IMG/VR virus record: IMGVR_UViG_2802429240_000010 | Strand: one strand, 5' to 3' | Origin: a virus | Lineage: Duplodnaviria > Heunggongvirae > Uroviricota > Caudoviricetes | Length of the DNA stretch: 32,334 nucleotides | Shown here: positions 1 through 32,334 of the stretch, in pieces | How the letters are laid out: every line of letters starts with the position of its first letter | Position numbering within the stretch: position 1 is the stretch's first letter | Notes under the pieces: model-generated | Databases searched by the model: none | The model's input: only the letters and a program-made list of their open reading frames with translations | Told to the model about the DNA's origin: nothing | Translations under genes and position numbers: made by a program

Positions 1-1164
1 TCATTCTTCATCTTCTGTTTCGTACTCCACATCAGAAAGCCTTACCTCAAGCTCCAAGGACGTCGTGAAGCCGCTATTATTCAGAAAATGTGTCACCTTA
101 GTGATTGTCCAGTCCTGCTCGTCTATGACGCGCTTAAAGCCTGACACTTTGACCGGTGTTTCCGTGTAAATATCTGCACGACCGGTAGCCAGGCTAATGG
201 AGAACTCCGCGACGCCCCGTTGCAGTTTGTCCCACTTCGCCTGAGCGGCGCGCATGGCCTGCGCTTTCGTGGCATATACCGTGGTCAGGGCAAAAACGTT
301 GTCAGCCTCACCGGCCATGTATTCACCTTCGCGCGCTTCCGGTACTTTTGGCGCTTTCTTCTGCCTGACCGGTTTCGCTTTCGGGTGCTCCAGTGCGCGC
401 AGGTGTTTCTCTTTCTTTTTGCGTTTCAGTTTTACCTTCTGCTTTTGCGGCTTCGGGTCTTTGGTGTGTAACCACTTTGCCGTTACGCCGGTGTAGGCTC
501 CACGGTCAGCAATCGCAAAATGATGACGGTCGCCGTCGCTGCGGGTGATGGTGACCTGCTGGATTTTTTTACCGCTGGCCGTCACCCCCTGCCCCGCTTT
601 GAGAAACAACAATTTTCCCATTTTTACCGACACCTCACCGCCGTTGCGTTCAGCAAGGCGGGTCAGGAATTTTGCATCAGACTCCTGCGACTGGTCGATG
701 TGCGGGATTTTAATTCCGGCCAGTGACGGCGCGACACTGGCTTCCAGCCTGTTACGGGAGGCTATTGCCTCAACAATCGCACCGAGCGTGGTGTCATGCC
801 AGGAGCCTTCACGGCGGGAATTGAGCGTCCCGCGAAAATCTGCACTCCGGGCGCGGATGGTGACCACATCCGGCGCGCCCCGGTGTTCAACCTCATCAAC
901 GGTAAATTTCCCTTTGCATACCAGGGCAAAACCTTTCCAGCCGATATACACCGTCAGGACAGCGCCACGAATCGGCAGCCCGACCTGCCCGTCGGCATCG
1001 TTCAGTTCAATATCAAGCTGGTCAGCCTCAAAGCCCCGGTTATCCGTCAGAGTCATGCTCATTAGACGGTCGCTGATATTGCCGGTAATATCCCTGCTGT
1101 CGAGCATCAGCATGTAATCCGGCGTCAGCGTACTGCCTGCATCAAATGTCAGTGCATCCAGCAT
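1..1164 (-). CDS. D: P2 gpD-like tail protein (late gene D), 387 aa
   Basis: Full-length translation matches my recollection of P2 gpD in length and sequence; ATG at 1164-1162 shares a base with the stop of U; stop sits at the window edge (1-3). Confidence 0.9.
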   Translation of the reverse strand: MLDALTFDAGSTLTPDYMLMLDSRDITGNISDRLMSMTLTDNRGFEADQLDIELNDADGQVGLPIRGAVLTVYIGWKGFALVCKGKFTVDEVEHRGAPDVVTIRARSADFRGTLNSRREGSWHDTTLGAIVEAIASRNRLEASVAPSLAGIKIPHIDQSQESDAKFLTRLAERNGGEVSVKMGKLLFLKAGQGVTASGKKIQQVTITRSDGDRHHFAIADRGAYTGVTAKWLHTKDPKPQKQKVKLKRKKKEKHLRALEHPKAKPVRQKKAPKVPEAREGEYMAGEADNVFALTTVYATKAQAMRAAQAKWDKLQRGVAEFSISLATGRADIYTETPVKVSGFKRVIDEQDWTITKVTHFLNNSGFTTSLELEVRLSDVEYETEDEE

Positions 1165-1643
1165 TATCCCGCCCCCGTCATACCTGTGAATTTAGTCGCC
1201 ATACTGCCAGCCTTACCGATGAGCGATTCCGCCTGTTTACCGATATCGCCATAAAGCGCGGCCAGTGATTCGTCAACGCGGGTGAGCGACAGCGTAAAAT
1301 CAATTTTTCGGGGTGTGCCGTCTGCAAAGAAAATACTCCCTGTTTCACTCACCTTGCTGATGACATACATGCCGTAAATCATGCCGGTGCCATCCAGCAA
1401 CGGCCACGCCCGACCTTCCTCTGCCATCAGCCTGAGCGTGGTCATCGTCAGCTTGCCGCCGGTCAGTTCGGGATAAAGCACACCGGCCAGCGTCATGTTT
1501 TCCTCGCCAACGCCGAGAAACTGGTAGGCATCCCGTTTACCGATACGGGAATTTGACGGCCAGCGATAATCTGATTCACGCTGCATGGTCTGGTGTGGCA
1601 GCGTCTGGCGCATAAAAACAAACATACCTAACGCGAGCATCAT
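1164..1643 (-). CDS. U: P2 gpU-like tail protein, 159 aa
   Basis: Translation begins MMLALGMFVF as in P2 gpU; same length; sits between T and D as in P2. Confidence 0.9.
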   Translation of the reverse strand: MMLALGMFVFMRQTLPHQTMQRESDYRWPSNSRIGKRDAYQFLGVGEENMTLAGVLYPELTGGKLTMTTLRLMAEEGRAWPLLDGTGMIYGMYVISKVSETGSIFFADGTPRKIDFTLSLTRVDESLAALYGDIGKQAESLIGKAGSMATKFTGMTGAG

Positions 1644-1657
1644 TATTCGTCACCTCC

Positions 1658-4105
1658 TTAACCGTCATGCATCATGCTGGCACGGGCGCGCGCACGTTTA
1701 TCCCGCTCGTATTTTTCGAGCGCATCCTGTAACTGGCGGTCAAGCTGTGTCCCCGGCGCAGTTCCACCCGTCAGGCTGATGTGATATTCGTTTTTACTCT
1801 GGTCCACATAAGAGCGGCCAGCCGGTGCCGTGACCGGCTGATAAGCCTGATAGCCTGCATAAGAGCTGGTCGCCGGAATATAACCACCGGTGCCATACGT
1901 GGCGGCATGAGTTCTGGCGGCGGTCTGGTCAAGTGTGTCTGACTCTTTGTTGATGACCCCGAGCTTTTCCAGTACCCAGTCAATGCCGCTGCGCAGTTTG
2001 TTGAACGCATTAAGCGGCAGCATCAGCGCGTCAGCCAGTGCCTGCCCGAACATGACGCCCGTGTCACGGCAACGGTTCAGGGTGTCCTGTGTGGCTTTGA
2101 CCGGGGCAATCAGGTTTTTAAACCACTGCCACGCGGCCTGTAACTTTTCGCCCAGCCAGTCAAACACCGGCTTAAGTGGCGTGAACAGTTCCCCCACCGG
2201 CGCAAATGCCGCTTTCAGCCCTTCCACCACACCGCCAAAGAATGCGCTGACAGGCTCCCAGTATTTACGGATAAGCAACGCCCCGGCGACAATGGCGGCC
2301 ACCACGGCCACAACCGGCCAGCTAATCGCCCCGATGGCCGTCATAACGGCACTGCCAACCGTCGTGAAGATTGCCCCCATTGCGCCTGCTGCCGCGATGA
2401 TGGCATTGATGCCGGTGATAACCGGCCAGGCTACGAGGCCAATGGCACCGATGATGCCAGTAAGCGCCAGTGCGCCACCGGCAATGAGACCAATGGTTGA
2501 CGCCAGTGATTTGTTTTTCTGTATCCAGCCGTCGAGTTTTAACACATACTTTGTGGCCGTCTGCGTGAGCTTACGCAGCGCGCCTTCCTGCTGGTCAAAC
2601 AGGTCAGTCCCCACCGCCTCATAAGCGGACTGAAACTCCTTAAAGTCACCGCCGAGGTTGTCCTGCATGATATTTACCAGCTCGGCGGTCTTCCCGTCTG
2701 AGGCTTTAAACGCAGCGGTCAGTTTGTCCAGCTTTCCGGTTGAGGCGGCAGTCATCAGCACAGCGGCGGCTGAGCTGGCCTCCTCCCCGAAAATGGTTTT
2801 CATGTATTCAGCCTGCTGGGCAGTACCGAGCCGGTTTTTCTCAAAACTGGCCTGCATTTCTTTCAGAATGGTAAATACTGGTCGGGTATTCCCCTTGCTG
2901 TCTGAGGTTTTCACGCCAAGCTCTTTGAGTGCATCCCATGCTTTTCCCGTCGGTGCCTGCAGGCGACTTAACACGGCACGGCTTCCCGTCCCCGCCATTG
3001 AGCCTGTGATTTTTGCATCATGCAGCGCCCCGACCATTGCGGCGGTTTCTTCAATGCTGACACCGGCATTTTTTGCCACAGGTGCGGCATAGGTCAGCGC
3101 ATCGCTCATGCCGTCAAAATCGGCGGCGGTTTTGTTCATCGTCATGGAGAGAACATCCCCGATATGAGCGACCTTATCGTTTGAAAGCTGAAAGGCAGAT
3201 TTCATCCCCATCAGCAGGGCGGCGTTTTCTTCCATCGTGCGGCGGTTCGCCAGCGCCATATTCAGTGTAACCGGCGTTGCCGCCTGAATGGCATCAACAT
3301 CCCCACCGGCTTTCGCAATAATAATCTGCGCACCGGCTGCATCATCTGCCGAGGCTGCGGTATTGTCGCCGAGCTGACGCGCCTGCTTGCGTAGTGCAGC
3401 CATTTCGGCGGAGTCTTTTGCCACACCTAGCACGGCCTGCAATTCTGAGTTTTTCTGCGCAAACTCATAACCGGGCATCAGCAGCTTAACTCCGGCCATC
3501 GTTCCCGCCGCCGCAATCCCCACACCGGCAGCGCCCACCGAGGCCATATTTCCGGCCAGTTCCTTTCCGGCCTGATAACGCTGTTTTACTGCGTTAAGTT
3601 TTGCCTGTTGCGCACTGACACGCGCCAGCGCATCACGCTGACGGTTAAGCTGTGCGGTGGTTTCACTGATACGGTTTTTCAGTCCCTGCTCATCATGTGC
3701 AAGATTGCGGGTATTAATTCCCACAGCGGCCAGTTCCCGCTGCTGGCGTTTAACGGAATCCGTCAGGCGGTTATATTTCGCCTGTAAGTCCTCCGCCGCT
3801 CGCTTTGCGGATTCCAGCACTTTCGCCTGAGCACGGGTCGGACGTTCGGTGTTTTTAAACTGTGTGGCAAGGGCTTCGGCTTCCTGCCGTGCCTTTTCAA
3901 GTGCATGACCAGTCACGGCGAGCTGTGCACTTGTCTTGCGAAATCCCTCAATACGGGATGCCTGACCGTTCAGCTCGCACAGTGATTTTTGTGTTTCCCG
4001 GATATCCCCCGACAGCGATTTGCTCGCTGTGCGGATGGATTTAAACGGGCGGGATGCCTGGTCAACAGCCCTGAGCAATACCTGTAATTTTACATTGTTA
4101 CTCAT
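1658..4105 (-). CDS. T: Tail tape measure protein (P2 gpT-like), 815 aa
   Basis: Long Ala/Gly-rich, coiled-coil-like protein downstream of the E/E' chaperone pair; length and position match P2 gpT. Confidence 0.9.
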   Translation of the reverse strand: MSNNVKLQVLLRAVDQASRPFKSIRTASKSLSGDIRETQKSLCELNGQASRIEGFRKTSAQLAVTGHALEKARQEAEALATQFKNTERPTRAQAKVLESAKRAAEDLQAKYNRLTDSVKRQQRELAAVGINTRNLAHDEQGLKNRISETTAQLNRQRDALARVSAQQAKLNAVKQRYQAGKELAGNMASVGAAGVGIAAAGTMAGVKLLMPGYEFAQKNSELQAVLGVAKDSAEMAALRKQARQLGDNTAASADDAAGAQIIIAKAGGDVDAIQAATPVTLNMALANRRTMEENAALLMGMKSAFQLSNDKVAHIGDVLSMTMNKTAADFDGMSDALTYAAPVAKNAGVSIEETAAMVGALHDAKITGSMAGTGSRAVLSRLQAPTGKAWDALKELGVKTSDSKGNTRPVFTILKEMQASFEKNRLGTAQQAEYMKTIFGEEASSAAAVLMTAASTGKLDKLTAAFKASDGKTAELVNIMQDNLGGDFKEFQSAYEAVGTDLFDQQEGALRKLTQTATKYVLKLDGWIQKNKSLASTIGLIAGGALALTGIIGAIGLVAWPVITGINAIIAAAGAMGAIFTTVGSAVMTAIGAISWPVVAVVAAIVAGALLIRKYWEPVSAFFGGVVEGLKAAFAPVGELFTPLKPVFDWLGEKLQAAWQWFKNLIAPVKATQDTLNRCRDTGVMFGQALADALMLPLNAFNKLRSGIDWVLEKLGVINKESDTLDQTAARTHAATYGTGGYIPATSSYAGYQAYQPVTAPAGRSYVDQSKNEYHISLTGGTAPGTQLDRQLQDALEKYERDKRARARASMMHDG

Positions 4106-4525
4106 TCGTGTTTCCGCTTCGCCGGAGCGCCTTTTCGCGCCATGTGATGAGTTCGGTCAGGCTCATGGGATACAGTTCTGATGGCGGCCAGTGAAATATC
4201 ACTGCCACATCCGCCATCAGGTCATCGACCGAGAGATTTTTCGGAAACGTCACTGCACCGAGTTCGGCGACAAAAAACCGACCACCTTACCGGCCAGCGC
4301 CACAAGGTCAGGCAGTTCCAGCGCGGCGACTTCCTGCTCGGTCAGCATCGGTGCCGTCATGCGCGGCAGCACCTTAATCAGTGCATCGACTTCGGAGTTT
4401 GCAACCGCAGCCAGACTGACACCGCGCAGCGCCCCGGCATTGGGTTTCATCAGCGTGACCTGTTCGATAACCTGCTCACCACGTTTGACCGGATTTTCCA
4501 GGGTAATGACATTTTCTTTGTTCAT
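4098..4525 (-). CDS. E+E': Tail assembly chaperone gpE+E', 142 aa, made by a programmed -1 ribosomal frameshift
   Basis: I traced the -1 frame by hand from the slippery site: 85 codons in frame 0 plus 57 codons in frame -1 reach the first stop (TAA, plus-strand tta at 4098-4100). That gives 142 aa, the size of P2 gpE+E', and overlaps the start of T as in P2. Confidence 0.75.
4250..4525 (-). CDS. E: Tail assembly chaperone gpE, 91 aa (zero-frame product)
   Basis: 91-aa ORF directly upstream of T; contains the slippery run; equivalent to P2 gpE. Confidence 0.85.
   Translation of the reverse strand: MNKENVITLENPVKRGEQVIEQVTLMKPNAGALRGVSLAAVANSEVDALIKVLPRMTAPMLTEQEVAALELPDLVALAGKVVGFLSPNSVQ
4271..4277 (-). 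other. Slippery heptamer T-TTT-TTG for the E/E' -1 frameshift
   Basis: Minus-strand GGT TTT TTG (plus-strand caaaaaa at 4271-4277) lies in the gpE frame at codons Gly-Phe-Leu; same heptamer as the P2 E/E' site. Confidence 0.75.
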
Positions 4526-4581
4526 GGTTTTCTCACTTCTGAATCAGGGTTAACCGGTCAGCCTGGCTGACCGTATGAAAA

Positions 4582-5100
4582 TCACAGGCCGATATTACGG
4601 CGGTGTTGCTCCAGCCGGTCGACGCCGTTCACCTTCTCAATCATGTTGATGGTGTCGATTTCGACCAGCTCCTTACCGTCCATCGTCAACTTGAAATAAG
4701 TACAAATCACCGGGAGTTTCGATTCGGTATCCTCTCCCTGTTTACCCTCTCCGGTGTCGACTTCTTTCTGACGCCCACGCATGACCACTTCGACGGCCAC
4801 CGTTTCGCCGGTATCGTCGCGCTGGTAAGAACCAGCAAAACGAATCGGTACGGCATCAGCACTGGTTGCAGCGTAAAGCTCCCAGATAACCGAATCCGGG
4901 AATCCACCGAGCGACCACTCCATTGACAGCGCATCATCATCAAGGCCGAGGTCTACCGGTGCGCTGCCGTTCATTCCCGCACCGCGATAATTTTCGAGCT
5001 TACGGGTCAGTTTTGGCAGCGTGACGGACGTTGCAACGCCCTGATAGCTGTAGCCGTTCAGAAAGACATTCATGTATTTGAGTTTGCGCGGCATTGCCAT
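4582..5100 (-). CDS. FII: Tail tube protein (P2 gpFII-like), 172 aa
   Basis: Translation begins MAMPRKLK and has P2 FII length; sits after the sheath gene. Confidence 0.9.
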   Translation of the reverse strand: MAMPRKLKYMNVFLNGYSYQGVATSVTLPKLTRKLENYRGAGMNGSAPVDLGLDDDALSMEWSLGGFPDSVIWELYAATSADAVPIRFAGSYQRDDTGETVAVEVVMRGRQKEVDTGEGKQGEDTESKLPVICTYFKLTMDGKELVEIDTINMIEKVNGVDRLEQHRRNIGL

Positions 5101-5112
5101 CGGTCAGGCTCC

Positions 5113-6303
5113 TTAATTGCTGTTAACCGAGGTGACCAGATTTGCCAGGTATTTATCGGTAATACGCTGGCGCAGGGTCAGGTTTTCGAGAGGAGGCACC
5201 GGGGTATAGTCGTAGTCGATATACAGTTTTCCGGCCTTGAGGGTTTCCGCATCGTTGGATTCTTCGCTGAACCAGCAGGTCGCATCCACGATATAGCCGT
5301 TTGTTTTCAGCTCACGGAATTTGGCATTGATGCCGTCAACGATGTCGCGAATCAGCGTTGCGGTGATGGGCTTGTCCACCGCCCACATGTGCGCCTCAGC
5401 CATCGTGTCGGCCAGCACCTGCGCGGTGCGGGTGTAGTTTTCAAAGAGGAACAGCGGGTCATCAGAGCAGGTACGGTTACCCCAGAAGCGGAAACCGTCA
5501 CGGCGAATCAGCGTTGTGACGCCTGACTCATTCAGCAGGTCAGCATCGGTGCCGGACTCCTGCAAATCCCAGAATACAGATGCGCTGATGCCGGTAACAC
5601 CGTTCACCCCAACGTTGGACAGTGTTTTATGCCAGCCCTGCTCCTGGTCGATTTTAGCGCGCAGACCCAGCGCACGGGCGGTGGCATACGCGGTGGCGGT
5701 GGTACTGGTGACCGTATCCCATGCGAGGAAATCCGGCCAGATGACCATCAGCTCACGCTGGCTGAAATTCTGGCGGTAGGCTTTCACCTCGGAAATAGTT
5801 TTACAGCCCCATGCGCTGATATACCCGAAAGCGCGCAGCTTCTGACAGACTGATGCCAGTGCAACAGCCACCTCTTTGGTGTCCAGTCCCGGCACGCCGA
5901 GAATACGCGGTTTAACACCGGTTACCGACTCCGCCGCCAGCAGGGCTTTCAGTCCGGTGTACTGACCGTTTTCGTCGGTAGTGCCGATGATATTGGAAAC
6001 GGTCTGCGCGAGTTTCGTTTCCTCGTCGTCGCCGGTGCCGTCTTCCACACGCACGACAACGGTGACCGGTTTTGACTGGTCGGCGATGGCCTGCAACGAT
6101 GCCGCCAGCGTGCCTTTTTTACCGGCCTTTGCAATTGCGCTCTGCACATTGGTAATCAGTACAGGTTTATTGAGGGGGAAGGTTTCCGCATCCGCATCGC
6201 TGGCCGTGCAGACCATGCCGACAATGGCAGTGGATACGGTGGAAATGACGCGGGTGCCGTCGTTAATCTCCAGCACCTGCACGCCGTGATGATAGTCACT
6301 CAT
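5113..6303 (-). CDS. FI: Contractile tail sheath protein (P2 gpFI-like), 396 aa
   Basis: 396 aa as in P2 FI; conserved sheath sequence; precedes FII by 12 bp. Confidence 0.9.
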   Translation of the reverse strand: MSDYHHGVQVLEINDGTRVISTVSTAIVGMVCTASDADAETFPLNKPVLITNVQSAIAKAGKKGTLAASLQAIADQSKPVTVVVRVEDGTGDDEETKLAQTVSNIIGTTDENGQYTGLKALLAAESVTGVKPRILGVPGLDTKEVAVALASVCQKLRAFGYISAWGCKTISEVKAYRQNFSQRELMVIWPDFLAWDTVTSTTATAYATARALGLRAKIDQEQGWHKTLSNVGVNGVTGISASVFWDLQESGTDADLLNESGVTTLIRRDGFRFWGNRTCSDDPLFLFENYTRTAQVLADTMAEAHMWAVDKPITATLIRDIVDGINAKFRELKTNGYIVDATCWFSEESNDAETLKAGKLYIDYDYTPVPPLENLTLRQRITDKYLANLVTSVNSN

Positions 6304-6525
6304 CCGTTTAACTCCGTGGTTAATGGGTGAGTGGTATTTTCATGTGTGCCGGAGATGTCAGGCTATTTGTCCCGGTTGGCTGAGGGATGGCACAATTTAT
6401 TCTTTGTCGCTGATGAGGCGAATTTTTTATAGAGCGTGGACAGGTCAATATCAAAAATCAGCGCCACACGTTGACGTGATTCCCTCGCAGCCAGCAATCG
6501 TCCTGCCTGTTCCCACACAGTCGAT

Positions 6526-6570
6526 TATCTGGAGCACTGGAACTTGTCGAAATTTCCAGTGCTCCAGATA
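6526..6570. promoter_or_regulatory. Perfect 15-bp inverted repeat with 15-nt spacer in the G-FI intergenic region; candidate stem-loop, terminator or protein-binding site
   Basis: tatctggagcactgg (6526-6540) is the exact reverse complement of ccagtgctccagata (6556-6570); it lies just downstream of the G stop; no U-tract follows on either strand. Confidence 0.4.
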
Positions 6571-6579
6571 TTGAATGGC

Positions 6580-7182
6580 CTACGCCTCCGGCAGTTCAGG
6601 CCAGATAACATCCGGCGCTGTGCTGGTATCTGTTGCTGTCACCGCGTCAATGTAATCCAGCACAGCGTTAAGCCGGGTTGTTTCTGTTTGCGTCAGTTTG
6701 CGCCCGGCCTGCAATTTCAACTGAATCAGACTAATGGAAGCCATTGCGGCATCAATCAGCGACTGGCGCTGTGTTTCTGCCGTCTCTACTGCGACGTGAT
6801 GTTGCTCCTCAGTATCTGTCACCCATTTCTCACCATCCCATTTATCGTATGGCGTTAACGGGGCGATAGTGGTTGTATTTTCAGGGTAATCACCCGGAGT
6901 TTTAATTTCTTTTGATTCCCCTGTTTCGGTGCTATAGACAATTTCACCACGATGGTCTGATACATATTCCCATGATTTTAAATCCACAGAACGGCAAATT
7001 GTATAACCAGCCTTATGTGTGCCAGGAGCGTCTAAACAGGAATATGCCGGAATACCGACACCCACAGCAAGATATTCAGTTGATGCAGAAATATATTCCC
7101 GCGTCTCACTGTCATAGTTGTAAACGATAATGTTTCCTTCCTGCACGGCAATAAGTTCATTATTTAATACCGCGTGATTCAT
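6580..7182 (-). CDS. G: Tail fibre assembly protein (P2 gpG / Tfa-like), 200 aa
   Basis: Sits immediately downstream of the tail fibre gene; start shares a base with the H stop; acidic N-terminal half and Tfa-like C-terminal region. Confidence 0.75.
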   Translation of the reverse strand: MNHAVLNNELIAVQEGNIIVYNYDSETREYISASTEYLAVGVGIPAYSCLDAPGTHKAGYTICRSVDLKSWEYVSDHRGEIVYSTETGESKEIKTPGDYPENTTTIAPLTPYDKWDGEKWVTDTEEQHHVAVETAETQRQSLIDAAMASISLIQLKLQAGRKLTQTETTRLNAVLDYIDAVTATDTSTAPDVIWPELPEA

Positions 7183-8573
7183 TATGCAGCCCTCACAATA
7201 AAGTTAAATGCAATATTGCGCGGTCGTGTTTCGCTCCCGCCCGTGTTACCAATACTTCCTCGTGAATGCAACCTCGGAGCCGGAATAAGGGTTCCCCCTG
7301 TATAAACGGCGTCAAGCCCCCGACCTTGTGTGTATGTATTCTGAAAAATTGTAGCCAACTCCCATTCTTCACCTGAATCATAACCATCGTTGGCAACAAC
7401 AATATGGCGGTGCTTCTCCAGCATCCCAGCCTGAATGCTCAATAAAGCACGTCCTGCATCAATACCACGCCCGTCATCCCATCCACGAATAAACTCACCA
7501 CGTAAATCCAGCAGTTTCCCTGACGGGTATGCTTTGGCAAGGTTGGGATATTTCACTTTATCAAAGGCAGCACCATTGCATTTCAGCCAGCCTGTCGGCG
7601 GAGTAGCAGAAGGCCACGGAATCGGTACACCAACAGGCAATGCAGAGCCTTCTCCCAAACCAAGATAATCAAGAACTCCCTGTGTGCTGGGCTTACTAAG
7701 AATGGCACGACCAACACTTGTCAGTGCAGTTAACGCGGCACGATCTACCCCTGTAAAATAAGGGAGTTTATCTGCCGCTGTAGCAAGCCCTGCCAGAGCA
7801 GTGAGTATGGCGTCTGCCGGTTGTCTTCCATTAGCCAGGTCGTATGCAGCCTTTACCGCTTTTGGCGTTGCAGCCAGTGTTTCAGATGTGCTGTTGGTTG
7901 CACTACTGAGCTGAACAAGCCCTTTTCGTGCCGTAGTCGCATCCTGAGCGGTATATTTCCCGTTAGCCAGGTCATATGCAGCCTTAACCGCTTTCGGTGT
8001 TGCGGCCAGTGTTTCAGATGTGCTGTTGGTTGCACTGCTTAACTGAGTAAAACCTTTTTCTGTCAGCGAGGCATCCGGGTGACGTCGTGACTGTTCGTGC
8101 TCAGAAATTTTGTCATCCACATATTTACGTGTTGCCAGTACCACAGCCGGGTCGATTTTCAGCGTGATGGCTTCGGTGTTCGTGACAACCAGAATCATGC
8201 GGATAGTCTGGGTGCGGCCACTGCCTTCCTGTAACTGCGGCTTGTACGTTTCCGGGCAGTTCGCCACCGCAATGAGTACGCCTTCATCATCATAAAGCCC
8301 AATCTCACGGATCCAGAATCCGCCCTCGTTCTCAGGGATGATTTGCTCCGCAATAATCTGGCTCTGGTTGTTCGGGTCAACACTCAGAAGATTCAGCGGC
8401 GCGATGCGTTTCTGGTTAATCAGTTTTGTCTGTGCCGGGTCTGGTGTCGGCAAGACACCATTCGCATCACCAACGGCCATTTGCGTCAGATTCAGCTTAC
8501 TGCCGAGCATCGTCGCGTTAGCCAGCCGTGCTGCGCCCTGATTAGTCAGAATGGCGTAGTATTTCACTGTCAT
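7182..8573 (-). CDS. H: Tail fibre protein (P2 gpH-like N-terminus with a different C-terminal receptor-binding region), 463 aa
   Basis: N-terminal ~250 aa resemble P2 gpH, including the duplicated QLSSATNSTSETLAATPKAVKAAYDLANG block; the C-terminus resembles Mu S / lambda Stf-type fibre ends (ETRPRNIAFNFIV); shorter than the 669-aa P2 H. Confidence 0.85.
   Translation of the reverse strand: MTVKYYAILTNQGAARLANATMLGSKLNLTQMAVGDANGVLPTPDPAQTKLINQKRIAPLNLLSVDPNNQSQIIAEQIIPENEGGFWIREIGLYDDEGVLIAVANCPETYKPQLQEGSGRTQTIRMILVVTNTEAITLKIDPAVVLATRKYVDDKISEHEQSRRHPDASLTEKGFTQLSSATNSTSETLAATPKAVKAAYDLANGKYTAQDATTARKGLVQLSSATNSTSETLAATPKAVKAAYDLANGRQPADAILTALAGLATAADKLPYFTGVDRAALTALTSVGRAILSKPSTQGVLDYLGLGEGSALPVGVPIPWPSATPPTGWLKCNGAAFDKVKYPNLAKAYPSGKLLDLRGEFIRGWDDGRGIDAGRALLSIQAGMLEKHRHIVVANDGYDSGEEWELATIFQNTYTQGRGLDAVYTGGTLIPAPRLHSRGSIGNTGGSETRPRNIAFNFIVRAA
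7832..8064. repeat. Imperfect tandem direct repeat (~132-bp unit, 2 copies) inside the tail fibre gene
   Basis: tagccaggtc...cagtgtttcagatgtgctgttggttgcact occurs at 7832 and again at 7964; it encodes the duplicated 44-aa block in gpH. Confidence 0.8.
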
Positions 8574-9181
8574 GCGTTTACTCTCAGGTTATCAATTAAA
8601 TGAATGGCCGAGGCCGGGAAATAATCCCCTCCGACAATAATGGCCTCCGGGGTGTAGGGATAAACCGTCAGGGCGTCACCGTGATAGCATCCCGCACCGG
8701 CAAAAATGTTGCCGGTTGTACTTAAACTGATAGCCAGTCCCGTCAGATGGCGGCTTGCCGGTTTTGCATCAGCAACGAGACGCTCCAGCTCCTGATACAT
8801 TTCCTCGGTAATACCCTGCTCAAGCACGCCAACAACGATGCGGAACGTCCCCGGTTTCTCGTTGAGTTGCCACCACTCCCTCACCTCAATCAGATAGCCA
8901 AGCGGCTCCACCACACGGCGAATCGCACCGATAGTGCCCTTATGGCAGTGAATGAAATACGCATCGCGGATAACAGCGCGTTTGGTCGCTTCCGGCCACT
9001 TATCATCCCAGCGGTCAACCGAAAACGCCCACGCCAGCCACGGCAGCAGATTTGCCGGGCAGGTGTCCGGGTTCCACAGTTCACGAATACTGACCGGCGT
9101 TTTTTCAATTTCCGCACAGGCTTTTGCGGCGGCGACTTCAAGCGGTGATGAGCCGGTCGGCAGCAGGCGCGAATCACTCAT
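8570..9181 (-). CDS. I: Baseplate assembly protein (P2 gpI-like), 203 aa
   Basis: Position between J and H; sequence resembles P2 gpI. Confidence 0.8.
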   Translation of the reverse strand: MSDSRLLPTGSSPLEVAAAKACAEIEKTPVSIRELWNPDTCPANLLPWLAWAFSVDRWDDKWPEATKRAVIRDAYFIHCHKGTIGAIRRVVEPLGYLIEVREWWQLNEKPGTFRIVVGVLEQGITEEMYQELERLVADAKPASRHLTGLAISLSTTGNIFAGAGCYHGDALTVYPYTPEAIIVGGDYFPASAIHLIDNLRVNA

Positions 9182-10082
9182 CCGAGCCTCCGGTCACGAC
9201 GCTGTATTCGGTGCAGAAAGACGCCTGCGTATTGTTGAGCACGATGTCGGCCAGCGGTGCAGTCAGTTCGACACGCTGCACGCCTTCCACATGCAAAGCG
9301 GCATAAATGGCAGACAGACGGATGTCGCGCCCCAGCCGGTGCTGTGCCGTGATATACGCTTCCAGTTTTTTCACGGCGGCAGCGCGGATGGGTTCGCTTT
9401 CGGGACCAGGGTAAAGGTAAAGCGTGGCATTTATCTGGTATTCAACGATGGCGGCAGACTGCACGGTCACGCGGTCGGCCACCGGTCTGACGTCCTCGCC
9501 ATTAAGGGCGTTACGCACCACCGCCAGCAGGTCTTCGGAAGCGACACCGTTATTTTCACGTGACAGCACAGAGATGGTGACACAGGCCGGAGACGGACTG
9601 GTGACAGAGATATCCGCGACACGCCCGTCGGCACTGCGACCATGATACTGATAGGCTCCCACCGACCCGGCGACGCTTAAACCTTCAAACGCCTGCTGAA
9701 TACGCAGACGATAATCGGTGTCAGACTCCATCGCTGCCGGTGTCGGCGGGATAGTCGAATCATCTGCCGGGGTGATAATCAGGCGCGTGGTGTTGTAATT
9801 GGCACCAATCACATCAAGGTCATTACCGGCGGCACAGGCCAGCATCACCGCCCGTGCGGCCTCATTCACACGCTGACGCCAGATAAGCTCACGATAAGCA
9901 TTTTCCTCCAGCAGTTTGACGAGAGGCTCAGATTCCAGTGTCAGGGTACGGGCGACCGCCTCCTGCTGGTCTTCCGGGTAAAGGGAAATCAGTGTCGCCT
10001 TGCGTTCGGCAAGAATGGTTTCAAAGTCCAGCTCCTCGACCACATCCGGTGCGGGTAGCTGGTTCAGGTCGATAATCGGCAT
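9174..10082 (-). CDS. J: Baseplate protein J (P2 gpJ-like), 302 aa
   Basis: 302 aa as in P2 gpJ; conserved sequence; order W-J-I. Confidence 0.9.
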   Translation of the reverse strand: MPIIDLNQLPAPDVVEELDFETILAERKATLISLYPEDQQEAVARTLTLESEPLVKLLEENAYRELIWRQRVNEAARAVMLACAAGNDLDVIGANYNTTRLIITPADDSTIPPTPAAMESDTDYRLRIQQAFEGLSVAGSVGAYQYHGRSADGRVADISVTSPSPACVTISVLSRENNGVASEDLLAVVRNALNGEDVRPVADRVTVQSAAIVEYQINATLYLYPGPESEPIRAAAVKKLEAYITAQHRLGRDIRLSAIYAALHVEGVQRVELTAPLADIVLNNTQASFCTEYSVVTGGSDE

Positions 10083-10086
10083 GATT

Positions 10087-10434
10087 TCAACTCACAGGGA
10101 TGGTTAACGAAAGTGGCTGGCCGGTGTCGTTGTGCTGGCCGGTTAACGTGACCGTCATTCGCCCGTCAAAACTGCGCTCAGTGGTGACGGATGACAGGGT
10201 GACGCGGGGTTCCCATTTCAGCACAGCCATGTAACAGGCGACCTTAATCTGCAACTCAAGCGCCGGGGTCTGCGGCTGGTCAATCATTGACGCCAGCAAC
10301 GAGCCGTAATCACGACGCATCACCCGTGAGCCGACCGGCGTGCGCAGGATATCGCCGATACTCTGGCTGATATGCTCAAGGTCAGTGACAGTCAGGCCAT
10401 CACTGCGACTCATTCCGAGATAACGCGCTGTCAT
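10087..10434 (-). CDS. W: Baseplate protein W (gp25-like), 115 aa
   Basis: 115 aa as in P2 gpW; position between V and J. Confidence 0.9.
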   Translation of the reverse strand: MTARYLGMSRSDGLTVTDLEHISQSIGDILRTPVGSRVMRRDYGSLLASMIDQPQTPALELQIKVACYMAVLKWEPRVTLSSVTTERSFDGRMTVTLTGQHNDTGQPLSLTIPVS

Positions 10435-11066
10435 AAAGGACTCCCGGTTGTGCCGCCGCTGTCGCCGGGGTGTTTATGGGTATGCAGTACCTTACCGTTT
10501 GATGAAAGTTCACCACCGGTGTGTTCAATGTTGCCGCGCATCGTCCCGCCCTTCTGCACTTCCAGCGTGCCGGTAATCAGCCTGTTGGTGCAGACCACCT
10601 CCGGTGTGTCCAGGGTGACGCGGGTTGATGCTTTCACCATGACCACCGGCACCGTGGCAGTAACAGAATCAGAAGCCGTCACGCTGGCCGTTTTAATTCC
10701 GCTTACCGTGAGTGCACTGGTTTCGGGTTCATACTCAATCACCGCCCCGTCAGGGAAACGGATATGCAGGGCATCCGCCGACGCAGACGGCGCGGGGTTA
10801 TCGCCGGAATAAATTCCCGGCAGAACGAACGCCGTGTCGAGTTCACCGCCCACGGCCAGAATCAGCACCTGTTCCCCCACGGAAGGCGCCCACCATGTGC
10901 GCGAACGTCCGGCGCGATGGGTCAGCCACTGAAGCCAGTCGGTGCACATGCCGCCGGTCTGCACACGGCAGCGACCGGCGTTAAGGTCGGTTTCGACGAT
11001 AATGCCGGTGCGTATCATGTTGCGCAGTGCGCGCGCGAGTTCCTGGATATTTGCGAGAGTGTTCAT
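10431..11066 (-). CDS. V: Baseplate spike/assembly protein V, 211 aa
   Basis: 211 aa as in P2 gpV; overlaps the W start by 4 nt. Confidence 0.9.
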   Translation of the reverse strand: MNTLANIQELARALRNMIRTGIIVETDLNAGRCRVQTGGMCTDWLQWLTHRAGRSRTWWAPSVGEQVLILAVGGELDTAFVLPGIYSGDNPAPSASADALHIRFPDGAVIEYEPETSALTVSGIKTASVTASDSVTATVPVVMVKASTRVTLDTPEVVCTNRLITGTLEVQKGGTMRGNIEHTGGELSSNGKVLHTHKHPGDSGGTTGSPL

Positions 11067-11132
11067 AACGGGAAGGATGCCGCCGGGTCATACCGGCGGC
11101 AATGTGACGATGAGGTGTCGGGAATGGCACAA

Positions 11133-11585
11133 CTAACGGTCGAGGTGAGCCAGGATAATCTCTTCAATCATCTGCACATCCTCACCGGTAAAGCCGAGCA
11201 GAGGACGCGCCGGATAATCAATTTTCTTACCGTCTTTCCGGTTTTCTTCCGACAGACCGAACTGATGCACACTGGCGATTTTCGGCGACTTCCCGCCGTA
11301 AAACTCCATTGATGCCTGTTCCGGGCTGGCGCGGATATGCAAAAAACGACTGGTGATAAGTTTCGCAAACATTTTTCGCTTAACGCGACCGGTCTTTTTT
11401 CTGGCGCTCTGCTGCTGGCGTGGTGCGTAGGGTGTGCCGTCCGGGGCTTTCTGTGCCATCACCCGACGCTGCTGACTCTGACGCAGACGTTTCGCCAGTT
11501 CGGCGCTCAGTCGTCGACGCCCTGACGGTGACAGCGATTCAATAAGTCCGGTCATCCGGTCTTCAAAACGCTTAAACTCATTCAT
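11133..11585 (-). CDS. S: Tail completion protein S, 150 aa
   Basis: 150 aa as in P2 gpS; conserved sequence. Confidence 0.9.
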   Translation of the reverse strand: MNEFKRFEDRMTGLIESLSPSGRRRLSAELAKRLRQSQQRRVMAQKAPDGTPYAPRQQQSARKKTGRVKRKMFAKLITSRFLHIRASPEQASMEFYGGKSPKIASVHQFGLSEENRKDGKKIDYPARPLLGFTGEDVQMIEEIILAHLDR

Positions 11586-12045
11586 CCCACTTGCTCACCA
11601 GTTCGCCATTGATATAAAGCTCCATCGGGCGGGTGACCGGCTCCGGCGGCGGGGGTTCCGGGATATTCTTCACATGCAGCGCGCCGTCCACCTCACTGAC
11701 CAGCGTGCGCTCGGTCAGCATCAGGCTGATGCTGATATCAAAGCTGCTGTCATTGTTGATGTCTGCATAAAACGTAAAGCCCTTTTTCTGGCCTTCGTCG
11801 GTGGTCATGATGTCGGGCTGATTTTCCCGCAGCCACGCCAGCACCGGCACGATGAGCAGGTCAAAATCACCGGTAAAGTCGGTCACAATGACATTGAGCG
11901 TGTAACGCTTTTCAAATGACAGCGACGTCGCCAGTGTGGAGGCAATACTCCCGTTATCCACGAATATCCGCAGCATCTCGGGACTGGTTTTCAGCACCGT
12001 GACGGCATCAGTCAGCGCCCTGCGCAGGCTGTCGGGTTTGAGCAT
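11578..12045 (-). CDS. R: Tail completion protein R, 155 aa
   Basis: 155 aa as in P2 gpR; overlaps the S start. Confidence 0.9.
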   Translation of the reverse strand: MLKPDSLRRALTDAVTVLKTSPEMLRIFVDNGSIASTLATSLSFEKRYTLNVIVTDFTGDFDLLIVPVLAWLRENQPDIMTTDEGQKKGFTFYADINNDSSFDISISLMLTERTLVSEVDGALHVKNIPEPPPPEPVTRPMELYINGELVSKWDE

Positions 12046-12298
12046 CGTTTTCGTCCTGACAGTGTTTAATCATTTTTACCTGGCTGGCACAGCGTGCCAG
12101 CGCGTTCTCAAGCTGCCGGATATCGGCACTTAAATCGCCGTTCGTCTCCGGGTCACTGCCCGGCATCGGGCAAAGACTCACTTTCGGGCAGGCGTTGGGG
12201 ACAATCACTGGCGTCAGTGCAGGCGGGGCGCTGGTGCAACCGGCGCACAGCATCAGGCAGGTCAGCGCCGTACCAACGGCGAAAATCTTCGTTTTCAT
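12008..12298 (-). CDS. lysC: LysC-like outer-membrane spanin lipoprotein, 96 aa, embedded out of frame in lysB
   Basis: Internal ATG at 12298-12296 gives MKTKIFAVGTALTCLMLCAGC, a lipoprotein signal with lipobox; 96 aa as in P2 LysC; Rz/Rz1-type nested arrangement. Confidence 0.7.
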   Translation of the reverse strand: MKTKIFAVGTALTCLMLCAGCTSAPPALTPVIVPNACPKVSLCPMPGSDPETNGDLSADIRQLENALARCASQVKMIKHCQDENDAQTRQPAQGAD

Positions 12299-12578
12299 TA
12301 AGTAACCTCGTGATGGTTTTCTCGCGCTGTGCTTCACGTTTCGCGGCGTTCTCCAGTTCCTGACGCAGTGCCACCTGCGCCAGCTCGTTTTTGTCTGCCC
12401 TGGTGAGGGCAACATGAAGCTGATTTTTCAGCATGGTGATGGTCGCCTGCTGCCCACTGGCGACGTTGTTCGCCCTGTCCAGCGAGGCGCGCAGGCTGGC
12501 GTTTTCATGCTTCACCAGAAACAGCGCCGCTACCGCCAGTGATAACAACACAACCAGCACAATCATCAGCTTTGACAT
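12153..12578 (-). CDS. lysB: LysB-like inner-membrane spanin, 141 aa
   Basis: N-terminal transmembrane helix followed by a coiled-coil region; 141 aa as in P2 LysB. Confidence 0.85.
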   Translation of the reverse strand: MSKLMIVLVVLLSLAVAALFLVKHENASLRASLDRANNVASGQQATITMLKNQLHVALTRADKNELAQVALRQELENAAKREAQREKTITRLLNENEDFRRWYGADLPDAVRRLHQRPACTDASDCPQRLPESESLPDAGQ

Positions 12579-12991
12579 AATTCCCGCCCCTCAAGACGCT
12601 GACGACAGGCTTTACGTATCAGCCGGAAAAACAGCGATGCCACGAGATAAATCAGCGCGGTAAAAATCCACCCGGCGGCAACCAGCGAGATAAACGTCGC
12701 CACCATCACCACCAGAGCTGCTGCCCGTCTGTGCCACGGCACCGGCTGCAAAAACAGCGACGTGACAATCTTCACGGCCAGCGATTCCGGCGGCAGCTCC
12801 CGCCCGTAGCGTTCCAGCACATACTCAGTGGCATACACGCCGACACCACCGGCAACCACACAGATAACCGTCGCCAGAATCGCCCAGGCGGCGACAAAAT
12901 TGACGGCCACGCTCTGCGGGTAAATCAGGGACAGTGCCAGCATCAGCGCCAGCGACACGTTCAGCATCAGTGAAAGGGATAATTTCTTCAT
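12566..12991 (-). CDS. lysA: LysA-like membrane protein (lysis timing), 141 aa
   Basis: Multi-pass hydrophobic protein; 141 aa as in P2 LysA; sits between K and lysB. Confidence 0.85.
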   Translation of the reverse strand: MKKLSLSLMLNVSLALMLALSLIYPQSVAVNFVAAWAILATVICVVAGGVGVYATEYVLERYGRELPPESLAVKIVTSLFLQPVPWHRRAAALVVMVATFISLVAAGWIFTALIYLVASLFFRLIRKACRQRLEGRELCQS

Positions 12992-13005
12992 GGTGTTTAC
13001 TCCGT

Positions 13006-13503
13006 TTAAGCCGGTACGCCGCCGGCGGTACGCCAGACGGTGACCAGTTTTTCCAGTGAATGCTCACGCTGACCGTAACCGGCACCCGGCAGGGACGCCC
13101 AGATATTGCGACAGCGTGAAATGGCGCGCTCAATGCGTCCCGCCCGGATGTCATCCAGTGCACCGCGTTCGCGGATCAACTGAATGGCGAGTCTGTCCTG
13201 CGACAACGGACTGAAATCCGGCAGGGCAAGCTGTTTGCGGTAGTGCGGCCAGAACAGGTAAAGCTGCTGATAGCGACCGGAGGCCGTGGATTTTTCACCG
13301 CGACGGTTAAACACCTTCGCCGGTCGGCCATGTGCGAACGGGTGGTCACTGTAGTCGGTGAAAATTTCCGGCTTTCCGTCCAGTCCGGTGACTATCACGT
13401 CATAGCCCCGGTTTTTCGTCAGCGGATGATTCGCCGTCCCTTCGGACACGGCCAGCATGTCGAGAAAGGCGGCGATATTCTGGTGCGTGTTAATTACCGG
13501 CAT
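13006..13503 (-). CDS. K: Endolysin (P2 gpK-like lysozyme), 165 aa
   Basis: 165 aa; sequence resembles P2 gpK; downstream of the holin. Confidence 0.9.
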   Translation of the reverse strand: MPVINTHQNIAAFLDMLAVSEGTANHPLTKNRGYDVIVTGLDGKPEIFTDYSDHPFAHGRPAKVFNRRGEKSTASGRYQQLYLFWPHYRKQLALPDFSPLSQDRLAIQLIRERGALDDIRAGRIERAISRCRNIWASLPGAGYGQREHSLEKLVTVWRTAGGVPA

Positions 13504-13784
13504 TACTGTTTCCCCCTGCCCTTAAAGCGGCGCTGAATGGCAATCTCAATCACCTGATAACCGGCGATACCCAGCATGGAGCCGATGCCGCACACCGCAG
13601 GCAGTGACAGGTCAGGAAACTGCACCAGAACAACACCGGCAACCATCGAGACAAAACCACCGAGCAACATGCGCCCGATAAACAGACGCGGGGTGATGGG
13701 TTCACCACCGGCAAGCACCTTGCCGACAACAATCAGCACCCCAATCATGAAAAGCGACAGGACGCTTTTTTCTTCTGCTGTCAT
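13503..13784 (-). CDS. Y: Holin (P2 gpY-like), 93 aa
   Basis: 93 aa with hydrophobic transmembrane segments; position X-Y-K. Confidence 0.85.
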   Translation of the reverse strand: MTAEEKSVLSLFMIGVLIVVGKVLAGGEPITPRLFIGRMLLGGFVSMVAGVVLVQFPDLSLPAVCGIGSMLGIAGYQVIEIAIQRRFKGRGKQ

Positions 13785-13787
13785 GCG

Positions 13788-13991
13788 TTACTCCCACAGA
13801 TTGACAGTTTCAGCCACGGGCGCGGTCTGAACGTCGGGCAGTTCGACGGCGGTGCCGTGCGGCAGCACCGCACCCAGTTCAGCCAGTCCCGGATTTGCGG
13901 CGAGCACGGCTTCAACCACGCCCTCAGTGCGCCCGTAATAGCGGACACAAATGGCGTCGAGCGTGTCGCCCTGTAGCGCAAAGGTCTTCAT
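13788..13991 (-). CDS. X: Tail protein X, 67 aa
   Basis: MKTFALQGDTLDAICVRYYG... matches P2 gpX over 67 aa; ATG at 13991-13989 shares a base with the stop of L. The longer track ORF (to 14060) is an upstream extension. Confidence 0.85.
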   Translation of the reverse strand: MKTFALQGDTLDAICVRYYGRTEGVVEAVLAANPGLAELGAVLPHGTAVELPDVQTAPVAETVNLWE

Positions 13992-14500
13992 CAGATTTGA
14001 CTCACGATGCAGCGCGGCTTGTCCTGGATACGCGCCACCGCCCAGCGCATATCCCGCCACAGCTCATCAATGGTGCTGTCAATGCTGTCAGCCTTCTTGT
14101 CACCTTTCGCACTGGCATCCACACCGCGATAACGCTCATAAAGCGACGCGGTCGCCATCGCACACACGGCACGCTCGTAGTAAAAAACTTTGATGCTTTC
14201 ACCGTCGATGTCGTCCGCCGGGACGTCAGCCAGACGCGTAAAACCGGCGGCAATTTTCTGTTCGCGGTACTCGTACAGCTCCGCATTTGTCTCCGCCATG
14301 CCTGACTTGATGGCCTCACGCAGACGGGCGGGGGTGACGGTCTGCTCAAGGCGCATACGTTCCCGGACGCGCTTCGGGTCGATATCGGGAAAAAAGAACG
14401 TGTTTTTAATCACCGGCTCGTCGCCTGCCGGTTGCGGGATGACCACCGTACCCTCACCGGACACGGGAGCCTCCTTTCGCGGAATAATCAGCGTCATCAT
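13991..14500 (-). CDS. L: Capsid completion protein L, 169 aa
   Basis: Start at MMTLIIPRKEAP (ATG 14500-14498) gives 169 aa as in P2 gpL; GAGG ribosome-binding site upstream. Confidence 0.85.
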   Translation of the reverse strand: MMTLIIPRKEAPVSGEGTVVIPQPAGDEPVIKNTFFFPDIDPKRVRERMRLEQTVTPARLREAIKSGMAETNAELYEYREQKIAAGFTRLADVPADDIDGESIKVFYYERAVCAMATASLYERYRGVDASAKGDKKADSIDSTIDELWRDMRWAVARIQDKPRCIVSQI

Positions 14501-14599
14501 GACTACCTCTGAAAAGTCGGGCGGTGGACGCCGGTGCAGTGTCAGGTGATTCACCCTCACTGACCGGCGTGCCGCCCTGGCGCGGGGCGCATTCGGTTG

Positions 14600-15337
14600 T
14601 TAACTGGCTTTCTTTTTCGGGCGTCCACGTTTTGCCGGGGTCACGCTCCGGGTCTTACGCGGGGCGCGGGTGACCGCTTTTGGCTGCGGCTCCGGTTTCA
14701 GCTCCCGCTCCAGTCGTTCAATCTCTTTTTTGACGCCTGCCTGACAGTCGAGCTGTGTCGCACGTTGCAGGTGCGCCAGCGCACCGGCGGCATCACCAGC
14801 GTCACGCAGAAACAGACCGGTGATTTTGTGCAGCTTTGCGCGCACTTCATCAGGCATGTCAGCCGTGGCGGTCAGTTCGAGGGTCTCCGTCAGCAGGCGG
14901 GTATCCACAGACTCACCGGCAGCGTGAGCACGCATGGCCGCGAGCGCCACCTCCTCGGTGAACATGTACGGCGGGGTGCGGCGGTGTTTACCCGGCATGG
15001 TCAGACCGTACTTCAGGGCATAACGGGCAATCTCCAGCGCACCGGCAATATCGCCGGTATCCAGACGCCACAGCATGACCGTCATCAGAATGTCATCCTG
15101 TGCACCTTTGCCCTGCTCCAGCACGCCGTTCACCCACGGCAACCAGAACGGCAGCAGTTCGCGTTTTTTCGCGGCCTTAAGCTCTTTTGAATAAATCGCT
15201 TTCAGTGTGCGCTGGTCTGCGGCCAGCTTGACCAGCATCTGCTCATAGACAGTTGCATGTCGCAGCGGGGCGGCTTCCCGCTGCGCGGTCATCGCTGCCG
15301 AGACCCGCATCATGTGGCGCTGTGCGGGACTCGTCAT
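14600..15337 (-). CDS. M: Terminase small/endonuclease subunit (P2 gpM-like), 245 aa
   Basis: Begins MTSPAQRHMMRVSAAMTAQREA as in P2 gpM; basic C-terminal tail. Confidence 0.9.
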   Translation of the reverse strand: MTSPAQRHMMRVSAAMTAQREAAPLRHATVYEQMLVKLAADQRTLKAIYSKELKAAKKRELLPFWLPWVNGVLEQGKGAQDDILMTVMLWRLDTGDIAGALEIARYALKYGLTMPGKHRRTPPYMFTEEVALAAMRAHAAGESVDTRLLTETLELTATADMPDEVRAKLHKITGLFLRDAGDAAGALAHLQRATQLDCQAGVKKEIERLERELKPEPQPKAVTRAPRKTRSVTPAKRGRPKKKAS

Positions 15338-15340
15338 CGG

Positions 15341-16414
15341 TTACGCTCCCGGCTCTGCGGTCGCCTTAGCCGGTGTGGAGAAATCACCGACCTTAATTTT
15401 TTCCACCAGACAACCGGCGGCGTAGTCTTCCACCACGTAATCAATGTTCATTGACTCATAGTTCTCCACGCGGTCGAGTTTCGGGTTTTCCTCAATCACG
15501 CGGCGATGGCTGTCATCCATGTAGTAGATGGACAGGTTTTCCAGCTTCGTGATGAGCATCGCATCAGCCGGGAAGTACGGGACGCGTACCGCCGGCAGGT
15601 TACCGATGCGTTTCTGGCTGATGATGACGTCAGCGGCCAGCATTTCGCTGTTGTCCTGCTCCTTGTTAACGATGGGGAAATACTTGTCCGCCAGTAGCTG
15701 ACGCCCCACAATCACCACAAGGTCAGGGTCTTCCTGATACCACGGCTCAATCAGGTTATTGGTCGCATCCATCACCAGTGCATCAAGGCTGGCATAATCA
15801 CCGCCCTTACCCACGCGGATGACCTCAGAGGTCGTGTGACCTTCCTCGTCAGTGACCTTGCTCATCACGCGCGCCGGGGCTTCATTGCGGTATTTCTGCA
15901 GCCAGCCGACCGCCACATCCTGCAGCATCGGGTTACTGCTGCGGTCAGAGGTTTCGGCACGCTTCACGCCGTTAAAACCGGCCATGATGAAATCAAGGGA
16001 CTGGCGTTTGATAATGGCGTTACGGATACGGAGCTGGAAATCCTGATAACGCGCCCACAGGTCAAGCGTTTTGTAGCGGATATAAAAATCGAAGTTAATC
16101 TGGTCGCATTCGTACTTGTTTGACGCCAGCTTCGAGAAGTCCTTCGGCTGACGCTCGGTGCCACCGGCGGTGTCGGTGGTGCTGGCGATGGAGCCGGTGA
16201 CACCAATACCAATTTTTTCCCCTTTCATTTCGCTGACCGGCACAATGTTGATGCGGGTCAGAAAGTCAGAGGACTCCTGCATGGTGTTCATCAGGGTCTG
16301 GGTGACCGACGGTTCAACGGTGAATTTTTTCGACACATCACCGGCGTCGATGCCGTTCAATTCGGCAACACGGGACAGGTAAGCATTAAATTTAAAGCGG
16401 GTTTCCTGGCGCAT
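15341..16414 (-). CDS. N: Major capsid protein (P2 gpN-like), 357 aa
   Basis: 357 aa as in P2 gpN; position between O and M. Confidence 0.9.
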   Translation of the reverse strand: MRQETRFKFNAYLSRVAELNGIDAGDVSKKFTVEPSVTQTLMNTMQESSDFLTRINIVPVSEMKGEKIGIGVTGSIASTTDTAGGTERQPKDFSKLASNKYECDQINFDFYIRYKTLDLWARYQDFQLRIRNAIIKRQSLDFIMAGFNGVKRAETSDRSSNPMLQDVAVGWLQKYRNEAPARVMSKVTDEEGHTTSEVIRVGKGGDYASLDALVMDATNNLIEPWYQEDPDLVVIVGRQLLADKYFPIVNKEQDNSEMLAADVIISQKRIGNLPAVRVPYFPADAMLITKLENLSIYYMDDSHRRVIEENPKLDRVENYESMNIDYVVEDYAAGCLVEKIKVGDFSTPAKATAEPGA

Positions 16415-16473
16415 AGTTTTTCCTGAAAATTAAGGGTTAATCGTGAAGGTTTTCCCGGACTGACTGACGCCGG

Positions 16474-17328
16474 TCAGCAGTTCGTCATCAGGGCGTCACC
16501 GCCACCACCGGTGGCCTTGCTGCGGCGCTGCTGGGTCAGACTTTCGGTGTGGTCGAGACTGTTTTTCAGGCGGCTGAATGCCTGGCTGGTTTCATCCGCC
16601 CTGTCAGCCACATCCTGCTTAAGTGCGGAAAAGGCGGTTTCCATCTCAGCAAGGCGCTGCTCAGTGGCGCTCAGTTTTTCCTGCACATGTTCAGCAACAG
16701 CGGTCACCGCTTCATGCACATCATTCAGACGGGCGTCATCGCTGGCCTGTTTGCGGCCAAAAATGGATTTCACCTTTTCGGTCAGGGCGGTGAACACGGT
16801 TTCAGGCAGGTCTTCAAATTCCAGCTCAACGGGCGTTGCCACTGAAATCAGGTTTTCAGGGCTTAATTTGAAGCGGTTCAGGGGGTTGTGTTTTGCCGTG
16901 CGGCAGAATTCCAGGTATTCCGTGCCGAGGCTTGCCGGGTCATCGGTGACGGCCAGCCCCACCAGATAACATTTGCCGGTGTTGGCAAAGTTCGGCTGAA
17001 TTTCCATTGAGGTGTAGACCTTCTGCGCGGCCTTGTTCATCGCGATAAGGTCATCGGTCGGGGTGATTTTCGCAAACAGCGCCCATTTGCCTTTCAGCGC
17101 CGAATCATCGTCAATCTTTTCGGCCTTCAGTTCAACCACATCGCCATAACGTTTAAAAATACCGTCAGGCAGGATGCCGCGCAGATGTTCCAGGTTAATG
17201 CGGCAACCATAGACTCGCGGGTCAAAGGTTTCGGCCATTTCCTGAATATCCTGCGCACTGATGACACGCCCGTCACAGGTGTCACCCTCAACGCCGATAC
17301 GAAAGAATTTTGAGACTTTTTTTGCCAT
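16474..17328 (-). CDS. O: Capsid scaffolding protein (P2 gpO-like), 284 aa
   Basis: Start at MAKKVSKFFRIG (ATG 17328-17326) gives 284 aa as in P2 gpO; the track ORF carries a 22-aa upstream extension. Confidence 0.85.
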   Translation of the reverse strand: MAKKVSKFFRIGVEGDTCDGRVISAQDIQEMAETFDPRVYGCRINLEHLRGILPDGIFKRYGDVVELKAEKIDDDSALKGKWALFAKITPTDDLIAMNKAAQKVYTSMEIQPNFANTGKCYLVGLAVTDDPASLGTEYLEFCRTAKHNPLNRFKLSPENLISVATPVELEFEDLPETVFTALTEKVKSIFGRKQASDDARLNDVHEAVTAVAEHVQEKLSATEQRLAEMETAFSALKQDVADRADETSQAFSRLKNSLDHTESLTQQRRSKATGGGGDALMTNC

Positions 17329-17501
17329 TGTCAGGAGTCCTGAATAGTGATTAGAGGAGTCACATGTCGGCATCAGTTTCCCGACGATGCGCATCCTCCG
17401 CCATCAGTCCCGGATGGCTTATCACTGACACAACAGCACCTTAGCGAATCGCGGGGCGCGACTCAGTAGCCTTGCCGTGTATTCATCACGGCGAGGTATT
17501 C
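17329..17501. promoter_or_regulatory. Divergent late promoter region between O (minus) and P (plus)
   Basis: 173-bp gap between divergently transcribed head operons, as at P2 PO/PP; contains an imperfect direct repeat catcagtttcccg (17371-17383) / catcagtcccgg (17402-17413). I found no exact TGT-N12-ACA Ogr motif. Confidence 0.5.
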
Positions 17502-19274
17502 ATGACCATCACCACAGACACCACTCTTTTGCACGACCCGCGTCGTCAGGCGGCGCTGCTGTACTGGCAGGGGTTTTCCGTGCCGCAGATTGCCGCCATG
17601 TTGCAGATGAAACGCCCGACGGTGCAGAGCTGGAAACAGCGCGACGGCTGGGACAGCGTTGCCCCCATCAGCCGTGTCGAAATGAGTCTGGAAGCGCGGC
17701 TGACCCAGCTCATCATCAAACCGCAGAAAACCGGCGGTGACTTCAAGGAAATTGACCTGCTGGGACGCCAGATTGAACGACTGGCACGGGTCAACCGTTA
17801 CAGTCAGACCGGCAACGAGGCAGACCTTAATCCGAACGTCGCTAACCGCAACAAAGGCGGGCGCCGCAAACCGAAAAAGAATTTTTTCAGCGACGAAGCC
17901 ATCGAAAAGCTGGAGCAGATTTTCTTTGAGCAGTCTTTCGAATATCAGTTGCACTGGTATCGCGCCGGGCTTGAGCACCGCATCCGCGATATCCTGAAAT
18001 CCCGCCAGATTGGCGCAACGTTTTATTTTTCCCGCGAGGCGCTGCTGCGCGCCCTGAAAACCGGCCATAACCAGATTTTTCTGTCGGCCAGTAAAACGCA
18101 GGCGTATGTGTTCCGCGAATACATCATCGCCTTTGCCCGTCTGGTTGACGTTGACCTGACCGGTGACCCGATTGTCCTGGGCAATAACGGCGCAAAACTG
18201 ATTTTTCTCGGCACCAACTCCAACACCGCGCAGAGCCATAACGGCGACCTGTACGTCGATGAGATTTTCTGGATCCCGAATTTTCAGGTACTGCGTAAGG
18301 TGGCATCAGGTATGGCCTCACAGAGTCACCTGCGTTCGACCTATTTCTCCACCCCGTCCACGCTGGCGCACGACGCCTACCCGTTCTGGTCGGGTGAACT
18401 GTTTAACCGGGGACGCGCCAGCGCCGCTGAACGCGTGGAAATCGACGTCAGTCATAACGCACTTGCCGGAGGTCTTCTCTGTGCGGACGGCCAGTGGCGG
18501 CAGATTGTCACCATTGAGGACGCCCTGAAAGGCGGCTGCACGCTGTTCGACATTGAGCAGCTCAAACGCGAAAATAGCGCCGACGATTTTAAAAACCTGT
18601 TCATGTGTGAATTTGTTGACGACAAGGCGTCGGTGTTCCCGTTCGAGGAGCTGCAACGCTGCATGGTCGACACGCTGGAAGAATGGGAAGACTATGCGCC
18701 GTTTGTCGCGAATCCGTTCGGCTCCCGCCCGGTATGGATTGGTTACGACCCGTCACACCGTGGCGACAGCGCCGGATGCGTGGTACTGGCACCGCCGGTG
18801 GTGGCCGGTGGCAAATTCAGAATACTTGAGCGTCACCAGTGGAAAGGCATGGACTTTGCCACTCAGGCGGAATCCATCCGCAAACTCACCGAAAAATACA
18901 ACGTCGAATACATCGGTATTGATGCCACCGGCCTCGGTGTCGGCGTGTTCCAGCTCGTGCGCTCGTTCTATCCCGCCGCGCGCGACATCCGCTACACGCC
19001 GGAAATGAAAACCGCAATGGTGCTCAAGGCAAAAGACGTTATCCGTCGTGGCTGTCTGGAATATGACGTCAGCGCCACCGACATCACCAGCTCGTTTATG
19101 GCTATCCGCAAGACCATGACCAGCAGCGGACGCAGCGCCACCTATGAGGCCAGCCGCAGCGAGGAAGCCAGCCACGCCGACCTCGCCTGGGCGACCATGC
19201 ACGCCCTGTTAAATGAGCCACTCACCGCCGGTATCAGCACCCCGCTGACATCCACCATTCTGGAGTTTTACTGA
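17502..19274 (+). CDS. P: Terminase large (ATPase) subunit (P2 gpP-like), 590 aa
   Basis: From ATG 17502 (MTITTDTTLLHDPRRQ) the protein is 590 aa as in P2 gpP; the track ORF begins 10 codons earlier. Confidence 0.9.
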   Translation: MTITTDTTLLHDPRRQAALLYWQGFSVPQIAAMLQMKRPTVQSWKQRDGWDSVAPISRVEMSLEARLTQLIIKPQKTGGDFKEIDLLGRQIERLARVNRYSQTGNEADLNPNVANRNKGGRRKPKKNFFSDEAIEKLEQIFFEQSFEYQLHWYRAGLEHRIRDILKSRQIGATFYFSREALLRALKTGHNQIFLSASKTQAYVFREYIIAFARLVDVDLTGDPIVLGNNGAKLIFLGTNSNTAQSHNGDLYVDEIFWIPNFQVLRKVASGMASQSHLRSTYFSTPSTLAHDAYPFWSGELFNRGRASAAERVEIDVSHNALAGGLLCADGQWRQIVTIEDALKGGCTLFDIEQLKRENSADDFKNLFMCEFVDDKASVFPFEELQRCMVDTLEEWEDYAPFVANPFGSRPVWIGYDPSHRGDSAGCVVLAPPVVAGGKFRILERHQWKGMDFATQAESIRKLTEKYNVEYIGIDATGLGVGVFQLVRSFYPAARDIRYTPEMKTAMVLKAKDVIRRGCLEYDVSATDITSSFMAIRKTMTSSGRSATYEASRSEEASHADLAWATMHALLNEPLTAGISTPLTSTILEFY

Positions 19275-20308
19275 TGAGCAAGAAAAAAGGGAAAACACCG
19301 CAACCTGCGGCAAAAACAATGACCGCCAGCGCCCCGAAAATGGAGGCATTCACCTTTGGTGAGCCGGTGCCGGTACTCGACCGCCGTGACATTCTGGATT
19401 ACGTCGAGTGCATCAGTAACGGCAGATGGTATGAGCCACCGGTCAGCTTTACCGGTCTGGCAAAAAGCCTGCGTGCTGCCGTGCATCACAGCTCACCGAT
19501 TTACGTCAAACGTAATATTCTGGCCTCGACATTTATCCCGCATCCGTGGCTTTCCCAGCAGGATTTCAGCCGCTTTGTGCTGGATTTTCTGGTGTTCGGT
19601 AATGCGTTTCTGGAAAAGCGTTACAGCACCACCGGTAAGGTCATCAGACTGGAAACCTCACCGGCAAAATATACCCGCCGTGGCGTGGAGGAGGATGTTT
19701 ACTGGTGGGTGCCGTCCTTCAACGAGCCGACACCTTTCGCGCCCGGCTCCGTGTTTCACCTGCTGGAGCCGGATATTAATCAGGAGCTGTACGGTCTGCC
19801 GGAATATCTCAGCGCCCTTAACTCTGCGTGGCTGAATGAATCAGCCACGCTGTTCCGCCGCAAGTATTATGAAAACGGCGCACATGCCGGATACATCATG
19901 TATGTCACCGATGCCGTGCAGGATCGCAACGATATCGAAATGCTCCGCGAAAACATGGTCAAGTCAAAAGGCCGCAACAACTTTAAAAACCTGTTTCTCT
20001 ATGCACCGCAGGGAAAGCCAGACGGCATCAAAATTATCCCGCTCAGTGAAGTGGCAACGAAGGACGATTTTTTTAATATCAAAAAAGCCAGCTCCGCTGA
20101 CCTGCTGGACGCGCACCGCATCCCCTTTCAGTTGATGGGTGGCAAGCCGGAGAACGTCGGGTCGCTGGGTGATATTGAGAAAGTGGCAAAGGTCTTTGTC
20201 CGCAATGAGCTTATCCCGTTACAGGACAGGATTCGGGAAATAAACGGCTGGCTCGGTCAGGAGGTCATCCGCTTTAAAAACTACTCACTGGACACTGACA
20301 ACGGCTGA
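19274..20308 (+). CDS. Q: Portal protein (P2 gpQ-like), 344 aa
   Basis: 344 aa as in P2 gpQ; start overlaps the P stop (ATGA); the cos site follows. Confidence 0.9.
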   Translation: MSKKKGKTPQPAAKTMTASAPKMEAFTFGEPVPVLDRRDILDYVECISNGRWYEPPVSFTGLAKSLRAAVHHSSPIYVKRNILASTFIPHPWLSQQDFSRFVLDFLVFGNAFLEKRYSTTGKVIRLETSPAKYTRRGVEEDVYWWVPSFNEPTPFAPGSVFHLLEPDINQELYGLPEYLSALNSAWLNESATLFRRKYYENGAHAGYIMYVTDAVQDRNDIEMLRENMVKSKGRNNFKNLFLYAPQGKPDGIKIIPLSEVATKDDFFNIKKASSADLLDAHRIPFQLMGGKPENVGSLGDIEKVAKVFVRNELIPLQDRIREINGWLGQEVIRFKNYSLDTDNG

Positions 20309-20313
20309 ACATC

Positions 20314-20335
20314 GCCGCCTGCGGGCGGCTTTTTT
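20314..20335 (+). terminator. Rho-independent terminator downstream of Q
   Basis: gccgcc-tgcg-ggcggc hairpin (6-bp GC stem) followed by a run of 6 T, starting 6 nt after the Q stop. Confidence 0.6.
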
Positions 20336-20477
20336 ACACCCCGTCATCACGCCCTCACACACTCACCACCGCACAAAACAGCCCGCAGACACACCAACGC
20401 CCCGGCGCACAATCTAAACGCCATTACGACGTGCTGAGACGCTGAAAAAATAAAATCAGCACCACCGCCAGCGCGCA

Positions 20478-20496
20478 GTGCTTTCCCCGCCTCGCC
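20478..20496. other. cos: P2-type cos site (19-nt cohesive end sequence)
   Basis: gtgctttccccgcctcgcc is the exact reverse complement of the P2 cohesive end GGCGAGGCGGGGAAAGCAC as I recall it; it lies just past Q, as in P2. Confidence 0.85.
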
Positions 20497-20547
20497 CGCC
20501 CGCTTCGTGGGGCGGTTTTAATGCAGGTGCATTTAAGCCTCTAACCC

Positions 20548-20576
20548 TTGCATGTAAAGGACTTGTGGGATTAAAT
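20548..20576 (+). promoter_or_regulatory. Candidate sigma70 promoter for the DUF262-HEPN cargo operon
   Basis: TTGCAT (20548-20553), 17-bp spacer, TTAAAT (20571-20576); AAGGAG ribosome-binding site at 20627-20632, 7 nt before ATG 20640. Confidence 0.4.
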
Positions 20577-20639
20577 CAGTATAAAACTACGCATGCAAAC
20601 AAATGCAACTTATTGCAAATAAGCATAAGGAGAAAACAA

Positions 20640-21764
20640 ATGGCAAGAGTCCCAAGACAACCTGAACAAGTGATCACAGAAGAAGATAAAGTTGACCTGG
20701 ATAACCAGATCAAATCCATGCAAAAAATAACGGATCACCAAATTAGAGAGTTTCCTGTAAGTGTCATTGTTGACAAATTTCAGAAAGGATTAGAAACCGA
20801 CCAAGCAGAACTATACATACCTGATTATCAAAGGGAATTTGTTTGGAGCAATGTTCAAAAATCAAGATTCATTGAATCTCTTTTGCTAAATATTCCTATC
20901 CCATATGTATTTGTCGCCGATATCGGAAATGACGATGGGCGATTGGAAATCGTTGATGGTAGCCAGAGGATTAGAACACTTTATCATTTCCTAAATGATA
21001 AATTTACCCTTACTGGATTAAAAAAGCTAACTTCAGCCAACGGATTCAAATACTCTGACTTCACACCTGCACGTAAGCTTAGATTCGATAGAAAAACTAT
21101 TCGAATGATTGAACTCACTGAATTATGTGATGAAGAAGCAAGAAGGGAGATTTTCGATCGATTGAATACAGGTGGAATAAAACTCACGACAATGGAGCAA
21201 CGACAGGGCAGTAATGATGGGCCTTTTCTTGATGTTGTTAATAGACTATCAGAGTTTCCATTGTTTAGGGAAATATGCCCTCTAAACGATGCTAGGATCA
21301 GTCGTGGAGAATATCCAGAATTGGTTCTTAGATATTTTGCCTATTGTGATAACTATCTTAACTTTGAAAAAAGTGTTGATACTTTCTTAACCCAATATCT
21401 TGACCAACGCAATGAGTCATTTAGTCCTGAGCAAGAAGAAAAACTAACTGCACAATTTCAAGATATGTGTGAATTTGTCAAAACATATTTCCCCTATGGT
21501 TTCAGAAAGAATGCAACGGCAAACACTGTACCAAGAATTCGCTTTGAAGCGTTAGCTGTCGGTTCCACTTTGGCCTTAAAAACTGACTCTAACATAATAC
21601 CAACACCGGTAGAGGAATGGTTAAACTCAGAAGAGTTTATTAAACATACAAGATCTGATGCATCAAATTCAAAACCTAAAGTAAAAGCACGTATTGAATA
21701 TGTAAGAGACAAACTTTTAGGTGTGCAGACCGAAGATACTGTTCTAGATGATAGTGAGGAGTAA
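20640..21764 (+). CDS. DUF262 / ParB-like nuclease-domain protein (GmrSD-like N-terminal domain, no HNH/DUF1524 domain), 374 aa
   Basis: Strong ribosome-binding site and ATG at 20640. Contains DUF262 hallmark motifs IPDYQREFVW and EIVDGSQRIRT. The ~170-aa C-terminal part has no HNH motif I can see. The gene is AT-rich compared with the phage backbone. The track ORF start at 20478 lies inside cos and is an artefact. Confidence 0.75.
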   Translation: MARVPRQPEQVITEEDKVDLDNQIKSMQKITDHQIREFPVSVIVDKFQKGLETDQAELYIPDYQREFVWSNVQKSRFIESLLLNIPIPYVFVADIGNDDGRLEIVDGSQRIRTLYHFLNDKFTLTGLKKLTSANGFKYSDFTPARKLRFDRKTIRMIELTELCDEEARREIFDRLNTGGIKLTTMEQRQGSNDGPFLDVVNRLSEFPLFREICPLNDARISRGEYPELVLRYFAYCDNYLNFEKSVDTFLTQYLDQRNESFSPEQEEKLTAQFQDMCEFVKTYFPYGFRKNATANTVPRIRFEALAVGSTLALKTDSNIIPTPVEEWLNSEEFIKHTRSDASNSKPKVKARIEYVRDKLLGVQTEDTVLDDSEE

Positions 21765-21770
21765 CTATCC

Positions 21771-22502
21771 GTGGTCATCATGAACAGCAAAATTTTATTT
21801 TCTGAAAGAAAAGAAGATATAGAAAAATATTTTGATTTTGTTAAATTCATTATTGATGAGAGACCAACATTCTCGTACAAAGATCGCATAGCAGGCGAAT
21901 GTAAACACCGCGAAATTGATATCGAAATGACGCATATCCTAAAAGCCAATGCGTTTATTATATTATATAACTTAATTGAAGCCACTATATCTAATGCTAT
22001 TGAAGATATACATAATGAACTTAATTCGTGTGATGATCTTTGTGTCGATAAAATTTGCGAAAGTTTAACAAAGCTTGCCTTAAAAAAATTAGACCATCAT
22101 ATGGTGAGTGACATGGATTTTTCACAAGGTGATATAGCAAAACTAGTTCTAAAAAAATGGCTAGAGGAACACAAAAAACAAGTTCAAGCAGATAAAAACC
22201 CCCTATTTTCTGGAAATGTTGACGCACAGAAAATTAGGGATGTTGCTAGTATCTATGGTTTTTCCTCTCAAACAGATCGTTCAAAAACTCATAATGGTGG
22301 AAATTTAGTAAACATAAAAAAAGCAAGAAATGCATTGGCGCATGGTTCAGAATCCTTTTTAAACAAGGGTCAAGAAACGTCTATTGACAACCTTGAACTT
22401 CTTAAAAATGAAGTTTTCCATTACCTAGAAGAAATACTAGAAAACATACAAAAATACCTTGATGATCGCTTATACATACGATCATCAAGACTACAGGCTT
22501 AA
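21771..22502 (+). CDS. Putative HEPN-domain protein (Rx4H motif; MAE_28990/Swt1-like or Abi-like), ~243 aa
   Basis: Starts 7 nt after the upstream stop. GTG at 21771 has a GAGGAG ribosome-binding site 10 nt upstream; the alternative ATG at 21780 has none. Predicted alpha-helical protein with C-terminal KKARNALAHG (Rx4H). AT-rich. Confidence 0.6.
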   Translation: MVIMNSKILFSERKEDIEKYFDFVKFIIDERPTFSYKDRIAGECKHREIDIEMTHILKANAFIILYNLIEATISNAIEDIHNELNSCDDLCVDKICESLTKLALKKLDHHMVSDMDFSQGDIAKLVLKKWLEEHKKQVQADKNPLFSGNVDAQKIRDVASIYGFSSQTDRSKTHNGGNLVNIKKARNALAHGSESFLNKGQETSIDNLELLKNEVFHYLEEILENIQKYLDDRLYIRSSRLQA

Positions 22503-23536
22503 ACTATATTGTGCTCTTTTAGGTGAGTTATAATTGACTCACCTATAACCTCACCTAGTTTTACCGGTACAGCATTACCAATCATCCTACCAACATTCTT
22601 TATAGATACTTTCTCATTGGGTGCAGTAAAAACGTAATCCTTTGGAAACGTTTGTAACAATGCAGCCTCTCTCAGAGAAATTGCACGATTTTGCTCGGGA
22701 TGACCAAATCTGCCATTTCCAAAACCATAACATAGCGTAGTAATTGTAGGACTTGGTTTATCCCAATCCATACGTCCATATACACTAGCATAACCTTGCC
22801 CACTTTTCTTTATGTGGCATGATGCAATCAACTCTACTGGCCAGTCTCGCCATGTCCCTCCTGGTTTAGAGCAAGCAATACGTTTTAGATTTATATCACT
22901 TAATTTACTTGCTTTATGTAAAGGATCAACAGGATCCGTTTGACCAGCCTTTAATGGAGGAAGTCCGCCAATGCATTCTTTTACCGTCACCGCCTTTTCT
23001 ACTTTTGGTTTTACAAATGAAAGCGGCGCAAATTTAGATGCCAATAATACATGCCTAACTCTATTTTGCGGAACACCATAATCTACACATTCAACCTTTC
23101 CGGCCCAGACATGATAACCCAATGCCTCTAAACTATTATAGAAGTCACTATAAACAGAATGCTTCGTTACATCAGGTACATTTTCCATTGTAACGATCTC
23201 TGGATTAACCCCTCGAATTAAACGTTCAAATTCATAAAGAAGAGGCCACTTTTTATCATTTTTCTTATCGCGCCCTTGCGTATACCTTGAAAAAGGTTGG
23301 CACGGCGCACAACCAGCCAACACCCTTACCTGCGCACCTTCAAAAAGATCGTTAAGCTCGTCTTTGGTCACCAGAGAAATATCTTTTTCAATAAAAAGCG
23401 CACTGTTATTACTTTCATAAGCAGCCCGGCATGCACTCTCTATATCAATACCAGCGACTACATCTAATCCGGCTTGCTTTAAGCCATGAGTAAGCCCGCC
23501 AGCACCACAAAAAAGATCAACAACTTTTACCGCCAT
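22499..23536 (-). CDS. DNA (cytosine-5)-methyltransferase, 345 aa
   Basis: Motif I DLFCGAGG, motif IV GCAPCQPFS (catalytic Pro-Cys), motif VI ENV, motif VIII QNRVR, motif X GNAVPV. ATG at 23536 has a GGAGA ribosome-binding site; an upstream in-frame ATG at 23626 is possible. Its stop overlaps the stop of the convergent HEPN gene. Confidence 0.85.
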   Translation of the reverse strand: MAVKVVDLFCGAGGLTHGLKQAGLDVVAGIDIESACRAAYESNNSALFIEKDISLVTKDELNDLFEGAQVRVLAGCAPCQPFSRYTQGRDKKNDKKWPLLYEFERLIRGVNPEIVTMENVPDVTKHSVYSDFYNSLEALGYHVWAGKVECVDYGVPQNRVRHVLLASKFAPLSFVKPKVEKAVTVKECIGGLPPLKAGQTDPVDPLHKASKLSDINLKRIACSKPGGTWRDWPVELIASCHIKKSGQGYASVYGRMDWDKPSPTITTLCYGFGNGRFGHPEQNRAISLREAALLQTFPKDYVFTAPNEKVSIKNVGRMIGNAVPVKLGEVIGESIITHLKEHNIV

Positions 23537-23841
23537 TTTAGTCTCCGATTCATCCTCCGACAGAGTATAACTGTATCCTTCAAAAATCTCGAGCGTTTTA
23601 GCAAACAACAAGAATGCTCCCCACATCCAGCCCTAAGGCCTTATCCTAGCCTAGCTTTACTACAATTAATCCAACAATTTCTGTAAATACATCCATTCCC
23701 TCTCGTAACCGAATACTCTCAACATCCTTTCCACTAATGTACTGTTTTAAATGACTTTAACTTTACATAACTAACGCCTCGCTTCGCTCGTTGTTCAACC
23801 CCGCCAGCCCTGAAAACAAGTTTCACGACTGGCGGCGTTCT

Positions 23842-24048
23842 CTATCGTCTGCGTGGTGGTGGCGTAACTCTTGATTGACCGATATGATTAAACCGCCCGT
23901 AATTATCCCGGACTATTTCGGCACACCCGACCAGCTCATCGGGCGTCAGATTTTCGTTGACCATAATCCGCTGTAAACGCTGAACAATGGCCATCAGCTT
24001 GATATTTTTAGTTTTATGGTGCGGTATCTCGCCTGGTATTCTGTGCAT
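23842..24048 (-). CDS. Hypothetical small protein, 68 aa
   Basis: ATG at 24048 shares a base with the stop of the upstream ASCH gene, suggesting translational coupling; no recognisable motif. Confidence 0.4.
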   Translation of the reverse strand: MHRIPGEIPHHKTKNIKLMAIVQRLQRIMVNENLTPDELVGCAEIVRDNYGRFNHIGQSRVTPPPRRR

Positions 24049-24500
24049 TATCCAAGCCACCCGTTTTGCTTTGCATGCTCCATCTGTTCATCTGAATAAT
24101 TCCATATCCCATCCGTGGCAACCATTGCCCCACCAGACATCCCTGTCTCTGGTTCATACATAACAGCAAGGCCAAGCTGATGCATAATTTCATGATTAAT
24201 TCTGAATACCAGACCACGTTCACTAAGTTCTTTCCAGTTCACAATCTTATATGCGCCCGTATTAAGCAGCTCAATACTTAGCAAGACATAATCTTCCAGC
24301 CAGTCTGACAGGTCAGTAACATCTGTTATCCGGGCTTCAACCTTGCGCCCCGTAAACACACCCTGCACCCATTCATGCAAAATCAACGTGTCCCCGCGCT
24401 CATAATTACGGTCATTTTTCCGAAACTCTGCGCGTTTCTTTCCTTCCAGTACAAGGTCGAAATATTTTGCGTGCAGCTTTACCTCGTGAATTTTTGCCAT
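24048..24500 (-). CDS. ASCH-domain protein with a C-terminal extension carrying an HExxH motif, 150 aa
   Basis: ATG at 24500 shares a base with the A stop. N-terminus has the ASCH GxKxxExR signature (EGKKRAEFR). C-terminal tail contains HEIMH. Sits where P2 has orf91, directly after A. Confidence 0.65.
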   Translation of the reverse strand: MAKIHEVKLHAKYFDLVLEGKKRAEFRKNDRNYERGDTLILHEWVQGVFTGRKVEARITDVTDLSDWLEDYVLLSIELLNTGAYKIVNWKELSERGLVFRINHEIMHQLGLAVMYEPETGMSGGAMVATDGIWNYSDEQMEHAKQNGWLG

Positions 24501-26791
24501 TATGTCCACTCCATTACTGTTGAGAATCCCGGCCACTCATCAGCGACCGGATACGTGAATTTTTTCCCGTCATAATTTACAGTCGCGCCACGCGCCAGCG
24601 CCTCAAGCTCCCATCGCTGAGGCCTGATACCGTTCTGAGCAAGGTCAACGCGGATACGGGTGATTTGCATTCGTTCCGACCGGGTCAGTCTGGCCGATGG
24701 TGCAATTTCATGTGGTTTTAACGGGCTTCCGTTTCTTTGCTGACGACTTGGCGTTCTCCGACCGTGTTTTAATGCACCCCTGAGCGCCCTCACGACCTCC
24801 GGGTCATTCCATTCGATAACACCGTCATCAACCAGATTAAGCACTGCTGCAACGTGCTCAGAAGGTGTGGGAGCCGGTAACGAAGTATCACTACCGGTGA
24901 GCTTTCCACAGTTATTGACAGGACTCCGAGGCGCGGCGATGCCGCTTTTTAAAGTCAAAGGCTCAACGACCGGAACTTTCGGCACAATGCGCCAGTCCGT
25001 CGTTCTGGTGATATGAATATGACGCGCGCCGAGATGCGGCGCGTAAATGCCGACCACTCTCTCGACTTCTTCCTCGTACTCGTTAACGTCATCCGACGGG
25101 CTACGGGCAACCCTGACAGTCTGACAATCGCGCGGGACATTTGCCCCACCCTGCGCGCTGATATACAACGCAAAATCACCACTGTCTGCGGCAGCGCGAG
25201 CAGCCTCGACGCGTTCGTCAAACTCATCAGCAATGCTGACGCCGCTAGGCAATTTGCGTAGTTCACGGTAAGCCCCCATTGTCGGCAGGCCAACCGTTTT
25301 AAATTGTGGAATACGCCACGTTGACGCCCATGCGGTAACAGCCGCTGCAGTATCTTTCAGCGGCCTGCCGGTATCGTTATCGAGCTGACCATCCAGTGCA
25401 TAGCCGTCGATGTTTTTTGAGATGTATTTCGCGATATACCCCGCAGCACCGCCCCGGTTAAGATGTTTTGCCTGAAAACGGTTTCGCGCGGCTCCTCTTT
25501 CGTCGCCATCCTCTTTGAGCGCATAGCGACGCATGATTTCGATAATCTGGTTACGCTGGCGTGGATTACAAAAAAGCATCATATGCCAGTGCGGCGTTCC
25601 GTCGTGGTGTGGCTCGACGACTCGCAAACCGTAGACCTGTAAATCATTATCCTTGAATGCCGTGCGCATCAGGCTCCAGATACGGCAAAGATAACGCTGC
25701 GCATCCTTTGGATTAAATGCCTCATCGTTCCAGCCGTGATTAAGCTGAACGGTTTTACTTTCGCCTTTTCCGACCTGACGTGTCGGGTGATACTTTGACG
25801 GCGCGGTCAGCGTGATAAACATCCCCACATCACCCTCTGCGGCGGCGTAACGCTCAATACCGGCAATGGTGTTCATCAGCTCCATCCGGCGAATTTCAGG
25901 ATTAGAAATACTGCCCATCACCTTACTGATAAGGTCGATGCGTTCGCCGGTTTCCCTGTTTTCGAGGTCACACGATTTAAGAAATTCCAGATTTGCCTGG
26001 CGGCGTGCACGTACATCACGAATGGCATGTTTACTGGCATAAGGAGAACGGTCTTTATTCACCGCCCCGACAGCAATCAGTAACGCCTCATGCCAGCGCA
26101 TACGCTGGCCTTTAAGCTGATGAGTCCACCACTCATCGTTAAACAGACGGGCAATGGCAGAATATGCCCGCCTCGTGGTCATCTGTCCTTTACGGTATTT
26201 TTTCCAGTAGAGCGGGGAAATATTGAAAGCACGTGCAGCGCCAGCAACATGACCATAGAGGTGAGCCTGCGCCTCATCCGTAAACAGCGATTCTTTTTCG
26301 CCATGCGCATCCACCCAGGCATCGCTGAGTTCCTCATACATCATGAAAAGCTGCGATGAGATACGGACGGCAAATTTTTTCAGCTCCTTGTCATTCATTC
26401 CCGGCAGGCGTGCATACTGGTCGCGCTCTGCCAGAAACAGCAACGACGCGTCGGTGTTCATTTCATGGCGCTGATTCACGCGCTCAATGCGCGGCCATAA
26501 ACGACGCTGAAAAGTGGATGTGAGGAAATAAAACCCGTGTAGCGGACTTTTATTGCGCCGGATGTAGTCATAGCGTGAAGTAAACAGCGAGCGCAAAAAG
26601 TAAGGCAGGCGGTTAATCGTGGATAAAACACCTTGCACCTGACGCATCTCGTCACGTGTAAGGGTTCTTTCGCGCCCGACGGCCTCGCGTGGCGCGTTCC
26701 ATGCATAAGCACCGGTAAACGCCTTACCGGTGCCTGCAGCAAATGCTGACGGAGGTACGCAGGTGTATTGCTCCTGGAAAGAATGACTCAT
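24500..26791 (-). CDS. A: Replication initiation endonuclease (P2 gpA-like, rolling-circle), 763 aa
   Basis: Near full-length match to P2 gpA as I recall it (VPPSAFAAGTGK...FTYPVADEWPGFSTVMEWT); size ~761 aa. Confidence 0.9.
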   Translation of the reverse strand: MSHSFQEQYTCVPPSAFAAGTGKAFTGAYAWNAPREAVGRERTLTRDEMRQVQGVLSTINRLPYFLRSLFTSRYDYIRRNKSPLHGFYFLTSTFQRRLWPRIERVNQRHEMNTDASLLFLAERDQYARLPGMNDKELKKFAVRISSQLFMMYEELSDAWVDAHGEKESLFTDEAQAHLYGHVAGAARAFNISPLYWKKYRKGQMTTRRAYSAIARLFNDEWWTHQLKGQRMRWHEALLIAVGAVNKDRSPYASKHAIRDVRARRQANLEFLKSCDLENRETGERIDLISKVMGSISNPEIRRMELMNTIAGIERYAAAEGDVGMFITLTAPSKYHPTRQVGKGESKTVQLNHGWNDEAFNPKDAQRYLCRIWSLMRTAFKDNDLQVYGLRVVEPHHDGTPHWHMMLFCNPRQRNQIIEIMRRYALKEDGDERGAARNRFQAKHLNRGGAAGYIAKYISKNIDGYALDGQLDNDTGRPLKDTAAAVTAWASTWRIPQFKTVGLPTMGAYRELRKLPSGVSIADEFDERVEAARAAADSGDFALYISAQGGANVPRDCQTVRVARSPSDDVNEYEEEVERVVGIYAPHLGARHIHITRTTDWRIVPKVPVVEPLTLKSGIAAPRSPVNNCGKLTGSDTSLPAPTPSEHVAAVLNLVDDGVIEWNDPEVVRALRGALKHGRRTPSRQQRNGSPLKPHEIAPSARLTRSERMQITRIRVDLAQNGIRPQRWELEALARGATVNYDGKKFTYPVADEWPGFSTVMEWT

Positions 26792-27795
26792 TCACATACA
26801 CCGGCATAGACACTACTGCAAACTGACTTATCATTCACCGAAGCCAGCAAATCAAACTGTGCCCCGCCACGCGTGGTCATCGCCCAGTCACGATAAGACT
26901 CAATTCCGTAAGCATCGACAGTAATAATATCAATGCGGCGTTCCGCACGACGCGGGTCATGAGTTGACGGGAAGAAAGTAGAATTTCCGCGTCTGGAGCA
27001 TGCGGCGACAAGTCGCTCCCATTCCGCAACACGCTTAACCTCTTCCGGCCAGCGACTAAAAATTTCAGCTAATTCAGACTTTCTGGCGTGGATGCAGGGC
27101 ATACAACCGACACGACTGCATCCCTGCTGGTATAACGGATTAGGTTTAATTCCATGACGTCTTGCAAATGCAAATACCTCCTCATGCGTCCAGTTCAGAA
27201 TAGGACGGTATACATGGAGCCCGGGCGTATTGTCCGCATCCTCTTCCCAGGCAGGCAGACCCGCGCGCGCAGGAGACTCCTGAGCGCGAACCCCCTGCCA
27301 GCTAATTACCTCATCAAACTCATTAAGCGCAGGTAACACGACCTGAGTACGTACTGGCTCATGTTTAAGGTCAAAAGTGCAAAATCTGGCTTTAGTGGAA
27401 GGAAATCGCCCTTTCCACATGCACAAATCAAGAAATGGGATACCAGTAGGCTTGAGAATTTCCAGCGCACAATTGATGCGCTCTGCCGCTTCCCCCGGAG
27501 ACATTCCGCACTCTTCAACCAGAGAAACAGGCCATTTCTCAGCAATAAACTTGCGCTTACCTTCAATCTGTCGAGAGAAGTCAGCTTTAACCCGTTTAAC
27601 CGGCCCGAGTCGGTTCTCCAGATAATCGAGATACTCCATTGTCTGCGGATGCTCATGCCCGGTGTCTGCAAAAACCGGCAAAAAATGCACACCGCTTTCA
27701 ATACCAACAAGCCATTGAGCAAGGCTATCCTTTCCGCCAGAAACAGAAATAATATTGATAGAGCTTTCAGCTCGGCAGCGGGTATCAACTATCAT
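26788..27795 (-). CDS. PAPS-reductase / DndC-like PP-loop family protein, 335 aa
   Basis: PP-loop motif SGGKDS near the N-terminus (ISVSGGKDSLAQW); C-terminal cysteine cluster CSRVGCMPC; stop overlaps the A start (ATGA). Confidence 0.8.
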   Translation of the reverse strand: MIVDTRCRAESSINIISVSGGKDSLAQWLVGIESGVHFLPVFADTGHEHPQTMEYLDYLENRLGPVKRVKADFSRQIEGKRKFIAEKWPVSLVEECGMSPGEAAERINCALEILKPTGIPFLDLCMWKGRFPSTKARFCTFDLKHEPVRTQVVLPALNEFDEVISWQGVRAQESPARAGLPAWEEDADNTPGLHVYRPILNWTHEEVFAFARRHGIKPNPLYQQGCSRVGCMPCIHARKSELAEIFSRWPEEVKRVAEWERLVAACSRRGNSTFFPSTHDPRRAERRIDIITVDAYGIESYRDWAMTTRGGAQFDLLASVNDKSVCSSVYAGVCE

Positions 27796-28073
27796 TTAGA
27801 TTTCCCCGCACAGAGAAACGCAGTCAGACACTGCTGACCGAGCTGCTCAACCTGAGAGCTCAGCGCCTCAAAAGAGACAGCGTTACCGCTCAAAATATCG
27901 TGATGGATCAGACCGGAAACGAGCTGGTTTAATTTGGGGTAATAGCCGACAACATCCAGCCACTCTTTACCGGCATTCTTCCCGGTTTCAGCGGTCTTTC
28001 TCTCCTGCAAAATGAACTGAAAACGGTCATTTGTGACGACATAACGCTCGCCAATCTCGATACGAATGCTCAT
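27792..28073 (-). CDS. Hypothetical protein, 93 aa
   Basis: ORF in the early operon with 4-nt overlap onto the PAPS-reductase-like gene; no recognisable motif. Confidence 0.5.
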   Translation of the reverse strand: MSIRIEIGERYVVTNDRFQFILQERKTAETGKNAGKEWLDVVGYYPKLNQLVSGLIHHDILSGNAVSFEALSSQVEQLGQQCLTAFLCAGKSK

Positions 28074-28294
28074 GCCATTCTCCGGTAATGCTTGTTTTTT
28101 GCTTCAAAGACTGACTGGCAGGAAACACAACGCGTGGCTGACGGATAAGCCGCACGACGGGCAGCAGGTATTGGCGCGTCACACTCTTCGCAAACCAGCG
28201 CAGAAACACCGCAATGCTTTACCCTTGCCGCGTTAATCTGGCGCTCCAGTAATTCAGACTGTTGTTCCTGAATAAAATCTACGTTGTCCGGCAT
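28070..28294 (-). CDS. TraR/DksA-family C4 zinc-finger protein, 74 aa
   Basis: CEEC-x17-CVSC zinc-finger spacing typical of TraR/DksA; small protein in the early operon. Confidence 0.7.
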   Translation of the reverse strand: MPDNVDFIQEQQSELLERQINAARVKHCGVSALVCEECDAPIPAARRAAYPSATRCVSCQSVFEAKNKHYRRMA

Positions 28295-28584
28295 TACCAG
28301 TTCCTTTTGTCGTTCAGTTTTTTAAATTCATCAGCGCAATAGCTGGCGATTTCTGTCGTTAATTTCGTCAGTTCATCCACGGAGGAAATTTGCTTGTGAA
28401 ATACAGCGCGTTTAACAAGTAAATTGACCACATCAGACAGGAGATTTAATTTATCCGCATAAATGGCTATAGTTGATTCCACCATATCCCCAGTGTTTTT
28501 ATCGCGTTTAATATCAGCTAGCGACAAATCACCATTTTTCATGGCTGAAATCTTCAGCCAGTTATTAAGCAATATATTTTTCAT
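28294..28584 (-). CDS. Hypothetical early protein, 96 aa
   Basis: ORF with ATG start, overlapping its neighbours by a few nt in an operon-like arrangement; AT-rich codon usage. Confidence 0.5.
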   Translation of the reverse strand: MKNILLNNWLKISAMKNGDLSLADIKRDKNTGDMVESTIAIYADKLNLLSDVVNLLVKRAVFHKQISSVDELTKLTTEIASYCADEFKKLNDKRNW

Positions 28585-28826
28585 TCGCTATATGCCCTCT
28601 CCGCAGAATCAATCATTTCCCGGCCATTATCGGTAATACAGAAACCTTCTCTTGATTTGGTCACAAGCCCCCATTTCCCCATTGCTATAAATGCTTTTTC
28701 CACACGACTAGGACAGGAGCGGAAGACATCGCTTGAAGGATGTAGTGGAGTCTTGTCATCTAATTTTTTAAGTAATGAAAGTTGATAATCTGTTAAGCGT
28801 TTCCTGAACCATTTTGTATTTGTCAT
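28581..28826 (-). CDS. Hypothetical early protein, ~81 aa
   Basis: The track start at 28832 is TTG; the first ATG is at 28826-28824 (MTNTKWF). Contains CITDNGRE. Confidence 0.5.
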   Translation of the reverse strand: MTNTKWFRKRLTDYQLSLLKKLDDKTPLHPSSDVFRSCPSRVEKAFIAMGKWGLVTKSREGFCITDNGREMIDSAERAYSE

Positions 28827-28840
28827 CTCCAACTTTCCTG

Positions 28841-29053
28841 TTATTTATTGAGTCCTAGATTATGGAATTTGGCAGACTCCTGACTGAGCAGCTCGACAAT
28901 CTCCACGCGGGATAACTCCGCCTTTGTGATGTGGCGAATCATGGCATCAAGATGAGACGAAAAGCGCGTTGCTGCATCGGCCTGTGCTTCGGTTCTGGCC
29001 TGTTGCAGCATTAATGCGTATTTACCGCACTGATTTTCAGAAACTGTATGCAT
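28841..29053 (-). CDS. Hypothetical early protein, 70 aa
   Basis: ATG at 29053 (MHTVSENQ) with a GGAGA ribosome-binding site; the longer track ORF has an unsupported upstream start. Confidence 0.5.
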
Positions 29054-29118
29054 GACTTTCTCCAGGCAAAAAGAAGCCCCCCGCACGATTAAGTGCGTTA
29101 AAAACTTTGGTTAATTAC

Positions 29119-29619
29119 TTAATGCAGATATTGCTCTGGTTTTACCGACGTCAGAATTGTCGGTGCATATTCAAACAGACTAAATAATTCACGTAATGCA
29201 CGGAATAAAGCATCACGCCAGTAACATGACTCTTCATTAATTCGCCAGTATGGCTGGTTAAATTCTTTTTCTGTCAGTCGTGCGTGCATAAATAAAGTAC
29301 GGCGCTGACTGACAGTTAAAAAGCTAATATATGCATACTCACTTGCACCGACCTGACGGCGTTTTGAGAATGCCCCACGCAATTCATCAATTGCACAAAC
29401 CAGCCGTTCACGTTCGACGTCGTTCATTTCTTCAAAACGCATCGTTGCATGACGCTGTTTTAACTGCGCATGGAAGCAAACCGTTAGCCGTTCGCGCTCC
29501 ATCATCTGATTATAATAATCACATGTCTCCTGCCAGCGAGGGACGGCAAGATGCTTACCAATTATCCGGCGCATAGTTGCTGGTTGTTTTTCAACGAGAT
29601 TGAGCGTCATCACTGTCAT
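29119..29619 (-). CDS. B: Replication protein B (P2 gpB-like), ~166 aa
   Basis: Closely resembles P2 gpB as I recall it (ERERL.VCFHAQLK...YAPTILTSVKPEQYLH); start chosen at the third Met to give 166 aa. Confidence 0.85.
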   Translation of the reverse strand: MTVMTLNLVEKQPATMRRIIGKHLAVPRWQETCDYYNQMMERERLTVCFHAQLKQRHATMRFEEMNDVERERLVCAIDELRGAFSKRRQVGASEYAYISFLTVSQRRTLFMHARLTEKEFNQPYWRINEESCYWRDALFRALRELFSLFEYAPTILTSVKPEQYLH

Positions 29620-29786
29620 TTCCATACCCTCCGGCTTTTCAGAAAGGTCAGAGCCTTCTTTAACGGACTCTGTTTTTTGGTGCGAATAATGATGCCTTTG
29701 CGCCCCTTCCCATGGGTGATGGTGAAGTCAATCGCCCTGGGGCTTTCGTTACGCAATAACTGAGCAATACAACGAGGTTCCTGCAT
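29616..29786 (-). CDS. Hypothetical small basic protein, 56 aa
   Basis: ATG at 29786 preceded by AGGAGG (plus-strand cctcct at 29791-29796); stop overlaps the B start codon. Confidence 0.4.
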   Translation of the reverse strand: MQEPRCIAQLLRNESPRAIDFTITHGKGRKGIIIRTKKQSPLKKALTFLKSRRVWK

Positions 29787-29902
29787 AACTCCTCCTGAAA
29801 CAGAGCCGGTTTTTAGCCATGTCCGGCACATGGTCTTGTGATATGCTCCAAACGCTACACTCCACATGTATGCAATTAGTTAATAACACAAGGGAAAAAA
29901 TC

Positions 29903-30076
29903 ATGAATAATGAAGAAAAGGTAAAATTTCTCTTTGAGCAAACTTGCGTGGTAATCAGCTCCTCCATACCTCACATGAACCCCAACGTTACGCTGGATAA
30001 GCACACTCAACGTCTCTTTGACTCGATTTATCCAGTATTGGAAAAAAAGCTCGAGGAGAAATTAGCCTCCAGTTAA
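29903..30076 (+). CDS. Possible small protein, 57 aa, antisense to the early operon
   Basis: ATG at 29903 preceded by agggaa; ORF reads MNNEEKVKFLFEQ... to TAA; lies in a ~295-bp gap between minus-strand genes. Confidence 0.3.
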   Translation: MNNEEKVKFLFEQTCVVISSSIPHMNPNVTLDKHTQRLFDSIYPVLEKKLEEKLASS

Positions 30077-30080
30077 TGCA

Positions 30081-30269
30081 TCATTCGTCATAAGACAGAA
30101 AATCAATGACGCCAGCGATAACGCTGATATCTTTGCCGGACACCTGTTTATCTAAGCGTCCGGCCTCTTCTTTAATGAAATCCCCGATTTTTACCGCCAG
30201 TTCTAAAATTTCTCTCTGCGTCAGTGCCTTATCTGTGCCGCACTGGTTCGCACTATTTTTATTCGCCAT
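30081..30269 (-). CDS. Hypothetical early protein, 62 aa
   Basis: ATG at 30269 with an AGGGGA ribosome-binding site; lies between cox and B. Confidence 0.5.
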   Translation of the reverse strand: MANKNSANQCGTDKALTQREILELAVKIGDFIKEEAGRLDKQVSGKDISVIAGVIDFLSYDE

Positions 30270-30323
30270 GACTTTCCCCTTATGCCGTCCGCCCCGTTGC
30301 CGACAGCCTGATTTAGCAATGAT

Positions 30324-30596
30324 TTAAAGCCCCATCCACAGCAGCCACGCGTCGCGCTGTTCAACCGGTCGGTTGTAGAATGCCTCACGCACAGCACGAT
30401 TAAACTCTGGAATGAAAACCCACTTCTCACCGACACGAGCGTTCGGCTTACTTGGATCCCGAAGCTCAATAACTGGCAATTTATTTTCTTTTACCATCTT
30501 GACTACCGCCGTTTCTGGCTTACCAAGTAACTCTGCAAACTTAACCGTATGTACCGCATCAAGCGGGTACTGAATCACATAGTCATTGACTCCCAT
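30324..30596 (-). CDS. cox: Cox-like excisionase / lytic-switch regulator, 90 aa
   Basis: First gene of the minus-strand early operon, divergent from C; helix-turn-helix-like region (FAELLGKPETAVVKMVKENKLPVIEL); size as P2 Cox. Confidence 0.7.
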   Translation of the reverse strand: MGVNDYVIQYPLDAVHTVKFAELLGKPETAVVKMVKENKLPVIELRDPSKPNARVGEKWVFIPEFNRAVREAFYNRPVEQRDAWLLWMGL

Positions 30597-30750
30597 TGGT
30601 TAGCCCCTTTTTGCTTTCGTGTTACCCTTGTTAGTTCCAGTCCCTTACAAGTCGCTCCTGTCCTTACTAGGGACTGGTTTGCGCACCCCAAAAGGTTCTT
30701 ACCTTTAGACCTTTTGCGGCAATATAGTCTTTAACTAGGAACCATGTCAA
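30597..30750. promoter_or_regulatory. Lysis/lysogeny switch region (divergent Pe/Pc-type promoters and operators) between cox and C
   Basis: 154-bp gap between divergent cox and C; contains a 9-bp inverted repeat ccagtccct (30637-30645) / agggactgg (30669-30677) and a CCTTnnTAG direct repeat. Confidence 0.55.
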
Positions 30751-31044
30751 ATGAAAGTAGCCGATAAAATTAAGGCAATACGTAAAGCAGAGGGTTTAAC
30801 TCAAGTAAAGTTTTGTGAAATCAGCGGCCTAGCACTTAGCACGTTAAAAAATTACGAGGGAGGACATGCAGAGCCCGGCTTGGGAGTGGTGATGAAAATC
30901 ACAAACACCCCTCAGTTTCAGAAATACACCCTTTGGCTAATGACAGATAAAACAGCTCCGCAAGCTGGTCAGATTGCACCGGCTCTCGCACACATTGGGC
31001 AAAAACCAACAGAACCGGGCCACTCCGAGAAACAGACTGGTTAA
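30751..31044 (+). CDS. C: Immunity repressor (P2 C-like), 97 aa
   Basis: C-terminal half TPQFQKYTLWLMTDKTAPQAGQIAPALAHIGQ matches P2 C repressor as I recall it; directly upstream of int. Confidence 0.8.
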   Translation: MKVADKIKAIRKAEGLTQVKFCEISGLALSTLKNYEGGHAEPGLGVVMKITNTPQFQKYTLWLMTDKTAPQAGQIAPALAHIGQKPTEPGHSEKQTG

Positions 31045-31113
31045 CACTCTATAAACATTACATTTTCACCATTTGTTACCAAGATGGTGAATACAGCGCC
31101 AGAGGGCTTTCTT

Positions 31114-32094
31114 ATGTCAATTAAGAAGCTCGATGATGGACGCTATGAAGTGGACATAAGACCTCGCGGTCGCGACGGAAAACGCATCCGCAGGAAGTTT
31201 GAAAGAAAAGCTGAGGCTGTAGCATTTGAGCGATACACAATCGCCAATGCCAGTCAGAAAGAATGGGCAGTTCAGCGAACAGACCGCCGAACTTTGACAG
31301 AGTTGCTGGACATCTGGTGGAAATATCACGGGCAAAACCACGCGCATGGAACAAAAGAGTTTAATCATCTGCTCAAAACCATCAGCGGCATAGGTGATAT
31401 ACCTGTAAGCCGGATGAGCAAAAGAGCTTTGATGGATTATCGTTCCATGCGACTACGTGATGGTATCAGTGCCGCAACGATAAACCGTGACATGTACCGA
31501 TTATCCGGCATGTTCACAAAATTAATTCAATTGGATGAATTTTCCGGGCAACACCCAATTCACGGACTGCCGCCACTGGCGGAGGCCAATCCTGAAATGA
31601 CGTTCCTGGAAAAAGCAGAAATCGAAAAACTGTTAAATGTTTTGACTGGTGATGACTTACTTGTCGCGCTTTTATGTCTGAGCACTGGAGGAAGATGGAC
31701 GGAAGTTGCCACGCTAAAACCAGCACAGATTACAAGTTGTAGGGTTACCTTCCTGAAAACCAAAAACGGTAAAAAGCGAACCGTGCCGATTTCTGAGGAA
31801 CTGGAGAAGAAAGTTAAAGAGGAGGCCAGCGCTAAATTGTTCAAGGTCGATTATGAGAAGTTTTGTGGAATTTTACGCAGAGTAAAACCTGATATCCCAC
31901 CCAATCAGGCAACCCATATCCTGCGCCATACCTTCGCAAGCCATTTCATGATGAACGGGGGCAATATTATTGCGTTGCAACAGATTCTCGGACACGCAAG
32001 CATTCAGCAGACGATGGCCTACGCGCACCTTGCACCTGATTACCTGCAAAACGCAGTAGCATTAAACCCGCTAAAGGGAGGTTTAACGGTTTGA
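31114..32094 (+). CDS. int: Tyrosine integrase (P2 Int-like), ~326 aa
   Basis: IKKLDDGRYEVDIRP...GKRIRRKF N-terminus as in P2 Int; C-terminal catalytic region HxLRHTFAS...ILGH...Y. The track ORF starts 10 codons earlier at 31084. Confidence 0.85.
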   Translation: MSIKKLDDGRYEVDIRPRGRDGKRIRRKFERKAEAVAFERYTIANASQKEWAVQRTDRRTLTELLDIWWKYHGQNHAHGTKEFNHLLKTISGIGDIPVSRMSKRALMDYRSMRLRDGISAATINRDMYRLSGMFTKLIQLDEFSGQHPIHGLPPLAEANPEMTFLEKAEIEKLLNVLTGDDLLVALLCLSTGGRWTEVATLKPAQITSCRVTFLKTKNGKKRTVPISEELEKKVKEEASAKLFKVDYEKFCGILRRVKPDIPPNQATHILRHTFASHFMMNGGNIIALQQILGHASIQQTMAYAHLAPDYLQNAVALNPLKGGLTV

Positions 32095-32097
32095 TAA

Positions 32098-32334
32098 CTA
32101 ATCATGCAGCATAGTCCGTTTGCTATCGACCAAGACGATAAGCGCACCTTGCGATGTAACGTCGTCCTGATAGACGTCAAAGCTTAACCCGTCGGCCTGC
32201 GCTTTCCCAGCAGGTCTGAATTTAAGCGACCAGTTGTAACCACAAAGGATGGTCATAACACCTTTAAAAAGTGGGATGACCAGTTTAATGCGTTTACGCA
32301 AAGGGAGTTTTGAAGAAATGACAAACAGTTCCAT
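32098..32334 (-). CDS. Hypothetical ORF at the right edge, probably host flank or att-overlapping gene; possibly truncated by the window
   Basis: 78-codon ORF beginning exactly at the window end and converging on the int stop; no recognisable motif. Confidence 0.25.
   Translation of the reverse strand: MELFVISSKLPLRKRIKLVIPLFKGVMTILCGYNWSLKFRPAGKAQADGLSFDVYQDDVTSQGALIVLVDSKRTMLHD

Follow-up and report, generated by a model that had tools for sequence, protein, structure and literature searches.

Gene H of a P2-like prophage encodes a tail fiber (gpH) of 463 amino acids (aa), against 669 aa in P2 (NC_001895). This raises the question of whether it is a shortened remnant or a working protein put together from parts of different origins. 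An earlier note on the stretch of DNA analyzed here (32,334 nucleotides; "the window") had proposed a mosaic with a P2-like N terminus, a tandem repeat, and a tip of the invertible-segment type. Both lengths were confirmed, and the mosaic could be traced in the DNA. A backbone identity of about 97% to pro483, magyaro, and S164 breaks off at window positions 8113 to 8110, the repeat block is just 78 to 91% identical to P2 and P1-like genes, and similarity to the tips of invertible segments begins at 7663 to 7675. We conclude that gpH is very probably a functional fiber of four modules, with a shaft of variable copy number and a locked tip derived from a degraded invertible cassette.

The reading frame of H opens with ATG and is uninterrupted across all 463 aa. 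Its start overlaps the stop of gene I (ATGA) and its stop overlaps the start of gene G (TAATG), which suggests translational coupling at both junctions. The gene order J-I-H-G (Baseplate_J, Tail_P2_I, H, and Caudo_TAP) was kept, followed by the sheath and tube genes. P2-type genes for the capsid, scaffold, terminases, portal, sheath, tape measure, baseplate, and integrase are all present, and Peduovirus magyaro was 96.6% identical to the window over 81% of 25 kb. The host element is a complete Peduovirus (P2-like) prophage of Escherichia. The exact protein was already known from public databases, with a 100% identical entry (P0079) on 14 contigs, and its architecture recurs on hundreds of contigs. 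In two genomes, genes 98% identical to H were split into three fragments by the RefSeq annotation; on translation, their frames were intact. An AlphaFold2 monomer model of full-length gpH, based on a 20-sequence alignment, was uninformative (mean pLDDT, 29.9; pTM, 0.19), and the fold assignments given below are therefore sequence matches. Poor structure prediction is expected for trimeric fibers with shallow alignments.

Table 1. Features of gene H and its downstream neighborhood, in window coordinates
Feature	Position	Strand	Basis
Tail-fiber gene H (gpH), 463 aa, intact	7182..8573	-	PF12571, PF03406 (2 stretches), PF07484
Module 1, N-terminal domain, aa 1-153	8115..8573	-	PF12571 aa 1-150, E 2.3e-62
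Module 2, two tandem 44-aa (132-bp) Phage_fiber_2 shaft repeats	7794..8076	-	PF03406, 2 stretches, E 6e-42
32-nt run identical in both repeat units	8005..8036, partner 7873-7904	-	Longest shared run
Module 3, conserved pre-tip shaft segment (RQPADAILTALAGLATAADKLPYFTG...VLDY), about aa 250-302	7668..7826	-	Sequence comparison
Din-family invertase crossover-site relic TTCTTGATTATCTTGGTTTGGGAGAA, encodes ...LDYLGLGE	7650..7675	-	Versus magyaro inverted repeats
Module 4, predicted receptor-binding tip, aa 304-463	7182..7664	-	PF07484 aa 315-362
Gene G, tail-fiber assembly chaperone (Tfa), 200 aa	6580..7182	-	PF02413, E 8e-32
Relic of alternative chaperone gene tfa', last 24 codons only	6534..6605	+	blastx
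DNA invertase relic, C-terminal 50 aa (HTH) only	6366..6515	-	blastx

The match of module 1 to PF12571 (Phage_tail_fib) scored 209.9 bits (cut-off, 23). Its DNA was 96.6 to 97.5% identical to that of pro483, magyaro, and S164, unbroken from gene I. P2 gpH was 65% identical to gpH here over aa 1 to 266 and about 55% identical, as judged by eye, in the first 150 aa. The P2-like N terminus of the earlier note thus holds at the level of the family, but with only about 55 to 65% identity to P2, the domain is placed elsewhere: it is native to the pro483/magyaro lineage of peduoviruses. The domain co-evolves with the baseplate genes of its own phage and would anchor a trimeric fiber to the baseplate.

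In the four-part scheme, module 2 corresponds to about aa 166 to 249. Repeat unit 1 spans 8057 to 7926 (aa 173 to 216) and unit 2 spans 7925 to 7794 (aa 217 to 260), with the homology reaching upstream to 8076. PF03406 matched gpH with 141.4 bits (cut-off, 22), and the tandem repeat was visible in the DNA too. Tandem Repeats Finder reported 7831 to 8076 (period, 132; 1.9 copies; 82% matches; 0 indels; score, 352), and a repeat search paired 7828 to 7944 with 7960 to 8076 (117 nt, 82% identity). The identity at a lag of 132 was 0.82, compared with a best value of 0.43 among 2000 shuffles of the gene. The tandem repeat placed previously at 7832 to 8064 was therefore right within a few bases and duplicated at the DNA level. 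The 33-aa cores of the two units share 31 of 33 residues and differ at 14 of 99 nucleotides; 10 of the codon differences are synonymous and 2 are non-synonymous, which indicates purifying selection on the cores. Over the full 132 nt, the two units diverge by 26%, and the identical runs between them measure 32, 11, 11, and 8 nt. In pro483, magyaro, and S164, gene H has no PF03406 repeats. Because P2 gpH carries the same two copies, with 100% protein identity over aa 173 to 242, the 44-aa duplication is ancestral and no distinguishing trait of H here.

The number of repeat units varies between alleles. Among genes with an N terminus at least 96% identical to that of gpH here, the series runs from 1 copy (419 aa) through 2 (463 aa), 3 (507 aa), and 4 (551 aa) to 5 copies (590 to 607 aa). 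The same anchor with the same tip was found with 1, 2, or 3 units, and with other tips the number reached 5; P1-like S proteins have 8 PF03406 copies. Both flanks of the 1-copy allele L097 agree fully with the window (516/516 nt on the 5' side and 640/640 nt on the 3' side). The sole unit of this allele equals unit 1 at 7 informative sites upstream of the 32-nt run and unit 2 at 27 informative sites past it. These identical flanks and the clean switch from unit 1 to unit 2 identify L097 as a direct 1-copy recombinant of the window allele, with the crossover interval within the 32-nt run, and they point to unequal recombination or slippage and not to an independent lineage. Another allele, L002, has an independent chimeric unit. 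The 3-copy alleles have a middle unit that diverges 22 to 26% from its neighbors and is therefore no recent local duplication. By inspection, the window allele is the 3-copy allele without exactly this unit, and the boundaries share merely the 6-nt AAAAGG. Shaft copy number most probably shifts by unequal homologous recombination or slippage, giving rise to the allelic series, and such shifts may affect fiber length or host range. The suspicion that the repeat is prone to recombination was borne out by the alleles of 1 to 5 copies on the same N terminus and by the one direct recombinant.

The pre-tip segment (module 3) is common to P2 gpH (aa 318 to 377), the N terminus of lambda orf-314, and P1-like S. 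In the four-part scheme it covers aa 250 to 303 and closes with ...YLGLGE, a motif whose DNA is a crossover site of the serine-invertase (Gin/Cin/Pin) type. The crossover-site relic at its end matches the perfect inverted-repeat arms of magyaro, TTCTCGCATACCTTGGTTTGGGAGAA, at 22 of 26 positions. It was recognized only by comparison with magyaro and pro483 and their inverted repeats; the generic Din-site core AAACCNNGGTTT, with 2 mismatches allowed, gave no match in H and a result below chance elsewhere. The relic forms the boundary between shaft and tip, and the tip starts exactly there.

The tip alignment showed a cassette pattern, conserved-variable-conserved. The tip consists of a conserved collar at aa ~304 to 385, a hypervariable center at aa ~386 to 445, and a conserved C-terminal strand, ETRPRNIAFNFIVRAA, the motif already pointed out in the earlier note. 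PF07484 scored 42.8 bits (cut-off, 24). The T4 gp37 tip (2xgf) aligned at aa 309 to 396 and 440 to 463 (E 2.3e-18), lambda orf-314 was 53% identical over aa 249 to 395, and the tips of P1-like S proteins were 85 to 87% identical. The tip belongs to the lambda Stf / T4 gp37 / P1-like S collar class. Of the two sources previously suggested for it, lambda Stf is retained; Mu S was rejected because its match is confined to the repeat (aa 167 to 254). BLASTP with Mu S' gave no match in the variable part, and the PDB 5yvq match was restricted to aa 200 to 254, also within the repeat. Only one HxH motif (HRH) occurs in the tip, directly past the collar, unlike the long needle of collar-type tips, with its multiple HxH motifs and a distal head domain. 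Since the T4 gp37 needle has several, the distal architecture may differ from that of T4 and lambda. The HxH motifs of the T4 gp37 needle are said to be metal-binding in the 2xgf structure paper. The variable center of the tip would be the part that binds the receptor. Among related loci in other Enterobacterales species (n = 65), 33 had a P2-type N terminus nearby; an invertase was present in full at 17 and in part at 6.

The product of G was 87.5% identical to magyaro Tfa, 84.5% identical to pro483 tfa2, which is paired with a collar tip in inverted orientation, and 36% identical to lambda Tfa. G travels with the tip as a jointly inherited pair, and its product would aid tip folding. Beyond G, the tfa' relic was 92% identical to pro483 tfa1 aa 124 to 147 and is likewise annotated by RefSeq in relatives. 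The invertase relic was 90% identical to aa 148 to 197 of the pro483 invertase and 65% identical to aa 148 to 181 of Mu Gin; PF02796 (HTH_7) matched the 51-aa gene called there weakly. The catalytic part, the N-terminal 147 aa, is gone, which leaves aa 148 to 197 of 197, and the deletion junction lies at about 6523. No alternative tip was found in the window, where the partner genes of opposite orientation are reduced to 24 tfa' codons. With relics of both tfa' and the invertase downstream, the locus is best described as a locked former invertible cassette, a fossil of a Din-invertase segment (Mu G, P1 C, e14 P, and pro483 type) and not a member of that group. The tip and chaperone most probably derive from a cassette of the kind that pro483 and magyaro, its sister phages, still have intact. 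The loss of ~1.3 kb (1,263 bp by comparison with magyaro) probably took away the alternative tip together with most of tfa' and the catalytic portion of the invertase, leaving the fiber locked in one host-range state. The invertible-segment origin claimed for the tip was upheld by the crossover relic at the junction together with the downstream relics, and it implies exchange of host-range modules.

A 20-nt palindrome at 6526 to 6570 was considered as an intrinsic terminator of the operon and rejected, as it has no T-run and was absent from the output of a terminator scan. An imperfect version of this palindrome is already found within the tfa' coding sequence of intact relatives.

Truncated relics of the invertase and tfa' next to a fiber 206 aa shorter than P2 gpH could also mean that H itself is decaying, a non-functional remnant shortened by degenerative deletions in a cryptic prophage, and near-identical genes are indeed flagged by RefSeq as partial pseudogene pieces. 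However, these split genes translate without an internal stop, and the frame of H is intact, overlaps both neighbors, and is accompanied by a full set of morphogenetic genes. The deficit consists of an absent 75-aa shaft segment and a tip that is 131 aa shorter (160 versus 291 aa), and the seemingly missing segment is absent as well from P1-like S of the same design. Decay is also at odds with the occurrence of the same architecture on hundreds of contigs and with the excess of synonymous differences in the repeat cores, and we consider it very improbable. It is hardly conceivable that the tip is still phase-variable, inverted in trans by an invertase such as Pin of e14 or that of another prophage. 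Din-family invertases (Gin, Cin, Pin, and Hin) do complement one another, and a crossover-like site survives in H. Nevertheless, this is one site only, and its left half carries 4 mismatches; a search of the whole 32-kb window for a second site, at up to 3 mismatches, found none, and neither an alternative tip nor more than 24 codons of tfa' is left.

The copy-number series might, for its part, reflect assembly artifacts or independent ancient lineages instead of recombination within the repeat. Part of the alleles were derived from short-read or Logan assemblies, and the diverged middle unit of the 3-copy alleles does not look like a recent local duplication. Yet short reads can resolve the units, given their divergence of 26% across the 132 nt. 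Moreover, alleles of 1 and 3 copies were found in complete genomes too (L002 and L004), one 3-copy cluster spans 827 contigs, and L097 matches the window outside the repeat and switches units in the longest identical run, which makes this explanation very unlikely.

As a probably functional mosaic, H is an ordinary modular P2-like fiber gene that leaves the current view of fiber evolution unchanged. It provides a natural example of cut-and-join points in tail fibers, at about aa 153 (after the PF12571 anchor) and about aa 303 (the YLGLGE crossover site), the latter boundary being at most 8 residues from the best-working engineered P2-P1 fusion point (PMC9942202). For repeat contraction, it supplies a documented pair of parent and product. 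These points are of use in the design of retargeted P2/P4 particles or tailocins, and annotation pipelines are concerned, as intact mosaic genes are split into pseudogene fragments by RefSeq. An unlikely but broader reading is that the PF03406 array acts as a tunable ruler of fiber length, with the role of a contingency locus for reach, and that erosion of the neighboring invertase locks the tip after host settlement. If so, copy number would be selected to fit the thickness of the host surface layer (O-antigen or capsule), and synonymous divergence would be selected, with the rate of change low yet above zero by way of the single 32-nt run. In parallel, repeated erosion of the neighboring invertase may reflect selection for a locked tip in prophage lineages that have settled in a host.

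The 2026 paper on P2-like diversity contains no treatment of invertases or fiber repeats, and the BASEL paper has nothing on peduoviruses. P2 itself shares with this locus the J-I-H-G position, PF12571, two PF03406 repeats, and a pre-tip segment ending in YLGL. It differs in the additional 75-aa shaft segment (aa 243 to 317), in a 291-aa tip of another type, visibly Mu S-like and without a collar domain, and in having fun(Z) between G and FI and no invertase cassette. That P2, Mu, P1, lambda, and T-even phages exchange parts of their fibers horizontally was reportedly described by Haggard-Ljungquist, Halling & Calendar in 1992.

The sister phages pro483 (NC_028943) and magyaro (KC618326) share the backbone, including H aa 1 to 153, at 97% DNA identity, a cassette in the same position, flanked by H and the sheath gene, collar-type tips, a 200-aa Tfa (84 to 88% identical), and the 3' end of the invertase and the sheath region (97% identical). 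In these phages, however, the cassette (order: H, tfa, tfa', Hv', invertase, sheath) retains both inverted-repeat sites, tfa', and Hv', and in pro483 the full 197-aa invertase. Their shafts have another sequence without PF03406, and their tips are just 54 to 61% identical to that of the window. The S protein of P1-like phage-plasmids (809 aa; P0109-P0113 and vB_EcoM-673R5) has the repeats through the C terminus in common with gpH; the top match to the tip within the phage collection lies in inverted orientation, adjoining Hin/Cin genes. The S protein differs in its N-terminal baseplate domain (PF25060), in a cassette that still has its invertase, and in 8 repeats with a 100-aa higher-order period; like gpH, it is without the 75-aa shaft segment of P2.

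Lambda Stf (orf-314) and T4 gp37 resemble the tip in the collar region, the HxH past the collar, the sequence ...NIAFN(F/Y)IVR(A/L)A at the C terminus, and a downstream gene for a chaperone of the Tfa family. The variable center of lambda is ~150 aa, compared with ~60 aa here, and has many HxH motifs instead of one. The lambda and T4 tips are specific for OmpC (Ur-lambda Stf structure paper, PMC12617516), a specificity that is not transferable to the tip here. In the Mu G segment (S/U, S'/U', and gin), a constant part is likewise joined, at a site encoding ...LGL.E, to alternative tips that each have their own chaperone, and Mu S carries one PF03406-like unit; its S and S' tips, however, have no similarity to the tip here, and the cassette of the window is no longer invertible. 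A fiber joined in the same region by design, the engineered P2-P1 fusion at P2 aa 370, 8 residues before YLGL, was functional with the P1 chaperone supplied (PMC9942202).

Judged by its sequence, the window represents a P2-like (Peduovirus) prophage in complete form, with P2-type genes for capsid, scaffold, terminase, portal, sheath, tube, tape measure, baseplate, replication (gpA) and integrase. Its first 25 kb showed 96.6% identity to Peduovirus magyaro over 81% of the length. The tail-fibre gene H is flanked by gene I (PF09684) on one side and the chaperone gene G (PF02413) on the other; the I stop and the H start overlap as ATGA, and the H stop and the G start as TAATG. A protein 100% identical to window H (P0079) was found on 14 public contigs from Escherichia genomes, named only "phage tail protein". 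In two relatives, E. coli PEC422 (L001, 1501-2892) and CFSAN061761 (L002, 1501-2760), RefSeq/PGAP splits H into two "incomplete" pseudogene pieces and a 158-aa CDS. Both genes are 97-98% DNA-identical to window H and are translated without an internal stop, and the splitting looks like an annotation artefact arising from the mosaic structure.

Features of the tail-fibre locus and of other cargo in the window
Feature	Coordinates	Strand	Description
H tail-fibre ORF	7182-8573	-	intact, one open reading frame, 463 aa
Tandem repeat in H	7831-8076		period 132, 1.9 copies, 82% matches, no indels (Tandem Repeats Finder)
Repeat unit 1	8057-7926		44 aa (132 bp)
Repeat unit 2	7925-7794		44 aa (132 bp)
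Crossover-site relic in H	7675-7650		TTCTTGATTATCTTGGTTTGGGAGAA; codes for LDYLGLGE
tfa' relic	6534-6605	opposite to G	last 24 codons; 92% identical to pro483 tfa1
Invertase relic	6366-6515		last 50 codons; 90% identical to pro483 aa 148-197, 65% to Mu Gin
Palindrome	6526-6570		20 nt, 95% complementary, 5-nt loop
Portal gene Q	19274-20308
Two-gene cargo	20478-22502	+	between Q and the replication region
C-5 cytosine DNA methyltransferase	22499-23626	-	PF00145; PADLOC DrmMII / type II MTase-like
ASCH/DUF3850 protein	24048-24536	-	downstream of gpA
PAPS-reductase-like protein	26788-27795	-	PF01507; directly upstream of gpA; weak SspD, BrxP and DndC matches

H was described in the earlier note as a mosaic fibre, and the DNA comparison gave breakpoints between its modules at 8113 and 7663-7675. 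From gene I to position 8113 (H aa 1-153, the PF12571 domain), the identity to the sister phages pro483, magyaro and S164 was 96.6 to 97.5%, and it ended abruptly there; the shaft of these phages has a different sequence, without PF03406 repeats. The DNA of the repeat block was 78 to 91% identical to P2 and about 84% to a P1-like phage. It is followed by a conserved pre-tip stretch (aa 250-303) shared with P2 gpH aa 318-377, the N terminus of lambda orf-314 and P1-like S, and likeness to invertible-cassette tips starts at 7663-7675. Window H is 206 aa shorter than P2 gpH because a 75-aa shaft segment is absent and the tip is shorter (160 aa versus 291 aa in P2). The proposed shaft/tip junction is supported by P2-P1 fibre engineering, in which the fusion point of highest efficiency, P2 residue 370, lay eight residues ahead of YLGL, and the donor phage chaperone gene was included as possibly needed for folding (PMC9942202).

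The tandem 44-aa duplication was confirmed at the DNA level. A gapless repeat search returned 117 nt at 82% identity, and the identity at the repeat lag was at most 43% in all shuffled versions of the gene. The repeat corresponds to two stretches of Pfam Phage_fiber_2 (PF03406). It is not, however, a peculiarity of the window gene, since P2 gpH holds the same two units; over aa 173-242 the two proteins are 100% identical, although the DNA of this block is only 89% identical. The 33-aa cores of units 1 and 2 share 31 residues and differ at 14 of 99 nucleotides. These differences are mostly synonymous, and the repeat points to an old duplication under purifying selection.

Copy number varied among relatives, as expected of the recombination-prone repeat proposed earlier. 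Proteins whose N-terminal domain shared 96% or more identity with that of window H carried one (419 aa), two (463 aa, the window allele), three (507 aa, the commonest, one cluster being on 827 contigs), four (551 aa) or five copies (590-607 aa, with other tips), and alleles bearing exactly the window tip had one, two or three. The one-copy allele L097 matched the window at 516/516 nt upstream of the repeat and at 640/640 nt at the 3' end of H. The one unit it carries agreed with unit 1 at 7 informative sites and then with unit 2 at the other 27, with the switch point within a 32-nt run identical in both units (8036-8005 = 7904-7873). This is the only long identical run between them, the next longest being 11 nt. 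Unequal homologous recombination, or slippage during replication, acting on the window allele would be expected to give a product such as L097. For RecA-dependent recombination in E. coli to be efficient, a minimum of about 23-27 bp is usually quoted, which the 32 nt just exceed. A second, independent one-copy chimera was found in the complete genome of CFSAN061761. The three-copy allele L098, with the same tip, has units 1 and 2 on either side of a divergent third one, which is 74-78% identical to both units of the window; this allele could be either ancestral or derived from exchange with another allele.

Eight copies were found in the 809-aa S proteins of P1-like phages, which have a different N terminus. 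In this S gene (L006, vB_EcoM-673R5, 2750-4400; P0109-P0113), the eight PF03406 units form a 300-nt (100-aa) higher-order repeat, each period comprising two units and the linker APSSHTHPWNQITGVP. The S gene is fragmented in the deposited vB_EcoM-673R5 record, probably by sequencing frameshifts.

In the tip, Pfam placed a Phage Tail Collar domain at aa 315-362. Of the solved structures, the receptor-binding tip of T4 gp37 matched best (2xgf, E 2.3e-18), over aa 309-396 and, in a second stretch, over the last 24 residues. In the tip alignment, the collar and the C-terminal strand were conserved, and the centre (about 60 aa, with a single HRH motif) was hypervariable. A likeness to lambda Stf held, orf-314 (the Stf C-terminal part) showing 53% identity over aa 249-395. 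The label "Mu S-like" was wrong for the tip, because Mu S aligned with the shaft repeat only and Mu S' gave no match to window H. The nearest tips outside the prophage group were those of the 809-aa S proteins of P1-like phage-plasmids (85-87% identity). G was 84 to 88% identical to the Tfa chaperones accompanying the collar tips of magyaro and pro483, more than the tips themselves (54-61%), which fits a chaperone that would recognise conserved tip parts.

Invertible fibre loci are known in P2-like prophages (PMC4272514). The gene order in pro483 and magyaro runs from H through tfa, tfa' (inverted), Hv' (inverted) and the DNA invertase to the sheath gene. Inverted repeats containing TTCTCGCATACCTTGGTTTGGGAGAA lie on both sides of the segment, and those of magyaro are perfect over 31 nt. 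The crossover-site relic in window H matches this magyaro-type site at 22 of 26 positions, and its peptide corresponds to NLGLQE at the annotated G-segment boundary of Mu S. The tfa' and invertase relics both lie downstream of G, joined at about 6523. Together with the top tip match in the phage collection, which was in inverted orientation beside the Hin/Cin genes of a P1-like phage, these relics bear out a tip of the invertible-segment type. Compared with magyaro, the window lacks 1,263 bp, and no second crossover site was found in the whole window. With tfa' and the invertase reduced to relics and a second site missing, the cassette can no longer invert and its tip is locked. The same deletion was present in related E. 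coli prophages.

The cassette was eroded independently, by a different deletion, in E. coli 96_1414B (L003, 3688-4614), where the tfa' relic is longer (207 nt) and the invertase relic shorter (123 nt), with an IS600 insertion after them; its H (537 aa) retains the P2-like 75-aa middle segment. Near the tip family in other Enterobacterales species, the invertase was full in 17 and truncated in 6 of 65 loci. Invertase remnants (32-92 aa matched) adjoin collar-type tips at L019, L021, L037, L040, L056, L067, L076 and L091. Truncation beside collar-type tips in several Enterobacterales genera suggests recurrent invertase loss. The palindrome lies just 3' of the G stop; the tfa' relic contains it, and 3 nt separate it from the deletion junction. 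In intact relatives the palindrome is imperfect and has a 1-nt bulge, and in the window lineage a 1-nt deletion and several substitutions made it nearly perfect. It has no T-run and received no call in the terminator scan.

Elsewhere in the prophage, the two-gene cargo occupies the position of the old/tin hotspot in P2. Its first gene codes for a 428-aa GmrSD_N/DUF262 protein (PADLOC NsnA 2.7e-55, PD-T4-2_A 6.6e-34) and its second for a 243-aa HEPN protein (PF18737), probably an anti-phage defence pair. The methyltransferase gene is convergent with it, and no cognate restriction enzyme was identified.

Around the directly observed module boundaries, relics, copy-number series and recombinant allele, a working of the fibre can be proposed from its protein families. 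The N-terminal domain of H would dock the fibre trimer on the baseplate, which would explain its inheritance with the backbone; the shaft would be built from the PF03406 units and the pre-tip segment; and the collar tip, assisted in folding by Tfa, would bind a surface receptor through its variable centre. All of the domains are represented in Pfam, and public databases already contain the exact protein. Haggard-Ljungquist et al. (1992, cited in PMC13100340) reportedly described that P2, Mu, P1, lambda and T-even phages exchange parts of their fibres horizontally. Against this background, the explicit allelic series of shaft repeats, with its documented pair of parent and product alleles, and the repeated decay of the invertase into a fossil may be modestly new.

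Follow-up and report, generated by a model that had tools for sequence, protein, structure and literature searches.

A DUF262–HEPN–C5 methyltransferase cassette in the old/tin slot of a P2-like phage, a proposed restriction-modification-like immune module with an RNase effector

We analysed a window of 32,334 nucleotides of viral DNA (IMG/VR record IMGVR_UViG_2802429240_000010), along which the order is Q (19274-20308), cos (20479-20497), a cargo segment (20533-23768) and A (24500-26791). The cargo is an AT-rich island with three genes, and the features of the region are listed below.

20479-20497, no strand assigned: cos, the 19-nt cohesive end and left backbone landmark of the slot (direct read, P2 alignment)
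20496-20532, plus strand: conserved post-cos flank, a GC-rich hairpin with a T run (terminator-like site 20496-20515; breakpoint 20525-20532)
20533-23768, no strand assigned: AT-rich cargo island, 3,236 bp (GC content, homology breakpoints)
20533-20639, plus strand: leader and putative promoter region of the DUF262-HEPN operon (sequence reading)
20640-21764, plus strand: gene for a DUF262/ParB-like NTPase, 374 aa, proposed DNA sensor
21780-22502, plus strand: gene for a MAE_28990-family HEPN protein, 240 aa, proposed RNase effector (alternative GTG start 21771)
22456-22491, minus strand: hairpin with a T-rich tail, candidate terminator (14 pairs, consensus match only)
22499-23536, minus strand: gene for a C5 DNA cytosine methyltransferase, 345 aa (alternative upstream ATG 23626)
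23537-23768, minus strand: AT-rich region upstream of the methylase gene, inside the cargo, probable methylase promoter site
23769-24500, minus strand: right flank common to many P2-like phages and only partly to P2 (blastn)
about 23797-23835: hairpin region within the right flank
23845-24048, minus strand: orf92-like gene (annotation of L001)
24048-24500, minus strand: orf91-like gene, DUF3850/ASCH and DUF7415 (Pfam DUF3850, DUF7415 and ASCH; annotation of L001)

The original prediction had described this segment as markedly AT-rich and different in codon usage from a GC-rich backbone, and both properties are borne out. The GC content of the island is 37.0% as compared to 53.5% for the remainder of the window (0.370 versus 0.535, z = -4.3), a clear departure from the flanks, and every other segment of equal length has a GC fraction of at least 0.444 (mean 0.540, sd 0.040). 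In the sliding analysis, the GC fraction is 0.55 at 20000-20499, 0.32-0.38 over 20500-22750 and 0.40-0.42 over 22500-23750, and it is again at least 0.50 from about 24250; the right flank (23769-24500) lies at 0.45-0.48. Similarly, the GC3 values of the three island genes (0.277, 0.232 and 0.275) fall below the range of 0.46-0.71 observed across the non-island genes (P 0.711, Q 0.641, A 0.539). The limits of the island were set by homology breakpoints (blastn). On the left, homology ends at 20525 for P2 and at 20532 for the E. coli prophage L005, while on the right the match to Wphi and to common E. coli prophages (L005) begins again at 23769, that to P2 itself not before 24280. The segment as first delimited (20497-23841) was a good approximation that reached about 36 nt too far to the left and 73 nt too far to the right, and its description as starting just right of cos is exact, since cos maps to 20479-20497. 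No direct or inverted repeats were found flanking the island, which speaks against a transposon- or integron-type insertion and makes recombination in the conserved flanks the more likely route of exchange. The island is compositionally foreign cargo and was probably acquired horizontally.

The surrounding backbone is P2-like, as had been proposed. Over 89-96% of its length, the structural half (1-20500) shares 96-97% identity with P2-like coliphages, and the A region shares 96.1% with P2 (blastn). The cos site reads GTGCTTTCCCCGCCTCGCC, which is the P2 cohesive end (right end of NC_001895) in reverse complement, and it falls inside a 48-nt match of 95.8% identity to cosR at the end of P2 NC_001895. 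The blastn breakpoints place conserved backbone on both sides of the cargo, with cos and Q on the left and the A-operon genes on the right. The three genes replace old and tin, as P2 lacks them and carries orf91-tin-old-cos at the same slot. The two loci share their position between cos/portal gene Q and replication gene A, and the DUF262-HEPN operon reads away from cos in the orientation of the P2 old-tin transcript, which starts next to cos; however, old, which encodes an OLD-family ATPase-nuclease, and tin are both unrelated to the cargo of the window.

The flanks were matched in 2,157 of 5,426 complete E. coli genomes, whereas only four of these flank-positive genomes contain the cargo of the window (96-99.5% identity), and three further E. 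coli genomes hold a version that is about 78% identical. P2, Wphi and the common E. coli prophage type (L005) carry unrelated genes in the slot, and at least three diverged alleles of the three-gene module occupy it. The three genes are accordingly not a core part of this lineage (4 of 2,157), and the idea of a swappable hotspot is supported. Degraded P2 remnants in Shigella-type loci (L097) retain the cassette. In addition, orf91 and orf92 constitute a second variable layer at the slot, the right edge of which is not fixed because these genes are present in some phages and absent from others. The locus, between the portal and replication-endonuclease genes, has been named the P2 defence hotspot, or 'P2 defence hotspot #1', in the work of Vassallo et al. 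2022 (PMC9519451) and Rousset et al. 2022 (PMC9122126); the main texts of both papers make no mention of a DUF262 or methylase-linked system at this site. The Wphi slot has the same layout, with a methylase gene convergent with two genes, yet it was rejected as a relative on the grounds that the proteins are unrelated: neither gp96 nor gp98 contains a Pfam domain or is matched by the module profiles, and the Wphi methylase is only 28% identical.

Within the island, the leader contains repeated ATGCAA/TTGCAA motifs at 20592-20618 and an AAGGAG at 20627-20632, 7 nt ahead of the ATG of the DUF262 gene; the consensus promoter scan made no call in this leader (20533-20639). The methylase gene converges on the HEPN gene with a 4-nt overlap, and the candidate terminator at 22456-22491 is situated just past the methylase stop codon, within the 3' end of the HEPN gene. 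A separate methylase promoter is suggested because the region 23537-23768 lies downstream of the conserved early-operon hairpin. The candidate found there (23592-23564, TCGAGA-17-TATACT) is weak, its 9/12 matches being no better than chance, and promoter mapping by consensus was uninformative (10 sites found versus 11 expected by chance), giving no support for separate promoters in the cassette. The 305-nt gap (23537-23841) was also considered as the site of an RNA antitoxin or another ncRNA and this was rejected, since neither the gap nor the rest of the region yielded an Rfam match at E<=1, a tRNA or a meaningful tandem repeat.

The first protein of the island resembles NsnA over its full length, in the ParB-DUF262 plus ParBDB architecture, its C-terminal domain being helical and of a DNA-binding type. 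NsnA is also its best PADLOC model (5.4e-56, covering model positions 34-377 of 385), followed at a lower score by PD-T4-2_A (4.3e-34, residues 61-354), and the DUF262 domain only is matched by the 'REase_II' model for type II restriction enzymes (2.5e-8). The three DUF262 motifs, including DGxQR, are present, and the closest folds are those of BrxU and SspE. Beyond the ParB/DUF262 NTPase fold no nuclease domain was recognised in this protein, nor did Pfam reveal PD-(D/E)XK, HNH, GIY-YIG or PLD domains anywhere in the cassette. By analogy to its relatives, we propose that the protein may act as a DNA sensor, although a DNase activity of the ParB-like domain remains conceivable.

The second protein belongs to the MAE_28990 family (Pfam PF18737). 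Its HEPN fold is confirmed, and its RxxxxH motif is intact and invariant among homologues, features by which it is proposed to be an RNase effector. The nearest structural neighbours are the HEPN toxins of HEPN-MNT toxin-antitoxin systems, from which the cassette differs in its partner genes and in the absence of any nucleotidyltransferase gene that could serve as an MNT antitoxin. The 240-aa protein of the window has no PADLOC match of any kind, even at E<=10, and the HEPN proteins of the other alleles have none at E<=0.001.

The third protein matches Pfam DNA_methylase (PF00145, 6e-55) and TIGR00675 dcm (2e-37) and, like the methyltransferases of classical type II R-M systems, displays the C5 motifs I, IV, VI, VIII and X: FCGAG (residue 9), PCQ (78), ENV (118), QNRVR (157) and GNAVP (320). 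Its shorter start is favoured, given that homologues measure 340-348 aa. Across 44 loci, the best conserved stretch of the methylase comprises residues about 211-300 (motifs VIII-IX, including the target-recognition part; 0.66-0.93), and its specificity is probably fixed. The homologues include none with a name revealing specificity, and M.HaeIII, the closest solved enzyme, was rejected as a guide to the target, its match being weak (3e-20) and confined to the N-terminal catalytic part.

The combination has one computational precedent, an entry in Table 1 of Anantharaman et al. 2013 (PMC3710099) that describes an operon of a MAE_28990 HEPN, a ParB nuclease and a DNA methylase. Sharing its HEPN family, both partners and the predicted R-M-like context, the cassette of the window belongs to this computationally defined operon class. 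The entry is a single table line without experiment, in which the ParB protein is taken as a DNase and the HEPN protein as a back-up suicide RNase; carriage by P2, co-divergence and the allele series are additional to it. Beyond this paper and general reviews, no literature on MAE_28990 or on DUF262 with HEPN and a methyltransferase was retrieved, and no experimental study of the module was found in the searchable literature.

Known systems resemble the cassette in part. The Menshen system is reportedly due to Millman et al. 2022. It consists of NsnA, the ABC/OLD-type ATPase NsnB and NsnC, an inactive PIN plus nuclease (Li et al. 2025, PMC12065111). Our DUF262 protein shares the ParB-DUF262 and ParBDB architecture of NsnA, likewise a proposed sensor, over its whole length, but Menshen was rejected: NsnB and NsnC are absent, Pfam, PADLOC and NCBIfam revealed no ATPase in the island, and the genes downstream are those of the HEPN effector and the linked methylase instead. 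In PD-T4-2 of E. coli ECOR65, a DUF262 and HEPN pair acts against T4 both natively and cloned (Vassallo et al. 2022, PMC9519451). Here too a DUF262 gene is followed by a HEPN gene; however, the two PD-T4-2 ORFs span 1,540 bp in contrast to 1,863 bp for the pair in the window, so that the PD-T4-2 HEPN must be much smaller. The PD-T4-2 identity was rejected on account of these shorter ORFs, the lack of a match between our HEPN protein and the second-gene model (PD-T4-2_B) at E<=10, and the absence of a methylase from the cloned system. In GmrSD, BrxU and SspE, which are type IV restriction and phosphorothioate-sensing DUF262-DUF1524 enzymes, DUF262 is an NTPase/sensor governing a nuclease, and SspE recognises a modification of self DNA (PMC12065111, PMC10952713). 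The protein of the window shares their N-terminal DUF262 NTPase domain with DGxQR, but is 374 aa long as compared to 560-600 aa and lacks the C-terminal DUF1524 His-Me/HNH nuclease, which rules out GmrSD; the cassette has a separate RNase-type effector instead, and the predicted modification is 5mC rather than phosphorothioate. None of the PADLOC v2 models captures the three-gene module.

To what extent the three genes belong together is apparent from their distribution. In a set of 79 loci retrieved with the HEPN profile (one genome per species), the DUF262 gene lies directly upstream of the HEPN gene in essentially all, and an orthologous C5 methylase gene adjoins the pair in 44 (42 convergent downstream, 2 upstream), spread over Cyanobacteria, Bacteroidota, Gammaproteobacteria and other groups. 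These methylase orthologues score E 1e-115 to 1e-197, versus 3e-19 for the unrelated Wphi methylase. When pairwise identities were compared over 40 loci, the matrices for the three proteins were correlated (r = 0.85-0.94, uncorrected for shared phylogeny). All five distant DUF262 homologues examined (Pseudomonas, Deinococcus, Shewanella, Polaromonas and Snodgrassella) are part of the same trio, in settings that comprise a Tn7-like element, defence islands, a plasmid and a prophage; a Moraxella phage carries the module as well, and with 443 relatives in the one-genome-per-species collection it extends to the genomes of hundreds of species. Copies in defence islands adjoin Abi, OLD-like and R-M genes. 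As a unit, the three genes are conserved and widely mobile, and they are inherited together across phyla and mobile elements. The methylase gene is absent from 32 of the 79 loci despite enough flanking sequence, mostly amid housekeeping genes, and 16 of these 32 have a full-length DUF262 protein, with the catalytic motifs of DUF262 and HEPN intact. The existence of such pairs indicates that DUF262-HEPN can be tolerated in the absence of a linked methylase, unless methylation is provided in trans.

The explanation we prefer, and to which we give roughly even credence, is that the island represents a three-gene immune cassette, R-M-like but with an RNase effector, placed in the old/tin hotspot. 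The methyltransferase, expressed from its own promoter, would set 5-methylcytosine on one fixed short motif and thereby label the lysogen chromosome and the prophage as self. The nuclease-less DUF262 protein would use NTP binding or hydrolysis to inspect DNA and, in response to unmarked incoming DNA, would activate the HEPN protein, the product of the next gene of the operon. The latter would cut RNA (tRNA, rRNA or mRNA), translation would stop, and the infection would be aborted or the phage starved. For the prophage, the cassette would be a lysogenic-conversion function, like old and tin in P2. The NsnA-like architecture, the three motifs, the BrxU/SspE fold and the role of DUF262 in GmrSD, BrxU and SspE are consistent with a sensor; the HEPN fold and invariant RxxxxH point to an RNase; and the PD-T4-2 precedent together with the location in a known P2 defence hotspot argues for defence, to which the domain content and the defence-island neighbours lend indirect support. 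We infer in this way a defence function, a methylation motif, RNase activity of the HEPN protein and the polarity of the methylation logic. Methylase-less pairs with intact motifs and the activity of PD-T4-2 without a methylase speak against this mechanism, as does the opposite polarity of GmrSD and BrxU, the best studied relatives, which attack modified DNA. The wider proposition of a widespread unnamed immune system, in which a fixed 5mC methylase marks self, DUF262 reads the mark and the HEPN RNase is the sole effector, with the cassette as its E. coli/P2 representative, is put forward tentatively.

A different division of labour was published for HEPN genes in R-M operons, including the MAE_28990 operon (Anantharaman et al. 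2013, PMC3710099), according to which the DUF262/ParB protein would be a restriction DNase with the C5 methylase as its cognate partner, and the HEPN protein a PrrC-like latent RNase that is held off by the R-M proteins and freed once a phage neutralises restriction. The methylase linkage fits this layered arrangement equally well, and the match of the type II restriction enzyme model to the DUF262 domain (2.5e-8) agrees with it. However, we consider it unlikely: no DNase domain or motif is recognised beyond the ParB/DUF262 NTPase fold, the studied relatives employ DUF262 as the NTPase/sensor and DUF1524 for cleavage (PMC10952713), and the HEPN gene is found in every locus of the HEPN-profile set, methylase-bearing or not, and therefore looks like the core effector and not an accessory.

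The existence of methylase-less pairs also fits a reading in which the slot holds two independent cargos, namely a PD-T4-2-like, type IV-like DUF262-HEPN system sensing modified phage DNA (hmC or glucosyl-hmC, for example) and an orphan methylase shielding P2 DNA from host restriction enzymes. PD-T4-2 acts on T4 and needs no methylase, and the DUF262 proteins of GmrSD and BrxU target modified cytosines (PMC10952713, PMC12707154). The Wphi slot holds a different C5 methylase. Orphan methylases are common in phages. Nevertheless, the same orthologous, convergent methylase is found beside the pair in different phyla, whether on a chromosome, a plasmid, a transposon or an unrelated prophage, and co-diverges with it (r up to 0.94), an anti-restriction methylase would have no reason for linkage outside phages, and a 5mC methylase beside a modification-dependent sensor would risk self-attack, which in our view renders two separate cargos decidedly improbable. 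Finally, R-M systems are known to behave as addiction modules, and the genetic logic of the cassette resembles theirs. With DUF262-HEPN as toxin and the methylase as antidote, post-segregational killing would stabilise the prophage and other mobile elements, and defence would be a side effect at most. The many mobile elements on which the module rides and its retention in the degraded P2 remnants mentioned above suit this notion, which is compatible with the immune-cassette explanation; yet copies lie in defence islands, the known occupants of the P2 slot are anti-phage genes, and intact methylase-less pairs argue against constitutive toxicity, so that we rate addiction as the main role very low.

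The P2 hotspot itself is already textbook, and its occupant is the interesting part. The compact module would join epigenetic self-marking, as in R-M, with RNase-based abortive defence, as in HEPN systems, which are usually studied apart; if the wider proposition above is true, it would amount to an 'RNA-cutting restriction-modification system' whose RNase is under the control of DNA methylation. The window and the 99% identical E. coli prophages put the module in a genetically tractable phage-host pair, which makes the methylated motif, the on/off response of DUF262 and the HEPN substrate directly testable. Among the alleles in the E. coli P2 slot (n=3), the methylase is 71-81% identical while identity drops to 45% for the DUF262 protein and to 30% for the HEPN protein, and this series in one slot, with a constant methylase and a fast-evolving sensor and effector as proposed here, forms a natural experiment on arms-race evolution.

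The window shows the gene order of a P2-like prophage genome (D ... P, Q, cos, cargo, A ... C, int), and its structural half shares 96-97% identity with P2-like coliphages. Along the sequence, the GC content is 0.55 at 20000-20499, falls sharply directly past cos (P2 cohesive-end sequence at 20479-20497), stays at 0.32-0.38 across 20500-22750 and at 0.40-0.42 as far as 23750, and is at least 0.50 again from approximately 24250. Alignment by blastn to P2, to Wphi and to a prophage common in E. coli placed the left breakpoint of the cargo at 20525-20532 and the right one at 23769 relative to Wphi and the E. coli prophages, or at 24280 relative to P2 itself. The cargo (20533-23768) has a GC content of 0.370 compared to 0.535 for the remainder of the window (z = -4.3; every other stretch of equal length is at least at 0.444), and its three genes have a GC3 of 0.23-0.28 versus 0.46-0.71 for the backbone genes. 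The AT-rich island of deviating codon usage that had been proposed from the sequence alone is therefore confirmed, its predicted coordinates (20497-23841) lying 36 and 73 nt off the blastn breakpoints. Flanking repeats of the island were looked for and none was found, and the region yielded no RNA gene, tRNA or tandem repeat.

The original prediction had further considered this position a swappable slot of P2-like phages. The flanks of the slot are matched in 2,157 of 5,426 complete E. coli genomes, and the contents differ: orf91, tin, old and cos in P2, orf91, orf92, a C5 methylase and two unrelated genes in Wphi, and two genes without domains in a frequent E. coli prophage type. The window's cargo itself occurs at 96-99.5% identity in only 4 of the 5,426 genomes, while an approximately 78% identical version is found in 3 more and in phage P24B2. 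Strain 5735 (NZ_CP154887) is an example of a natural lysogen. Given these varying contents, the rarity of the cargo and two studies that report a P2-like phage defence hotspot here (PMC9519451, PMC9122126), the swappable-slot interpretation is supported, the hotspot itself being already known.

Adjoining the cargo, an orf92-like gene (23845-24048) and an orf91-like DUF3850/ASCH+DUF7415 gene (24048-24500) form a second variable layer (23769-24500) of intermediate GC content (0.45-0.48), with homology to P2 only from 24280. The second P2 defence hotspot, at the Z/fun position, is empty in this phage (6304-6579, ~276 bp, between the tail sheath gene FI at 5113-6303 and the tail fibre assembly gene G at 6580-7182).

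The cargo encodes three proteins, with gene starts as annotated in RefSeq for a prophage of 99% identity:

Genes of the cargo
20640-21764, plus strand, DUF262 protein, 374 aa; Pfam GmrSD_N (DUF262), 7e-29
21780-22502, plus strand, HEPN protein, 240 aa; Pfam HEPN_MAE_28990, 1e-19
22499-23536, minus strand, C5 DNA methyltransferase, 345 aa; motifs I, IV, VI, VIII and X intact

The DUF262 protein carries all three DUF262 motifs (QREFVW, DGSQR, FDRLN) and has no Pfam match besides GmrSD_N; its best PADLOC model is NsnA of the Menshen system (5e-56, almost full length), followed by PD-T4-2_A (4e-34). In the HEPN protein, modelled by AlphaFold with high confidence (pLDDT 92.5), the motif RNALAH (residues 183-188) is invariant among 38 homologues. 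The methylase and HEPN genes are convergent, with a 4-nt overlap. The methylase start is ambiguous, as an in-frame ATG at 23626, used by one database entry (P0189, 375 aa), would add 30 residues (23537-23626); the start at 23536 is favoured by RefSeq and by homologues of 340-348 aa. Just 5' of the DUF262 ribosome-binding site, repeated ATGCAA/TTGCAA motifs at 20592-20618 (GCATGCAAACAAATGCAACTTATTGCAAAT) may represent an operator or regulatory site of the cassette.

A profile search with the HEPN family in a one-genome-per-species collection returned 443 relatives. Among the best 79 of these 443 loci, a DUF262 gene lies immediately 5' of the HEPN gene in essentially all cases, and an orthologous methylase (E 1e-115 to 1e-197; 3e-19 for the Wphi methylase) adjoins the pair in 44 (42 convergent downstream, 2 upstream). 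The hosts are chiefly Cyanobacteria, together with Buttiauxella, Kluyvera, Thalassotalea, Cytophagales, Bacteroidota and Beggiatoa-like bacteria. Over 40 loci, the three proteins show correlated pairwise identities (r = 0.85-0.94). In the large DUF262 family (4,546 clusters at E<=1e-5), all five distant members that were looked up belong to the same trio, which also occurs in Moraxella phage Mcat32.

Further genomic settings of the trio
Pseudomonas protegens: carried by a Tn7-like element together with an additional GHKL-ATPase gene
Deinococcus: defence island, adjoining AIPR and OLD-like genes
Shewanella: next to an MvaI/BcnI R-M system
Polaromonas: plasmid
Snodgrassella: prophage, immediately after the CI repressor

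In the Pseudomonas copy (locus L085, 6978-8927), the HATPase_c_3 (GHKL) gene is inserted between the HEPN and methylase genes, and in the Deinococcus copy (locus L087, 7898-8146) a small gene, which matches HTH_3 faintly and resembles an R-M controller protein, is located directly upstream of the methylase.

Taken together, the three genes are one module and not three separate cargo genes. The methylase is nevertheless a frequent, co-evolving partner rather than a universal one, being absent from 32 of the 79 loci despite enough available sequence. Half of these (16/32, mostly Microcoleus) have a truncated DUF262, and the other 16 encode a full-length DUF262. Where the DUF262 and HEPN proteins of methylase-less loci are full-length, their catalytic motifs are intact, indicating that a two-gene form exists; most of these loci fall in one clade and have mostly housekeeping genes as neighbours. 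In two of them, both cyanobacterial (L046, 7707-8732, and L049), an N6/N4 methylase replaces the C5 enzyme, and on an IncF plasmid the DUF262-HEPN pair is followed by an IS fragment. The Microcoleus loci (L037, L047, L048, L053, L068, L073, L074, L076, L079 and L080), in which an intact HEPN gene lies beside a DUF262 gene truncated to ~190 aa, look like decaying copies or cases of HEPN kept for another use.

In Shigella and E. coli prophages, the P2 slot contains a third allele of the module (>750 contigs); window-type, P24B2-type and Shigella-type alleles are present in 4, 3 and 9 of the 5,426 complete E. coli genomes, respectively.

Identity between the three P2-slot alleles
Methylase: 71-81%
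DUF262: 45-70%
HEPN: 30-60%

The methylase is thus far better conserved than the predicted sensor and effector, and its best conserved segment across the 44 loci is a region including the target-recognition part. The P24B2-type and Shigella-type alleles adjoin gene A directly, without orf91/orf92-like genes, and in the P24B2 record (L002) the methylase is broken into two ORFs, being intact in a related E. coli copy.

The cargo shares the HEPN family and both partner genes with the MAE_28990 HEPN + ParB + methylase operon (Table 1, PMC3710099), of which it is a member. Menshen was rejected since NsnB and NsnC are absent, PD-T4-2 since its second gene is unmatched and a methylase is present, and GmrSD/BrxU/SspE since no DUF1524 nuclease is encoded; compared to classical type II R-M systems, no recognised endonuclease fold was found in the cargo. 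No PADLOC v2 model matches the HEPN partner in any allele tested, and the literature search revealed no experiments on the module. The cargo joins known kinds, namely R-M-like systems with a predicted DUF262 sensor and a predicted HEPN effector, and it provides a tractable E. coli/P2 example of a module that had previously received only a brief computational mention.

Beyond the observed gene content, intact motifs, folds, co-inheritance and hotspot or defence-island location, the best supported mechanism, to which we give about an even chance, is an R-M-like model in which the methylase would mark self DNA, the DUF262 protein, lacking a nuclease, would read DNA in an NTP-dependent manner, and HEPN, from the same operon, would act as RNase effector. 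DUF262 relatives in GmrSD, BrxU and SspE read DNA NTP-dependently, SspE reading self modification (PMC12065111, PMC10952713), and the DUF262-HEPN pair of PD-T4-2 is able to protect E. coli (PMC9519451). A model from 2013, with the ParB-like protein as DNase and HEPN as PrrC-like back-up, appears unlikely. Two independent cargos, with the methylase as an orphan anti-restriction enzyme, are still less probable and disfavoured by the cross-phylum linkage of the methylase, and a mainly addictive role of the module seems very improbable.

Within the DUF262 C-terminus, N343 of the motif SDASNS[RK]PKV (residues 339-348, 21654-21683) is present in 41/41 methylase-linked versus 3/17 methylase-less loci, which usually have SDASSS.NKV (among L006-L084; confounded with clade). 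Subject to this confounding, the motif might mark a methylation-reading part or a partner contact.

The Wphi slot (L004, 3420-6590) has the same architecture as the cargo, its C5 methylase, only 28% identical to that of the window, being convergent with gp96 and gp98. Neither gp96 nor gp98 contains a Pfam domain or matches the DUF262 and HEPN profiles. The Wphi slot may contain another uncharacterised methylase-linked system.

Follow-up and report, generated by a model that had tools for sequence, protein, structure and literature searches.

A methylase-linked DUF262 and HEPN gene pair in the old/tin hotspot of a P2-like prophage, a putative distant relative of PD-T4-2

The window analyzed here, a 32,334-nucleotide stretch of viral DNA (IMG/VR record IMGVR_UViG_2802429240_000010), carries a cassette of three genes at 20640-23536, which encode a DUF262/ParB-like protein, a HEPN protein, and a cytosine methylase. 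This segment is cargo of a P2-like prophage and lies in the hotspot that in P2 holds old and tin. The DUF262 and HEPN genes form one unit, and the cassette has a third conserved member in the methyltransferase gene. A preliminary description of this DNA, made from its letters, had presented the first two genes as a candidate undescribed defense module and knew of no named, characterized system with such a split architecture. One exists in PD-T4-2 from Escherichia coli ECOR65, a validated pair recorded as 'DUF262, HEPN' (Vassallo 2022, Nat Microbiol). Judged by sequence comparison, the window pair is a distant, methylase-linked relative of PD-T4-2, and the cassette is probably a defense module of a known kind.

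Locus and hotspot setting

The cassette is bounded by the portal gene Q (19274-20308) and cos on one side and by the replication endonuclease gene A (24500-26791) on the other, the placement that defines the hotspot holding old and tin (Vassallo 2022). The GC content falls from 0.55 to 0.38 at about 20500, and the block 20500-24500 has 33-45% GC, compared with 52-64% in the flanks; the hotspot position given in the preliminary description is thereby upheld. Three diverged alleles of the trio occur in the same slot of E. coli P2-like prophages.

Both open reading frames previously placed at 20640-22502 were recovered, as was the strong ribosome-binding site ahead of the first (Table 1). The gap between them, reported before as 7 nt, is 6 nt when counted from the GTG at 21771, which has GAGGAG 9 nt upstream; the ATG at 21780, chosen by PGAP in an identical E. 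coli cassette, gives a gap of 15 nt. The promoter-like element that had been attributed to the pair was not recovered: a sigma-70 consensus scan from the hairpin at 20496-20515 to the start codon at 20640 returned no site, and inspection of 20516-20640 by eye gave no convincing promoter. In the region as a whole, 10 promoter-like matches were found, against 11.0 +/- 3.3 expected from shuffled sequence. Within 20250-24600, Rfam (E <= 1) returned no match and no meaningful tandem repeats were present, and an RNA antitoxin or structured RNA of the kind found in AbiF-type HEPN systems was rejected on these grounds.

Table 1. Coordinates of the cassette genes and associated sequence features (window positions)
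Feature	Position	Strand	Details
Terminator-like hairpin and T-run	20496..20515	+	From a scan; left edge of the low-GC cargo, after Q/cos
Shine-Dalgarno AAGGAG	20627..20632	+	Read from the sequence; 7 nt before the ATG of gene 1
Gene 1, DUF262/ParB-like, with helical C-terminal domain and without nuclease domain	20640..21764	+	ATG start, 374 aa
DGSQR (nucleotide-binding motif DGxQR, ParB/DUF262 fold)	20955..20969	+	D106, G107, S108, Q109, and R110 invariant in 26 homologs
Gene 2, MAE_28990-family HEPN	21771..22502	+	243 aa with the GTG start at 21771, 240 aa with the ATG start at 21780
RNALAH (catalytic Rx4H motif, HEPN RNases)	22326..22343	+	Within KARNALAH
C5 cytosine DNA methyltransferase	22499..23536	-	345 aa; convergent with gene 2, stop codons overlapping at 22499-22502
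Promoter-like site TCGAGA-17-TATACT and GGAG Shine-Dalgarno	23564..23592	-	Upstream of the methyltransferase ATG 23536; consensus match only

Domain content of the three proteins

The gene 1 protein matches the Pfam GmrSD_N/DUF262 profile at 7e-29 and contains the two motifs noted earlier, DGSQR and IPDYQREFVW; in the latter, PDYQRE is invariant among homologs. The HNH/DUF1524 half had been described as missing, and Pfam indeed gave no DUF1524 match in this protein (E <= 1). The C-terminal half is all-helical, and the fold resembles those of BrxU, SspE, and ParB-N, with structural similarity also to DndI. The protein is predicted to be an NTPase and DNA sensor. RefSeq already carries names for the gene 1 and gene 2 proteins, although the NCBIfam search matched neither of these PGAP-named proteins in this copy.

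For gene 2, the earlier assignment to HEPN on the strength of its Rx4H motif (KARNALAH) is borne out: HEPN_MAE_28990 (PF18737) matches at 1e-19 over profile positions 9-211 of 211 (71.8 bits, cut-off 26.8), HEPN_RiboL-PSP passes its threshold (29.3 bits, cut-off 28.4), and the structure check gives a confident HEPN fold. The RefSeq/PGAP name is likewise MAE_28990 HEPN. Residues R183, N184, L186, A187, H188, and G189 are invariant in 27 homologs, and because this RNxLAHG signature persists down to 22% identity, the effector looks active; it is predicted to act as an RNase.

The methyltransferase matches Pfam DNA_methylase (PF00145) at 6e-55 and the dcm superfamily model TIGR00675 with 130 bits. 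The E. coli Dcm subfamily model, which has a cut-off of 710 bits, scores only 21, and the best PADLOC match is DrmMII. The FCGAGG, PCQ (catalytic, 23297-23305), ENV, QNRVR, and GNAVP motifs are all present, and the enzyme looks active. Its target-recognition region is as conserved as the catalytic motifs. In phage P24B2 and E. coli 2015C-4136CT1, the methylase gene is frameshifted at one homopolymer (G6 or G8 instead of G7), and the P24B2-type gene is intact in two other E. coli genomes; these frameshifts may reflect phase variation or sequencing error. As the difference is confined to the homopolymer, their use as firm proof that the methylase is dispensable was withdrawn.

Linkage and co-divergence of the trio

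Co-occurrence of the two genes had been proposed as a check in the preliminary description, and the DUF262 gene does lie directly upstream of the HEPN gene at 79 of 80 loci in species-representative genomes and at all evaluable viral loci, the two usually abutting or overlapping by 4 nt. Pairwise identities of the two proteins co-vary (r = 0.89 over 69 non-redundant cassettes). The family comprises about 1,800 clusters at 50% identity and ranges from cyanobacteria to Enterobacterales and their P2-like phages.

By treating the methyltransferase as an optional neighbor, the preliminary description drew the unit too narrowly. It adjoins the pair at each of the 52 evaluable IMG/VR viral loci and at 42 of the 80 genome loci; among chromosomal loci that are intact, about two-thirds have it. 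The linkage spans phyla and extends to non-phage chromosomal contexts. The methylase gene in genome loci is convergent in 31 cases and upstream and co-directional in 8, the latter order being a methylase-DUF262-HEPN operon. The same 4-nt overlap of stop codons recurs in 21 of 56 convergent cassettes, and of the 12 phage records with a methylase homolog at 58% identity or more, 11 contain the pair as well. The methylase co-diverges with the pair (r = 0.81 and 0.77, the former with DUF262), with a Spearman coefficient of only about 0.4.

Nineteen intact cyanobacterial pairs, set among housekeeping genes, have no C5-methylase within 8 kb, and the pair therefore seems to have no strict need for a linked methylase, though one of the same specificity may be encoded elsewhere in those genomes. 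One methylase-less cyanobacterial pair has a relative at 97% identity that carries the full trio, suggesting that the methylase was lost recently.

Proposed mechanism and alternative explanations

The reading that we favor, and to which we give about an even chance, is a three-gene anti-phage cassette in which a sensor NTPase brings about abortive infection through a HEPN RNase while the methylase marks self. The gene 1 protein, taken to be a ParB-like NTPase of the DUF262 type whose helical domain binds DNA, would sense infection or DNA, and would form with gene 2 a translationally coupled pair of the PD-T4-2 type, the presumed invariant core of the cassette. The HEPN RNase would dimerize and, once licensed by gene 1, cleave RNA and arrest the infected cell. 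The C5-methyltransferase would methylate prophage and host DNA at one conserved target sequence, so that the sensor would treat resident DNA as self. The arrangement would follow the logic of restriction-modification, with an 'R' arm that fires an RNase and does not cut DNA. The sensor-plus-RNase abortive-infection model of the preliminary description remains the most plausible reading, with a mechanism that we infer, as we do the coupling of sensor to effector, the RNA target, and self-marking by the methylase. Weighing against this explanation are the failure of the PD-T4-2_B models to detect gene 2, the weak profile-profile match between the two HEPN families, the methylase-free state of PD-T4-2 and its lack of toxicity in K-12, the cyanobacterial pairs without a linked methylase, the low Spearman coefficients, and the lack of a detectable promoter for the pair.

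More tentatively, and with considerable doubt, the ParB-like NTPase may read the absence of the methylase's self-mark and thereby switch on the HEPN RNase as an RNA-directed 'R' arm. If so, this arm would constitute a mechanistic class of its own, joining self/non-self discrimination by methylation to abortive infection, and would explain why phage copies always come with the methylase and some chromosomal copies have shed it. What the DUF262 domains of GmrSD and BrxU sense is modified rather than unmodified DNA, which counts against the favored reading and would speak for another function of the methylase.

We consider it rather unlikely that the locus joins two independent cargo functions, namely a modification-free pair resembling PD-T4-2 and a solitary phage methyltransferase that shields phage DNA from host restriction or regulates genes, with co-transfer accounting for their linkage. 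PD-T4-2 does work without a methylase, the 19 intact pairs above have no adjacent C5-methylase, and in the window the methylase gene runs opposite to the pair, behind a promoter-like site of its own. In phage PhiR44_1, moreover, a methylase homolog with 58% identity occupies the same P2 slot beside paraMORC3; however, this case also resembles a swap of 'R' arms in which the 'M' is retained, in keeping with a logic like that of restriction-modification. Independence is further opposed by linkage across phyla, non-phage chromosomal contexts, two gene orders, and all 52 viral loci, as well as by the co-divergence of the proteins and the conserved target-recognition region of the methylase. The trio architecture also fits a guard of the PrrC kind, in which the ParB-like protein and the methylase form a complex resembling a restriction-modification enzyme that keeps the HEPN RNase inactive, until a phage anti-restriction factor disables the complex and frees the RNase as a second line. 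This arrangement was proposed explicitly for HEPN genes within restriction-modification operons, with PrrC-EcoprrI as the precedent (Anantharaman et al. 2013). It appears quite improbable for the present cassette: gene 1 has no detectable DNA-cleaving domain, which leaves first-line restriction unsupported, and the pair persists, and PD-T4-2 functions, without a methylase.

The structural similarity of gene 1 to BrxU, SspE, and DndI, together with the modified-DNA sensing role that reviews give to DUF262, would suit a Type IV-like system, in which recognition of modified phage DNA by DUF262, for instance the hmC or glucosyl-hmC found in T-even phages, sets off the HEPN RNase. The methylase mark would then either be ignored by the sensor or keep the sensor on self DNA (cf. 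phosphorothioate for SspE). Selection on T4 yielded PD-T4-2, and the systems obtained in this way generally protected also against T2 and T6 (Vassallo 2022), which is in line with such sensing. Nevertheless, a sensor that detects modified cytosine would work against its own cassette with a cytosine methylase beside it, unless specificity were very narrow, and the nuclease half of all characterized Type IV DUF262 enzymes is absent here; we regard this explanation as unlikely. Very improbable is an addiction or toxin-antitoxin module, with HEPN as toxin and DUF262 as antitoxin, whose task would be to stabilize the prophage or cassette and not to defend against phage. The validated relative PD-T4-2 is a phage-defense system, the cassette sits in a dedicated defense hotspot, and it has neither repeats resembling an RNA antitoxin, nor an Rfam element, nor an MNT-type partner.

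DUF262-plus-HEPN pairs are a validated type of defense that is mechanistically blank, PD-T4-2 being documented by a phenotype and one point mutant. The branch represented in the window is larger and older, and offers a clue that PD-T4-2 does not, a cytosine methylase that is inherited along with the pair and whose target-recognition region is conserved. If this methylase sets the sensor's self, the cassette would provide a three-gene model for how ParB-like NTPases read the state of DNA and signal to an RNase. Because current PADLOC models miss the cassette, surveys of the P2 hotspot that use them would under-count it.

Comparison with known defense systems

The trio fits the MAE_28990 HEPN operon type, with DUF262 upstream and the C5 methylase convergent downstream, and gene 2 is a clear PF18737 member with the conserved Rx4-6H motif of that family. 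Anantharaman, Makarova, Burroughs, Koonin, and Aravind (2013, Biol Direct 8:15, Table 1) had independently recorded an operon that combines ParB, a methylase, and MAE_28990 HEPN, as a comparative-genomics table entry with no system name, experiment, or link to the P2 hotspot. To those authors ParB was a DNase; current work on DUF262 favors an NTPase or sensor role instead.

GmrSD, BrxU, and SspE share with gene 1 an N-terminal DUF262 domain with DGxQR. They also carry a DUF1524 His-Me finger nuclease that gene 1 does not have, and SspE and BrxU are 560-580 aa long compared with 374 aa for gene 1. Unlike in these systems, the window effector is a separate protein with an RNase fold, and the cassette is methylase-linked and probably not aimed at modified DNA. 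PrrC-EcoprrI and the window both place a HEPN RNase in genetic linkage with a DNA-modification module, and an abortive, RNA-directed second arm has been proposed for loci of that type as it is here for the cassette. PrrC, however, fuses an ABC-ATPase to HEPN and is encoded within a Type Ic hsdMSR locus, whereas the window has a ParB-like NTPase and a single C5 methylase, and the cassette contains no recognized restriction endonuclease. With classical Type II restriction-modification it shares an active-looking DNA methyltransferase, but not a cognate DNA endonuclease: neither methylase partner has a recognized DNase fold, one being a HEPN protein (characterized members act as RNases) and the other a ParB-like NTPase.

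Menshen (NsnABC) provides the best PADLOC match to gene 1, through NsnA (5.4e-56, 188.5 bits, profile positions 34-377 of 385). NsnA and gene 1 have the same architecture of ParB-DUF262 and helical DNA-binding domain, and a sensor role with an RNase effector has been proposed for both systems. In the window, the predicted effector is a stand-alone HEPN protein. No NsnB ABC-ATPase lies downstream of gene 1, nor any ATPase between Q and A, and the third gene is the C5 methyltransferase, not NsnC (inPIN plus effector). NsnA matches gene 1 and PD-T4-2A at about 1e-56 to 1e-58, that is, equally well, and such a match therefore marks a protein clade and not a system. Membership in Menshen was rejected on these grounds.

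The closest likeness is to PD-T4-2, where protection against T4 was validated both from a plasmid and by native deletion in ECOR65, and where four tested point mutants lost protection, with PD-T4-2B H127A (Rx4H motif) listed among the constructs (Vassallo 2022). That system is not toxic in K-12 and functions without any methylase. Phage protection and the requirement for the HEPN histidine have thus been shown by others, and for PD-T4-2 only. Both systems consist of two co-directional, abutting genes, DUF262 followed by a small HEPN with RNxxAH, and the window pair has this A-then-B operon with a 6-nt gap and an internal Shine-Dalgarno. Both A proteins have about 365-375 aa and no DUF1524, and gene 1 is collinear with PD-T4-2A over its full length (30% identity, E 2e-25). 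The PADLOC model PD-T4-2_A (PDLC04027) matches gene 1 at E 4.3e-34 over profile positions 56-356 of 363, a distant match at 116 bits when authentic PD-T4-2A scores 538 bits.

The B proteins, in contrast, belong to different families (PD-T4-2B 167 aa, gene 2 240 aa). None of PADLOC's three PD-T4-2_B models matched gene 2 (E <= 1), whereas authentic PD-T4-2B matches all three, with up to 213 bits. BLASTP aligns the two proteins at 28% identity over 116 aa (E 0.003), and hhalign of the two HEPN families, run with 24 aligned PD-T4-2B sequences, gives a weak match (50% probability, E 1.6e-4, 86 columns); a run with a single sequence was uninformative. At the level of domains the two agree: both pass the Pfam RiboL-PSP-HEPN threshold, and HHpred assigns PD-T4-2B to HEPN_RiboL-PSP (97.8%) and HEPN_MAE_28990 (96.9%). 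The pair thus matches a characterized system in architecture and by remote homology, and not as a strict family member. PD-T4-2 resides in a P4-like satellite (psu-int slot) without a methylase, whereas the window family is usually methylase-linked, and E. coli hotspots of the P2/P4 family are host to both.

Prophage Setting and Gene Content

The window is a Peduovirus-type (P2-like) prophage of Escherichia coli, with cox, the repressor gene C and the integrase gene lying farther right than the replication endonuclease gene A. The block from Q/cos to A has a GC content of 33–45%, against 52–64% in its flanks; this is where P2 carries tin and old, and where P2-like prophages carry many other defense systems (Vassallo et al., 2022); the placement of the two genes in the old/tin hotspot by the preliminary description is therefore borne out.

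Features of the cassette and its surroundings in the window
Feature	Coordinates	Orientation	Remarks
Terminase P	17472–19274	rightward
Portal Q	19274–20308	rightward	followed by terminator and cos region
Upstream hairpin	20496–20515
Gene 1 (DUF262)	20640 (ATG)–21764	+	374 aa; AAGGAG ahead of ATG
Gene 2 (HEPN)	21771 (GTG) or 21780 (ATG)–22502	+
Hairpin in gene 2 3′ end	22456–22491		14-bp stem; minus-strand T-run
C5 cytosine methyltransferase	22499–23536	convergent with gene 2	full set of catalytic motifs
72-aa ORF	23842–24060	−	phrog_11386
ASCH/DUF3850+DUF7415 protein	24048–24536	−	phrog_1812; also phrog_986 "RNA-binding protein"
Replication endonuclease A	24500–26791	leftward
PAPS-reductase-domain protein	26788–27795	−	335 aa; PF01507 1e-35; phrog_424 "moron/auxiliary metabolic gene"

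The gene 1 protein is ParB-like, keeps its nucleotide-binding motif intact, and lacks a nuclease domain (Pfam GmrSD_N/DUF262, 7e-29; no DUF1524 match); its DGSQR and PDYQRE motifs do not vary across 26 homologs, nor do several C-terminal ones (VPRIRFE, HTRSDASNS-PK). Gene 2 encodes a HEPN protein whose catalytic dyad is intact (Pfam HEPN_MAE_28990, 1e-19, with HEPN_RiboL-PSP just above threshold), in which R183, N184, L186, A187, H188, and G189 of the RNxLAHG motif show no variation in homologs as distant as 22% identity. Sequence searches of the PDB gave no relative for either protein. The domain assignments, the motifs and the strong ribosome-binding site of gene 1 reported in the preliminary description all stand, as does the tight linkage of the genes, with a measured gap of 6 nt to a GTG start for which a GAGGAG is well spaced; PGAP places the start at the ATG in an identical cassette. 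The two genes are probably translationally coupled. The promoter-like element attributed to the pair was not recovered: nothing sigma-70-like lies between the upstream hairpin and the gene 1 ATG, and sigma-70-like sites across the region show no excess over shuffled sequence. The hairpin within gene 2 would serve as a predicted terminator for the convergent methylase, and its position indicates a very tightly packed cassette.

Two further genes, for the ASCH protein and the 72-aa ORF, lie between the methylase and A inside the low-GC block; they are lacking in the cassette type of phage P24B2, where the methylase directly adjoins A, and are probably separate cargo. The PAPS-reductase gene shares 4 nt with the start of A and is absent from the equivalent site of the E. 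coli 5735 prophage, the cargo-bearing prophages being otherwise near-identical; this site looks like a second variable slot.

A Cytosine Methylase as the Third Gene

The C5 methylase is intact and co-inherited with the pair, its stop codon overlapping that of gene 2, and the cassette should accordingly be extended from the 20640–22502 originally described to 23536. The three genes also occur together around HEPN homologs at 61, 56, 39, and 34% identity; of these, the two distant metagenomic cases have them as a co-directional methylase-DUF262-HEPN operon. When one genome per species was scanned, a relative was found in 323 genomes. Among the best 80 loci, DUF262 lies immediately upstream of HEPN in 79, which bears out the co-occurrence of the pair, and a near homolog of the window methylase adjoins in 42 (convergent in 31, upstream and co-directional in eight, downstream in one, with a degraded partner in two). 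The others comprise 19 intact pairs with no C5 methylase within 8 kb, four loci at contig edges, and 15 degenerate loci. In IMG/VR, the methylase is present at 52 of the 52 loci (57 in all) where the contig permits judgment, and at least 25 are P2-like with the cassette in the Q–A interval. Among GenBank phages, 12 records have a methylase homolog that reaches 58% identity or more, and 11 of them hold the pair as well; those with both pair and methylase are Peduovirus P24B2 and nine Moraxella phages.

Across 69 non-redundant trios, pairwise identities covary for DUF262-HEPN (r = 0.89; Spearman 0.77), DUF262-methylase (0.81; 0.40), and HEPN-methylase (0.77; 0.39). Of the three proteins, the methylase is conserved best (58% mean identity), with no less conservation in the target-recognition region than in the catalytic core. 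The 4-nt stop/stop overlap of the window is kept in 21 of 56 convergent cassettes. In the P2-like Escherichia phage PhiR44_1, the Q–A hotspot holds (locus 4004–7052) a homologous Dcm-type methylase of 58% identity together with a gene annotated paraMORC3 in place of DUF262 and HEPN; the partner modules of the same "M" gene thus appear to be exchangeable.

All 19 pair-only loci come from cyanobacteria and lie in housekeeping-gene surroundings. One has an N6/N4 methylase downstream, and in one the DUF262 protein is 97% identical to that of a trio-bearing relative, which points to recent methylase loss. Frameshifted methylases in P24B2 and in E. coli 2015C-4136CT1 were considered as further evidence of dispensability, and this argument was withdrawn because the difference is a single homopolymer: a tract in the KPGG codons reads G8 and G6, respectively, and G7, with the gene intact, in three further, otherwise identical records (L096, L151, L152). 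An intact gene is present in two E. coli genomes besides 2015C-4136CT1. Either slipped-strand events switch the gene on and off or the homopolymer was misread in sequencing, and the variation is not decisive; the window methylase reads CCAGGAGGGACA at this site (22839–22864), without the tract. Separately, eleven loci (L032, L033, L038, L039, L041, L046, L049, L051, L068, L078, L081), mostly from Microcoleus/Oscillatoriales and Tychonema, have an intact HEPN gene after a DUF262 fragment of ∼180 aa and no methylase; they represent either a truncated form that has been conserved or cassettes in decay.

Distribution and Wider Relatives

The HEPN family of gene 2 comprises ∼1,810 clusters at 50% identity (E ≤ 1e-3), 653 of them at ≤ 1e-30; members, among those listed, are stand-alone proteins of ∼180–265 aa. 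Cyanobacteria are most frequent, with Bacteroidota, Proteobacteria, Firmicutes, and others also represented. Three diverged alleles of the cassette occur in P2-like prophages of complete E. coli genomes (window type in four, P24B2 type in three, a third type in nine), together 16 of 5426, a frequency about that of the validated defense system PD-T4-2. The Klebsiella phage ST16-OXA48phi5.4 (Peduoviridae) encodes, in a slot among tail genes (3860–5763), a DUF262 protein (407 aa; NsnA 2e-61) and a RiboL-PSP-type HEPN protein (220 aa) without a methylase; this HEPN protein is likewise missed by the PADLOC PD-T4-2_B model, so the DUF262-HEPN superfamily is wider than current defense-finder models. 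Krischvirus/Phi1- and RB49-like lytic phages (H73–H90) carry a short DUF262-only homolog with 38% identity to gene 1 residues 61–189; this protein of T-even-like phages could be a decoy, a counter-defense factor, or unrelated.

Proposed Function and Alternatives

As known from other studies, HEPN domains usually act as dimeric RNases, and DUF262 in SspE and GmrSD-type enzymes is an NTPase that reads the state of DNA and activates an attached effector. The gene 1 protein may sense invading DNA and license the gene 2 RNase, which would bring about an abortive-infection-type arrest, while the methylase would mark resident DNA, which would hence escape sensing. We judge it quite likely that the pair is a PD-T4-2-type anti-phage module; for the full statement, in which self-marking by the methylase is added, we put the chances at about even.

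In rival accounts, the genes could be independent functions that hitch-hike together, or the cassette could sense modified DNA in a Type IV-like manner, act as a PrrC-like guard, or be an addiction module; a PrrC-like, multi-pronged role has been proposed for HEPN genes in R-M loci (Anantharaman et al., 2013). Under the anti-phage reading with self-marking, methylation would set self and non-self for an RNase-based defense.

Comparison With Known Systems

The preliminary description held that no named, characterized system has this split architecture. This was not borne out: PD-T4-2, a two-gene system of strain ECOR65, is listed as "DUF262, HEPN", was validated on a low-copy plasmid, and shows a return of T4 plaquing upon native deletion (Vassallo et al., 2022). 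Its HEPN component, PD-T4-2B, matches HEPN_RiboL-PSP (97.8%) and HEPN_MAE_28990 (96.9%) in HHpred; an H127A mutant was constructed, and the authors report that protection was lost in the mutants made (Vassallo et al., 2022). Reviews place PD-T4-2 both among DUF262 systems lacking DUF1524 and among HEPN systems, and the gene set of the trio was already catalogued by Anantharaman et al. (2013, Table 1). A literature search found no mechanistic characterization of either PD-T4-2 or the MAE_28990 trio. Database labels range from "unknown function" for both genes (PHROGs) to "DUF262 domain-containing protein" and "MAE_28990/MAE_18760 family HEPN-like nuclease" for identical E. coli proteins (RefSeq).

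PD-T4-2 was located in E. coli genomes via a 50-nt lambda-red homology arm from the Vassallo primer table, and 17 of the 5426 complete genomes carry it. Its place in strain 2009C-3133 is the psu-integrase interval of a P4-like satellite, where it consists of a DUF262 gene (364 aa) and a HEPN gene (167 aa) without a methylase; PADLOC confirmed its identity (A, 538 bits; B, 213 bits). PD-T4-2A aligns with gene 1 at 30% identity over 207 aa (E 2e-25), collinear up to the C-terminus. In PADLOC, gene 1 matches NsnA, the DUF262 component of Menshen (NsnABC), at 5e-56 and PD-T4-2_A at 4e-34, and gene 2 has no match. Because PD-T4-2A also matches NsnA (2e-58), this hit marks a protein clade rather than the Menshen system, and a Menshen identity for gene 1 was rejected.

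Around RNxxAH, PD-T4-2B and gene 2 share 28% identity over 116 aa (E 0.003), and profile-profile comparison of their families gave 50% probability (E 1.6e-4, 86 columns); they are different HEPN families of one Pfam neighborhood. Judged by these comparisons of both genes, the window pair shares the architecture of PD-T4-2 and a homologous sensor protein, whereas its HEPN family differs, PADLOC misses gene 2, and the pair is not a PD-T4-2 member under PADLOC's definition. PD-T4-2 needs no methylase. The original observation was thus sound and its functional guess reasonable, and the claim of novelty fails: the cassette is a methylase-linked, HEPN-swapped version of a known, validated system type.

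What the first reader, a model, noticed from the sequence alone, without database searches (positions are those of the whole stretch)
22499..23536. Convergent C5-cytosine methyltransferase whose stop overlaps the HEPN gene stop
A complete Dcm-type methyltransferase (motifs I, IV, VI, VIII and X present) is transcribed toward the DUF262-HEPN pair, and the two stop codons overlap at 22499-22502, leaving no room for terminators. It could be an orphan phage methyltransferase for anti-restriction, the modification half of an unusual restriction-modification-like system whose restriction half is the DUF262/HEPN pair, or a separate cargo gene. The arrangement forces transcriptional collision or antisense overlap, a possible regulatory link.
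Basis: partly seen in the sequence, partly recalled or inferred. Interest (0 to 1): 0.65.

Follow-up and report, generated by a model that had tools for sequence, protein, structure and literature searches.

The report
Methylase partnered with DUF262-HEPN defence pair
A cytosine DNA methylase in a P2-like prophage is the regular third gene of a widespread DUF262 plus HEPN-RNase defence cassette; it probably marks the cell's own DNA, and the combination was already catalogued but never tested.

Summary
An intact 345-aa C5-cytosine methyltransferase lies at 22499-23536 (-), and its stop overlaps the HEPN gene's stop in the tetramer TTAA (22499-22502).

The locus is the portal-to-replication-gene defence hotspot of a P2-like prophage, next to cos.

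The methylase is not a stray cargo gene:
- The same trio recurs from E. coli phages to cyanobacteria. I found 81 non-redundant loci, 68 of them convergent and 24 with the identical 4-nt stop overlap.
- The three proteins co-diverge (r = 0.88-0.94).
- In 12 loci the trio forms a same-strand operon instead.
- Close relatives of this methylase elsewhere sit beside GHKL-type type II restriction enzymes or the DISARM helicase DrmD. It therefore belongs to a modular "modification" clade.

Most likely it marks self DNA for a sensor (DUF262) and RNase (HEPN) pair.

Caveats:
- About half of the related DUF262-HEPN pairs in one sample have no methylase nearby.
- The distant two-gene relative PD-T4-2 defends without one.

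The "no room for terminators" claim is wrong. A terminator-like hairpin lies inside the HEPN gene's last codons, and 4-nt convergent overlaps are the commonest kind in bacteria.

The trio was already noted in 2013 and listed among P2 hotspot cargo in 2022. I found no experimental test of it.

The parts
20478..20496 (-). P2 cos cohesive-end sequence. It marks the left boundary of the cargo and shows that the 428-aa ORF starting at GTG 20478 is too long.
   Evidence: Exact match to GGCGAGGCGGGGAAAGCAC, with 0 matches in 100 shuffles. The sequence was recalled from my own knowledge of P2. The low-GC cargo (32-44% against 51-59% in the flanks) starts right after it.
20640..21764 (+). DUF262 / GmrSD_N protein, 374 aa. 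It has a ParB/sulfiredoxin-like NTPase domain plus a helical C-terminal domain and no recognisable nuclease domain. Proposed role: DNA sensor.
   Evidence: Pfam GmrSD_N 1.1e-28. PADLOC NsnA 2.7e-55 and PD-T4-2_A 6.6e-34. SD AAGGAG lies before ATG 20640, and RefSeq uses the same start. DYQRE at 20823-20837 and DGSQR at 20955-20969. The AF2 model (pLDDT 82.8) matches ParB/Noc, BrxU and SspE only weakly: foldseek E >= 6e-4, TM-scores 0.2-0.4, rmsd 9-16 A.
21771..22502 (+). HEPN protein of the MAE_28990 family, 243 aa from GTG 21771 (RefSeq starts at ATG 21780). Proposed role: RNase effector.
   Evidence: Pfam HEPN_MAE_28990 1.2e-19 and HEPN_RiboL-PSP 9.8e-7. The Rx4H motif RNALAHG lies at 22326-22346, and R, H and G are invariant in 35 homologues.
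22499..23536 (-). C5-cytosine DNA methyltransferase, 345 aa, intact. Proposed role: self-marking (modification) component.
   Evidence: Motifs I, IV, VI, VIII, IX and X are present and are conserved in the 42 full-length cassette-linked methylases from the genome scan and the three E. coli/phage loci.
22499..22502 (.). Shared tetramer TTAA holding both stop codons.
   Evidence: Read directly. The same 4-nt YTAR overlap occurs in 24 of 68 non-redundant convergent cassettes.
22446..22491 (-). Terminator-like hairpin (14 pairs) plus U-tract for the methylase transcript, embedded in the last HEPN codons.
   Evidence: z = -3.4, 0 of 200 shuffles fold as well. It is lineage-specific and absent from the cyanobacterial cassettes inspected.
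22520..22545 (+). An 11-pair hairpin 18 nt downstream of the HEPN stop, embedded in the last methylase codons. There is no adjacent U-tract.
   Evidence: z = -6.4.
23543..23592 (-). Candidate methylase expression signals: a promoter-like site (TCGAGA-17-TATACT, 23592-23564) and SD GGAG (23546-23543).
   Evidence: These are consensus matches only. The number of promoter-like sites in the region is not above the shuffled expectation.

Best explanation
The methylase is the third, co-inherited gene of a mobile three-gene defence cassette. Here the cassette is carried in the P2 prophage hotspot between the portal gene/cos and the replication gene A.

**Proposed mechanism (inferred, not shown):**
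1. The C5-methyltransferase methylates one fixed sequence motif in the host chromosome and the prophage. This marks them as self.
2. The DUF262 protein is a ParB-like NTPase with a helical DNA-binding domain and no nuclease domain. It surveys DNA and is switched on by incoming DNA that lacks the mark.
3. It then licenses its translationally coupled partner, a HEPN RNase with an intact Rx4H site. The RNase cuts RNA (tRNA or mRNA) and stops phage growth, possibly at the cost of the cell.

The tail-to-tail, stop-on-stop junction is best read as extreme compaction. It keeps the two halves genetically inseparable, as in many restriction-modification cassettes. It is not a required antisense switch.
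For: **Shown here:**
1. All three genes are intact and carry their catalytic motifs.
2. A genome scan seeded with the HEPN protein returned 79 loci. DUF262 lies directly upstream of HEPN in 78 of them; the exception sits at a contig end. This methylase lies directly downstream and convergent in 43 of them.
3. Scans seeded with the methylase found the pair adjacent in 58 of 78 viral loci that had room to judge, and in 22 of 64 metagenomic loci.
4. Pairwise identities of the three proteins co-vary: MT-DUF262 r = 0.94, MT-HEPN r = 0.89.
5. Among 81 non-redundant trios, 68 are convergent, 6 are DUF262>HEPN>MT and 6 are MT>DUF262>HEPN. Some same-strand junctions overlap by 1-8 nt, consistent with translational coupling.
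6. The target-recognition region of the methylase is at least as conserved as the rest: 59-66% against 52-58% identity to the cyanobacterial copies. This suggests one conserved target motif.
7. Where the same methylase clade (>=54% identity) lacks the pair, it sits next to one of two partners, often with Vsr. One is a GHKL-ATPase protein that matches PADLOC REase_II at 2e-94. The other is a DISARM DrmD/DrmA-type helicase at E = 0. The window's methylase itself best matches DrmMII, at 7.9e-94.
8. At least three diverged alleles of the trio occupy the same P2 hotspot.

**From the literature:**
- DUF262 acts as an NTP-dependent sensor of DNA modification in GmrSD and SspE (PMC12065111; PMC10952713).
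- The authors of the Menshen study speculate that ParB-DUF262 may target non-modified DNA when a solitary methylase is adjacent.
Against: - In the HEPN-seeded sample, 35 of 79 loci have the pair but no methylase, not even remnants.
- In 16 representative loci of that kind, no DNA methylase family recurs among the 25 most frequent Pfam families within +-7 kb. One locus (L043) has an N6_N4 methylase instead. The tool reports only family counts, so a single missed hit cannot be ruled out.
- Many methylase-less pairs keep full-length ORFs and the Rx4H motif.
- In L011 the methylase is deleted down to 76 residues while the pair stays intact.
- PD-T4-2, a distant DUF262+HEPN relative, defends E. coli from a 1.8-kb two-gene clone without a methylase.
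- The pair is therefore not generally lethal without an adjacent methylase.
- Characterised DUF262 sensors recognise modified DNA, not unmodified DNA.
- No methylation data, target motif, RNase activity or protein interaction was tested here.
Confidence: 0.55

Rival explanations
1. Two independent modules travel together. The DUF262-HEPN pair is a self-sufficient, PD-T4-2-like abortive-infection system triggered by some feature of infection. The methylase is a phage or mobile-element methylase that protects the element's own DNA from other restriction systems, or is simply selfish.
For: - PD-T4-2 works as a two-gene clone.
- 35 of 79 related pairs lack a methylase.
- L011 has lost its methylase but keeps the pair.
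- P2 hotspots often hold several unrelated cargo genes.
Against: - The proteins co-diverge (r = 0.88-0.94).
- The linkage persists in non-phage cyanobacterial chromosomes and in three gene orders, with overlapping same-strand ORFs.
- The methylase clade is otherwise paired with restriction-type partners and is not found alone.
Confidence: 0.2
2. This is a classical DNA-cutting restriction-modification system with an RNase fail-safe. The DUF262 'ParB nuclease' is itself the DNase that cuts unmethylated DNA, and the methylase protects self. The HEPN RNase is a back-up suicide module released when a phage disables restriction, as PrrC is with EcoprrI.
For: - Anantharaman et al. call the partner a ParB nuclease and stress that HEPN genes are embedded in RM operons as a second line of defence.
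- The DUF262 protein weakly matches a PADLOC REase_II model (3.3e-8).
Against: - No nuclease domain was detected: no DUF1524 hit in Pfam.
- The model shows only a ParB-like NTPase and helical domains, resembling ParB/Noc CTPases and the non-nuclease parts of BrxU and SspE.
- DUF262 and HEPN genes overlap by 4 nt in most loci. That fits one complex better than two layers.
Confidence: 0.15
3. The system is modification-dependent (type IV-like or Pgl-like). DUF262 senses modified cytosines, as GmrSD and BrxU do. The methylase either marks phage DNA for later attack or is kept off host DNA by regulation, and the convergent overlap acts as the switch.
For: - All characterised DUF262 sensors read modified DNA.
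- PD-T4-2 was selected on T4, whose DNA carries glucosylated hydroxymethylcytosine (my own knowledge).
- The convergent architecture dominates, at 68 of 81 loci.
Against: - A constitutive methylase would make host DNA a target.
- Convergent geometry is not obligatory: 12 co-directional loci, and one allele with what looks like a two-way terminator.
- Relatives of the methylase act as self-marking genes in type II RM and DISARM contexts.
Confidence: 0.07

Closest known systems
ParB(DUF262) - HEPN(MAE_28990) - DNA methylase operons (Anantharaman et al. 2013, PMC3710099, Table 1). The same Pfam trio is listed as P2-hotspot cargo by Rousset et al. 2022 (PMC9122126, supplementary tables).
   Same: It has the same three domain families, adjacent to each other, and occupies the same P2 hotspot.
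   Different: Nothing structural differs, so this locus is a member. Those sources only list the association. I found no functional test of it in the searchable library.
PD-T4-2 (Vassallo et al. 2022), a validated two-gene DUF262 + HEPN defence system from E. coli ECOR65
   Same: It has a DUF262 protein followed by a HEPN protein, and the A component is homologous over its full length (PADLOC 6.6e-34). Like several systems in that screen, the window's cassette is prophage cargo.
   Different: - PD-T4-2 is smaller: about 1.5 kb of ORFs for both genes.
- It has no methylase in the active clone.
- The window's HEPN protein matches no PADLOC model.
- The window's DUF262 protein matches NsnA better than PD-T4-2_A.
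Menshen (NsnA-NsnB-NsnC)
   Same: The DUF262 protein is NsnA-like over its whole length (2.7e-55). Menshen also follows a sensor plus RNase-effector logic.
   Different: There is no NsnB ABC-ATPase. The effector is a MAE_28990 HEPN protein, not an inPIN-BECR NsnC. A dedicated C5 methylase is present instead.
Type II restriction-modification and DISARM systems that use the same methylase clade (DrmMII-like)
   Same: - The methylase is 54-63% identical to copies that sit tail-to-tail or in operons with GHKL-type REase_II proteins or DrmD helicases.
- These pairs show the same tight convergent junctions.
   Different: The partner here has no recognisable DNase or helicase. The only predicted catalytic effector is an RNase.
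GmrSD / BrxU / SspE (DUF262-DUF1524 enzymes)
   Same: The N-terminal DUF262 NTPase fold is shared.
   Different: There is no DUF1524 His-Me nuclease domain. Those enzymes attack modified DNA and are not paired with a cognate cytosine methylase.

Membership tests
C5-cytosine DNA methyltransferases (Pfam PF00145) | Profile score above the curated cut-off over the full length | tested here: met
   187.8 bits against a cut-off of 22, residues 4-336 of 345. TIGR00675 scores 129.8 against 100.65.
C5-cytosine DNA methyltransferases (Pfam PF00145) | Motif I FxGxG, motif IV PCQ with the catalytic Cys, motif VI ENV, motif VIII QxRxR, motif X GNxVP | tested here: met
   FCGAGG 9-14, PCQPFS 78-83, ENV 118-120, QNRVR 157-161, GNAVP 320-324. 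All are conserved in 42 cassette-linked homologues.
C5-cytosine DNA methyltransferases (Pfam PF00145) | Actual m5C formation at a defined motif | not testable with these tools
   This needs bisulfite or nanopore methylome data, or an in vitro assay.
E. coli Dcm orthologues (NCBIfam NF007772) | Score above the subfamily cut-off | tested here: not met
   21.3 bits against a cut-off of 710.
ParB(DUF262)-HEPN(MAE_28990)-methylase operon (Anantharaman 2013) | Adjacent genes for a DUF262/ParB-like protein, a MAE_28990-family HEPN protein with Rx4H, and a DNA methylase | tested here: met
   The trio recurs in 81 non-redundant loci.
PD-T4-2 | PD-T4-2_A and PD-T4-2_B profile matches; a two-gene system | tested here: inconclusive
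   A matches at 6.6e-34 but less well than NsnA. The HEPN protein matches no PADLOC model, including B. An extra methylase gene is present.
Menshen | NsnA plus an NsnB ABC-ATPase plus an NsnC effector | tested here: not met
   Only an NsnA-like protein is present. No ATPase gene lies between cos and gene A.
GmrSD-family type IV restriction enzymes | DUF262 N-domain fused to a DUF1524 His-Me nuclease | tested here: not met
   GmrSD_N is present and there is no DUF1524 hit. The C-terminal half of the model is helical with no nuclease match.
DISARM | DrmA, DrmB and DrmC core genes with a DrmM methylase | tested here: not met
   The methylase best matches DrmMII (7.9e-94). No helicase, DUF1998 or PLD genes lie in the cargo region.
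Type II restriction-modification | A methylase plus a cognate endonuclease that cleaves unmethylated DNA at the same motif | tested here: inconclusive
   A methylase is present. The partner has no detectable DNase domain, only a weak REase_II profile hit at 3.3e-8. Cleavage cannot be tested here.

The most novel reading that the evidence does not exclude
This would be a restriction-modification system whose restriction arm cuts RNA rather than DNA. A ParB-like NTPase switch reads the C5-methylation state of DNA at one conserved motif. On meeting unmarked DNA, it licenses a HEPN RNase. Self/non-self discrimination would then be epigenetic, as in RM systems, while the outcome would be abortive-infection-like. 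The same methylase clade would be a plug-in self-marker shared by three different effector types: a GHKL restriction enzyme, DISARM, and DUF262-HEPN.
Probability: 0.35. Interest if true: 0.75.

Novelty: new member of a known kind. Interest (0 to 1): 0.42.

Why it matters
If the methylase really gates a DUF262-HEPN pair, the cassette would link two defence logics usually treated separately: epigenetic self-marking and RNase-mediated abortive infection. It would also give a first function to a very common but untested cargo of P2-like prophages in E. coli, Shigella and many other bacteria.

It would further show that DUF262 sensors can read the absence of a modification. Published authors have only speculated about this.

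On the practical side, such prophages would alter the methylome of their hosts and could affect phage therapy and DNA transfer.

If the two modules are instead independent, the locus is an ordinary hotspot with two cargo items.

Tried and rejected
1. **Overlap as a special regulatory device: rejected as a conserved feature.**
   - Four-nt YTAR overlaps are the modal convergent overlap in prokaryotes, and embedded terminators are common in them.
   - Other alleles have spacers with what look like two-way terminators, or co-directional operons.
   - The two hairpins in the window are lineage-specific. Downstream regions are only modestly more structured than controls across 104 loci, and the control regions differ in composition.
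2. **Target motif of the methylase: not obtainable.** The PDB sequence search gives only generic hits (HaeIII, 3g7u, and DNMT1 over the TRD to motif IX part, E about 1e-20). Source names say only "DNA cytosine methyltransferase".
3. **Solved relatives of the partner proteins by sequence: none**.
4. **Rfam scan of the window: nothing**.
5. **Search for a published test of the trio: nothing found.** I searched domain names, Pfam identifiers and protein accessions. The DARNA preprint and the Hma paper concern other systems.
6. **Hidden methylases or methylase remnants near methylase-less pairs: none**, apart from one N6_N4 case.
7. **Longer ORFs rejected:**
   - The 428-aa DUF262 ORF from GTG 20478 runs across cos.
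   - The 375-aa methylase ORF from 23626 is rejected because of the SD before 23536, the RefSeq start and homologue N-termini.
Full report
**1. What is in the sequence**

The window is almost a whole P2-like prophage, with genes from the tail gene D to the integrase.
- The finding lies between the portal gene (19274-20308, +) and the replication gene A (24500-26791, -).
- The exact P2 cohesive-end sequence is at 20478-20496.
- G+C drops from 51-59% in the phage backbone to 32-44% between about 20500 and 24100.
- This position is the known P2 defence hotspot. Rousset et al. 2022 and Vassallo et al. 2022 both describe it.

The cargo has three genes:
- a DUF262/GmrSD_N protein at 20640-21764 (+)
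- a MAE_28990-family HEPN protein at 21771-22502 (+)
- a C5-cytosine methyltransferase at 22499-23536 (-)

RefSeq annotates identical E. coli loci in the same way.

**2. Check of the observation**

The methylase ORF is intact at 345 aa.
- It has a Shine-Dalgarno GGAG before the ATG at 23536.
- It scores far above the Pfam and TIGRFAM cut-offs.
- It carries motifs I, IV (PCQ, Cys79), VI, VIII, IX and X.

The two stop codons share the tetramer TTAA at 22499-22502.

Two details in the finding are wrong.
- The protein is not a Dcm orthologue.
- There is room for terminators. A 14-pair hairpin followed by a U-tract lies just past the methylase stop, inside the last HEPN codons. An 11-pair hairpin lies just past the HEPN stop, inside the last methylase codons.
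- Lillo and Krakauer (PMC2174442) report that 4-bp CTAA/TTAA/CTAG/TTAG overlaps are the typical short convergent overlap. They also report that in E. coli a third of convergent overlaps have a terminator embedded in the partner gene.
- The geometry is therefore ordinary in itself.

**3. Is the methylase linked to the pair?**

*Scan from the HEPN side.* I aligned 35 HEPN homologues (R, H and G of the Rx4H motif are invariant). I used that alignment to scan one genome per species.
- 79 loci were kept, mostly cyanobacteria. Buttiauxella, Kluyvera, Thalassotalea, Cytophagales and Beggiatoa-like genomes were also represented.
- A DUF262 gene lies directly upstream of HEPN in 78 of them. The exception, L068, has HEPN at a contig end.
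- A close homologue of this methylase lies directly downstream and convergent in 43.

*Scan from the methylase side.* I looked at its 80 closest relatives in viral contigs and its 80 closest in metagenomes.
- Viral contigs: the pair is adjacent in 58 of 78 loci that had room to judge.
- Metagenomes: the pair is adjacent in 22 of 64 such loci.

*Pooled and made non-redundant at 90% methylase identity*, there are 81 trios:
- 68 convergent
- 6 DUF262>HEPN>MT
- 6 MT>DUF262>HEPN
- 1 divergent

Among the convergent ones, 24 have exactly the 4-nt stop overlap and 49 overlap in some way. DUF262 and HEPN most often overlap by 4 nt (28 of 81 loci).

*Co-divergence.* Pairwise identities of the three proteins co-vary, with r = 0.94, 0.89 and 0.88. 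Between the window and cyanobacteria, the methylase is 54-58% identical, DUF262 44-51% and HEPN 37-43%.

*Same hotspot, several alleles.* At least three diverged alleles of the trio sit in the same P2 hotspot.
- The window's allele occurs in 4 complete E. coli genomes.
- An allele about 78% identical at the DNA level is also found in phage P24B2.
- A third allele has a methylase 71% identical and is seen on more than 700 contigs of Shigella and E. coli.

Linkage that survives this much divergence, host range and gene-order change argues for a functional unit.

**4. What kind of methylase is it?**

Its target-recognition region is at least as conserved as the catalytic core: 59-66% against 52-58% identity to the cyanobacterial copies. 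That suggests one conserved target motif. This is an inference, and the motif itself could not be determined.

Where members of the same clade (54% identity or more) are not next to DUF262-HEPN, they have other recurring neighbours, often with a Vsr mismatch endonuclease:
- a protein of about 660 aa with a GHKL-ATPase domain, which matches a PADLOC type II restriction-enzyme profile at 2e-94
- an SNF2 helicase of about 1046 aa, which matches DISARM DrmD/DrmA at E = 0

The window's methylase itself best matches the DISARM methylase profile DrmMII. This clade is therefore a modular modification gene that combines with different effector modules. DUF262-HEPN occupies the slot that restriction components occupy elsewhere.

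**5. The partner proteins**

*DUF262.* An AlphaFold model (pLDDT 82.8) has a ParB/sulfiredoxin-like N-domain and a helical C-terminal half.
- It matches ParB/Noc CTPases, BrxU and SspE only weakly: best foldseek E = 6e-4, TM-scores 0.2-0.4. No other kind of fold scores better.
- Neither Pfam nor the fold search finds a DUF1524 or any other nuclease domain.
- PADLOC places it nearest to the Menshen sensor NsnA and next to PD-T4-2_A.
- Published work treats DUF262 as an NTP-dependent sensor of DNA modification.

*HEPN.* It keeps the Rx4H RNase motif. Neither partner has a solved relative by sequence.

**6. Most likely mechanism**

The methylase marks self DNA. DUF262 senses unmarked incoming DNA and activates the HEPN RNase.
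- Shown here: gene integrity, catalytic motifs, conserved linkage, co-divergence, and modular use of the methylase clade.
- Inferred: methylation as the self mark, DUF262 as reader of its absence, and RNA as the target.

I put this at about 0.55.

**7. Evidence that limits the claim**

- 35 of the 79 HEPN-seeded loci have the pair but no methylase, and tblastn finds no remnants.
- Their neighbours are unrelated housekeeping genes. One lineage has an N6_N4 methylase instead.
- Several of these pairs are full-length with intact motifs. In a Microcoleus lineage, however, the DUF262 gene is often truncated to about 178 aa, and its DGxQR motif varies more.
- In L011 the methylase is deleted to 76 residues while the pair is intact.
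- PD-T4-2, a smaller and distant DUF262+HEPN system, defends from a 1.8-kb two-gene clone.
- The pair is therefore not universally dependent on an adjacent methylase.
- Three explanations remain open: a methylase acting in trans, a different trigger in methylase-less versions, or true independence of the modules.

**8. Rivals**

- Independent modules travelling together: 0.2.
- A DNA-cutting RM system in which DUF262 is the nuclease and HEPN a PrrC-like fail-safe: 0.15. This is disfavoured by the lack of any nuclease domain.
- A modification-dependent or Pgl-like system with the convergent overlap as a switch: 0.07. This is disfavoured by the variable gene order.

**9. Comparison with what is known**

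- Anantharaman et al. [quoted passage not shown]
- Rousset et al. [quoted passage not shown] It does not appear in the held text of their table of tested systems, where the search term DUF262 gave no match.
- The Menshen study speculates that ParB-DUF262 might target unmodified DNA when a solitary methylase is adjacent.
- I found no experimental study of the trio.

The locus fails membership tests for GmrSD (no DUF1524), Menshen (no NsnB or NsnC) and DISARM (no DrmABC). Membership of PD-T4-2 is inconclusive.

**10. Verdict**

The regulatory-collision idea is not supported as a general feature. The locus is a new member of a kind that has been described computationally but never tested.

Interest is moderate. 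The open mechanistic question, a methylation-gated RNase defence, is attractive and directly testable. The arrangement itself will not surprise a specialist.

Noticed in passing
window 26788-27795 (-): A PAPS-reductase-domain gene lies just upstream of replication gene A and overlaps its start. It gives PADLOC hits to SspD (8.6e-22), BrxP (1.1e-15) and DndC, which are DNA phosphorothioation and BREX type 4 components. It could be a second DNA-modification function in this prophage.
   Followed up: no
window 24048-24536 (-) and 23842-24060 (-): A DUF3850/ASCH plus DUF7415 protein and a small 72-aa ORF sit between the methylase and gene A. Both are conserved in many P2-like phages whatever the hotspot cargo. 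Their function is unknown.
   Followed up: partly
L002 (phage P24B2), about 2361-2368; compare L001 about 5560: The P24B2 methylase is split by one extra C in a C7/C8 homopolymer, which is G7/G8 on the coding strand within the PGG codons of the TRD. It is otherwise 100% identical to an intact E. coli copy. This is either a sequencing error or a phase-variable tract. The window's allele has no such tract.
   Followed up: partly
L011 5485-5733: In a Coleofasciculaceae MAG the methylase is reduced to its first 76 residues, directly abutting an intact DUF262-HEPN pair. This is a natural methylase deletion.
   Followed up: partly
L036, L044, L052, L056, L065, L069, L073, L076-L078, L080, L081 (Microcoleus), about 6350-6900: This methylase-less chromosomal lineage has DUF262 truncated to about 178 aa while HEPN stays full-length with its Rx4H motif. 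It looks like decay of the sensor gene with retention of the RNase.
   Followed up: partly
L043 7785-8762 and L048 7793-8770: In two Nostocales/Rivularia loci an N6_N4-type DNA methylase follows the pair on the same strand in place of the C5 methylase. This looks like replacement by a different class of methylase.
   Followed up: no
L198, L204-L207, L209, L217, L241 (viral contigs): In these viral contigs the same methylase clade sits tail-to-tail with a GHKL-ATPase type II restriction-enzyme homologue. Gaps or overlaps are only a few nt, including 4-nt stop overlaps. In several of them a baseplate-hub-like (Phage_GPD family) gene lies just upstream (Pfam-checked in L198; the others cluster with it by BLAST), so this is a different position from the window's hotspot.
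   Followed up: partly
L243-L246 (E. coli/Shigella), 6001-8877: A third, very common allele of the trio occupies the same P2 hotspot (methylase P0263, on more than 700 contigs). Its two stops are separated by a 29-30-nt spacer; the near-identical viral loci L168/L182 show a GC-rich hairpin flanked by A- and T-runs there.
   Followed up: partly
window 20314-20329 and 20496-20515 (+): Two GC-rich terminator-like hairpins with T-tracts flank the cos site. One lies just after the portal gene and one directly abuts the cohesive-end sequence.
   Followed up: no

Follow-up and report, generated by a model that had tools for sequence, protein, structure and literature searches.

The gene orf91 of phage P2 lies directly after gene A and encodes a protein of 109 residues (Orf91, NP_046796), whose function is listed in the literature as 'unknown', or which is called 'essential' without support. 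In the Yersinia phage L-413C and in other Peduoviruses, the place directly after A is occupied by a gene whose 150-residue product carries two domains, ASCH (DUF3850) and DUF7415, and in phage Wphi by two ORFs, gp91 and gp92. The YqfB-type N4-acetylcytidine amidohydrolases, an ASCH subfamily, possess a catalytic Lys-Thr-Glu triad, and the 80-residue 'activating signal cointegrator' of Enterococcus faecalis (PDB 3IUW) is also a DUF3850/ASCH protein. The only fusions mentioned in the DUF3850 literature are those with ParB-CTPase, and a literature search on DUF7415 (PF24187) retrieved no paper or experiment.

Here we analyse the corresponding gene in a viral sequence of 32,334 nucleotides (Caudoviricetes, IMG/VR record IMGVR_UViG_2802429240_000010), the whole of which is called the window below. 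An earlier note on this DNA had described the product as an ASCH-domain protein whose C-terminal part carries the HExxH pattern of zincin metallopeptidases. We conclude that the gene is probably the full-length form of P2-family orf91 and, within the early (replication) operon, the last of the conserved genes.

Results

Organization of the locus

The features relevant to the analysis are the following:
24048..24500, minus strand: coding sequence, stop codon included, of the 150-residue ASCH(DUF3850)-DUF7415 protein, the long form of P2-family orf91
24498..24502, minus strand: TAATG overlap between the gpA stop and the start of the ASCH-DUF7415 gene
24046..24050, minus strand: TAATG in which the ASCH-DUF7415 gene stops and the 68-aa ORF starts
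24500..26791, minus strand: gpA, rolling-circle replication initiator, directly upstream in the same operon (Pfam Phage_GPA, 6.7e-123)
23842..24048, minus strand: 68-aa ORF (PHROG 11386, match at 5.3e-39), the conserved downstream partner
27792..28073, minus strand: Orf83-like protein of the DUF5405 family, in the same early operon (by similarity to the L041 fusion described below)
24273..24491, minus strand: ASCH/DUF3850 domain, residues 4-76, a minimal PUA-like β-barrel
24417..24440, minus strand: GxKxxExR signature of ASCH, G21 K22 K23 R24 A25 E26 F27 R28 (from the translation)
24093..24245, minus strand: DUF7415 core, residues 86-136 (Pfam PF24187, structural model and family alignments)
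24180..24194, minus strand: HEIMH, residues 103-107, on helix 97-109, the local spelling of a family motif

The gene follows gpA, which encodes 763 residues, and overlaps its neighbours on both sides. Its ATG (24500-24498) and the gpA TAA (24502-24500) have one base in common, a GGAG is found 8 nt upstream of this ATG, and its own TAA (24050-24048) overlaps the ATG of the 68-aa ORF by one base as well. The presence of TAATG overlaps at both gene ends agrees with the earlier proposal that the gene is translationally coupled to gpA and to the 68-aa ORF. A promoter and terminator scan between 23400 and 24600 gave nothing above chance and no terminator. The gene had also been placed at the border between the early operon and a defence hotspot, a genomic setting that is upheld; formally, the gpA-gpQ interval begins with this gene.

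Regarding the surroundings, a gene for a 335-residue PAPS-reductase-domain protein (26788-27795, minus strand; PF01507, E 1.4e-35) is located between the Orf83-like gene and gpA and overlaps both gene boundaries. Since Orf83 lies directly before A in P2 and Wphi, this gene looks inserted into the early operon. On the other side of the locus, a C5 cytosine DNA methyltransferase gene (22499-23626, minus strand; PF00145, 6.1e-55) occupies the position of Mth of Wphi; a link between this methylase and the adjacent ASCH-DUF7415 gene was considered and rejected, the association being inconsistent across loci. The gpA-gpQ hotspot further contains a candidate two-gene defence cassette, in which a DUF262-type protein (20478-21764, plus strand) matches the PADLOC models NsnA (2.7e-55) and PD-T4-2_A (6.6e-34), and a HEPN protein (21771-22502, plus strand) matches HEPN_MAE_28990 (1.2e-19) and no PADLOC model.

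Comparison with P2-like phages

The window protein is 94-97% identical to the products of Peduovirus genes annotated in RefSeq as 'DUF3850 domain-containing protein' (PHROG 1812). L-413C orf91 is the same gene, with the same two domains, and the window copy differs in starting one codon later (ATA-ATG compared to ATG-ATG), which affects nothing essential. Between these two copies, all 5 changes in the ASCH half are synonymous (0 non-synonymous), and dN/dS is 0.27 in the DUF7415 half; judging from these substitutions, both halves are under purifying selection. As dS is three-fold higher in the second half than in the ASCH half, the comparison fits recombination at the linker.

The first ~75 residues of P2 Orf91, which correspond to ASCH, are nearly identical to those of the window protein. 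By contrast, P2 Orf91 is devoid of DUF7415, and P2 also lacks the 68-aa ORF. The left edge of the P2 tin/old cassette is located inside orf91 (L002, NC_001895, 3817-4146), at the ASCH/DUF7415 junction (~codon 76), so that P2 Orf91 is composed of the ASCH domain and an unrelated 33-residue tail. In Wphi (L001, AY135739, 3227-3742), the DNA of the same locus is ~95% identical and is followed by the Mth cytosine methylase gene as in the window, but four single-base insertions relative to the window and L-413C split the gene in two ORFs. These insertions are probably errors in the 2003 record.

More distant relatives were also found. A Salmonella P2-like prophage encodes an ASCH-DUF7415 protein ~55% identical to that of the window, together with a 68-aa ORF homologue of 74% identity, and four divergent loci of the P2-like type have ASCH and DUF7415 in separate genes next to each other, in either order. 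E. coli ORFs in which the N-terminus of Cox, B or A runs into DUF7415 (P0017, P0019, P0034, P0040 and P0041) were discarded as not being real architectures. They contain the C-terminal part of the gene and resemble what internal deletions leave behind in decayed P2-like prophages whose hotspot-proximal end is kept.

The protein is composed of two catalogued domains

Pfam assigned residues 4-76 to both DUF3850 (64.5 bits, cut-off 22.9) and ASCH (41.8 bits, cut-off 21.2), and residues 86-128 to DUF7415 (PF24187; 54 bits, cut-off 27, 1.9e-14), while PHROG 1812 spans the whole protein (E 1.7e-81). The protein is a catalogued DUF3850 + DUF7415 member, with near-identical copies annotated among the RefSeq phages. 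The sequence EGKKRAEFR occupies residues 20-28 and provides the GxKxxExR signature as G21-K23-E26-R28, a stretch that aligns with KERRKTFEIRKNDRN of PDB 3IUW; the PUA-like β-barrel fold of ASCH/DUF3850 was also recovered. The domain scores and the motif bear out the ASCH/PUA-like N-terminus recognized in the earlier note. Regarding the remainder of the protein, which that note called a C-terminal extension, the region does exist but is an independent catalogued domain, PF24187, rather than a tail.

When residues 80-150 were modelled alone, a confident prediction was obtained (pLDDT 93.8, pTM 0.79), composed of two helices, a β-hairpin, a loop and a lineage-specific C-terminal helix. The DUF7415 elements are helix 89-94, helix 97-109 and the hairpin 111-114/124-127, followed by the DGxWxY loop. 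Acidic residues outweigh basic ones in the DUF7415 core (mean net charge -3.8). When all sequences in the PDB were searched with a DUF7415 profile, none matched, and a search of BFVD returned solely other DUF7415 phage proteins and no functional relative.

HEIMH is a local spelling of a family motif

To evaluate the HEIMH sequence, homologues were taken from a profile search of a set of 5.8 billion proteins, which gave 145 DUF7415 matches, and from 1.84 billion cluster representatives scanned exhaustively with HMMER, which gave 198 clusters at E <= 1e-3. The family motif reads G-L-[IV]-x-R-I-N-x-E-[IV]-L-H-P-L-G-L-A ... P-E-T-G-x-S ... D-D-G-x-W-x-Y. The window protein keeps all the invariant core residues (G96, L97, N102, G110 and S122) and departs from the motif by P108Q, R115Y and D129T; N102, E104, H107, S122 and D130 are the near-invariant polar residues of the domain.

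Across the family, the segment around HEIMH is R-I-N-[R/H/K]-E-[IV]-L-H-P-L-G-L-A. The second His, at position 107, is 98% conserved and position 104 is Glu in 88-89% of members. Position 103, that of the first His, is Arg in 34%, His in 22-25% and Lys in 17-21%, then Thr, Asn or Tyr (Tyr 7%); the values of 22% His, 34% Arg and 17% Lys were obtained from 241 DUF7415 instances. Among the ASCH-DUF7415 homologues themselves, HEIMH is replaced by YEVLH or HEVLN in Salmonella and by REILH in an Enterobacter-type protein (L029). Helical periodicity would place R100, position 103, E104 and H107 together on a single polar face.

The surroundings of the motif were also compared with those of zincins. 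No third zinc ligand stands in register, either as HExxHxxGxxH/D or in a downstream Glu helix: position 113, where metzincins carry the third ligand, is aliphatic throughout the family (Val, Met, Ile or Leu), and the sole helix after the motif (137-145) is not part of the conserved core and is missing in most members. The mixed β-sheet of zincins, with its substrate-binding edge strand on the active-site helix, was not found in the model. Acidic residues do follow HEIMH, as the earlier note had pointed out, at E116, E118, D130, D137, E138 and E141.

Two HExxH sequences are observed in the window, compared to 0.66 expected, when all stop-to-stop segments of at least 100 residues are considered, and the occurrence of HEIMH alone is not beyond chance. 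The second copy, HELEH (18945-18959, minus strand), is found in a 149-residue ORF antisense within a 600-residue plus-strand gene (17472-19274); its location in an antisense ORF makes it a built-in control, indicating that the motif arises by chance. As read from the family alignments, HEIMH is a chance spelling, in which a His occupies a variable, usually basic position beside a conserved E-x-x-H.

These results answer the alignment and structure checks that the earlier note had proposed. Its reading of the region as a zincin metallo-hydrolase fails, as HExxH is not conserved and neither a third ligand nor a zincin fold is present: the alignment of homologues shows that the first His is variable, and the confident model of residues 80-150 has another fold. 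Its caveat that the HExxH could be fortuitous was justified, given the 2 observed against 0.66 expected and the variability of His103.

Distribution and partners of DUF7415

A tblastn search with one stand-alone DUF7415 member matched 829 phage records. Taken separately, ASCH and DUF7415 are each present in more than a thousand phage records; fused, they are found in only 29 (29 of 1085 records). Stand-alone or otherwise fused DUF7415 proteins display the same ~50-residue domain and motif as the window protein but differ from it in partners and genomic positions, the ASCH fusion being restricted to enterobacterial P2-like phages. In T5-like phages, DUF7415 is present in T5.107, between nrdD and the D1 helicase gene, and in Klebsiella T4-like phages a small DUF7415 ORF lies between nrdD and nrdG. 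Longer representatives carry a dATP/dGTP pyrophosphohydrolase (3, PF04447), DUF3850 (2), an Rv2179c-like exonuclease, a thymidylate kinase or a ClpX-type zinc finger. A MazG-like N-terminus suspected by eye in DUF7415 proteins of 173-185 residues (L068 type) was left unconfirmed by Pfam and PDB sequence searches.

It was also observed that two unrelated large phages, one being ENC19, a T4-like phage of Enterobacter, and the other a metagenomic phage of 178 kb, have in common the gene order NUDIX, one gene, DUF7415 (L004, 4215-5261; L009, 4271-5225). The middle gene is a 129-residue ORF without Pfam match in ENC19 and encodes a DUF1937 protein in the metagenomic phage.

To examine the genomic context, IMG/VR was scanned with the domain profile, yielding 80 loci. 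A gpA homologue was present within 3 kb and on the same strand in 61 of these; as loci were ranked by similarity to a P2-type query and the top 80 retained, this linkage is partly a sampling effect and is correlative. The gpA homologues of the 61 loci are 34-80% identical to the gpA of the window, and a homologue of the 68-aa ORF was detected in 19 of the 80 loci. Several arrangements were encountered: ASCH-DUF7415 directly after gpA, usually followed by the 68-aa ORF homologue; another N-terminal region fused to DUF7415, likewise directly after gpA; DUF5405-DUF7415 directly before gpA; and larger fusions or free-standing DUF7415 copies 0.6-1 kb after gpA. In a Pectobacterium prophage, a free-standing DUF7415 copy is coupled to the gpA start.

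Three early-operon components of the window, ASCH, the Orf83-like DUF5405 protein and the 68-aa ORF, are found fused to DUF7415 elsewhere. The Orf83-like protein is 50% identical over 86 residues to the N-terminal part of the L041 protein, a 157-residue fusion of DUF5405 (P2 Orf83 family) and DUF7415. Such DUF5405-DUF7415 fusions were observed in loci L039-L059 (~2701-3174), a sizeable set of P2-like viral contigs, directly upstream of gpA genes whose products are ~36% identical to that of the window. The 68-aa ORF matches the N-terminus of P0153 with an E-value of 4e-8. P0153 (L013, 2597-3163) is a 188-residue protein composed of an orf68-like N-terminus, a ClpX-type C4 zinc finger, which scores below the Pfam threshold (20.2 compared to 27 bits), and DUF7415. 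Its gene is flanked by a Toprim/DUF5906 primase-helicase gene, which directly precedes it, and a Gp49/HigB-like gene, which follows it.

Discussion

The reading that we consider the most probable is that of a two-domain protein of the early operon in which HEIMH forms no zinc site and DUF7415 is a docking or adaptor module. The gene would be co-translated with gpA, and its product would fold as two independent domains joined by a short linker. The ASCH barrel, with the GxKxxExR motif in its cleft, may bind RNA, a nucleotide or a modified-base ligand, and DUF7415, an acidic α/β mini-domain of ~50 residues, may act as a protein-protein docking element of the replication-stage gene set. DUF7415 would then be the constant element, to which phages attach interchangeable partner domains and which they keep beside the replication initiator; it would attach ASCH to a conserved host factor or to the machinery of the replication stage, probably together with the product of the 68-aa ORF. 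The polar stripe formed by R100, [R/H/K]103, E104 and H107 could be part of the interface. An adaptor role is favoured because DUF7415 is acidic, small, found at either end of varied partners and beside initiators, and dispensable in P2. Its absence from P2 indicates that the domain is dispensable for P2-type replication, and the location of the gene between nrdD and nrdG or near NUDIX in T4-like phages implies that the partner there cannot be gpA itself.

The position of the gene at the start of the gpA-gpQ interval, which is defined as a hotspot, raises the question of whether it is rather hotspot cargo, that is, a defence or counter-defence effector whose PUA-like ASCH domain senses modified nucleic acid. 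Such a role is suggested by the tin/old cassette of P2, which replaces everything from the domain junction onward, and by the C5 methylase and the DUF262/HEPN pair just downstream in the window; moreover, PUA-superfamily domains are described as modification sensors in restriction enzymes. However, the PADLOC defence-protein models matched neither the ASCH-DUF7415 protein nor the 68-aa ORF product, the gene lies on the early-operon strand with its translation coupled to that of gpA, its ASCH half is almost invariant among Peduoviruses, and the association with a methylase is inconsistent, both L-413C and the Salmonella locus lacking one. DUF7415 also stays beside gpA where gpA is only 34-38% identical, which is the behaviour of a core accessory gene and not of exchangeable cargo. 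We regard the cargo hypothesis as quite improbable.

Regarding DUF7415 itself, the near-invariance of N102, E104, H107, S122 and D130 across very divergent phages may just as well point to a site for a ligand, a metal or catalysis. The domain would then be a small non-zincin ligand- or metal-binding or catalytic unit, acting alongside ASCH on nucleotides or a nucleotide-derived molecule, in line with the abundance of nucleotide enzymes in its fusions and neighbourhoods (dATP/dGTP pyrophosphohydrolase, thymidylate kinase, NUDIX, DUF1937, NrdD/NrdG). This explanation seems unlikely to us: DUF7415 is tiny and without recognisable relatives in fold, polar residues conserved in a mini-domain often serve its structure, and P2 manages without DUF7415. 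The reading of the region as a zincin-type metallohydrolase, with zinc bound by H103 and H107, E104 as catalytic base, a downstream acidic residue as third ligand and ASCH providing the targeting, is extremely improbable. HEIMH does lie on a helix with its histidines at i and i+4, E104 and H107 are highly conserved, a Gly stands at +3 after the motif as in metzincins, and acidic residues follow; nevertheless, the non-conservation of HExxH refutes it. The likeness to zincin metallopeptidases is merely a five-residue string on a helix, and DUF7415 is, in addition, far too small. A fusion of ASCH with a zincin would have been unusual among effectors; its zincin part, however, is an artefact of motif spotting. 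A bare HExxH is to be checked for conservation before it is interpreted, and the present case is a clean example.

Returning to the docking or adaptor reading, a broader version of it can be formulated, which we put forward tentatively and hold to be rather unlikely. DUF7415 would be a fold-novel mini-domain, so far overlooked, serving as the constant docking element of a modular accessory system on phage replication initiators; by swapping partners (ASCH, Orf83/DUF5405, an orf68-like region carrying a ClpX-type zinc finger, nucleotide hydrolases), it would bring various activities that process nucleotides or nucleic acids to a conserved host factor or to the replication complex. In the literature that could be searched, neither the DUF7415-gpA linkage nor the partner swapping is described. 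The gene as initially posed is a common, annotated Peduovirus gene and matters little. DUF7415, however, is widespread and has no solved fold relative, and its persistent linkage to gpA, together with the swapping of its partners, offers a handle on the accessory genes of the P2 early operon (Orf83, Orf91 and the 68-aa ORF). If true, the proposal would have the modest benefit of defining DUF7415 as a replication-linked adaptor of novel fold.
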